NCBI GenBank assembly: GCA_001662655.1 | Contig: KV460275.1 | Origin: Pseudogymnoascus verrucosus | Taxonomy: Eukaryota | DNA: 64,000 nucleotides | Reading direction: 5' to 3' (one strand) | In this document: positions 1 to 64,000 of the stretch, one piece after another | Position numbering within the stretch: the first letter of the stretch is position 1 | Layout of the letters: every line of letters begins with the position of its first letter | Notes under the pieces: generated by a model | The model's database searches: none | Seen by the model: only the letters and a program-made list of their open reading frames with translations | Told to the model about the DNA's origin: nothing | Program-made: the position numbers and the translations under genes

Positions 1-9862: not shown

Positions 9863-11890
9863 TTACTCTATAACTCTCATCCACTCGCCGCTCCAACCTC
9901 CTCCGCCACTCCTTACCCACTTCATCGTTTGTTGTGCCACTTCTCTAGATGGCAAAGGATGAGTTATAGCTTGATCATAGGACTCATTAACTGAGTTTCC
10001 CATTTTGTTACCGGTGTAGCTAGACTTTGACGTTAACACGCGGTGTGATACATCTTCCGTACCTGCGGCAAACCTCATTTCGGCGCTATTGATACCATGA
10101 CTTTCAACATCATTTATCGGTATATGATTACCCAAAGACCTCACTGGGCCGACAACAGAAGGCTCGCGAGACGCTGGGAGAGGGACTAGGTGGGCATCGA
10201 GGCCGTTACGTTCAAACGCCGGTGATGAAACCGGAGATTGTTCAACAATCACATCGCGGACACTTGGTGCCCTCGACGAAGCACGTGAACTAGCTTCATA
10301 AAGGAAGAAAGAAGGAGTAGGAAGATCAATATGAGGGGATGGCGTGTTCCGCTGGCCAAATTCCGCGGAAACTGGAGATAGGATTGGGAGACTAGGATGT
10401 GGCGTTTCCGAGGCCTCAGAGGGCGTTATAAGACCGAGTTGAGGTGGTGGCGAGGAATGGATAGCTTGAAACATTTCATCAGGGCGCTCCCAGGAACGCG
10501 GGTGCTGCGGTGTTGGCGCGAATGGATCGTTTCCGTCATGTGGGTATGGGATATTAGTGACCTCCCAGGGGGGTGGAAGATGCGGAGTTGGTGAGAACGG
10601 ATCCCTCACATCGTGCTGGATTTGAACGTCGAGGTCCGCGTCGTGTGGCGTAAGGACGACTGGAAGATTTGTCGGTATCTCCAGTGGGAGATTATGAGAA
10701 CCGTTAGCGTTGTCATCAGCATCTAGCGTCGGGACTATGATGGGAGCCTGGATGTCATCGGGGTTGATACTGCTCTCTAACTCAGCCGGCTCATCTTTGG
10801 GAACGTCCCCCTCGGCACTGTCATCAGGATCAGGGGCTGGAACTAACATATGAGATTTGATATCATCAGAGTTTAAATCGCCCTCTGATTCCAATGGCGC
10901 ATGATTCGAAGGGATTGGATCGGAACTGTCACCGGGGTCAGGCTCTGGGACGATGATAGGGGGTCTGATATTGCCGGGCTTGATGTCGCTCTCGGATCCT
11001 GGCAGCGTATTCTTGAGAAGAGCAGGCAACGGGGCCGATCTATCGTTATGGTTGCAGTCTAAATTGTCGCCAGCGTCTGGAGCGGGAACGATAGTGGGCT
11101 GGCGGATGTCATCGGGGTTTATATCGATTTCTAATTCAGGCTGCGTATCCTTCGGAGGGACTTGCAATAAATTTGGCCCAGGATCACAGCCGCCTTTGGC
11201 ATCGTTGTCAGGGCTAGGAGCTGGAACAATGATCGGAGGCTGGATATCTTCGGGGTTGTTGTCGCCATCAAACTTCAACCCCGCGGCTATAACCTCTTCT
11301 GCGTCGAAGAGCATTTCCACTTCCTCATGTTGTCTATGAGGGATTTCGCCAATATTAATATGCCCATCGTCGCCGGCGCCGTCGAGATTTAAACCTGGCA
11401 TTCCCTGGTGAGCACCAGCACAGGTCTCACCATGAGAAAGGATACCACCATCATAACCAGCAGACTGAACAGTATCATTCTCAACTGTCCCTTTCTCTGG
11501 TTCCATAATAGCAGGAGTATCCTTTGGCAACTCCCCCTTTGATATCCCACCACCATCTTTCCCCGCATCACCACCACCACCACTTGAAGCATCCCCGCCT
11601 TTCTCCACCTGTCCCCCCTCAACACCCCTCCCCTTCCGAACCCCCTTCCCCCCCAATCCCCTCAGCCCAAGCAACCGCATAACCCGCGCCCCCAAACCAG
11701 GGACATCTCTCAACGCCTTATCCCTCTGCACCTTCTCCTCCCTCATTTTCTCTTTCCTCATCTCGCGTTCCCTTCTGATCTCTTGCGTCTTTGCAGTCCG
11801 TTGTGCGGCGGCTGCGAAGAAAGCTGCTTGTGTTGGGCGCGGACCGGTGCCGCCGGTTAGGAAGAAGAGGGTTTCGTGGGGGGGAGGCAT
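9863..11890 (-). CDS. Hypothetical low-complexity Pro/Asp-rich protein with internal repeats
   Basis: 675-aa open frame with a basic N-terminus and five D-I-x-P-D-D-I-x-x-P-x-I-V-P-A-P-D-like repeats. Confidence 0.65.
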   Translation of the reverse strand: MPPPHETLFFLTGGTGPRPTQAAFFAAAAQRTAKTQEIRREREMRKEKMREEKVQRDKALRDVPGLGARVMRLLGLRGLGGKGVRKGRGVEGGQVEKGGDASSGGGGDAGKDGGGISKGELPKDTPAIMEPEKGTVENDTVQSAGYDGGILSHGETCAGAHQGMPGLNLDGAGDDGHINIGEIPHRQHEEVEMLFDAEEVIAAGLKFDGDNNPEDIQPPIIVPAPSPDNDAKGGCDPGPNLLQVPPKDTQPELEIDINPDDIRQPTIVPAPDAGDNLDCNHNDRSAPLPALLKNTLPGSESDIKPGNIRPPIIVPEPDPGDSSDPIPSNHAPLESEGDLNSDDIKSHMLVPAPDPDDSAEGDVPKDEPAELESSINPDDIQAPIIVPTLDADDNANGSHNLPLEIPTNLPVVLTPHDADLDVQIQHDVRDPFSPTPHLPPPWEVTNIPYPHDGNDPFAPTPQHPRSWERPDEMFQAIHSSPPPQLGLITPSEASETPHPSLPILSPVSAEFGQRNTPSPHIDLPTPSFFLYEASSRASSRAPSVRDVIVEQSPVSSPAFERNGLDAHLVPLPASREPSVVGPVRSLGNHIPINDVESHGINSAEMRFAAGTEDVSHRVLTSKSSYTGNKMGNSVNESYDQAITHPLPSREVAQQTMKWVRSGGGGWSGEWMRVIE

Positions 11891-12498
11891 GGTGGATGTG
11901 TGGGGATAGGAAGGAGGCTTGGTGGGATGATGGTGGGTGTGTAGTGCTGGATTTGTAGTAAAATTGTTTTGCCATGGAAGGTTTGGAGATAATTGGAGAT
12001 GTGGGTGGAAAAGCTTGAAATATATAGATACTTCAACGTGTAATCAGGTGTGAATGAGGCAGTTGGCGGTAAATATATGGTTGACAAGGAATCATACACT
12101 TGCTGCCTGGTGGCATAGGGATTCAAACAAACAGCGTTAAAGAATACGCTGTGAAAGAGACCACTCGGTGATTCACCACGGAAGCATTAACAGTATGGAA
12201 CGTGAAGTTTACTTAATACTGAAGATTCAGAGTATATCGCTGTTGTAGTCCGGGCTAATCGTGCAGATAAGAGGAATGAAGCTTTGTGCATCCTGCAGGG
12301 TCAATTGATAATGGGACACCGAGGCCGTAAATATCATCAACTAGAGTACCTATAATTTCCCTTGTGCAAAATCCAAATTTGAATACATCCTGCTCTGCTT
12401 CCAAATAAGCCGCTTCGCAATCCAACTTGCTTAACACCAACCAAATATAAACCATATATCCCAAACAGTATACAAATAAAAATAACACCAGTCAGGAC

Positions 12499-13797
12499 TC
12501 AAGAGTCAGCTCCCCACCCAGTCCTCGCCTGCCGTCCAGTCGCGATACTAACAGCAGCGCCCACCACACCTTGCAAAAACGCCGCCCCAGTGCTCTGCAC
12601 CCGCGCGTTATCATTCCCCGAAATCGCCATCTGCGACGTCTGTGCCCTGTACACCTCGTCCACCCAGCCCTGATGCTGTCCCAACACGGCACGTCTGAGG
12701 GCATCGCGCCAGCTGGCTACGAAGGCCGGTTCAGCCATGACGAGGGGCTTGGCGGTGCAGTTATTAAGGTTCTTGGCGTTGATCTTGTCGGCTTCCTCGC
12801 GGCGGTAGGGGAAGGCGGCTGTGATGCCCGTGTAGCGCTTAGTCATAAAGAAGAGGGCGGGCCAGGTGAAGAGCCAGAGGAAGGTGAGATAGGTGAACCA
12901 GCAGAGATACTTGTTCTGGCGGAGGGTATTGATGCGGTGGGGAGAGTAGATGATGATTTTTGAGTTTGTGGCGACGGCGTGGACCTTGGTGTGGCCGCGG
13001 TAGGAGGTGCTGTCAACGATACGGCGGACAAGGCCTTCGACGACGGAGGTGTCATGTAGGAGGACGGTGCGAGTGATTTCGAGAGACTTGATGGACGACT
13101 TGTCCTCGACGTAGGCTTGGCACCATGAGTGAATCATGCTCTCTCCGTCTTCGGGCTGCCAGTTGATGTCCTTGCTGTTGGCGAGGACCGTGCCGCGGTG
13201 TGCTTTCTCGCCGGCCTGTGGGGTGAGGAGGTAGCGGCATTGCGTACCGCGCTGGTCGGTGCAGTGAGAGGCGTTGGTCTTGTGAATGGGGTTCGGGCAG
13301 ATGAGCAGGTGCGTCATTGGCAACTTGATGTCGAAGTCAACGACTGTCTCTTTCTTGTTGCCTTTGTCACCACGGCCCCGGAAGGTCTCGGTGTGCGTGC
13401 CCTTGAGATATAGGGTATAAGTTGGCGGGTATGCGGCCTGTTCGGTGATAAATGTCGACAGAGTCTCGACTGAAGTAGAGAATGGGGAATATGTCGTGGA
13501 AATAGTCTTGAGGTCGCTGGAGACAGTGGATTCCGGGACGGCGGGGATAACATGGTACCTGGGTAGTTAGCATTGTGTGAGACATTGGGGTGGGGGCACG
13601 AACGAGATCTCATGCTGCGTCTGAGGGACGATATCAGGGACGTCGTGATACGAAGGGAGATGTTCTTCCTCGGGGTATTCATCCATGGTCACGGCCGAGG
13701 CCATTGAGGCCGTTTCGGCGCGGTCCGGATCATCGCGGTATGACAGCTGCGGTCCCCTGGAGGATTTTCCCGTAGGAAGCTGGATCTTGCCTCCCAT
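12499..13797 (-). CDS. Uncharacterised fungal membrane protein; exons 13797-13604 and 13558-12499
   Basis: 45-nt intron 13603-13559 (GTTCGT..CTAAC..CAG) links the N-terminal exon (MGGKIQLP..LPSY) to the long frame. One hydrophobic segment (WFTYLTFLWLFTWPALFF). C-terminus GWGADS. Confidence 0.75.
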
Positions 13798-14945
13798 ACT
13801 GACTGACTGAGGGTGATTGGGCAATGGAGTCGACTGGATGCTGGTTGTGTCTAAGCGATCAACGGTACTGGGTACGGCCGAAAGATAGCACGTCTAGAGC
13901 ATACAAGACCATGCAGAGGATGAAGACGTTGGAGAGAGTCACGGCTATGAGGATATAGGGATTGAGGGAGAGGGTAGAGAGGGAATACATGAAGAGAAGA
14001 GAACGGAGAGGAGGGAGAGAAGAGTAGGGGAAGTGAAGAAAAGTAGAGATAACCAGGATAACGAGCGTAGCGGCTGGTGCCTATGGGAATGGGGAAAAGA
14101 GGGGGGATGTGCGGGATCAATGGGGATGGTACATGGGTGGTAAGCACGAAATGCTGCGCCGCAGAAGTAGATCCCCAGTGCTTTCCGAATGGTCAAAATT
14201 GCCAAAAATGGCCAAACAAGGAAGTCGTCGCGTGGGTGTGGAGAGTTGCTATTTCTGGTCTTTCTGCCCACTGGGCTCCACGCGGCCTAGGCGGTCTAGG
14301 CTATTTTGGGTCGCCGGGTGGCGGTGAGTGGCGCTTGTCGTTTTGAGCGTTTAGCGTTTAGCGACTATTGGTTTTTAGAGGGTTTTAGGGATATTTAGGG
14401 TGGAGATAGCTTCGGGATCAAGGCAAAACAAGCTCCTCAGCAGCTCCCTTGACCCCAGCTCCCTTAATGATCCTCGTTCGTACCGTCTAAGCTCGACTAG
14501 CTTCTTTTTCCTTTCAACATATCAATTTCTCAACTTCTCCTTGTGAAACCGTCGATAACCGTTGAACCCTTAACCCTCATTCCTTTTCACCAACAGCCCT
14601 TCTCTTTCCTTCATATTGATACATATGCTACTGTGCTTCGGACATCTATTACTATATTTTCCACTTATTTACCGTGCATACCTTCCTTCCTTCGAGACAG
14701 GGGTCCCATCATACGCCAAGCGTATCCCCCCATAGCTAATGCGGGGTGGTCAGGGCACTACTGTTGGCCGTGAGAGTCACCGGAAACTCTATTTCTAAAT
14801 CTAAACTATAAGTTCGGGCCCACCCTCGATGCTTTATAGACTCGTTAATTCGTGAGCTATTCATCTCCCTACACTCGAGGTTCTAGGAGAAGCTCTGTTT
14901 TCCCGTCCAAATATTGAATTTCGCGTTGACGCGGAGCTCTAAAAC

Positions 14946-17900
14946 ATGGCACCGGCCAACATTGAAGCCTCCCTTCAGCCAGGGCTCATCCTCCGCATGA
15001 GCCCGGCTGACTTTGCCTCCCACCTTTGCGGCCTTGTTGCGAGTGCTCCCGCTGATCAAGGTGACGCAACTGTCGCTGCGATCACGAGCCAATTGCAATC
15101 CCATGTGCACAGCAACGCCATCCCGCCCATACTCTTTTCCATATGGCTTCCCATGGCCCTGGCCCATCTGCCTCAACTACTTGGGGATGTACTCGGCGAC
15201 AAGGAGTCAAGCGGCATGCGGAAAGCTGGTACGAGACAGTTGCGTCGAATACGCAGGGGCCGGAACTGGTCCGAGAACGAGTGGAAGGCCCTTGGAGGGA
15301 TTGAAGGCGTCCGGAGCCTCTTCAATAATTTATCTGTGTCAGATGTCCGTCCGCTGGTTATGGCCATTTCTGTGGGTGCGAGAACCAGAGGGGCCGCCGG
15401 AGACGAGGCAGTGGACCATATTCTGGAGGCTCTTACAGGTGGGAGTAGCGAGGTGCAGCGACTTGAGTTGAACGACATTGCGAGTCTACTTGTGTCATGC
15501 AGCACTCCCTTTGTTACTAAGTGGCTGTCGAAGGAGCCCCTGCCATCGTTCCCTCTACGTGCCCTGTTTAAATGGCTTGTGGGAAGCCGACCAGATCTAG
15601 CACGGAACATCGCGACAGGCGCCGCGAAGGTTCATCCTGAGGTCAGATCTTCCTTGGTGACGAACCCCCCAGCCGGACTTATTTGGTCGCCTGCGCCATA
15701 TAAACCAAAATACACCACTGTCGAATTATCACCAAAATCACCCCCAGGGATGCGTTTCTGTTTCGACTTGTTACATTCGTTGCGAACAGAACCGATGTCT
15801 AAAACGGGCCCTTCTGCGGAAGATATCCTCAAGTTTGTACAAATTGCCGAAAATCAGGCTATACGGCATAAGACGCCATTTGACGATATACTGTCGTTAG
15901 TCCAAGTCGGCTTGGACGTGGCTGAGCTCCAGGTTGAAAAACTAAAACTTAAACTGACTGATCCACGCCTGGTGGCATTAATATACTATTGGTCTATGGC
16001 GAAATACCCCGATTACATCCCGGATTGCTCCATCAATCACAAGAAGGGCCCTCTGTCAGCGGCATCGCATCCATCGCGGCCAAACGCCAAGCACCAGGCG
16101 GACCTAGAAACGCTCATTGTGCATATCATAAAGTCAGCTATCCCATATAGCAACGTGTATTACATGATATATGAACTCTTTGAACTACTGCCAAAGAAGT
16201 CGTTTGCGCCCTCTGCAGGACTGCCATTGCTAAAGCTTTTATATTGCCATATACCGACTGTACGGGTTGACTTGGACAGCCCGCACTTGATTGATGAAGA
16301 ATGGCGACGCATTGACTTAGATGCCGCTATTTTGACCAAGCTTCCCTCCAGCGACTCCAAATGGCTTTTTGGCCGACGACCCAATTTGCTAGACGCGGGG
16401 AGTTTGATCACATTCTACCAGAGAGGTTCGCCTTGGACAAGTGTAGATACCGATACACCCTGGTGGTTCAAGCACGGCCTGCTAAAGATTATGTGGGAAG
16501 TCGAAGACGCCCAGCCGAGAAGTGGCTTCTACGAGACTCTCAAATTTCTTGAAAAGGTTAAGACAGAAGCCGAAAAAAGCCGAGATCCAGATATCAGAGC
16601 GAGTTGGGCCCTCAGAGCCGCTGAGGTGGCTGTAAGTAGCAATAGTGTTGCCATCATGAGGGACGTGACAGTCTGGTCTAGACGTTATCAACGCGACCAT
16701 AACGTCTACCCTGTTATCACTGAGAAACTACAACACTGGTCGGCTGGCGATGTCCTATCATGTGTAACGCTTCCTCCGAACCGACGACCAGCATCTCTTT
16801 CAGAGCTCAAGGCTCTTGTTGACGAAGCAAACTCGATTCTCTCACTTCATATTGAAGCAGCCGTTCAATACCTCAGGGAGCCTAGTTTCATACCCAGCAT
16901 GTTTATCAGCTTGGACAGATTGTTACGCGAAGTTTTAGACACGCGAATAGATGGGGTGCAGACCCTCCGGAAACTAGGCTTGGGAAGCAAAAGCGAGCTT
17001 GTGTCGATTCTGATCGAATCAATGATGCCAGTATTATTGCTCTACGAAGAAACGTCCTTGGTCGATGGGAACGGACCATTGCGTTGGGATACTCCGAATG
17101 GCCCTCTACGAACGGAACCAATTTTTAGCCCTCGCCGCTTATTTGCTCTGCCGTTTCTTGACAACTTAGCCAAACGCAGAGACGAGTTATGGGCCCAGGC
17201 ACGCCTAAAGCGGAACGATCTTGTTGCAACTCTCGACAAAGGCTGGCCCAGAGGGTTGCCAATCCAATATCTGTTTCCTGAGGACCAGTGGATGGTACAG
17301 GCCCTTGCAAATCCTGAAGCAGCACCATTCGTAGCGGAGAGAGTGAGAAACGTCATATTCTGCGATGCTGAAACTGCTCTGGTACCAATCCCCCACAACA
17401 CGGAAGCCATTGGTTTGTTTGTCGACAAGCTGGATGTTGCAATACGGTCGTATGTTGGCAGCGGGTCGTCGGCTGGGGCGTTAGGACGGATTGAACGCGT
17501 CTGGGAGCACTACTCTCACGTCGTTCCTGCGGCTGCTGGGCACATTCAGTTTGTAAAATCGGTCTTAAAGGATATTGCTTCATCAGGTGGAATAGAGTGG
17601 TTGAAGGACGACGTCGTGTCTCCCCTGCCACCGTCCTTGCCTGTCTCCGAAAACAACTTCGAGGTTGACCTGGAGCCGACGGAGTGGGACCCTCGGCCCA
17701 ATGGTGGCGGCCGTGACGACAAGATTACCAAAAATAACAAAGTAGACGAAAAACCCCAAAACCTACTCCTATCTCGAGTTTCGGCTACCAAAAGTGTGCA
17801 CTACCGGTGTTCATGGTACCAGCAAGAATTCAGTAAACCAGTACACTCAACTCTGACAAAGTCAGTTGACTCAGAGCCAGGTTTCTGGAGGACATGGATC

Positions 17901-20048
17901 AAGGAGATCCATAAACTACCAATGTCGAGCAGAGATGCCCTCGTGGCATCAGCTATGTTGTATCTTGATGCATTCGTGGCTGGAAATAGTCGTCTTCTTT
18001 CCAACCAATTTCCTGCTGGTGCATTCCATCCTCGATATCCACCAATGTACCTAGACTACGAATTTCTCTCCAGTGCTGGAAAATCAAGCAACACCGAAGT
18101 GTACGTCAAGGATGCTATTATTGCTCTTCGGAAACTGAAATCGATTGTTCCACCACTGTTATTAAGAGACTTGGCAAATTCGATGCTCAACAAGCTTGTC
18201 GATATGGGGAATGATGAACATAATCATCAGCTCGAATCCGCTACGTTTAAAATTATCTCACTTCTTTCGCACTCGGATCAACCTCACCTTGCCTCTGATC
18301 TAGGCCTTAAGGTAATTGAGAAGATGCCGGATTCTTCATCATGGCACCGGAGGGTTATTTCCGTAGGACTGTGCAAGAGATTAACTTCTACGCAAGTCGA
18401 AGACATGCTGCATAAGTTTTCCCACTACATCGTCGATTCACTCAAGGGGCAGCATGCAGGCCATGAAACCGAGAACGTGGAATATAGCCAAGACCATCCT
18501 AAGCGCAAATACGCAAAAGTAACAACCATAAAATTACTGGCGGAGTTGCTTGAAAACGGAGATTTAGTCTCGAACAAGATCTCTCTGGATATCCTTCGGT
18601 CTCTATTTGTTACAAGCAATCACATCGACGTGAAGGTCGCAGCCCTCAGTGCAATTAGAGAACTACTTGGAAAAAGTGTTCGTTTGGGCCTTGAGCCAGA
18701 CCTCAGGGCCTACAAAACTTTCACTTCGTTTGCTTACGCGGCAACTGGCCCCGACGAGAGATCAGTTGTTTCAGAAGCCGAATGGCTAGCTGCGGAAAAT
18801 GGAGGCCCTCTTCCCAACTGCGACAAGAAACGGCCCCTCCTCGAGCTTTTTCTTTGGGCAAAGAGTAGAATACCCGACAAGTTCCATGAAGATTACGTGA
18901 GCAGTGTCTTGTTGAAGATTCTTGATGAATCTACGAGGCAGCATACTCGTTGGATGCGGATATTTCTTGGAAGGTTTAATCTGTCAGCTAAAGAGGCATC
19001 TTTCGCTTCCTTCGGCCCCTTCGAACAAATTTTTCATTCCCACCCCCCCGGCGTTGAGAACTATGCGGACAAATTGCTGTTAGAGTGGCCGGAGTACATT
19101 TCAAAAGATTATCTCCTTCTAAACCGGGAATTGTCATTGTCACTGGGGTACCGCGACTGCGAAAAACATGCACATATTAATAAAAAGATAACTGCCGAAG
19201 ACCCGACATTATGGGAGACGAATGCTGGTGATCATTGGAGACACTACCTCGAGACTCATACGGAGTACAGAAGTGCATTTGAACCTCTTGGCCGGCTCAT
19301 GCGACAAAATATACAACCTCGTGTCCCAGACGGGATAACCCTCGAAGATGTGGAAGAAGAATACTTTCAACGCGTTGCAATCGCAGCTAGGGACCCCCGT
19401 TGTTACAAAGACAGAGATTCCATTGTGTCCCTGGAGCCATTTGAATACGCGATTAGCCTATTGGTATCCCCTGGTGACTCGAGGCACAATTTAATTAGCA
19501 TATTAGTATCTTATGGTGACACGGGGAACATGGTAGAAAGCAAACGCCGACTTTTGGAAAGAATCGTTACTGACGTTCGGGATCTGCATACCAAAATCAG
19601 GCCGGACGAATCATCGGAGAGGCCTCCGCTTCTCCCTTCCCTGTGGAATCTCCGCTGTAAGCTCGCTATGACCTCTCCATTGATAGAGTTGGTAGAGCGC
19701 GTCAACTCTCTGTGCGAAGAATGTGCTCAATCATCATTTGCTATGGGCCAGTACCAGCAACTTGTCAACGCTGTTAGCACCATTCCGTCCGACAGCAAGA
19801 CCTTCCTCTTAGTCAAGCTAGGAGTGGCGGCACAGAATCAGCACGATACTTTTGCGGGGTGTATCAAGGCGCAATTGGTGCATCACCTTCTTCAGGGGAC
19901 CAAAACTATAACTGCACCGGATATGCGTATGGAGGTTCAAGCGCTGTTGGCGTCGTGGTTGGATAGCACGAATGATAATATCCGCAGGCTTGCTTTTGGC
20001 CAGGCGGAAAGGTTTTCTAAAGTCAAAGCAAAAATCACTTTGGCGTGA
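14946..20048 (+). CDS. Large intronless hypothetical protein (1700 aa, Leu-rich, probably alpha-helical)
   Basis: Uninterrupted 5.1-kb ORF with AAAACATGG start context. No catalytic motif recognised. Confidence 0.85.
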   Translation: MAPANIEASLQPGLILRMSPADFASHLCGLVASAPADQGDATVAAITSQLQSHVHSNAIPPILFSIWLPMALAHLPQLLGDVLGDKESSGMRKAGTRQLRRIRRGRNWSENEWKALGGIEGVRSLFNNLSVSDVRPLVMAISVGARTRGAAGDEAVDHILEALTGGSSEVQRLELNDIASLLVSCSTPFVTKWLSKEPLPSFPLRALFKWLVGSRPDLARNIATGAAKVHPEVRSSLVTNPPAGLIWSPAPYKPKYTTVELSPKSPPGMRFCFDLLHSLRTEPMSKTGPSAEDILKFVQIAENQAIRHKTPFDDILSLVQVGLDVAELQVEKLKLKLTDPRLVALIYYWSMAKYPDYIPDCSINHKKGPLSAASHPSRPNAKHQADLETLIVHIIKSAIPYSNVYYMIYELFELLPKKSFAPSAGLPLLKLLYCHIPTVRVDLDSPHLIDEEWRRIDLDAAILTKLPSSDSKWLFGRRPNLLDAGSLITFYQRGSPWTSVDTDTPWWFKHGLLKIMWEVEDAQPRSGFYETLKFLEKVKTEAEKSRDPDIRASWALRAAEVAVSSNSVAIMRDVTVWSRRYQRDHNVYPVITEKLQHWSAGDVLSCVTLPPNRRPASLSELKALVDEANSILSLHIEAAVQYLREPSFIPSMFISLDRLLREVLDTRIDGVQTLRKLGLGSKSELVSILIESMMPVLLLYEETSLVDGNGPLRWDTPNGPLRTEPIFSPRRLFALPFLDNLAKRRDELWAQARLKRNDLVATLDKGWPRGLPIQYLFPEDQWMVQALANPEAAPFVAERVRNVIFCDAETALVPIPHNTEAIGLFVDKLDVAIRSYVGSGSSAGALGRIERVWEHYSHVVPAAAGHIQFVKSVLKDIASSGGIEWLKDDVVSPLPPSLPVSENNFEVDLEPTEWDPRPNGGGRDDKITKNNKVDEKPQNLLLSRVSATKSVHYRCSWYQQEFSKPVHSTLTKSVDSEPGFWRTWIKEIHKLPMSSRDALVASAMLYLDAFVAGNSRLLSNQFPAGAFHPRYPPMYLDYEFLSSAGKSSNTEVYVKDAIIALRKLKSIVPPLLLRDLANSMLNKLVDMGNDEHNHQLESATFKIISLLSHSDQPHLASDLGLKVIEKMPDSSSWHRRVISVGLCKRLTSTQVEDMLHKFSHYIVDSLKGQHAGHETENVEYSQDHPKRKYAKVTTIKLLAELLENGDLVSNKISLDILRSLFVTSNHIDVKVAALSAIRELLGKSVRLGLEPDLRAYKTFTSFAYAATGPDERSVVSEAEWLAAENGGPLPNCDKKRPLLELFLWAKSRIPDKFHEDYVSSVLLKILDESTRQHTRWMRIFLGRFNLSAKEASFASFGPFEQIFHSHPPGVENYADKLLLEWPEYISKDYLLLNRELSLSLGYRDCEKHAHINKKITAEDPTLWETNAGDHWRHYLETHTEYRSAFEPLGRLMRQNIQPRVPDGITLEDVEEEYFQRVAIAARDPRCYKDRDSIVSLEPFEYAISLLVSPGDSRHNLISILVSYGDTGNMVESKRRLLERIVTDVRDLHTKIRPDESSERPPLLPSLWNLRCKLAMTSPLIELVERVNSLCEECAQSSFAMGQYQQLVNAVSTIPSDSKTFLLVKLGVAAQNQHDTFAGCIKAQLVHHLLQGTKTITAPDMRMEVQALLASWLDSTNDNIRRLAFGQAERFSKVKAKITLA

Positions 20049-21293
20049 AACTTGTCATCACTATCCTGATTCTGAAGACGCAGAGGAAGACTTGGAAAAT
20101 TAGAAGATGAATTCGAAGAGGGCGACAATGGCGAAAACAAGAACGAAAACGGGGAATTGTAATTTGCTGTTGTGCAAGGCGTGAAATGCACCTTTACCAA
20201 CAACACGATGGGTTGGTGAACATAATATATTTGAATGAGTATCCCAAATTAAATATACTTACAACTACATTTTATTTGAATGAGCTGCCTTGGAAATTAA
20301 GTATGGGTTTAATCTAATGTGGAAATTTACGGTGAAATCAAGAGCAAGGTGAAGCATACAAGACAGCTTCACATGAGTGCAAAGTAGGATGTATCATTTT
20401 ATTCGCTATTCCACTATATAAGAGATAAACATCTCAAAGCCATATAATCTCAAAATAACGTGTTATTAATATTTTACAAGATAAAAGGGGTCGCCCGTGT
20501 GGCTGGTTGTAGTATTTCTATTCATCCTGTCAAAATCGCTTGAGATCGACACAATGCTTCCACACCGCGGACGGCTGTGGGGAAGCTGAATATTGTGCTT
20601 TGGTGCCACTGGGGCTTTGAAGAAATAAGCCCAACGCGAGACATATATTTTAGATCGATTCGAAGAGGACGATAGCCGAGAATTCAATATAAAGGGGGGG
20701 TAGGTATGAAGCACATATTCAACCGAAAGAGAGCTGCTATTCCCAGGCAATGTCAATTGCTGCACAATTACATGACAAGAACATATAGATGGCGATTTAG
20801 TACCGTTTTTCATTATATGTACTTGTAAGCACATACTGACATTAGACTTTGTCGCCTGTATGTGGGGCCGGGTATGCACAGGGACCGCCATTCGGGCGGG
20901 TCATGCGTCCCAGAGATTTAGTTTAGTAATCTAGCCATAATACGAGGTCCAACTAAAGACGAGAGAAAGAAATTTGATCCATGGCCCTAAAGCTCGGGTA
21001 TTAGATGGGCGGGGAATAGCCTTTAGGCCGGGCATTGCCAGAGCATTGCCGACGATCTTATAACATACTTACCATTGATACTTGAAGGCAAAGAGTTGGC
21101 GGATGGAAAGGCAAGTGGCCCAGATTTATAATACATCGCCAGATCAAAATATGAATTATCCATATAATAGAAGATATATAGAAGATAAACAGGGGTCGTA
21201 CTAGATATTAAATAGACCCCAAGTAACTAACTGCACCCAACCATATCACAACTACCGCAATCCCTACCACATGCCCCACAGACTACTATAACC

Positions 21294-21864
21294 ATGAGCT
21301 TCCCCTCTTGGACACATATAACCCATCATGATGTCTACACACCTATCGACTCTTCCAGCCTTGAGCTATGAGGTAATGGAAATGTGGTCATTGTCTCCGG
21401 CGGCGGGCGCGGCATAGGGCAAGAAACCGTGCTCGCATTTGCCAAATCAGGTGCGAGAGCCGTCACCATCACCAGCCTCAGCGAGAGCGCAATTGGCGCC
21501 GTTACAGGCGAGAACATTAACCTCGGATGCGAGGCGTGCTACTATTCCGCTGGCGCGGCTGACCAGACGCGGATTTAGGAGGTGTTCACATCGACCAAGG
21601 CGAAGAGCAAGATCCCACAGCAGGACATAGGTAAAGATGTTTTGTTATGCTTTCGTTATGGTATTTTGTGTTCCAACGCTGACTTATATCCTTAACACAG
21701 TTGATGTCCTGGCGGGTTTCTCCGTGTGGCCAGCCAGTGCCGAATCCAACTCTGTCCGTGGGAGAATGCTGTGGGAAAGCTGGGATGTGGATGAGTTGAA
21801 TACCAAAACCGACGACATACTGAATGAAAATTTATTAAAGATAGTACTCAGCGGTTTGTCGTGA
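21294..21864 (+). pseudogene. Degenerate short-chain dehydrogenase/reductase (SDR)
   Basis: MSFPSWTHITHHDVYTPID.. is followed by an in-frame TGA (21369-21371), then the Rossmann motif VVIVSGGGRGIGQET. A typical fungal SDR tail follows (RGRMLWESWDVDEL). The central YxxxK region is absent and further stops occur. Confidence 0.8.
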
Positions 21865-22128
21865 ACTTCTTGTGATTGGGTCGTTGTCGTCGTCGCTCGT
21901 TGGTCCGATTTCCGGAAAAATATATCACATCGCGTTGAGCGGCAGCAAAAGTGCAGTTTACTGTGCGCCAAGGAAGTGTGAATCATTAGATAAATTTGTG
22001 GTAAGATATGAGAAGCAAAACTTCGTACAGTGTCGTTGGAACGTCCCCCTTGAGTATTACGAGGTCGCGTACCCTTGCACCTCGCCATCGCACGCTGGGA
22101 GGTTTGAGTTCATCGCCGCACATTGGCT

Positions 22129-24130
22129 TTAAGTCATGACAACTTCAAGGCTGCCATCTGAGCCAGTCGAGCCATTCGAATTGTTAGCTATCGTTCCATC
22201 GTCGCCTGGCCTCTGCAAGGACAGTACGTCGCGAGCGATAGTTTGTATTTCTCCCACCGTTACATGACCAATGGGCCATACCTTTCCTAATACTTTGATG
22301 GCACCTAGACCCAACCTGACGCGATCTCTTGCCGCTTTATATTCGGCGCCCTTCAATTTGAAGCGGCAAGCCGACATTTGAGCTAGTATCAATAATGTCA
22401 AACCGCATATAGCCAGAGGCGAGTGCGTAGTAAATGAGCTTGGTAAGGTAAATAGTCCAGTGCCTGCTTCTGCGGCTTCGAGCACTTTCGTGGTGTGGAA
22501 GTCAAAGGCTCGTTGCTCCTCTTCTACCAGTTTCTCCGATGGTGGATGTGCACATCGAGAGTTACGTTCGACAGAGCCATAAGCCAGCTGGGACCGCGGC
22601 CGATGAAGATAGACCTTAAGCCTATATAAAGTCAGGATCTAATTCCTGGGTTGAATCGTGATCGCCATGAAGAGGAATATAACTCACGTGTTATAAAGCA
22701 TAATGGCATGAAACATAACCTCATCAACCTTCCCAGGATCTTCGACAACGAGCTGCTTCTCTTTTGGGAGGTACATGAACCAATTCATCAGTTTCGCATC
22801 AGCACTGATGACAGCAGGCTCGAAGGTACCCTGAGGTTCCGTCCCCAATGCCAGGATCGAGCCAGCGATGTAGCCCAGATCGACTAAGTAGGCGCAAGAA
22901 GAAAATTTGAGTTCCTCTCCGGCAAATTCACGGGAATTGTACTCTTCCAAAGTGTAGGGTCGTGGTATGTTCTATAACCGGTTAGCAAACCCGTAGCACC
23001 ACCCAAAAAACAATCATGCTTACCCCTGCGTTATAATCGGCATCCTCACAGGGCAGATTGACATCTGATTTGATGTCCTGCAATGCGAACGATGGGCAGT
23101 TCCGAATACCAGCAAAGATGCTATCAGTCAGAAATAAAAACCACCATGTCCTCCTCCAACTTTCAGCCAGTACAGCACTACCCTCTCCATTCGAAGTTGC
23201 AAAGGCCTCCGAGTTCATATTGATGCTAAGAGCTATGCGGATTGCACGATCGAGTATAACACGTGCATTTGTGAATTCATCACAGGAGTGCACCGCAATC
23301 GCAAAGGTTAAAAGAGCCTGAACGGAAAAGCCATTGGCAGGCAGAGAATCTATTAGTAATGGACTCTCCGCCCGTTCCTGCATGGAGCTCCTATCGGAGC
23401 CTTGGTCGAAGAGCGACCCGATAAACTCCAGTACTGGCAGAACATGCTGCAGGGAGTCGCTGTCGGTCTGTAACCGCTGATTCAAAAACTTTTGAGGAAG
23501 GACATAGGGATGAGCATCATGGAAGAAGGCGTAATACAAATCCAAGAGTTTGGATGAGTTTTCTGGCTCTGATATGCACCCCGCTGTGGTTTCATTGGCA
23601 GTACCAACAGGAGAGAGATCGATCGGACTCGTCCTCAAATAGAAGCTGCTGCTCGTGGAATCCATAGAATGCGTAGTCGAGTTCGCGCCACTCGCGGACC
23701 TAGACTGCCGCTCCTCGCTCTCCACCTGCGTTCCTCCATTCGATGAAATCTGGCGTTGCTCCAAGATGGCCAGCTTGCCGCGCCCTCGCCTCGACTCGGC
23801 GTAGACGCACGTTTTGCCACTTCCGATGCACTGTGTGCACGCCGGAGAAATTGCATCACATTTAGTATGACGGCTACGGCATGGAATGCATGCCAGAGAG
23901 ACACGAGTCTTGGGTCGTGGCCGAGAGTCCGTTGAAGACGTTGCGGGGGCTGGAAAGTCTATCGGCGGGAACTGAGAGCCTGAAGCGTTGAATTCAAAGG
24001 GATCATTAAAGTCTGCGGCAGAGAAGTCGTAATCCAGCCCTAATTGGAACAAGGCTACCCTGTTAGCAACCGCGCCGTATTGATCCATGCCGTCTGGATG
24101 GGACCAGGTAGTTAAATCCGGGGTATTCAT
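22129..24130 (-). CDS. Zn(II)2Cys6 transcription factor with fungal TF middle-homology domain; introns about 23023-22972 and 22687-22622; start uncertain (24130 or 24088)
   Basis: ACIPCRSRHTKCDAISPACTQCIGSGKTCVY zinc cluster. Motifs YYAFFHDAHP, ESWRRTWW, LPCED. Splice sites GGG|GTAAGC and CTAAC..TAG. Confidence 0.9.
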
Positions 24131-24924
24131 TTGCCGCCACACTTGATCTACACCGTTGCATACGTTGGAGTTGCAGGCTAGTCTTCGCAATTGAACAGCT
24201 GTTGTGGCCTATATGTCTATATAACCGGAAATTTACAACATATATGCCTGGTAGTGGCGAAGGGACAGAAGGGGGATGTATACGGGATAAGGGATGCAGT
24301 CAGCTTCGTCGTTACGATATTTGGATGACTCTTGGTGCTAATCCTGTTTAGTACTAAATTAATATTCGCACCCCTTAGTGTGGATAGACCCACAATTGGG
24401 TGGTGTAAAAGCTTAGTCATTTTTGTCAATCACAGCCATATTCAGTCGGGTAATTCTTCACTCAGGGTGTGTATAAGACTCTTGGAGTTGTCATATCTGC
24501 AGGCTAGCTGGATTCATAACTCGTAAAAACCTAAAGTTGTGGACTTGAAAATTCTCCAGGGTTCTAATATCCAATATCAGGACATAATAGATACAATAGA
24601 TATCAGTTTCACCATTGAATATTCGATCTCTGGACGCCACCAAAATATGACACTCGAATCATCTCCCGCTGGTGCCTGGGCCGCCTCGGCCGAGGGTCCA
24701 AATGAAAATAAGAGACACATTATTTCAGACCACAGGTTACTAGGAACGTATCACACACGTGCTGGTTTTGAGTTCAATGATTTTATATCCCTACTTTATC
24801 CCGCCAACTCATTCATCCACATGACAATGAGAATCTCTCGCCCAGTATTTCATTTATAGAGCTATATAAATCAACGAAAGCTGCAAGATTTTCTATTACA
24901 CTTGCGAAATCGCTTCAGATTACA

Positions 24925-25519
24925 TCAGACTTCCTTATATGGACTCCCATGGCCATCCTTATGCATAATAACCAATCCATTAGCGCCGGGTTCAAGTATC
25001 GCCATCTCCATCGTCTTCTTGTAAAACTTTATGCAAGGTTCACCCTTCGTGAACAGCATTGCGCGGCGGAGATCAGGCCACGAATCTAGGGTCTCGTTGA
25101 TACATTCCAGCAGCCATCGACCTAGGCCATTCGCCTGATGTTCGGGGATGATGAAGACGTCCGTGAGGTAGGCAAAGCTGGATTCGTCCGTGACGAGACG
25201 GCCGAGACCGATCTGGGTGAGGGAACCACGGCCTAGAGAGGGGTCAGGATGAGAACCGACCGAGTTATGGGGTATAATAAGTTGAAAGAGTAATATTATT
25301 CTACTTACCTGCGATATCGGAAGAGGATTCGGGTAGGATATAGACGCCGAAACAAAGAGACTTGGACAGCATCTTCTTCATTCTGTCTTCGGGCATACCC
25401 TTCGTCCAGTACATGTAGTCCGCATTGAACGCCTTAGTTATAACATCGATCTGGAGCAAATCCTGAGATGTGGAGATGAGGAATTGGTCCTTGTACCATT
25501 CTGTCTTGGTTGCGGACAT
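24925..25519 (-). CDS. GNAT family N-acetyltransferase; exons 25519-25309 and 25232-24925
   Basis: Spliced product contains SLCFGVY, QIGLGRLVTD.SSFAYLTDVFIIPEHQANGLGRWLL (acetyl-CoA motif A) and KFY. Confidence 0.9.
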
Positions 25520-26652
25520 TCTCGATTGAAAAAAAGGCAAAAATTTGTTCGTATGTAATTGACAGCTGGTATTTTATTATCCTCTGTAAATATTGACGAT
25601 ATTGTTCGCCAGCGATATTTATTATATTCCTCGTTGACTCACAGCCTGTGAATCTAGAACAAACTGATACTAGAGTACGAGTACGAGCAGCGTGGATGAC
25701 TCGACCAAAATCGGCACCGGCTGTCACGTGGAAGGTGCGACCAACAAGCCAAAAGCTCCTCGTCGTTCCTTCCCTCCATCGCAACTCTGATCCAGTCGCA
25801 CCTTCCTCTTGGCTTACTTTATCTTTATCTTTATTTTTCACAAAAAAGGAAGGACCGGGAAATCGTGATGTTTCTTGCCCCAGTCCCATTCAACGTCCTC
25901 TCTGGCAGCCGTCGCGCCGCGCAATTGAGAGGAGGATTGCTGGTCTCTGCGAGTTTAAAAGCAGATATATAGGCACCCTATCAAGTAGAATATGTGAAAA
26001 CAATTCTTCATGTTTTCGTGTAACTACTGGAGGAGAAGCCCTGGCACACTGGGAAGTATTAATGGATATTCGAGTCTCGTTTCTCGACCCCGTTTGGCTT
26101 CTTGCGCTCTCCCACTTCGCTTTTCCACAGAGTCTCTGTTGTTTCCTGCACCTTGTCGACAGTTCCAGCATCGCCGTTGCTATTCGGTTGGCAAGGGGCA
26201 TATCTGATTTCTCATCTTCCATCTGTGGCAGTCTTACAGAGAAGAGGCAGAAACAACCCCCTCAAACATCGGCGATTCACCATCCCGTGCAGGCATATCG
26301 TCAGCCAGTTTGATACTATCTCCAAGATACATGATTCGCCGAGACGCCAAGGTGGGCTTAATTCATCATGCTCAGGATCACGATATCGCGGCCTTTCCCC
26401 ATGCGATGGCCGTCACCGCGGGGTATCGCGGGTAGCACGCCATTTGTAGTCTATCATATCGCGTTCTGGCATGGGAGGTCGGCGATTCAATCCCAAAACC
26501 TCCGATGGTATGTCGAAATATTATTTCTATAACTTGACTGCTTTTCCAAGTCTTTGCCCCATTCCAGTTCTCAGTTGTTTTATGCGTTATACCCCCAGAT
26601 TTCAATCTCAAACTTACCAACCTTCACTGTTCATCAACAAATAAACATTATA

Positions 26653-27976
26653 ATGGCAACAACGACCACCACCATACAGGAGTCGACAGGTGAGAGTATC
26701 GGGAAGATAGCCGTAGCTTTTGATGAGAAGGTACATGAAGGAGTAAGTGGCCTTACATAAGATTCCTCAATTCACCGTCGGCTGACATATCATCCCACTA
26801 CACAGTCGAGGTACACAGCATACCTCCCTGTCTATGACAACGAGACCAAGTTTCCGCCTACCCAGCCGTTTGAATTCCGCGATCGCGGGTTGGATGCTGA
26901 CCCTGCCAAACCAAATCTGTTGAAAACAGGTGATCCAAACATCGAGGTCACTAGGCTCACACCTCGAATCGGCACTGAGATTAAGGGGCTACAGCTGTCG
27001 CGATTGAATGACGCCCAAAAGGACGAACTCGCCCTCTTGATTGCAGAACGTGGCGTGGTTGTATTCCGTGACCAAGATTTTAAGGATATTGGTCCAGAGA
27101 AGCAAAAGGAATTTGGCCAGTCATTCGGACCTCTACATGTCCATGTTAGTTTTCCCATATCTAGTCTAATATTGGCTTGCTAATCGGATTAACGCAGCCC
27201 GTTGGTGCACATGTTGAGAATCATATTGAATTTCACAGCATTTATCTCGGGTCTGATAACCTCTATCGTGCTCAACAACGCTCGAGCAAGTTAACAACTA
27301 CGGGATATCACTCTGATGTTTCATATGAGCACCAGACCCCAGCAATTACAATCCTGACACTCCTCGAGGTTCCATCCACTGGGGGGGACACGGGATGGGC
27401 TTCACAGGTGGTGGCATATGAGAGACTATCAGAGCCCATTAAAGTATTGCTAGAGGGCTTGCGTGCTGAGCATAGTGGCCATGAGCAAGCTGCAGGAGCC
27501 ATACGTGACGGGAAAACCGTGCGGAGAGAGCCCGTAAAATCTCAACATCCGATCGTCAGAGTTCACCCCGTAAGTTCCATTAATATTCCAAATGTATCCA
27601 GTTGGAAACTAACTCGTATTCAGGTCACCAGACAAAAGGCGCTCTTCGTCAACCCAGGCTTTACCAGGCGCATCGTAGGCTTGAAGGATGAGGAATCGGA
27701 CGCCTTGCTGAAGCTTTTATTCAAGGTATTTTGTGCAGCACCAGCAAATCATTAATACTGACACTACTGTAGCATATCTCGCAAGGTCAAGATTTCCAAG
27801 TCCGTGTGAGATGGGATGACAGGACGGTTTCTCTCTGGGACAATCGAGTGACCGCTCACACTGCGATCTCAGATTACGACGTTCATAACCCCGAGGAAGG
27901 CTTGCGCCATGGGTTTCGAATTACAACCCTTGGAGAGAAGCCAGTGGGCGTCAATGGATTGGAGTCTACGTGGTAG
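26653..27976 (+). CDS. TauD/TfdA family Fe(II)/2-oxoglutarate dioxygenase (Jlp1-like sulfonate dioxygenase); about 4 introns
   Basis: Motifs LTPRIGTEI.G, ERGVVVFRDQ, HSDVSYE (HxD), GGDT.W, HPIVRVHP, LFVNPGF, WDNRVTAH. Short introns near 26730-26805, 27146-27198, 27570-27623 and 27726-27772. Confidence 0.92.
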
Positions 27977-28450
27977 ATTTATATTTTAATGATTTCTATT
28001 TTGATGGGGCATATACTGATCTGTGGTTTCGTCCATTTTTTAACCGCAACTACACAGGCATGCGATTTGTCATACATTTAGACACTGTCAATATGATAGG
28101 ATATTATCATTCTTCGCTATTTTTATAATGAACATTACTGCAGGTATTCGGCGTGACACAACTCACAGTTTCCCCTGATATAATTGCCAAGAATCACGTG
28201 AAATAGAAGTGGGCGCAGCAAGTTTACGGATTCCGTGACTCACGCCGAACAATTCTGTTGTCTTGAATATAAGCGCAAATAAGAACCCAGAGAAAAACTC
28301 ACACTGGAATCTATTTACTATTATATATATGCTTATTTGTTGCCATAGACTAAGGTTGTGCGCGAATATCTCCACCACGGCCAAGGCACAAGAGGCCAAT
28401 CTTGCCGATAAACGAAACAACCCAAGAATTTGTACAGCAACAACTTACAT

Positions 28451-31069
28451 ATGGCGACGATTCAAGAAGCCCGAGGCTCTGTAAGCCTTATCGGTGAGGC
28501 TATTGATATTTTGGCTACTAGCGCAATCCCGGACTTGAAGCGTAAAGTACGGGACTTTCAAATCCAAACAACCCCGTTTCATATCACACTCGTCACGAAA
28601 GATGAGAAACGCAATCTTTCGCCCGCTGCTCTTGCATCTCTAGTTAAGTTTACTGCAGCTAGCGCCTCAGAAATTGGAATCTTTCACCACCTGGGCACTG
28701 CTTGTATAAAAAGGGGCGGCAGCGATGTTGCATTTATCGTCGTTATCTGGGTGTCCGGACAGCAGATTCGGAAACGTTTGGGTCTACCACACAAGGATTT
28801 CCACATTACCCTATCCGCTAATGATAATCACAATATTGATAAAAGTATCGCCTGTCTACGTGTGGGGGAATTTGATGTTCAAAATGCGTCATTGGAATGC
28901 CTGGACCATCTTACATTTACTCTCCATAATGCGGGGCGATATCTCGACGCAAAAGCGTACTCGCAAGAGATTCTATTAAGGGACCCTGAATCATCAAAGG
29001 GATGGCTTCGATTAGCAGATGCGGCTCTCCAACTGGGAGAATTTAAAGTTTCCATGTTGGCATACGCGCAAGCTTGGAAAGCAAGTGAGAACGACAAAAT
29101 GAGTGCGTATACCGTGAAAATGTTACATAAATGCTCTACGGATACCGAATGGGGACACTTGCTGCAAGAAGAAGAATTGACCCAGCTTGAGAGCGTCTCA
29201 AAACAAATAAGACAGCGTTTGTTGACGCCTTGGCCGAATAATCTGCGTGAGTCCATCGCAGATATGGGGGTTCCTCCTTCGCTGTGTCTCGAGCCGCGTC
29301 GGCATCTTTCCATACCAGACAGCATTGGAGTGTTTTCTCTCCCTCGTTTTTTTCGATGGCTTGTGCCTTTCAAAATCGCAGTTATGTCAACGCCACGCAA
29401 CGGACGAGACATCCGGGCATTAAGCTCTGACGGCATTGGAATTAAAACTGTTCTTACTCTTACGGAGGAAGAACCACTGGATCAATCATGGTTTAATACG
29501 AGGATTAAGAATGTATTCCTTCCGATTCGAAATTACTATCCTCCTTCGATTGAGCAGATGGATATCGCCATGCGTATTTTGACAGACGAAGAGAGCCTTC
29601 CAGTTCTGATCCACTGCGGTGGGGGGAAAGGCCGTGCAGGTTCAATCGCCGCCTGCTACATGGCAGCCTGTGGCTTTACTAAGCCAAATCTACAATCCGA
29701 CGACTGGCAACCAGCAATGTCAGCGCAAGATTCGATTTCAAAGCTCCGTGCTATCCGACCTGGGAGCATAGAAACCGAACAGCAAGAGGTCTTCATATCG
29801 AAATGGGTGAGCGTGCTCTGGAAACGACAATCCCTCTTCCCCACCGCAGTCCCTGAGCCACCAGCCTGTCCACTCGATATCACGGGGCAGCTCGACGGCT
29901 CCGTTGATTTCCTCATGCTCGTCGGTATTCCCGGCTCAGGAAAATCATGGGTGGCGAAGTCACTGCTTGCCCGTGACCCACGCTGGACCTACGTCTCACA
30001 AGATGAGTCGAGTCGCTCCGCCTGCGAAACAGCTGTCAGTCGCACAAAAGGGAAACTCATACTCGACCGGTGCAACACGAGTGCCGCGGACCGGAAATTC
30101 TGGCTTCAGCTTGCAGATGCCAAAAACGCGGTGTGCGTACTCTTCGACTACGATACTGAGTTATGCGTGTCGCGCGCCCAACAGCGGGCTGACCACCCCA
30201 CTCTTCCTCCAGGGTCAAGGGTGCTAAATGCGGTGAAGCAGATGACGGAACAGTTTTCTGCGCCAGAGTTTAAAGAGGGGTTTAAGGCAGTGCTCACCGT
30301 GAAGTCCTTTGCGGCGTCTGATGATTTAATCTCTCAACTCTCGCCTACTATTGGACTCCTGAAATTCCCTCGCACAGCCCATCTTATCGACCTTGGTGCC
30401 ATTGGTTCAGATGATATTCTACTCCCCTCTGCGCCTGCACTCTCACCTGGATGCACTGTGGTGATCACAGAAAAAGTCGACGGCGCGAATATGGGATTTA
30501 GCTTGTCTTCAGATCGGCAATTGTTGGTACAGAACAGATCTCATTTTGTGAACTCCAGCTCGCATAGCCAGTTCAAGAAACTCGATTCATGGATGGCAAG
30601 ACATAGGGAGGAATTATTTGGATTATTGAACCAAGACAAGTACTTCCCGCAGCGGTATATTTTATATGGGGAGTGGATGCATGCTGTGCACTCAGTCTCG
30701 TATAATTCTCTGCCTGACAGATTTTTGGCATTCGATCTGTTTGATCGCGGGGAAGGCAAGTTTGTAAACAGAGAGACTTTGGAAACTCTGTTGAGCGGAA
30801 CTGAAATTCATATCACGAGAGTTATGGAAAAGAGGGATACAATACCGACAGATATTGAATTGAGAGCATTGGTACAGAGGCAGTCAGCATTCGCAGAAGG
30901 TAGGGTAGAAGGCGTGGTAGTAAAGATTGAAGATAAGAACTGGGTAAAGTGGAGAGGAAAGGTTGTGCGGGGCGATTTTCTGGCAGGTAACCAGCACTGG
31001 AGCAAGAACATCATGCAAGAAAACGGGATTTTGGTCACCAATATGGAGGAATTAGACATTGCGTCCTGA
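28451..31069 (+). CDS. Multidomain RNA end-healing/sealing protein: 2H phosphoesterase + TPR + DSP/PTP-type phosphatase + P-loop polynucleotide kinase + ATP-dependent RNA ligase ('Swiss-army-knife' type)
   Basis: Intronless, 872 aa. Two HITL motifs (28580, 28802). TPR-like helices (KGWLRLADAALQLGEFKVSMLAY). HCGGGKGR CX5R loop (29612) and RPGSIET. GIPGSGKS Walker A (29924) with ILDRCN. Ligase motifs TEKVDG (Lys at 30473), YGEW, AFDLFD, EGVVVK, GKVV. Confidence 0.9.
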   Translation: MATIQEARGSVSLIGEAIDILATSAIPDLKRKVRDFQIQTTPFHITLVTKDEKRNLSPAALASLVKFTAASASEIGIFHHLGTACIKRGGSDVAFIVVIWVSGQQIRKRLGLPHKDFHITLSANDNHNIDKSIACLRVGEFDVQNASLECLDHLTFTLHNAGRYLDAKAYSQEILLRDPESSKGWLRLADAALQLGEFKVSMLAYAQAWKASENDKMSAYTVKMLHKCSTDTEWGHLLQEEELTQLESVSKQIRQRLLTPWPNNLRESIADMGVPPSLCLEPRRHLSIPDSIGVFSLPRFFRWLVPFKIAVMSTPRNGRDIRALSSDGIGIKTVLTLTEEEPLDQSWFNTRIKNVFLPIRNYYPPSIEQMDIAMRILTDEESLPVLIHCGGGKGRAGSIAACYMAACGFTKPNLQSDDWQPAMSAQDSISKLRAIRPGSIETEQQEVFISKWVSVLWKRQSLFPTAVPEPPACPLDITGQLDGSVDFLMLVGIPGSGKSWVAKSLLARDPRWTYVSQDESSRSACETAVSRTKGKLILDRCNTSAADRKFWLQLADAKNAVCVLFDYDTELCVSRAQQRADHPTLPPGSRVLNAVKQMTEQFSAPEFKEGFKAVLTVKSFAASDDLISQLSPTIGLLKFPRTAHLIDLGAIGSDDILLPSAPALSPGCTVVITEKVDGANMGFSLSSDRQLLVQNRSHFVNSSSHSQFKKLDSWMARHREELFGLLNQDKYFPQRYILYGEWMHAVHSVSYNSLPDRFLAFDLFDRGEGKFVNRETLETLLSGTEIHITRVMEKRDTIPTDIELRALVQRQSAFAEGRVEGVVVKIEDKNWVKWRGKVVRGDFLAGNQHWSKNIMQENGILVTNMEELDIAS

Positions 31070-31114
31070 GACTGATCTTTACAACTTTCTCCCATCTCTA
31101 GCGATAAACCTGGT

Positions 31115-31657
31115 TCACTTCGCTCCCTGTTGCGCCTGAAGCTTTTTCATCTGCGCGCCGACTGCCTCGCGATACTCTTCATCAATGACGACCAGTCCGG
31201 CTGCTCCTTCCTTGTTGACAATCTCGTCCATCTTCTCGGTACTCAGCATAAGCGTGGCGATGATGACGGCCTCCTCCGTCTCCGAGGCGTTATCGCTGAT
31301 GCGGTGTCTGCAGCCAGGAGCCTCGTAGAAGCTATCGCCAGCATTCTTAATTGTCATGGGATCATCGTTCATCTTGTTTAGGACAGATCCGGTCAACACG
31401 TGAACTGCAACGAATGCGCCTGCATGGGTATGAGGTGGCGTGGACCCTCCTGGGGGGAAAGTGACTTTGAGTGCCAGCACGGAATTGCCTGGGGCGCTGA
31501 GGACTTTATAGTGGTATAGGACTTCGAGAGCTGGGAATGGGCGTCTGTCATGTGTCAGTAGCTTGTTTGTCGAACCCCAAGGGACTTGTGAGATAGAGGT
31601 ATCTCACGTTGCATCATATACTGGCTCCTCCCTGTTTGCGACCTTGGAGAACACCAT
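31115..31657 (-). CDS. Cupin-domain protein; intron about 31607-31545
   Basis: Two-motif cupin: FPPGGSTPPHTH and GDSFYEAPGCRH. The upstream exon MVFSKVANREEPVY splices via GTGAGA..CTGAC..CAG. Confidence 0.85.
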
Positions 31658-32184
31658 TTTTGCTGTATTAGAGTAGAATCTGTTGTTTTTTGTATGAGGT
31701 TCTGATGTGTATAATTTGCTATTTCGCTTTGAGGTTGTGGTGTATAACTTGAGAAAATTAGAAGTTATATAAATATCACCTTATATTACAATATAGCACT
31801 CACGTGATGGACCCATTCCAGGTCTAGAACAACGCGGCTTCCGTTTAGGGTATTCGGGGACTGATAGGCTATGCGGGTAGACGCCACACCCGTCGTTAGT
31901 TGGCCACTAAACGACACCGCGCCCCGCTAATTCCGCCTTTAAGAAAGGGCTGGGATTCTCCATTGTAAGCATTCCGGAGTATGGACTTCCAATTGCTCCG
32001 TGGTTACCTAATACCCTAATGCGTAATATAATACCGTCACCACGTAATCATCCCACTTCTTCGATGAGACACTCAAATGCCTATTTGGGTACCTCTGTTT
32101 TCTTCCAATAATCCGACAAGAAGAAGGGTATAATTACTGGTAAGTCAACGCACCTCTGGAATGTTTCACTCAAGCTGAATCTCG

Positions 32185-33285
32185 ATGCTGTTCTCGCATC
32201 ATCTGCGCCCATTTACATCTCTTGCTGCCCAAATCCAAGCATCAGCACCTCAAACCACTTTACGGCGAACTTTCGTATCAACAGCAGCCATGGCAACCCC
32301 AAAGCTCCAGAAGGCTATCCTCCAGCCAGACGTGCAGTCCACAGACGTGATCCTGATCACCGACCACCCCGTTCCAGTCGCCAAGCCGTCCTCTACCGAG
32401 CATCTCATCCGCGTCCACACAACTGCCATAACCAACGGCGAGTTGCTCTGGGGGAAGAACTTCCCCATCCCCGCCGAGTACAGCGCCACGAAGATCATGG
32501 TCCCCTGCAACGACGTCGCTGGTACTGTCCTAACGGCCCCTGAGTCCTCCCCATTCCAGCCTGGCACAGAAGTCTACGCACGCTCCAACTACTACCGCAC
32601 AGGCTGTGCGCGCGAGTACTCCATCTTGTTGACGGAAGAGATGGCAAAGAGGCCACAGAGATTGACATGGGCAGAGTCGGCTACGGTTCCTATGTCCGCT
32701 GAGACGGCGTGGCAGGCTCTGTTTGTCCAGGCCGGGCTTGAGCCCAAGGCTGGAAGCGCCAAGGGGAAGCGTATCTTTATCACCGCTGCGTCTGGAGCTG
32801 TGGGAACTTGGCTTGTTCAACTCTCGAAGTGGATCGGGGCAGAGGTGATCGGGACATGTGGGTCGAGTAGCGTAGAGTGGGTGAAGTCGCTGAAGGCAGA
32901 TACTGTGCTCGACTACACCAATACAAATGTCAAGGAATGGGCCAGCGTCGAGGGTAATAAGGTTGATCTCGCAATCGACTGTTTCGGTGGAAAGTCTCTC
33001 GAGGATGCTTGGTGGGTAGTGAAGGATGGCGCGACCTTGATCAGCATCTACCAGCCTCCGGAGCAGAAGAAACCTGCTGGCGTAAAAGGCAACATCAAAA
33101 ACTTCTTCTTTATTATGGAGTCGAAGGGAGATCAACTCCAGAAGGTCACAGAGCTGATCGACTGCGGGTTCGGAAAGACAGCGTTAGACAGCTCCTTTCC
33201 ACTCGACCACTTTCAGGAGGCGTTTGCGAAGCTGAAGAGCGGCAAGGCTAAGGGGAAGGTTGTCATTGACCTTGGTGTGGTTTAG
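32185..33285 (+). CDS. MDR superfamily zinc-independent NAD(P)H oxidoreductase (quinone/enoyl reductase-like); alternative start 32290
   Basis: VPCNDVAG, TAWQALF, ITAASGAVG nucleotide-binding motif, C-terminal KGKVVI. No Zn-ligand cluster. Confidence 0.9.
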   Translation: MLFSHHLRPFTSLAAQIQASAPQTTLRRTFVSTAAMATPKLQKAILQPDVQSTDVILITDHPVPVAKPSSTEHLIRVHTTAITNGELLWGKNFPIPAEYSATKIMVPCNDVAGTVLTAPESSPFQPGTEVYARSNYYRTGCAREYSILLTEEMAKRPQRLTWAESATVPMSAETAWQALFVQAGLEPKAGSAKGKRIFITAASGAVGTWLVQLSKWIGAEVIGTCGSSSVEWVKSLKADTVLDYTNTNVKEWASVEGNKVDLAIDCFGGKSLEDAWWVVKDGATLISIYQPPEQKKPAGVKGNIKNFFFIMESKGDQLQKVTELIDCGFGKTALDSSFPLDHFQEAFAKLKSGKAKGKVVIDLGVV

Positions 33286-33552
33286 AGGGGTGTGTGCAGA
33301 GTGCAGCTTTCGTATTAATAGGTGTTTGGGTTATGATTGTGAGGGAGTCTTTATACATAAAATTGAACATAAAATTGAACTTCAGTTTGCAAATTCCTAG
33401 ATTCCTGAGTTCCATCTCGCGTATATTCCAATTCATGTCTAATCAATGTATACGAGCGTGCTGTACTAATTCGAGTTTCAATTACACCATGTACGTAACA
33501 TAATCTGCCAGTGGATTACGAGAAAACTCACTAACTTCCGATTGGAACTATA

Positions 33553-33677
33553 GCACTCTTCTTCCCATAGCCTACGACGGTAATTGAAGATTACCCCCCA
33601 AGAAAGGCTTTACGCAAGGTGTTACTGCCCTACTGTGGCACTTTTCTTCCATAGCCTACTAATTGAAGATTAACCCA
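33553..33677. repeat. Imperfect direct duplication of about 45 bp
   Basis: GCACTCTTCTTCCCATAGCCTACGACGGTAATTGAAGATTA at 33553 versus GCACTTTTCTTCCATAGCCTACTAATTGAAGATTA at 33638. Confidence 0.75.
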
Positions 33678-34534
33678 CCTAACGAGACTTGATGAAGGGC
33701 TTGATGAATCGAAACCACATGCTGAATTGATTACTACTGCACGCGTTAGTTAGGACCATGTTATCCTAGAGGCCGTACAGTCTCTCGCTATGAAATGAAG
33801 CCAGTTGTCATGCACATTAAAATAAAGCCGGAGTATAGACATTCGATATAAAATAAAACATGTGAGTGCGTATGATATAGTGCTTTACATGCATAAATTG
33901 TCAGAAACCATTTTAATTTTTAACTGTAAAAAATGATTTACTGGTGATTTATTTAAGCCAACAAAATATAATTTCTTTCGGATCCAAGAAAACGATGTTT
34001 ATTTTTGCACTTTATAGTAAACATTATAATTAGAACTACTGTAATCTAATATAATAACATCTACCATTTAGTAACATAACCTTTATGGAAAGTAGAATTC
34101 CCGTTTCATAAGTTGTCGCGTTGAGGAGACGCATCTCGCCATAGAGACGATCGAAGCTATGGCGGCGTTGCATTACATAGACAAGTATGACTATTATGCA
34201 CAACCGCTTCCCTCGCCTTTGTGACAATGCAAGCACTAGTATTGTGATAGGATATTGAAGAAAAGGGCGAAGGACGAAAATTTTCATAAAGTAGTCTCTG
34301 ACTAATGAGACTGACAAGGCTGAATCGCCATGTCCATCCCCAGAATGAAGTATGGAAATAACATAAAACACCGAAACCCATCGTATCAATCATGTCCTGT
34401 CCCATCCAACCATCATAAACCCCCTCCAACCCAATAGTCCCAAACGCCACTGCAATCCCCTCCAAAATCGCACAACTGAACAGAGAACCCTATCCATATA
34501 CCCATATCATCCTTCCCCAGAAACCGATCCCTTC

Positions 34535-34951
34535 TTAAAACCCCATTCTCTCCTCAAGCCCCTGCCAAAACACCACTGGCCTCGGCTCCAAAACCCCAAT
34601 CTCCCTCCCGAAATCGCGCTCCTCCTCCTCCATATCCACTAGACTCGATTGCCTAGACAAGATGCTCCTCACCGTCGCAACAGGCGACTGTTGGCGGCGC
34701 GCCGCACGCAGAGGGTGGCGACTGAGAGGGTTGTAAGACAGAGAGCTGAACTCATCCGCGGGGCTTGAGCTTGCGCTTGAGCCAGCAGAGGGGGCGAAGG
34801 TGTCATGATGGTTCCAGGACGCAGAAGCGGTGGAGGGGGCGCGCGAACGCGTGCTGGATGCGGTGGAGGAGGAGCGGGAGGAGCGGAAAGAAGAGCGGAT
34901 GGATGCGAGGGAAAAGGTTGAGCGAAGGGGTGGAAGAGCAGAGTGGCGCAT
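34535..34951 (-). CDS. Small Ser-rich hypothetical protein
   Basis: 138-aa ORF with CAAAATG context and a structured-looking tail (LEPRPVVFWQGLEERM). Confidence 0.6.
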   Translation of the reverse strand: MRHSALPPLRSTFSLASIRSSFRSSRSSSTASSTRSRAPSTASASWNHHDTFAPSAGSSASSSPADEFSSLSYNPLSRHPLRAARRQQSPVATVRSILSRQSSLVDMEEEERDFGREIGVLEPRPVVFWQGLEERMGF

Positions 34952-36564
34952 TTTGGCGGCGGTGATAGTAATGTTGCAGGGTGTTTGTGGAGAGTTGTAG
35001 GTATGTTCTTATCGAGCGTGTGGTTGAAGTGGTATATGTGTGTTTACCGTATTATTCTCAGTCGATTGCCGTGAGATTGAAAGATTGGCAGAAGCCTGGT
35101 ATCCGTGTAGTGTGTGTCAAATAAAGAGGTCCAGCCGAAGAATCTTAGTTGTGGTGGGTGTGTAATATAAAAACTCTCAATGTCGAACTCGAAAAGCACC
35201 TGGCTTGTGATAAAATATGAACGAATGTCTTGCGTTTCTGTTTTCAACAACGCACTATCTCAAAGAATCTTCGAATTCGTCGAAAAACAAAATTACCACC
35301 GTTTACCTTTCTCTCTCTCTTTTCTTCCAGAACTCGGAAAAGCAATCGCATTATAAGATGAACTGACCCCCAGCCCCCGGCCCTCTCTGAGACACCGCCC
35401 AGCCTGGCACCACACCCGCATATCGACGCCTGCCGCGCCTGCTACGCCGCTGACACACGCGCACTGGCCATCTTTCGTCATATTTTCATGGGCGAGGCCG
35501 CTGAAGAGGCGGCCCCTTAAACGCCCCTGGCGCACGGCTGCGTCGCATGACATTCGCTTAGGGAGCCACACTGCGCCGGGTAATGCGCCCCGGTTTCGAA
35601 GTTGGGGACGAAACATTTGAGTATATTTTTGAATTCTTTTACAGTTTTTGGAACATGTGGCAAGAAGATGGGGCATTACAATGGATGAATATAGATCGCG
35701 AAAAACTACTTTGATAATGCGATTGTTCGTGGTGGATTTGGCAGTTTGGTTAGTGAGGATGTTTATCATGATGTGAGATGTTGTGCGCAGTCAGGGGCTT
35801 CAAGAGTTTCAGAGACTCTCGGCTGCCACTCAACACCACCTCAGCACCTTGGCAGTGCAAACCGTACCTGATAGAGTGGGGAAAATCAAGGGGCGACAAG
35901 AAACATTTTCTTATCACGATACTACTCTACCTGTACGAGCTCACCAAAAAAGCATCTGCCGCCACCGCGATCCCAGCCAGAAAAACTCAGCCGGGGATAT
36001 CTCGTCCCTCCTCCAAACCGCCGTGAAACACCGTTTGCAGTCTATCGTTACTCTGGGCTCCGCATCACCAATACAACAGGCATGATTCACCTTCCCGTCC
36101 CGACGCCACAAACATCGCCTACAAAAAAAACAGTCTGATCATTTCATCTAAGGTATCATGCTTTCCATCGGTACTATACAGCCCCCTCCCTGCCTAGACT
36201 CTCTATCACACCCCCTCCATCCATCACCATCCCCGCTCTCACGCTCAATGCACACCCCGACCCACCCTTCTCCCAAAAAAAACACCATCATGCGCCAAAA
36301 ACTCCACGCCATGCACCATCAGGGCCCTCTCCCCTTCTGGCGAAATCCAAAAGCAGCCTCGCTGCGCCTCCCAGAACGGGAACGCAGCAGCAGAGGCATG
36401 AACGAAGAGTGTAAAAAAGGAACTCGTAAGCCATTAGCCAGGCCACACCCCCCCTCCACCACAAATACACCCCGCTCATCAAACGTCTCTCATGCCTTGC
36501 ATGCACCCCACCCAGCGACTTATCTTCATAGCATCACATGACACCGCCCATTACGCCGCTGCTC

Positions 36565-39500
36565 TTACGTCCTCCTATCCCCCGACTTCCTTGTCGTGTA
36601 GCTGCGTCTCATACTCGCACCCCACGCACTGTCATTAAACGCCTCCACGGCCATCTCCCCCGCCGTACTGCCACTGCGACTGTGCATCCCCTCCCTCCTT
36701 GCGGGAACCACATCGCTCAGATCCATCGTTGCGCCACTAACCGAGCTATTCGTCCGATGCGGCCGCAATCTGGGGCTGCGACTCGGACTGCTCGCCCCGC
36801 TGCCCAGTCCGCTGATGGCCCCACGACTGCCACGACTATCAACGCTACCGTCGCGTGAATGCAGCCCGCCCATCCCCATGCCACCGATCATATCGCGCAG
36901 GCTGGCGTGTCTGTCTGAGAAATCCACTGTCGCGCGCATCGAGCGGCGGGTGTCGTCGGGGTCGGCGGATAGGGCCACGGAGCGAGCGTCGGCGTCGTCG
37001 CCCTCAACGAAGATCTCGGGTACTGGGAAGGTTGAGATCTCGGTGATGCGCGAGAGTGAGTGGCGATTGAGGTGACGCCGGAAGCGGCGAGCCCAATACA
37101 TCGTATCGAAGAAGCCGATGACGACGCGGCGGTGGACTTCCTCTTCGACGCGCTGGAGGCGGGCGCGACGGCGGAGGAACTCGTCAAGTCTGTAGTTCTG
37201 TTAGCTATTTGTAGAAAGAACAAGTGGGGTTAGGGTATGACTTACTTCAAGCTCTTGTTGTCGCTGATGATGTTGTAATGCGCGAGGATCATGAGCACAC
37301 TCGTGAACGAAATACCCAGCTCCGGATCTGCGGAGACCATCACCTCCTCGTAGAAGATATTGTACAAGTGCCTCCGCTCCCTCACCTTCTGCCCATCAAT
37401 CCGTGCGATCCGATCGTTGAGCTTCTTGAGATCAATTCCCATGGCACCACTCACAGTCGCCACGGACGTCGTCCTCGACCCCATCGGCTGGGCCCGCACA
37501 TCCTCTAGGATACGAAGTACAGAGTCTTCCTCATCATAAATACGCATGGCAAAGATTCCCGACAGCTCGCCGAGCAAGCGTGGAAATTCTTCTTTGGTGA
37601 TATACCCTGTTCCATCCGGATCGAACGTTGCCCACGCCTGCTTGAAGCGGCGCGTCTCCTCGCGGTTGACAATCTCGTGCCCGCTCGACCGTTGGTACAC
37701 GTACGAGAAACTCTCGTAGATGAGCGACACGAACAGCGACACGAAGATGTACATGCTTAGGATGTTCCACGAAATGAACAGTGCGTACGCCCATGACGAG
37801 CTGCCGCAGTCGCTATCGAAAAAGGTCGACTCCTCCACGCACAGCGGCGGCCGCGTGTTCGCGTAGTCCATCATGATCTGATTCCAGCCCTCGCCGACGG
37901 ACATGCGGAAGAGCACGATAAGCGCACGCGGCACGTCGCGAAAGTTTAGGTTGTTGGTGCCTTGACTGCCGAAGCGCGTGAGCCCGAAGGTCTGGGTCAT
38001 GGCAATGGCGTATACGAGGAAAAGGATAAGCCAGGTCGCGAGGAGATTGCCAATGGTGGTCAGCGACGCGGCGGCGGTTTTGAACAGCTGGTCCAACGCG
38101 TTGTTGCGTGGAATCAGGAGTAACGCGATGGAGACGAGGAAGATGTTGTGTAACTGATACAGCGTAACAGAATCTTGCTTCCCAAATAGCAAAATAGTCG
38201 TGGTCATTGTCCCCGTCACCGAGACTAAGGAATACAGATCCCACGAACTGCGCCTGAAACGCGGCCACGTGAGACCGACAATCCGAATAACGATGTTTGA
38301 CATGTATATGACAGTGAAGAAGAGGAAGAGGGCGTCTCTCGTACGCGTCCACCAGAATGGCTCGGGGTAGAACTCAAGCATCAACAATATCAGATGAAGT
38401 ACCAGTGTAATAGTGACCGTCCGGCTCCAGAACCCATGCTTCTGCACAGCCTTCTTATAGCACCAATCCTTCCACTTCGGCTTGCTTTTAGTCGACGGCC
38501 TCTTCGATGGGGCCACCTGCCGCAGCAGCTTCCGCAGTTCCATCCAGGACCGTTGCTCGGCCGTCAGGAACGCCACACCCGTCTGCTCCGTATACGTGCG
38601 CATGAAGACGGAGATGAACAGCGTCAGGACGAACACAGTTGCCATCAGGTTGAACACCACGAAGAACACCGCGTTGCCCTGCGATGCAAAGTCCCGCGGC
38701 TGCAGCCCACGGCCCACGATCGACTGCGCGCTCCACATCACGTCGGTCCAGCCTTCTTGCGAGACGATCTGGAAGAGGATGAAAAGCGAGCTGCCGAAGT
38801 TGTCAAAATCGTAGTAGGGGTTTGCCGGCACCCGCGGGGCGGGGAACGTCCACTCGCTGCTGAAGGGTGAGCTGTTGAATTCACCGGAGCAGTCCGAGAG
38901 ATTGATGATGCCGCTCCCGCCGTCATTGCAGACTTGCATTTGGCCGTTGAAGAGATTGACACCGTAGATGGCGAAGGGGATCAGCAGCGATAAGGAGACG
39001 AATATCGCAGAAAGAACCCGCCACCCTGCGACGAAGATGACGGAGTGAAACGTATCTCTGGCGCTGTCACTGATATGTAGTAAGCGCAGAGCTCTGAGCG
39101 CCTTGAACGCCCCAACTGCTCTCGATATAGCACCGTCATTCAAGAACGATGTAATCACATTGATCCACAGCGTAATCAGCACCCATCCATCAATGAAACC
39201 CCACAAACTGCGGAAATAAGCATTCGGCGTCCAGAAACAGCCATCGGCAATCATCTTAATGATAGCCTCGACGCTAAAAACTGCCGCGAACGCCATATCT
39301 GTCCACACGAACCAGTTCCGCAGCGCAAAATTATGTGTCTCAAAGTACTCTTTCTGGTACAATGGCGTTGTCACACACGCTAAAACCACCATCGTCAAGA
39401 TCGCCGCATAGATGAATGCCGAGAATGTGTACCACACGATCTTGTTTGGCTCCACGCCGTCGATGCGCTCTGCACCGCGCCCCGGACCCACAATTTTCTG

Positions 39501-42500
39501 GCAGAACCGCCGTATCGGGTTGTCCGGCTTGAACAGGAACATCGCCGTGTTGTAGCTTGGGTGGCGGTTGAGATAGTCGCGCTGGGCGCGCTTGCGTAGC
39601 GCAGTTGCTGACACGGCTTCGCGCGCCATAGTACGCGGGTCAAGGCCTTCGGCGGCATTGGTGAAGCGGATGCTCGAGTAGAATGGGTTGGGCTCGCGGT
39701 GCCAGACTTGCGCGACAAACTTGCCCCATAGCCCTGAGAGGGAGCCTGGGGCAATTTCAGGCGCGTTGTCAAAGGTGTGAGAGGTGTTTAGGCCTGGTTG
39801 GGGCTCGCCGCTCTCGTCGTCGAGGAAGTCGCGCACGACGGAAGCTTTGAGCAGCATTTCCATTGTGGACTGGCCATAGTCGAGCGGGTCTTTGGTCTTC
39901 TTGGTTTTGCCGAAGCGGAAGATGGTTGAGAGGGAGAGGTTGCTCGAGGAGCTGCTGACATCTTTCTTCTGTAGGAAGGCCTTGACCTGCTCGAGGCGCT
40001 TTTCGTCCTCGGACACGTCAAAATTCTCTTGAATGACAGCAATAAACATATTTATCAGAATGAAGTACGCCAGGATGAACCAGCCAATAATGAAACTTGC
40101 GCCCATCCACGCCGTATTGTGGTGATCGTTATACGTCTGCACATTGTACAGGATGCTCGTCCAGTTCTCACTCGACAGGATCTGGTACAGTCCCAGGAAC
40201 GCATTCCAGATCGAGAAAAAAGTCGTCCGCACCGTGTTTCCATCCGAATCGTACGCCGGTATATCGCCCCTGAACATCTGCACCGCCAAGATTGAAATCA
40301 GAAACGTAATCAGGAATACGAACAGCACCAGGTTCAGAATACCCGTCGCGTTACCCAACATCTTCTCGATAAGTTTTCGCGTGATGGGCACCGCCCAAAC
40401 AACACGGTAAACACGAAGGATCTGGAACACGGTGAGCCAAGCATATGGCTGCCCTGAGTTGCGGATCGGCGGTAAGAGGATGACGGTCGTGATAATGGCG
40501 AGAAGTGTGTCGAAGCCGTTTTTCCAACTGCGTGGGAACTTGCGGAAGTCACTAGCGAGGCGGAAGAAGATCTCGATGTCGAGCGCGAAGGTCACCATGA
40601 TCTCAGCCACGAAGATAAAGTTCGCGCGCCTTGCGGACATGGTCGCACTGCGGCAGGCTTGGCTCACTATGCCGAACATGATGACGAGGATCCAGAACCA
40701 GAAGGATCGGGTGTAGATCTTCTTGAGAACGGTGGTGCGGCTGCGGGGCTTGACCTCCTCGACAACGGCGACGGGGGTGTTGATCATTGTGAAGGCGCTG
40801 CGCTTGCTCTCCTCTCTGATGACTTGGAAGGAGGACGTGATGACGGCGATGAGCAAATTAGTGAGCCACAGCAACATGATAACGATTCCGGCTGCGAAGA
40901 ATAGCGCCGCGGCCAGGTAATCAGAATCCGTGGTGTAATACATCAAATCCGTGAACGTATTTGCGCTCATGATAACGAAGACAAGCTCCAACGAGTTTAC
41001 AATGTTGTCGAAGCTGACTGTTCCATTATAAAGCGATTCGCCTTCAATACAGAGGGAGCCTCGAGGACAAAGATAACCCTTGCTCGCGCGCGCACCACTC
41101 GTCCCATTCTCGTAGGTCCAAGGAAGTGCGACCCCCGATATATTATCAAGGTGCCCACCACAGAGCTGGAAATCGCTTGTGTAATTCGACTGCCCCTCCG
41201 GATCAACCCATGTACACGTTCGACTGAAACTTGACTTGAACGCCTGGACGCCCACGATGGCAAAGAGCAGCCAGAAGAAGCCGATAAGAAAGGACACGTT
41301 GACCAGCAACGGAGCAGCTTTCTTCAAGCTCTTGAGGATGATGGCCGTACCATTTGTCAGCCACAGCAGTCGGAGGATTCGCAGGCAGCTAATCATCTTG
41401 AAGAGGTAGAGATGCTTACGCGTCTCCACCCCCGTGATTCCGATCGCGAAGGATATCCAAAACGCGACAACCGCAACGATATCGATTCTGTTCAGCGAGT
41501 GGCGGAAAAACGCTCGCCGCGCGAGCTGGTACCGCTGCTGCTCCTCAATTGTAGTGGGATATGCCACTGGGGTTTTCATCGCTGTTGTAAACGTCCGACT
41601 GATGGCTTCCGAGATAGGGGGCGCATCAAGGTGCCTCGGCACTCTGACGGACTGCTGCCGCCGCGGCCCAAAGAACGTCATATACTTGGACATGAATGTA
41701 GTCTTAAGCCCCTGGTTGACATCCTTGCGCGTACTGTACTCCTCGGCGTTGAAGAAGAATCCCGAGACGATGATCTTGGCGGTAATCTCCAGCGTGTAAA
41801 TTCCAAACAATGCCAGCATTGCGTAGTCCATAGGCGAGCCGCTCCAAGTGTTCGGCATCGGGTTCGTGAACGAGTCCTTGCTCGATTCCACCGCCAGCAG
41901 AACCGTCTGCAGGATGATCAGTATTAGTATTATTGGCTCCGTCCACGGGTGCACTAGGAATTCGCAGAGGCGCATCCGTATGTAGTTGTCTGGCGCGAAG
42001 ATACGCAAGCTGTTCCCCCGTAGAGGATTCGTAATCGGCCATGGCGGCGCTGCCGGCTCCTCGGGCAGTTCTGCTGTTGGCGTGGATGGGACCTTCTCGA
42101 TGGGCAATTGTTGCATCTCAGGGCCGTAATCCATATTCTCCTCGTCCGTGACAAGTATAGGCGGAAGCCCGGAATTAGGCAGCGTTTCATCTGCTGAATC
42201 CTTCCTTCGATATGCCGGCTCAGGCAGCTCGGCATCATTACTGAAATTAACCACTCGCTGTGACATAGCGCGCATCATGGATCCTGCCCTTGTCAACGGC
42301 CCTGCGCCCGACGGCGACGGCGACGGCGACAGGCGCCGCGAATCTGGACTCAGACTCTTCCCAAAGCTGCGTGACCGCTCCCGCCCTCCACTCCGCCCGT
42401 TCGGTGACGACCCCAGGTTATCACCCAGCCGCGACTGGCGCGATGTCTGTGGGGAGTCGAAGCGCACGCTCTGGAAACTGGTGCGGTCCCGGTCCGATGA

Positions 42501-43058
42501 CTGTCGCGGCGTCGAGGGGTTCGGCGCACCGCTGATGGGCGCAAGGTAATTCGAGTCCGTCAGCCCGACCTGATCCGAGTCGGTCGTTGTATTAAAATAC
42601 CCATCCCCCATATCCCCGTATGGCTGCTGCGTACCATAAGGCGAGTTGCCCACATCTCCCCGTCCATAACTCGGGCCATATGGGTCCGGACTCCGCGGCG
42701 ACAACGGTTGGCTACTCGGCGGCATGCTCAGCCCGACGACAGCCATCTGGAAGGCATGCGAGTTCTCCACCGGCGAGCCGCCCGACAGCTCGTCCTCCAC
42801 GCTCGGTTGCATGTGCTGCCCGGTTGGGAGCAGCACTCGCAGTGTCGGGCTCGGCGAGCTGTCGTCTAAGCGCGAGTACCGTACTGCTGGGCCTCGCATC
42901 GCTGCATTGCCAGTCATGAGGCTGCGGCCACGGGTGTGTCCCCTGTGCTCACCCTCGCTGGGGCCAGCGTCAGTGTCGGGGGGGCGGGAGAGGTTCTGGA
43001 GGGGTATCGATTGCGGCGGGGACTGGGAGTGCCGCGGGGAGGGGTTGTTGGATGCCAT
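36565..43058 (-). CDS. CCH1: Cch1, four-domain calcium channel alpha subunit; exons 43058-37246 and 37189-36565
   Basis: Four 6-TM repeats with S4-like segments (CLRILRLL, ILRVYRVV, KALRALRLL). Pore loops SANTF, SSENW, SQEGW, VGEGW give the fungal N-N-E-E filter. EF-hand DPDGTGYITKEE. Intron 37245-37190 (GTAAGT..CTAAC..CAG). Confidence 0.97.
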
Positions 43059-44152
43059 TGCGTTGGCGCGCTGGCGGTTGAGGTTGAGGAGAGGAGGTGA
43101 GTGAGGTTCGGAAGTTGGTGGTTCCTGGGGAGACGTATGCGCGACGAGGGCATACGAGGTGTTGGTCTCCTTATCGATTGGAGCTCATGATGGCGACGCG
43201 ACAGAGGGAGAGGGGAGTATTCGCCGTGTCCAGAGAGTTGGTACGGTAATCAACCGTTTAAATCGCAGATTGGATGTTCGTGAGGGTCGTTGAAAGTGTC
43301 GTGGTCGTTGATGGCAATGGCAGCTCTGGGGGCGTGTTTGAGGTTTTGCTGAAGGGATGGGTTTTGGGAGTTTTGGGGTTATGCGGTTCAGCTTTCGCGA
43401 CACGCTTACTCTACGCTTACGCTAAATCGATTTCTGGAACAAGAGCGGCGCAGCGCAACAGCCAACGAGCCACGGGGAAAACGGCCAGGGGGGGGGGAGG
43501 ATGGGGGTCTGACGTACACCTGGTCCTGCGCTAAAAATATAAAAATAGAAAACAGATTTTGGGTATTTATTGTTGTTATTGTTGCAAATGGGGATGAAAG
43601 GTCAACAGAGGGTATAAATAATTCAATTAATTGCTACAATTTAATACAGTGATTGTATACGACTAGAATTAAATGTATAATTAAATACAAATGATTATTG
43701 ATTATTATTATCGAAAAAACATCATTTTTCATGTGCGCGCGCGTCTTTAATTAGTCCTTTTAATTACTGGCTATTTCCGGCTTGGCCGGAAGAAGCTATA
43801 CGAGAACGTGCATAGGGAGGGTAAAGGCGATAGTGTCGACAACTTCATTTCCAGATTTCAGTATCCTACATTCTGAACTTCTAGAGAGAGTATTAAGATA
43901 ATTATAACAGCCTAGAATGATTGATGAGCAAGTCACTGTGAACACTTCCCACCTCTCCAGACCCGGGTAGCCCGGGCCCCCTTAAAACCCCAGACTTCAA
44001 GATAATACACGTTATTCATTACTTTTCGGCGTCTATCGAATCTCTGATCATCTACGTATATCGTACATCCTCATTCCATCGCTTCCGTTCCCCATCATAA
44101 ACTTCCAACACCCTTCCTCCATATCAAATTCATATCATCGACGTCTGACCCC

Positions 44153-46851
44153 TTACGTCCTCTCCCCCCCTGTCCACCTTCCCGGCTCACTCGCTTTAAC
44201 GGGAGGACTCAAATCCTGCACCATCGGACTGGGACTCAACGGCGCGATGGCCGGAATATATGTCGGCGTTCCCATTGCCACACTCCCCGAAAAACTCCCC
44301 GCACCATTCGCCGTCATTGGCCGCGGTGGCGACTGTTTTGTCGGCGACATCCCTGCGCTCGTCGGTGGAAGCACCGCGTTGGACGCGTAAGGCGTGCGAA
44401 CCTGCGCCGGCGTGGAGGTGGGCAGCCCGTATGGCGGTGGAGGACCAGCGACGCTGGAAAAAGAGGAGCCGGGTGTGGAGGGCGGGTTGAGCACGGGTGC
44501 GCTTGCGAGGGGAGAGGGGAACGAGAGCGACGAGCGGCGCCCACTCTGGTCGTAGGGCGCGTAACGAGCACCATTGGGGGCGGGGGTGGATGTTACACTT
44601 GCTGGTGCTGGCGGCGCATGGCCGCCGTTGATGAGGGCGTAATTGTGCGGTGGAGCGGGAGGAGGGAAGCTGTTTGGGCTGTGTGGGAGGGGCGAGGTGA
44701 ATGGGCTTTGCCCGTTGAGTTGTGCGCCAAAGACAGGACGGGCGGGCGTGCTTCCGTTCATAGGTGGTGGCCAGTTTGGTGCGGCTGGCACGGAGCCCTG
44801 GCTCACTGGTCTGTTGTCAAAGGTTGGGAATGGCGCAGCCGATAGGTTTGCGCTGCCATTGGAATAGGCAATGGGCTGTCTGGCTGGCTGGCCGTTCGAG
44901 TAAGGAGAGTCATAGGGTGACCGTGAAGGCGAGGAGTGGACGAGTCTGTGCTTGAGAGGCGAAGAAGGAGGGCTGCGGACTGTCTCGTCTTTCTGCTGGG
45001 GCGGCACCATCGCCGCGACGGGAGGAAGGGTCGGTGGCGCATTAGCCGTGACAGGAGGAAGTGTCGGTGGCGCATTTGAAGCTGATGAGGTTGGCCTGTT
45101 GAATTTGATGGTTATCGGCGGCCGTTTCTTAGCCTCTTCTGCCTCCTTAGCACGACGGATGCACGGCTTGCAGACGAACTGGAAGTTGTCCCGGTTGGCA
45201 TCAGCATCGCTAACGCCAACACACTTGGTGTGTTGCCACACATTACACTTCTCGCAGGCAATGCTGAGAGTGCCATCATCAACATGTCCGTACGCGCCGC
45301 AGATGCAATCGAACACCCAGTCACCATCCTCCTCTTGGAGCTCATCAAGCGCCGCCTTCTTCCGTTCAATTTCCGCCTTGAGGTGGCGTTCGGAAAGGCG
45401 ACCTTGGCCAGATTCGAGTTTTTTGTTGTCCTCTGAGAGATTGGCAAGCTCCTCTTCGTGCAAGATCCGGCGTGCCTCGCGTTCTTTGAGGCGCTGTTCA
45501 CGGGTCTGCATGCGCGACTCTCTTTCCTTCTCCAGCTTTCTCCACTTCTCCTGTTCCTTCTTCGCCATAGCAAGCTCCTCCTGGCGCTTCCTTTCCTCTT
45601 CGCGCGCCTCTTCTTCTTGGCGCTGATGCTCGAGTTTGCCAGCGATTCTGCTGGACCTTTTGGCGGTGGCTAATTTCTCTAGATTGAGTAATTCGCGCTC
45701 CTTCTGGATCTGTTTTCGCTTGCGCGACTCCTCTTGCTTCTCCAGCAAGGGCAGGAGATCATCAACTAGTCGCTGCCTCAGAGACTTTTCGTTCGGGTCG
45801 CGCGACTTTGCAAAGGAGGCAATGGCGTTGTTCAATTCGTCCAGGGTTATGGCCAGACACTCCCACTTGATGCCACCAAATCCATCGTCCTCGGCCGCTT
45901 TGTCTTCCTTGACCTCTTCAGTTTCCTCGGTCTCCTCCTCGCTGTCGCTTGCAGGTACTCGGGACAGCTTTCTACGCTTGCTCGCTCTTGCTGCGGCTCT
46001 GGCTTTCTTGGAGTTCTTCTTGGGGGTAGCTTTGGGTGCAGGCGGTGGCGGGGGTTCTGTCTGGCGATACAGCCTATTGTCGTCTAGAACGATGTATGTT
46101 CGGTCCTCAGAGTCCCATCCGAAGGGTTCAACGCGCTAGGTTTGATATTAGTACCAATGGTAGCAAGTGCTAAGGAGTAGGCGTACCCAATATGTTTGTT
46201 CTGAATCCTTCTGCTCCTCCATTCGTTCCCTGATTCGGTCGGGGTTTGTGAACGTCCATTGCGTAAGCTGTTGTAGGACTTTGATCTAGAGGCCATCGTT
46301 AGTACGTAGGTGCGAGGATTTTATAGACATGAGTCTGACCTTTGTGAAGATATCGAACTCGGCGAACTTGGCAGGCTCGTCTTCGGTGCCAAAGGGGTTG
46401 CGCTCTGGCGCTTTCGCAACATACTGTCGGCGCGTATATTCATCAAAAATCTCTGGGCTGCGCATCGTCAGTGGTTGTACGCGATATCATACATATAGTG
46501 CATGGATAGAACCTACATTAGGCCCCTATGAGAAGAGACAAACTTCAAGAGCGCGAGCCCTATTTCTGCCAGTTTTGTCGAGTGATGCTTCAGGCATTCC
46601 ATCTCGAGATCCTATGATAAGTATCAGTATTGGCCTGTAGATTGATTCATCGTTATTGCGACGAGCCGTACCTCGATATCCAGATCCTCCTCGAGCTTTA
46701 CAACCTTTCCGAAGAGGAATACCCATTGCGCAAGATTCGCGAATTGCCACATGTTCCGTATCCGTTCAAGCAGTCCAGGCTCTTTCGGCGCAGGAGTAGG
46801 AGCCTCAACAGCCTCCACCTCCTGTCGTCCTCGCTTCCTAGAGGAAACCAT
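44153..46851 (-). CDS. PHD-finger chromatin protein with N-terminal WHIM-like region (ISWI accessory type); several short introns between 46671 and 46135
   Basis: IRNMWQFANLAQW, spliced DLEMECL..IGLALLKFVSSHRGL, RVEPFGWD..RTYIVLDDNRLYR, coiled coil, PHD (CICG..IACEKCNVWQHTKC..FVCKPC), Pro-rich tail. Confidence 0.85.
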
Positions 46852-47074
46852 CTTGGCAAGTCGTTGAGTTGGCGAGACAAGGATTCCAGAACGCCGATGG
46901 CGAGACTTTTTAAGAGGACAAAGGATGCGGTGACGGCAGTATAGTTGTTCTCATCCGTTGATTATGAAGTGTTTAACTCTGATATAGCACTGCTGAAAAA
47001 CACTATTCGAGGGCCTCCTAAGTTCGTAGAAGTGTGGCCTTTTAGGATTCTGTGGTAGTAATTCCCCGTCGTTG

Positions 47075-47386
47075 ACGCGATGAAGCCGACGCGAAAAGGT
47101 ACGGTACAACGTAATGGACTGGGTCTCGCTAAAATAAAATTCCGGTCACGTGGGATCAGCACCAGTTGTGTTCCAGCCTTGCCCGGAAATAGGTTTAAAG
47201 TGGTTTAAAGTTGGACCAATCAGATATTCTAATTTAAGCCGAATAGTTGGAATTATGGCGAGGCTGAAGCACGGTCTATTTCTGGGGTAATCGCGAAGAT
47301 GGGCGTATGTACAGTGAAGTGTACGAACGCGACGGAGATGCCAATTTGACACGACGGCGACTTCTGGCGGCAACGCAGCAACGCGA
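47075..47386. promoter_or_regulatory. Cluster of ACGCGA (MCB/SCB-like) elements in the divergent PHD-gene/HIR3 promoter
   Basis: ACGCGA at 47075, 47089 (ACGCGAAAA), 47327 and 47381; TCGCGAA at 47291; GTCACGTG near 47145. Confidence 0.45.
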
Positions 47387-47574
47387 TCATTATCCTAGAA
47401 CATCATTTGAATGCGTGGATCTGTCGGAAGCCACTGGTAGCTATAAACGCCCAAGAGACTGGAAGAGAGCGACGGAATCGCGCCATATATGCACCAGAGA
47501 CAGTCATTCGACCCCGGATTAAGATGCGCACGTAGTCGAAGTCGAGTTTTAATTGACGCTACGAAGACAACAAG

Positions 47575-50500
47575 ATGTCTGCATTCACGGCATTGAATGT
47601 TGAACCCGACGAGAATCCCGAAGATGACTTCGATCATACGCGCGAAATCCAGCTGGAGGAGGCCCTGAAGCTCTACCAAAATGCCCTGAAGCTTCACGCG
47701 CAGGGTCCAACATACTATGAACAGGCCGCCGAGGCCTATGATAAGCTCTTCAAATCCGATGTTTTTAAATACCCCGAGAGTCTATTAGACTTCACCCAGG
47801 ATATACCTAGCGTCAACCTCGAGCCCGAACCTGAGACTGAATCACCACTCGAAGTTGCGTTTGCGCCGACCTACGACGATGGACCCAGCACCCTACCGCA
47901 AATTCTCTATCTCGCATATAAGAACCATGGACAGTTTATTATGGACTGCCTCAAACACCAGATGAAGATTGCACCGGCTATGCCACGAAGTGGCCTGGCA
48001 CCCCAGGCACAGCATGCCCTTGAACAGTTCACCCAAGCCCTGGCACGGGACGAATCAGATACTGAGCTTTGGCGGAGAGCTGCTCGTGTAGGCGAGCTGT
48101 TGGGAAGCAACACAATTTCGAGATATTGCCTGGAAGCTGCCGTCGAAGTTGACGATGATCCTACGCTCGGCGAAGTTGACCCAGGGAACCTTGAAGAGGG
48201 GTTTGCGGGCATACAACTGAAAGAGCTGCTGGTCGTTCTGTCCGATAATATGGCGCTGTCTCATCCGATTATGGCTCCATACGAAAAGAAACATATGCCG
48301 GTGAAGTTAAAGAAGTACCTGGACCCCTATCCATTTCTCAGCAAACTCTCAGCTAGGGATGATGACGACGCGGCCAGTGCTGCGACGCTGGAAGGACCCG
48401 GTCTAGGAGAAGTTAAGACATTCACTTGGAACTCGGTCGCAGAGGCTATCGGCAGGATATTCGGCGCATATAACGGCGAGAGCGGCTCAGCGTTGAAGCT
48501 TACGGGAGGCGAATCCATCACTCTGCAACTGCCGGAAGGGGATATAGAGATGATCGACCCCGAGGTGGAGACCCAGCAACCACCTGATATTGCAGTGACT
48601 TCCAGCGAGATAACGCCCCCGGCTACGGATGCCCCTCTAGGAGGACAAGAACCGCAAGAAACTACGCAAGACGGAAACGAGGTTAAAGCAGAGGAAGAAG
48701 AATCACCGCCACTCACTCGAAAGCGCTCACAATCGACGGCAGGCCTCCCCGAAACCCCAGAAGAAGAGGCTGGCACTCAGAAGAGGAGCAAGAGGATCCG
48801 CAACAGGGATACTCTCGGCGGCGAGAGCGCTCTTCCAACAGACCCTAATATCGGCCTCAAATGCGCATACGACGCAATGTGTAGTGGAGACCAAGACATG
48901 TTCTCGTACATTGACGGCCTACTAGACAAACTTAATGTCAAGGAACTTGGCAAGGCATCCGATATACAGGCTCTCGTGGATTCCGACAGGCCACAGGTTG
49001 AAAGTTCTGTTCAGAATATTGCAATGCGTGACTTGCGAGATCTTATTCACAAGTGGGACTCTGCCCTCGCTGCAAAATTTCAGTCGGGTAATGGCTTGGA
49101 CATTATGGGGACCTCTGCTGGCCTCCAAAAGAATGGCCTCACCGCGTTTCTTGAACATTCAAAGACCGAATCATTAAAATCACAAACTCAGGCTGAGCCT
49201 ACCAGTGCTGCTGGGATCTCAACTTTCGTCAAGTTGATAAATGGGAATTCGCTCACTATCCAGGAGGTAGCGTACCGATACTTCAAAGCGATTTGCTCGA
49301 GTTATAGGACCACGTTGTGGCCAAGTACGCTGAAGGACGAAAATATAAAGCTTATGCATATCATGGATTCTGTGTTATATTCGCAGCTGGAAACAGAATA
49401 CCAGGAACTACAATATAAAGATGCCGAGCTTGTAGAATGGGAACAGCTCAAAGAGTTCTCACAGATGATGTTGGAGCTTCACCTGGACCATTATATCAGC
49501 ATTGGCAAACCCCAGAAAGCGGAAGATGATAACGCGTACCTGACAGCTAAGGGAAGGCTTGATAAATGGGCGATGCTCACTTCGGACATCATGCAAGGCC
49601 AACCAAACGAACCTGCAAGTGAAATCGTGATGAGATACCTTTGGGCTTCGGTTTTACTAGCTAATGCCACCGAGCATGTTAGCCGGGAGCACATGGTTCT
49701 TTGCTGGACTGATCTACAGAGTCTCTTGCAAAAATCCGAAACTGCAAAAATCGAACTATATAACAACGTCGCCATGCCGGAGGTGTCTGCCGCAGCGGCA
49801 GATCGTGAAATCTCGAGGCTTACAACCATGGACTTTTTTCTCAACCTCTTCAAAGACAACTCCGACCCCACGGCGATCATTGAGACACTCGAACCTGTGA
49901 TCGATGACCAAACCAATGTCAGTGAAGACAAGGAAGGTGATGGGGAGAAGGAACCCGCGCCAGAAGTTGTTATGTCGCCAGCCACGCGGGATATGCGGAA
50001 ATTCCTCGAGAACGGCACCCCCTCTCTCCGCCTGTATTTATGGCAACGGTTGAGGGAAGCCTACCAAGAAATAGAATACCCCACGAGAGTCTTTTCTTGC
50101 CATCTCAAATGCATCGAAATCATCGTCGAGTACCTTCAATCTCCAACGTTCAGCCAAATCCCTCAAGAAGCTCGGCACGCTGAGCTACTAGGCTATATCA
50201 AAACTATAGACGAGTTGTTGGTTAAGGCTTTGACGCTGGCGCTCAACGATCAGACTGCTTTTGAGATTGTGGATGAGTCGCACCTGGCGGCCTCAACCAC
50301 TGCTATTGCGAACCTGTGCCGCATTTTGCACACTGGCACTTTGATGGAAGACCAAGTCACTGCCGGGCTTGTGCCCGATAATACTACAGTCGTGTCGAAA
50401 GAAAAAGGAAAACCCAATCAGACCTTGTTGAAGGCTTTCCTACTGCGATTATCCGAAATGGCAATCCGAAGTTGGGCGCTTCTCTACACACTGGTGAGAG

Positions 50501-53251
50501 AGGGCGTTTCACAAAACAAGGACCGCTTTACAGCACCAGACAATGATTTGTCTACATACTTGGCGACTGTGCATCACACCTTGGGTCTTCGGGTGCGCTG
50601 CGAGCGCTCAAACAAGATTTTCCTCAAAATGATGAAGGTCGAGTTGATCCGCATGAAGTATGTTGACAAGTGGGAAGATTATCTTGGCCAGGTATTATGG
50701 GATCTTTATGGACTACGACTTGGAGAAAAGATTGGCGTTTTTGAGATTATGGACCACGGCTGTGATCGCGAAAAGTTGGACAGGCGGACTGCCATGTCCT
50801 TGGTTGAACACGTTGTCCTGCTCGCTAACAGAAAGAGCATGAAGGATCTTCTACGCGATGAGTTACGGAGCACTATTGAATCTATGCAGCAAGTACTCGG
50901 GGCCGCGAAGACAAACGCACAAACGAGCCACAACCTGCGTAATATAACTGAGTATTTGAAGTTATCAGTGAGCCCCTTACGCCTGAACAAGGCCTTGAAG
51001 GGAATGGAATATATAGACACTCTTCCGGTCAACACTACGGAGTCAGGACTGGCCGAGAAGGGCTGGTTCTTCCTCCTGGGAATGGTATCTCTTTCTAAGT
51101 TCCGTGCGCAGAAACGTACCCATGCTGGAGCTACCGATGATCTAAGGGTGGCAGCAAGCTTCTTCCGCCTACAACTTCAATTTACAGCTGAGCACTGGGA
51201 GACCTGGTATCGTTTAGCCCAATGCTTTGATTCAGAACTAGAGGAAGATGTGATGTGGTCGACGGAAAAGTTGAATAATGACCAAGCGCCATTGATTTCT
51301 GAGCAACGTTCAGCTATACACTGTTACACAATGGCAGTATCAACGGCGATGCGCACAGCCAACCCGTCGTTTGAGACAGCGGAAAAGATGTCCGCTGTAT
51401 TCCACGACTTTGGCCTTCGGATATATTCATCGTCACGAGATCCGTTCCGCATGGAAGCTTTTTATATGGATGACTTCGAACGCCACATGAGTGGCCCATC
51501 GGGGATGTACAAGAAAAATGTCCATGAGGAGTTGACTCGGTACAAAGCCTGGCGCTTTGCTGCCGAACTCTTCAAGCGCGCCATTGCCGAAAGACCCAAT
51601 AATTGGATGTAAGTTTATCTCCTATCCGAGTTTAGCAGAGATACTAATATACAGTATTAGGAGCCATTATATGCTAGGCAAATGCTACTGGAAAATGTTT
51701 ACACGCGTTGAAGATGAGCCGGATGCCAGGGCTAGGGCAGGAAGGCCTACTGTTGCAGCTCTTGTTCAAGTACTTGAAAGGGCTATCGAGACCGTCCCGA
51801 AGCCTCGCGACAGTCGTTCTGACCCGACGCTTGAGCCGCACTATAAGATCGTGTCTGTGATGCACAAGCTCGTCCAGTTTCGCCAGATTGACCCACAGGA
51901 AGCAGCCAATATCCTCCAGCGACAACACTATCCGATCAAGAAAGGCGAACAAGTGGTCATCACTGATGATGCTTCGTGGGAAGCCTATATTGTGGAGTGT
52001 GTCCGCCATCTACGAAATCTCGACCGATCCAACTGGCAGCATCGCTTCATCGCGCGCTCTGCGCACCTTATCTACGACAACAAGGAACAGGACAACGCTG
52101 TCATATTAGCTACCCGTGCTGAACTAAGCATGAGTATCTTTACCAAGACTATGGTCGTCAACGTCTGGAAGCCGGAAAACGAGCGGCCCGGCCGCCACTG
52201 CGTCTACATGTCCAAATATGTCCAATGGATGGTGCATTTGCTAGCGCAGCTCGACGACAGGGCCAGCATGGAGATGTTGACGAAGCGTGTGAGAAAGAAA
52301 CAGACGGAGTACTACCATTTTAATGAGGTCTGGACTGCGTGCTGTCTAGCATATTGCAAGCTCATCCGTCGAGCTGGCAAGATCGATCTCAACCAGGACG
52401 AGCTCGTGCGGTCTCTGCCACCCGAGGACTTTGAGGAAATGGCGGCGGACTTGGAGCTTTGGGTCGACAACCTGCATACGCCGCATACGTCTTTTGACCA
52501 CTTAAAGGAGTCGCTCGAACTAAAGAAGTTGAACAGCAACCTTATGAAGGCAATGCCCATTGATGACCTCATCGTCGACATCTACTCTTCGCTAATTTGG
52601 GAAGTCGGCCGCCACCTAACCAAGGAACGACGAGTCCGCGAAGCGGCAGAGGCGGCGGCGCGACCACCTGTAGTTGAAGCACCACAGAGACAAGATCCGA
52701 TGAGCATGAACAACTTAATCAACAATACCGACAGCTCTGTCACACCGATGCAGGGCGTCATAGAGTCTGCTCCGAAGCTGAAACCTAAACCCCCTGGGCG
52801 CAGGGAGATTCTGAGGAGGGCGGAGGTACTCGCCAATCGCGGACACGAGGTGAAGGAGAAAGAGAAGGAGAAAGAAAAGGAGAAGGAGAAAGAGAAACCG
52901 GCGGGTAAGTCTGAGTCGCACAGGCCGTCGGATCTACAGAACCTACTGCGGAGGAGAAGTAGGGATAAGTCGTCCAGATCCGCCGAGAAGGATGAGGGAA
53001 GCAACCAGGGCCACCAGGAGGAACACGACGATGATGATCGGGAGGGGGGTGACGCTGATGGCGAGGGGGGGAGCAAGGATAATGGTGACGATGACGCACA
53101 TAGTAGTCCTCCTGGTAGTGTGCATGATAGCGCGGACGACGAGAGCGACCTCAGCGACGCGCCGGGGCCAGTTGAGAGGATGCCGCAGCCGTCGATTAAT
53201 GGCTGGCACAGCGAGTCGCAGGATGCGGGTAGGAAAGCGCTAGGCGAATAG
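47575..53251 (+). CDS. HIR3: Histone transcription regulator Hir3 (Cabin1-like, HIR complex); exons 47575-51608 and 51661-53251
   Basis: N-terminus MSAFTALNVE..TREIQLEEALKLYQNALKLH, TPR-like helices, LEPHYKIVS, VWKPENERPGRH. Intron 51609-51660 (GTAAGT..CTAAT..TAG) restores the frame. Confidence 0.93.
52855..52897 (+). repeat. Coding (Glu-Lys)n microsatellite in HIR3
   Basis: GAGAAA/GAGAAG units encode KEKEKEKEKEKEKEK. Confidence 0.85.
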
Positions 53252-54052
53252 GAAGGTGGGCCTTGTCTTGATAGAGGGATTATGGTATTTTACGGGCTTG
53301 CTTAAACTTGGCTGGAGTATATGGAAGCATGGCTTTATTTTTGGGGAATGGGGGATGGGAAAGGGGGCCGGGGAGATCTGTGATCTGTGTACCACTAGTA
53401 GCAGGCATTAGGAAGGCAGATAATAGATATTATGTTGATCCCTTTAGCCACTGTTGGCGAACAAGTGAGTATGGTTGGTAGTGATAGGCGAAATAGGCCC
53501 ATCAACTACTGACGCCAACAAATACCTGGGTCAGAACTGCCGTACCAAACGACAGTTACGCCAAAAGCTTGTTAACGTGTGGATCCCACTCCCGTTGCGT
53601 CGCAGATATAGAGGTTTAGCCTACACGGTGCCGGCGGCCCTGTCCGCCATCAACCCCTGTGATTCCCCGCCACTTCAACTCCGGCACTCAATGCCTCCGC
53701 GTCTCCACTCAGGGATGGGCTTTTTAGATTAAGGTACCCTGCCTTCCCCGCCAAATCTACAAAAACATTGTTTCTAGCGCCTTGGAACGCTCAACTGGAA
53801 GCCCCCGCCGGAGTAATGTACTCCCATTTTAATATGCATACTCTATATCCCATGTTAACGGAGAAACCTCGATATTAAATGTGGCGCCGGCAAGCGGCGT
53901 GTTCGCTATGTGTCGCATTGATTGGTGTCGTCATTGCGCGTTGATGAGATGGATTGATGGTGTATAAACATGTGTTCCCCTTGGTTGGAAACCGTGTTGC
54001 GTGTGCACGTCTTGATCTTTGTCTACAATATCCTTAACTTCGACCTCTCAAA

Positions 54053-55885
54053 ATGCGTGGAACAGCTGCCCTTTGCGGTCTCGCGGGCCTTGCGCTTTGC
54101 AATGCCGAAACCATAACTGACGCTGCTTGCGAAGCTTCTTTCGAGACAGTAACTGCGGCTGCTGCGGTCAAGGATCTTAACCCAGGTTGGAATTTGGGGA
54201 ATACTCTCGATGCCATTCCCGATGAGACGTCGTGGGGCAACTCGGCGCAGGAGGCGACTTTTGATAGTATCAAGGCTTCCGGCTTCAAGAGCATTCGGAT
54301 TCCAGGTGCGTGATTTTCCTCTCGAAGCTCATCCACACAGTTGTCTCTTTCCATGGTGCTAATTGTTTGTTAGTAACATGGGCCGACCACATCACCACTC
54401 AATCCCCTTCATGGACTATCGACACCGCCTGGATGGACCGTGTCGAAGAGGTCGTCGACTGGGCCATTGCACGCGACTTATGGGTCGTCCTCAACATCCA
54501 CCACGACTCCTGGGAGTGGGCCGACGTCACCCAGTCCGGAGCTGACCTCGCAATGATCGAGGAGAAGTTCTCTGCACTCTGGGCCCAGATCGGTGATCGC
54601 TTCAAGTGCAAGTCTTCCAAGCTGATCCTGGAGCCGATCAACGAGTTCCCGGGTGACACCCAGGCGCACGGTGACGAGCTTAACAAACTGCAGGATATGT
54701 TCCTGGATGAGATCAACAAGGCGGGTGGCTACAACCCGCAGAGAGTCGTCTCGCTGGGTGGGCTTGGACATGACAGCGCCAAGACCAGCCAGTTCTTCGA
54801 GAGAGGCACCACCTACCCCGACCAGCCATGGGCAATCCAGTTCCACTACTACTCACCATATGACTTCATTTTCGGCGCCTGGGGCAAGACCCTCTGGGGC
54901 TCCGACGACGACAAAGCTGTCATGGAGGCCGACTTCGCCAACCTCCGCAGCAACTTCACCGACGTCCCCATCTTCATTGGCGAGTGGGAGGCGAACGGCA
55001 ACGTCGAACCCGCGGCCCACTGGAAGTATTTTGACTTCCTCATCCGCACCGCGAACGCCAACGACTTCTCCACCATCCTCTGGGATAACGGCGCCCACTT
55101 CAACCGCCCCACCAGCAAATGGGTTGATCCCTCCGAGCCGGAGTTGATTACCGCTGCCGTCGCTGGAACGAGCAACTCCCTCGCTGACAGCACCGTCGAC
55201 ATCGCCGCCACGGAACAGGAATCGAGCGCGTTTGTTTTCCACAAGGTCGGCGACCCAGTCGTTGCACAGAAAGTCAGCTATGCCTTGAACGGGAACACAA
55301 TCTCGTCGATCACCAACTCTGCCGGGACTGCTCTTGCTGCGACTGACTACACTGTCGCTGACGGGGTTGTGACCTTCACTGCTGAGTATCTTGGCAGCCT
55401 ATACAGCGCCACCGATGCCGCCGGGACAAAGGAAACCCTCACTGTCGCCTTCAGCGCCGGTGCCAGCCTCTCCATCACCATCGTGCTCTGGGACACCCCA
55501 ACAGTGGCAACGAACTCTTTCGCAGTCGATGCCTCCACCGACCTCAAGATACCAGTCGCCTGGAACGGGCTACACCGCGTCGCAGCCGTCAAGGCTCGCA
55601 AGGCTGACGGCACCTACCTCTCGGATGACTGGACTGTGTATCTCCCAGCTCTGCAGCAGGGATACTGGACTTTTGGCAGCTGGGGCTGGGATGATGAGAA
55701 CATAATCGTGTATGCATCGGGATTGTCGACCATTAAGGCGGCTGGGCAGGAGGTGACGCTGTCGTTCGAGGTAAGTCCTTCGTCAATAATTGTGCAGGTT
55801 GATGATGGATCGTTACTAATTGTGCATGCAGTCATTCCCTCGCATTATGGGCGAGAATGCGGTGAACATCACGTTCACGCAGTAG
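54053..55885 (+). CDS. Secreted GH5 endoglucanase (subfamily 4-like) with C-terminal Ig-like/CBM modules; exons 54053-54305, 54374-55770, 55832-55885
   Basis: Signal peptide. Motifs GWNLGNTLDA, ETSWGN, RIPVTW (across the intron), NIHHDSW, INEF (acid/base Glu), HYYSP, IGEW (nucleophile), WDNG. Beta-rich C-terminal region. Confidence 0.93.
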
Positions 55886-56909
55886 ATTGTCGATGTTGTC
55901 GATGTGTTGTTAGACTGAGGCAGTCTAGATGGGTGTTTGAACATACTATATATGTGGTTCCTGTATATATTACTTGGCAAGTTATGCCTCTGAACAATAT
56001 ATGTCTGATTATTTGTTTACCTACGTCGTCCCGCGTTCGGTCCTTCGGCTGGCTGCTGTGTGGTGCCTGAAAATTCCCTTTGTTGACATAATGCCTGATA
56101 GCCAGCCCCCTTTATTGTCTGTTACCTGACTCACCATCTGGCGAAACCCAAACCTTATAACCCAACTTATGCTCTCTGATTCCTAAGTCGGGCCGCGTAG
56201 CTGAGTGGTCGCTCGCTCAGTTGTGCAGCCCGATAATATGAAATCACCCCGTCATTGTGAGGATGTACCGGCTGGCCCCCGGTACATCTCACAAGTCCGC
56301 CGGCGCGGGCGTTTGGTTACTGGTTTCGTATCAGTTCAGGCTGCTCCTGACACTGATACGGAGCCTGGTTCTTTTGTCATTTTGACTTTTTTTTCTGTTG
56401 TTTTCATACGTTGGCGAGTGGTGGGTGGGTGAATGAGGTTCGAACTTTAGGTTTATCTCAAAGAAGGGGGTTATATATTAGAACGATCTTTTATAAAGGG
56501 GATTCGTCTTCAAACTTGTGTTTATTTATTTATTACAGGATACTGATGTTCGAACTGGAGCTCTTAAAGATGTTTTTGAGGCTCGAAGTGTCCCCATTAT
56601 GGGGATTTTGAGGTTCGAATTGGCGTCCTTTCAAAAAAGGGGGTAGTTGCGTAGCGACATCCGCTTAAGTTTGCCGTGGCATGTATCAAACAACAAGCGA
56701 ACCTACGATATGTGAATAACTCTCCAAACAAACAATGAAGCTATATTCATTATTATGATTTTTATACCTGCTGCGTGGGCATTGTCGAATATCGATCGGT
56801 ACTTCATTTACACATCTATAAACGAAATGTCTAGTATAGTTATTTCGATTTTATGCTTCCAAGACCTCTTCAAAACCAAGTCAACAAAACACCGGCATCA
56901 CTTCACCCC

Positions 56910-58058
56910 TCACCAAAACGCGATAACCCTCACCTCAATACTCTCCCTCGCCTCCTCCCCACACACATCCCCAATATCCGGACTCCCATGCCACGGCGCC
57001 TCCGCCTCTTCCTCACCCCGACCCAACGCGGAACTATCAAAAAATTTGATAACAAGCACCTCCTCTCTCGTTTGCTTCGACACATAATACCAGTTCAACG
57101 CCCCCGCATCAACTGCACTCCCCACCCCAACATCTTCCCCCTGCACACCCAGCAGCGCCACCTCCCTCAAAAAATCCCCTCCCAAACCCGCATTTCCTGG
57201 AACCCGGAGATCATAAGGATACTCTACCAGCTCTCCTGTATTCGTTTGTCGCGGCGCAATACACAACGGATCCCGCTGCACCGTTCTCAGCGGCCGCCAG
57301 ACGCTATACGCTGCATATCTCGGCCCCAATTCGCCGCGGTTATACCGCTCCGCGATCACGGAATTGGCCTCGGCGCTGGTGGCTGGGAATGGTAAGTCCG
57401 CACAAATCCCGTCTTCAGCGTCGATTACCCCGCTCTCGCGCGCCTGCTGCTCAATATCCTGCCGGTAAAAGCGGATGCACCGACGCGCGCTGAGAGGCGT
57501 GTAGTCAAGATGCGGGAGACGGGCAGGACCAACCCCAGCGCCGGCGGGGATATGCTTCGGCACATTGGTGGCATTATCGTGGTGGTTTACGGTGCCCCGG
57601 AAGTTGGCGTCAGCATGGTTGTTTGATCCGGCGCGGCGGGCGATGTTGGGCGGGTTGGGCCTGGTGATGCCGCGGGGCCGGCTTTTGCGGACGAAGCTGT
57701 GGGTTACGAAGATGTGCTTTGCACCGGTGGTCTTGGTCAAGAGGTCGCAGATCTCGGGGTAGTATGTTTCATGGAGGAGTTCCTCATCGTCTATGCTTAG
57801 GTGGGCGTTGGAGGGGTCGAAGAGCGCGGATTTTTGGTCGAGAACCCCGAAGCCGTGGCTCTTTAGTAGATCGGCGGGGTTGTATCCTGGAGATGAGATA
57901 TTGGGACGGATGTCAATCAGTGGGAATGATCTGTTGACGAATTTCCTGAATAATGGTGTTGTGAGGTAGGGCCTCTGCCAAGCGTCTGCGTCGTCAACCC
58001 CCGCATCGATGACGAAGAGATTGAATTTGCCGTGGATTTGCGCGTCTAAGGAGCCCAT
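56910..58058 (-). CDS. AsaB/CmcJ/NvfI-like (GA4-desaturase family) putative Fe/2OG oxidoreductase
   Basis: Motifs L..HGF, YYPEI..LL...TGA, PHLDYT (HxD), SVWRPL..V.RDPL, WYY.S.Q..EEVLVIKFFD, PWHGS, RESIEVR. Confidence 0.85.
   Translation of the reverse strand: MGSLDAQIHGKFNLFVIDAGVDDADAWQRPYLTTPLFRKFVNRSFPLIDIRPNISSPGYNPADLLKSHGFGVLDQKSALFDPSNAHLSIDDEELLHETYYPEICDLLTKTTGAKHIFVTHSFVRKSRPRGITRPNPPNIARRAGSNNHADANFRGTVNHHDNATNVPKHIPAGAGVGPARLPHLDYTPLSARRCIRFYRQDIEQQARESGVIDAEDGICADLPFPATSAEANSVIAERYNRGELGPRYAAYSVWRPLRTVQRDPLCIAPRQTNTGELVEYPYDLRVPGNAGLGGDFLREVALLGVQGEDVGVGSAVDAGALNWYYVSKQTREEVLVIKFFDSSALGRGEEEAEAPWHGSPDIGDVCGEEARESIEVRVIAFW

Positions 58059-64000: not shown

Follow-up and report, generated by a model that had tools for sequence, protein, structure and literature searches.

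The stretch of DNA analysed here (the window, 64,000 nucleotides of contig KV460275.1 from Pseudogymnoascus verrucosus, assembly GCA_001662655.1) holds a complete open reading frame (ORF) for a protein of 872 amino acids (Table 1). The length of this ORF far exceeds what chance would produce, and its product is matched by curated Pfam models at an E-value of 9e-56. Homologues of 847-898 amino acids align with the product from end to end (query coverage 98-100%), and Pseudogymnoascus orthologues of 869-874 amino acids likewise start with MATIQE. Both observations support the intronless status that a first-pass annotation, made from the letters alone, had assigned to this uninterrupted frame.

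The transcription data comprise eight listed runs, two of them recorded as RNA, each with no more than 6% of the sampled words. From the four runs examined, five contigs were placed on the ORF and its 3' flank. Two of these, of 151 nt and 215 nt, both from RNA or possibly-RNA libraries, fall within the ORF at 29645-29795 (X6) and 30333-30547 (X1), and the other three cover its last bases together with the 3' flank, the site of a neighbouring cupin gene. Further neighbours code for TauD, a zinc-type dehydrogenase, a Zn2Cys6 factor and an Ion_trans channel protein. This neighbourhood is unrelated to RNA metabolism and offers no functional hint.

Table 1. Features of the ORF and its product (nucleotide positions refer to the window)
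Feature	Residues	Nucleotides	Strand	Basis or remark
Complete intronless ORF, 872 aa + stop (P0001)	1-872	28451..31069	+	ATG at 28451, TGA at 31069, no internal stops; predicted SAK-family multidomain RNA repair protein
2H phosphoesterase domain	14-127	28490..28831	+	Pfam PF22547 2H-SAK, E 1.1e-18, 68.1 bits (cut-off 27)
First HxT motif	H44-T46	28580-28588	+	Motif search
Second HxT motif	H118-T120	28802-28810	+	Motif search
TPR-like helical repeats, then linker to residue 297	148-228	28892..29134	+	Pfam
Cysteine (DSP/PTP-type) phosphatase domain	298-449	29342..29797	+	Pfam PF22784 PTP-SAK, E 9.4e-56
Asn at phosphatase general-acid position	N361	29531-29533	+	Aligned to Asp of 25xa
Phosphatase P-loop HCGGGKGR	388-395	29612-29635	+	HCx5R motif
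P-loop polynucleotide 5'-OH kinase domain	487-620	29909..30310	+	PDB RazKIN, PNKP; Pfam AAA_33
Kinase motifs	GIPGSGKS 492-499, D518, DRCN 539-542, lid R575/R579		+	All invariant
ATP-dependent RNA ligase nucleotidyltransferase domain	636-850	30356..31000	+	Pfam PF09414, E 3.3e-31, 109.2 bits
Ligase motifs	KFPRTAHL 638-645; I K675; III E741; IIIa FD 761-762; IV E820; V K837			

Architecture and distribution of a SAK family protein

The 872-amino-acid protein belongs to the "Swiss Army Knife" (SAK) family and is intact. Pfam arranges it as 2H-TPR-PTP-KIN-LIG, and the assignments to 2H-SAK, PTP-SAK, AAA_33 and RNA_ligase each lie above the gathering score. PF22547, PF22784, a PNK-type P-loop kinase and PF09414, the features of SAK membership, are thus all present in the same chain. 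The architecture is already known as that of a predicted family with its own database models, of which the P. verrucosus protein is an ordinary member. SAK proteins were reportedly first described by Burroughs and Aravind (Nucleic Acids Research, 2016). The names of PF22547 and PF22784 agree with the earlier remark that such fusions had been predicted under this label, and literature searches for a biochemical characterisation of any family member turned up no such study, in line with the statement that they are uncharacterised; what they retrieved were the two papers on the Mucorales kinases, papers that cite the 2016 review, and otherwise unrelated work.

The catalytic residues are intact and strongly conserved. 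Among 24 homologues of 49-92% identity, H118, HCGGGKGR, G492-K498, D518 and D539-R540-C541 are invariant, as are E674-K675-D677-G678, G740-E741-W742, E820-G821 and K837 in the ligase part. H44 and H118 do not vary in any of 31 sequences reaching down to 21% identity, and both threonines of the HxT motifs are kept in at least 90%. Every motif that the first-pass annotation had named was located in the product: the paired HITL stretches, the TPR-like linker, HCGGGKGR, GIPGSGKS/DRCN and ligase motifs I, III, IIIa, IV and V. Its view that all are intact holds, and the catalytic residues do not vary across the 24-31 diverse homologues. The fold and profile check that it had proposed for each domain came out less evenly, with the TPR, phosphatase, kinase and ligase parts confirmed by independent tools and the 2H part recognised by Pfam with weak fold matches.

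Hundreds of full-length homologues exist, and the family comprises 526 clusters (50% identity, E<=1e-30) from fungi, a moss, protists and giant viruses. A Pfam survey of domain order in 30 long or atypical members found the order of the P. verrucosus protein in 16. The order 2H-LIG-PTP-KIN occurs in P0205, P0210, P0220, P0232, P0234 and P0246, PTP-KIN-LIG-2H in P0208 and P0259, and 2H-LIG-KIN-PTP in P0248, while P0215, P0233, P0247 and P0254 carry LIG-PTP-KIN without 2H and P0229 carries KIN-LIG only. The recurrence of the four domains in at least four orders argues that they work together.

The distribution of SAK genes is patchy, and the tree of the gene disagrees with that of the species. 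A position of Pseudogymnoascus nested inside the Agaricomycetes was not established, as grouping the 13 named Agaricomycetes costs only 3.5 lnL (p-AU 0.415). P. destructans possesses only a 128-amino-acid gene model (on a 799-kb contig), in which otherwise invariant positions are changed. This gene appears to be a decayed fragment, which argues that it is dispensable.

The individual domains

The 2H domain contains the paired stretches FHITLV (residues 43-48) and FHITLS (117-122). In an AF2 model of this region (pLDDT 91.9) a strand-strand-helix-strand unit occurs twice, with each HxT motif on the last strand. A BFVD search with the model retrieved, at E 8.4e-6, a phage protein named "SAK 2H", and matches to 2',3'-CPDase, LigT-like and Acb1 proteins were weak (E 0.02-0.05); in PDB fold searches with a model containing the 2H region, the match lists were filled by the TPR part. 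No Pfam 2H family besides 2H-SAK matched the full protein at E<=1, and no PHROGs family matched residues 1-140. In language-model space, residues 1-140 lie nearest to a cluster of which 63% bear PF08302 tRNA_lig_CPD (score 0.94, 191 shared features), which we treat only as a lead. According to passages of a review-type article (PMC9503650), opening of the cyclic phosphate by 2H enzymes yields a 2'-phosphate. The adjoining TPR repeats probably serve as a docking site for a partner or an RNA-protein substrate.

The phosphatase domain covers all 153 positions of the PTP-SAK model with 188.5 bits (cut-off 27), and its matches in the PDB include 25xa (1.4e-12) and DUSP23 (1.3e-10). The exact loop sequence HCGGGKGR is found in 201 of 259 proteins with an HCx5R loop. 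The general-acid Asp, expected some 30 residues before the Cys, is absent, and Asn361 aligns to the Asp of the DUSP-like 25xa. Across 252 family members this position is occupied by Asn in 207, by Asp in 44 and by His in one. Among Cys-phosphatases, this Asp is typically lost in enzymes with phosphoanhydride substrates, such as the RNA 5'-triphosphatases, rather than in those that hydrolyse alcohol monoesters.

The kinase domain matches RazKIN (9d8a) at 8.1e-18 over 128 residues and the mammalian PNKP kinase at 1.3e-5; its Pfam match to AAA_33 has an E-value of 1.6e-11 (45.1 bits), and the PNK-3'Pase model TIGR01663 is reached at E 1.5e-12, far below that model's cut-off. D518 aligns to the QDD of RazKIN and the RD of PNKP, and R575 and R579 align to the lid Arg residues of RazKIN. 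The RazKIN alignment stops at residue 142, short of the G-loop Ser146 that accounts for GTP preference, and an invariant S619 lies a few residues beyond. RazKIN is a biochemically proven 5'-OH kinase on RNA and DNA that acts in tRNA splicing, according to passages of PMC11571804.

The ligase domain displays the motif stretches EKVDG (674-678), YGEW (739-742), LAFDLFD (759-765), EGVVVK (820-825) and RGKVVR (835-840), of which K675, E741, FD 761-762, E820 and K837 are invariant or nearly so across homologues. Only about 30 residues follow motif V, and an OB domain is absent. The fold is that of an RNA ligase. A profile search of the PDB ranked NgrRnl first (7.4e-6), with motifs I, III, IIIa and IV aligned, and Foldseek with an AF2 model (pLDDT 86.5) placed NgrRnl at ranks 1-13 (best E 3.9e-8, TMq 0.58). 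The Foldseek matches listed to rank 38 are NgrRnl, TbREL1, Trl1-LIG (1.2e-5), archaeal Rnl3-type ligases, T4 Rnl1, T4 Rnl2, 8uce and 3qwu. 3qwu carries a DNA-ligase label, and 8uce appears as "ATP dependent DNA ligase" in the PDB profile results and as "Thermophilic RNA Ligase" in those of Foldseek; despite their DNA-ligase labels, both were grouped with archaeal RNA ligases by the profile search. Clear DNA ligases are listed from rank 41 on, at E 2.8e-3 or weaker. In addition, the PHROGs family phrog_548 "RNA ligase" matches the domain at 4.4e-17. The domain reached none of the curated NCBIfam models for Rnl1, Rnl2, Rnl3 and Rnl5, and an NCBIfam search with the domain and five stand-alone relatives yielded only a weak match to TIGR01209 (E 0.0046), for P0363. 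As TMq to NgrRnl is only 0.58, the end specificity of the ligase is not inferable from its relatives.

A predicted heal-and-seal pathway

From this architecture we infer the substrates, the order of the steps, the 2H product, the phosphatase target and the biological role. The substrate would be RNA cut by metal-independent ribonucleases, which bears 2',3'-cyclic phosphate and 5'-OH ends, and a single polypeptide would both heal and seal it. The 2H domain (H44/T46, H118/T120) would open the cyclic phosphate to a monoester, most likely 2'-PO4/3'-OH by likeness to the CPD of Trl1-type enzymes. The Cys389 phosphatase would then strip the monoester to a 2',3'-diol, the P-loop kinase (K498, D518) would phosphorylate the 5'-OH, and the ligase, adenylylated on K675, would join the 3'-OH to the 5'-PO4. 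The result would be an ordinary 3'-5' phosphodiester bearing no junction 2'-phosphate, so that Tpt1 would not be needed. We regard a SAK heal-and-seal enzyme of this kind, with a phosphatase that acts before ligation and independently of Tpt1, as the probable reading. The healing and sealing activities that the first-pass annotation had put forward are supported as a prediction by the four domains, and phosphate removal is the least secure step, since Asn361 replaces the general-acid Asp. The biological role would be the repair of tRNA or rRNA cut in inter-organism conflicts, e.g., by ribotoxins.

The same four-domain RNA repair enzyme might employ its phosphatase for a step other than removal of the 2'/3'-phosphate before ligation. 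The phosphatase could trim a 5'-tri- or diphosphate to the monophosphate or remove a 5'-adenylate, thus widening the range of ligatable 5' ends, or it could take away the 2'-phosphate after a Trl1-like, 2'-PO4-dependent ligation and so replace Tpt1. Such a use is suggested by Asn361 and by the Cys-phosphatases devoid of the general-acid Asp, which include the RNA 5'-triphosphatases baculovirus BVP, PIR1/DUSP11 and metazoan capping enzyme. It also accords with the feature-space neighbour of the 2H domain, a Trl1-type CPD of the kind that feeds a 2'-PO4-requiring ligase (passages of PMC11571804). However, the phosphatase finds its best PDB relatives in protein phosphatases of the DUSP23 type, with no RNA triphosphatase among the matches listed, and the Asp kept in 44 of the 252 members means that the family does not uniformly lack a general acid. 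Moreover, the ligase is nearer to NgrRnl than to Trl1-LIG, and the presence of a kinase fits 5'-OH ends and not 5'-ppp ends. On this evidence, a phosphatase that does not clear the 2'/3'-phosphate before ligation is rather unlikely. Rather unlikely, too, is a more far-reaching proposal, by which a Pseudogymnoascus ancestor gained the gene horizontally from basidiomycetes as a mobile anti-RNA-toxin device, the Asn-phosphatase removes the RNA 2'-phosphate directly (before ligation or at the junction), needing neither Tpt1 nor NAD, and P. destructans let the gene decay. If true, the chemistry of an Asn-bearing Cys-phosphatase would be new to the superfamily, and eukaryotic RNA re-joining would be complete without Tpt1 or NAD.

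Other readings concern the whole protein. Repair of DNA breaks by a DNA ligase joined in one chain with a PNKP-like kinase and phosphatase is very improbable, although homologues carry the database names "ATP dependent DNA ligase" and "DNA ligase III", the kinase matches PNKP, a mammalian DNA repair enzyme, and RazKIN phosphorylates DNA as well as RNA (passages of PMC11571804). RNA ligases are the best fold matches, with clear DNA ligases ranking 41 and below among those listed, no OB domain follows motif V, and the phage family matched by the ligase is annotated as RNA ligase. 2',3'-Cyclic phosphates need a ribose 2'-OH, and therefore a 2H cyclic phosphodiesterase would have no substrate on DNA. 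A housekeeping ligase for tRNA or UPR splicing, which would back up or replace Trl1/Tpt1 in this organism, is improbable: the chemistry would suit tRNA exon ends, and the kinase most resembles a Mucorales stand-alone enzyme that complements yeast tRNA splicing, but the patchy distribution in conflict with the species tree, the altered 128-amino-acid gene model of P. destructans and the description of Trl1 as essential and general in fungi all speak against it (kinase and Trl1 according to passages of PMC11571804). Finally, names such as "atypical dual specificity phosphatase" and "tyrosine specific protein phosphatase" on homologues, together with TPR repeats suggestive of protein binding, could point to a protein phosphatase or scaffold with inactive nucleic-acid domains. 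All catalytic residues of the four domains are, however, invariant at about 50% overall identity, a degree of conservation that relics would not retain, and this view is hardly credible.

If the favoured heal-and-seal reading is true, many fungi and some plants, protists and giant viruses would own an RNA repair kit in a single protein, able to restore a clean 3'-5' bond without Tpt1. Next to Trl1/Tpt1 and RtcB, eukaryotes would have in it a second means of countering toxins that cut tRNA and rRNA, and it would include the first Cys-phosphatase known to work on RNA ends with a 2'- or 3'-phosphate. Being large, conserved and readily expressed, the family lends itself to direct tests.

Comparison with known RNA repair systems

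Compared to other SAK proteins (PF22547, PF22784), the P. verrucosus protein shows no essential differences: it shares their domain families and their commonest order, 2H-TPR-PTP-kinase-RNA ligase, and the Asn at the phosphatase general-acid position is common to most fungal members. The SAK matches listed are mostly from Agaricomycetes, and the copy described here belongs to an ascomycete.

The closest solved relatives of the SAK kinase are the Mucorales stand-alone kinases (RazKIN 9d8a and a second chain, 9drz). RazKIN and the SAK kinase have GSGKS, QD(D/E), DRCN and R..R.DHPT in common. The Mucorales enzymes are stand-alone proteins of about 170 amino acids that prefer GTP, whereas the SAK kinase is one domain of an 872-amino-acid chain.

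NgrRnl (PDB 5cot), a eukaryal nick-sealing RNA ligase of Naegleria gruberi, which we take to be a member of the Rnl5 family, is the best profile and fold match of the SAK ligase, yet the two share only 16-18% identity (TMq 0.58). The match is confined to residues ~150-318 of NgrRnl, its nucleotidyltransferase domain. Where NgrRnl and DraRnl (Rnl5) have an N-terminal accessory domain, the SAK ligase is preceded by the kinase, and the N-terminal domain of NgrRnl finds no counterpart. Conserved features peculiar to the SAK ligase are a KFPRTxHL leader and an HW..N tail.

Single-chain combinations of kinase, phosphatase and ligase are known from other systems, such as baculovirus Pnk/ligase. Bacterial Pnkp, which acts with Hen1, likewise unites the three activities and ligates 3'-OH to 5'-PO4 ends (passages of PMC11571804), as predicted for the SAK protein. 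The phosphatases of Pnkp and the baculovirus enzyme are metallophosphoesterase or HAD proteins, in contrast to the 2H and Cys-phosphatase domains of the SAK protein, which belong to unrelated families. Against TIGR04075, the model for bacterial Pnkp, the SAK protein reaches 24.9 bits where the cut-off is 750, with the kinase part alone matched.

Trl1/AtRNL together with Tpt1 deals with the same type of break (2',3'>p, 5'-OH) as predicted for the SAK protein, and both Trl1/AtRNL and the SAK protein combine a CPD of the 2H class and a P-loop kinase for 5'-OH ends with an ATP-dependent ligase whose nucleophile is a lysine; their kinases are related through RazKIN. Trl1 is ordered LIG-KIN-CPD and requires a 2'-PO4 on the end to be joined, according to passages of PMC11571804, which bears out the contrast drawn at first pass. 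The Trl1-type order is absent from the SAK protein, which possesses a Cys-phosphatase and TPR repeats in addition, and its ligase, which has no C-terminal domain, resembles NgrRnl more closely than Trl1-LIG. Unlike the Trl1 route, the SAK pathway is predicted to leave a product free of a junction 2'-PO4.

A single-frame gene of a named family

The first-pass annotation had described a single polypeptide that carries the motifs of a 2H phosphoesterase, a Cys-phosphatase (PTP), a P-loop 5'-OH kinase (KIN) and an RNA ligase (LIG), and each of the motifs quoted was indeed located at the position implied. The predicted product can be aligned over 98-100% of its length with homologues of 847-898 aa, from end to end, which argues for an intronless and complete gene. 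Two of the matching Pfam models, PF22547 and PF22784, are described as “Swiss Army Knife” (SAK) 2H phosphoesterase and DSP-PTPase domains, respectively, and therefore, the architecture is that of a family already named. The architecture, name and predicted role of the SAK family are in Pfam, and the copy in the window is an ordinary orthologue. All three were reportedly also given in the comparative-genomics literature of 2016. A full-text literature search, with most subscription journals outside its coverage, retrieved no biochemical characterisation of a SAK protein.

Features of the SAK open reading frame (ORF) and its surroundings
Feature	Position	Strand	Remarks
SAK ORF	28451..31069	+	872 codons, ATG to TGA, single frame
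2H-SAK (PF22547)	residues 14-127		Pfam E 1.1e-18
Paired FHITL motifs	residues 43-48 and 117-122		SAK ORF
TPR	residues 150-220		Pfam, under gathering score
PTP-SAK (PF22784)	residues 298-449		Pfam E 9.4e-56
Phosphatase loop HCGGGKGR	residues 388-395		SAK ORF
AAA_33 P-loop kinase	residues about 487-604		Pfam E 1.6e-11
Kinase motifs GIPGSGKS; DRCN	residues 492-499; 539-542		SAK ORF
RNA_ligase (PF09414)	residues 670-834		Pfam E 3.3e-31
Ligase motifs EKVDG; YGEW; LAFDLFD; EGVVVK; RGKVVR	residues 674-678; 739-742; 759-765; 820-825; 835-840		SAK ORF
TauD/TfdA-family dioxygenase	26761-27755	+	two frames, 26761-27183 and 27165-27755
Very long open frames	14943-20048; 37242-43184	+; -	one 1701 aa, one 1980 aa
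Cupin gene	31115-31603	-	3' flank of SAK ORF

Among the neighbouring features, the split TauD/TfdA frames probably belong to a single gene interrupted by a short intron. The 1980-aa frame encodes an Ion_trans protein of four repeats that also carries an EF-hand and resembles a Cch1-type calcium channel; for the 1701-aa frame, Pfam gave no match at E<=0.001. In the 3' flank of the SAK ORF (31038-31300), four libraries recorded as RNA or possibly RNA contribute contigs with a depth of up to 83; the depth over the SAK ORF is much lower.

Conservation, domain order and distribution

Catalytic residues are strictly kept in a set of 24 full-length sequences (49-92% identity to the query). Invariant positions comprise H118 and the entire HCGGGKGR loop, the P-loop glycines, K498, D518 and D539-R540-C541 of the kinase, as well as E674-K675-D677-G678, G740-E741-W742, E820-G821 and K837 of the ligase; at H44, T46 and T120, conservation reaches at least 90%. 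Moreover, H44 and H118 are invariant in 31 sequences, with identities down to 21% in the 2H region.

An exhaustive profile-free search yielded 3812 cluster representatives at E<=0.001, 526 of them at E<=1e-30, and the domain order was surveyed by Pfam in 30 longer or oddly matching representatives. The order of the window (2H-TPR-PTP-KIN-LIG) was found in 16 of the 30, followed by 2H-LIG-PTP-KIN (six), LIG-PTP-KIN without a 2H match (four), PTP-KIN-LIG-2H (two), 2H-LIG-KIN-PTP (one) and KIN-LIG only (one). Since the domain set is kept while its order is permuted, these comparisons provide good evidence that the four domains would act in one pathway.

The permuted or reduced members (P-numbers label individual homologous proteins) are P0205, P0208, P0210, P0215, P0220, P0229, P0232, P0233, P0234, P0246, P0247, P0248, P0254 and P0259, and some of these contain two ligase stretches. 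The basidiomycete gene models P0016, P0101 and P0118 (1224-1335 aa) combine the SAK architecture with a pfkB carbohydrate-kinase domain (PF00294), which may reflect a genuine fusion or the merging of neighbouring gene models.

The closest homologues (85-92% identity) come from named species of Pseudogymnoascus, a genus of the Leotiomycetes (Ascomycota) according to a taxonomy look-up. These are followed by one sequence at 69% and then by matches about 50% identical, which, where named, belong to mushroom-forming basidiomycete genera (taxonomy look-up for Serendipita). A distribution sample of 20 representatives, for nine of which names were obtained, included Penicillium taxi, Kockovaella, a Microbotryomycete, Rhodosporidiobolus, Flagelloscypha, Serendipita and the blastoclad Sorochytrium, in addition to the moss Ceratodon purpureus and a marine protist transcriptome. 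Stand-alone relatives of the ligase domain are found in Phytophthora and a diatom.

A quick maximum-likelihood gene tree (40 rows, LG+G4, SH-aLRT support only; two long branches flagged, five rows with odd composition) placed the Agaricomycetes next to the Pseudogymnoascus clade, with a support of 94 for the joint clade with Serendipita. Two further groupings each had a support of 100, namely Penicillium taxi with the Microbotryomycetes and the moss with a tremellomycete. A constraint that united the two ascomycete lineages was rejected (delta lnL 120, p-AU 2e-8), a weaker test than these values imply, as the group was named post hoc; monophyly of the Agaricomycetes without Pseudogymnoascus was not rejected (p 0.415). 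Given these placements, the gene tree is at odds with the species phylogeny, a pattern that would fit either horizontal transfer or a combination of old paralogy and loss.

In P. destructans, the white-nose fungus of bats, the SAK protein is represented by a gene model of just 128 aa (VC83_07354, P0341), although the contig that bears it measures 799 kb; the model is 90% identical to residues 598-712 of the SAK ORF (nt 30242-30586). The model carries the changes K638N, H698Q and G682A at otherwise invariant or near-invariant positions. The gene may have decayed in this species, since the model is short and conserved positions are altered.

Relatives of the individual domains

The model of residues 1-290 (pLDDT 91.9) predicts a strand-strand-helix-strand unit that occurs twice, each time with HxT on the last strand, and five subsequent TPR-type helices. 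Against the PDB this model retrieved TPR proteins only, as the TPR part dominates the search. Among predicted viral structures (BFVD), it matched proteins of Bodo saltans virus (649 aa, E 9e-10) and Terrestrivirus (859 aa, E 1.5e-8), as well as a tailed-phage “Swiss Army Knife 2H phosphoesterase” (161 aa, E 8.4e-6, TMt 0.60), and thus, the SAK family extends into viruses. Weaker matches (E 0.02-0.05) were a 2'-5' RNA ligase superfamily protein, two cyclic phosphodiesterases and Acb1. For residues 1-140, a language-model comparison ranked a cluster of Trl1-type cyclic phosphodiesterases on top (score 0.94), which serves as a lead only.

In PDB sequence searches, the phosphatase best matched DUSP23-type dual-specificity phosphatases (1e-10 to 1e-12). 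The best solved match of the kinase was the RNA 5'-OH kinase RazKIN of Rhizopus azygosporus (9d8a, E 8e-18), with mammalian PNKP kinase domains as the second-best group (1e-5). The SAK kinase has in common with RazKIN the P-loop, the QD(D/E) aspartate, DRCN and the lid R..R.DHPT. RazKIN and its Mucor orthologue have been demonstrated to be 5'-OH polynucleotide kinases that depend on GTP and can carry out the kinase step when yeast tRNAs are spliced (PMC11571804).

For the ligase, a single-sequence search gave no PDB match. A profile of residues 630-872, aligned with 22 short or stand-alone relatives, retrieved the Naegleria gruberi RNA ligase (NgrRnl) on top (E 7.4e-6, with an alignment that includes motifs I, III, IIIa and IV), followed by the Pab1020-type archaeal RNA ligases 2vug and 5d1o; TbREL1 was weak (E 0.19). 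The archaeal enzymes were accompanied by 8uce and 3qwu, both labelled “DNA ligase” in this search and titled “Thermophilic RNA Ligase from Palaeococcus pacificus” and “putative ATP-dependent DNA ligase”, respectively, in Foldseek. An AlphaFold model from the same alignment (mean pLDDT 86.5) matched NgrRnl chains at ranks 1-13 of a Foldseek search of the PDB (best E 3.9e-8, TMq 0.58); TbREL1, the Trl1 ligase domain, archaeal ligases, T4 Rnl1 and T4 Rnl2 followed up to rank 38, and clear DNA ligases started at rank 41 (E 2.8e-3 or weaker). The domain matched phage “RNA ligase” PHROGs and reached no curated Rnl-family NCBIfam model. It is recognisable by a conserved K(F/Y)PRTxHL leader and by an HW..N tail.

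A predicted repair route and its alternatives

The first-pass annotation had read the protein as an enzyme that heals and seals RNA breaks by its 2H, phosphatase, kinase and ligase domains in one route; the family name implies the same, and we regard this reading as probable. The substrate would be a break with 2',3'-cyclic phosphate and 5'-OH ends. The 2H domain would open the cyclic phosphate, which 2H enzymes generally convert to a 2'-phosphate (PMC9503650). The Cys389 phosphatase would then take off the resulting phosphate, the kinase would phosphorylate the 5'-OH, and the ligase, adenylylated on K675, would form a normal phosphodiester.

The phosphatase step is the weakest link of this route, because in the alignment with the solved DUSP-like protein 25xa the general-acid Asp position of DUSP-type phosphatases is occupied by Asn361 (nt 29531-29533). 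Of 252 family members, 207 have Asn at this site, 44 have Asp and one has His. Asp is seen mainly among the more remote members, such as the protist P0225 and Penicillium taxi P0128. Cys-phosphatases without the general-acid Asp tend toward phosphoanhydrides, e.g., as RNA 5'-triphosphatases. With Asn at this site, the phosphatase might instead act on 5' termini or, once ligation has taken place, on the junction, an alternative that we consider rather unlikely. A housekeeping role in splicing is improbable in view of the family distribution, and a DNA-repair enzyme slightly more so, given the 2H domain and the RNA ligases that rank first in the fold search. An inactive scaffold is excluded in practice by the conservation of the catalytic residues.

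Experiments could be guided by four results, namely Asn361 in place of the general acid, the separate clade of the minimal ligase, the relationship of the kinase to the Mucorales splicing kinase and the domain permutations. Taken together, its matches identify the SAK ligase as a minimal RNA-ligase nucleotidyltransferase with a clade of its own. The NgrRnl family is its nearest relative, yet the SAK ligase is not a member, and the N-terminal domain of NgrRnl is absent in SAK.
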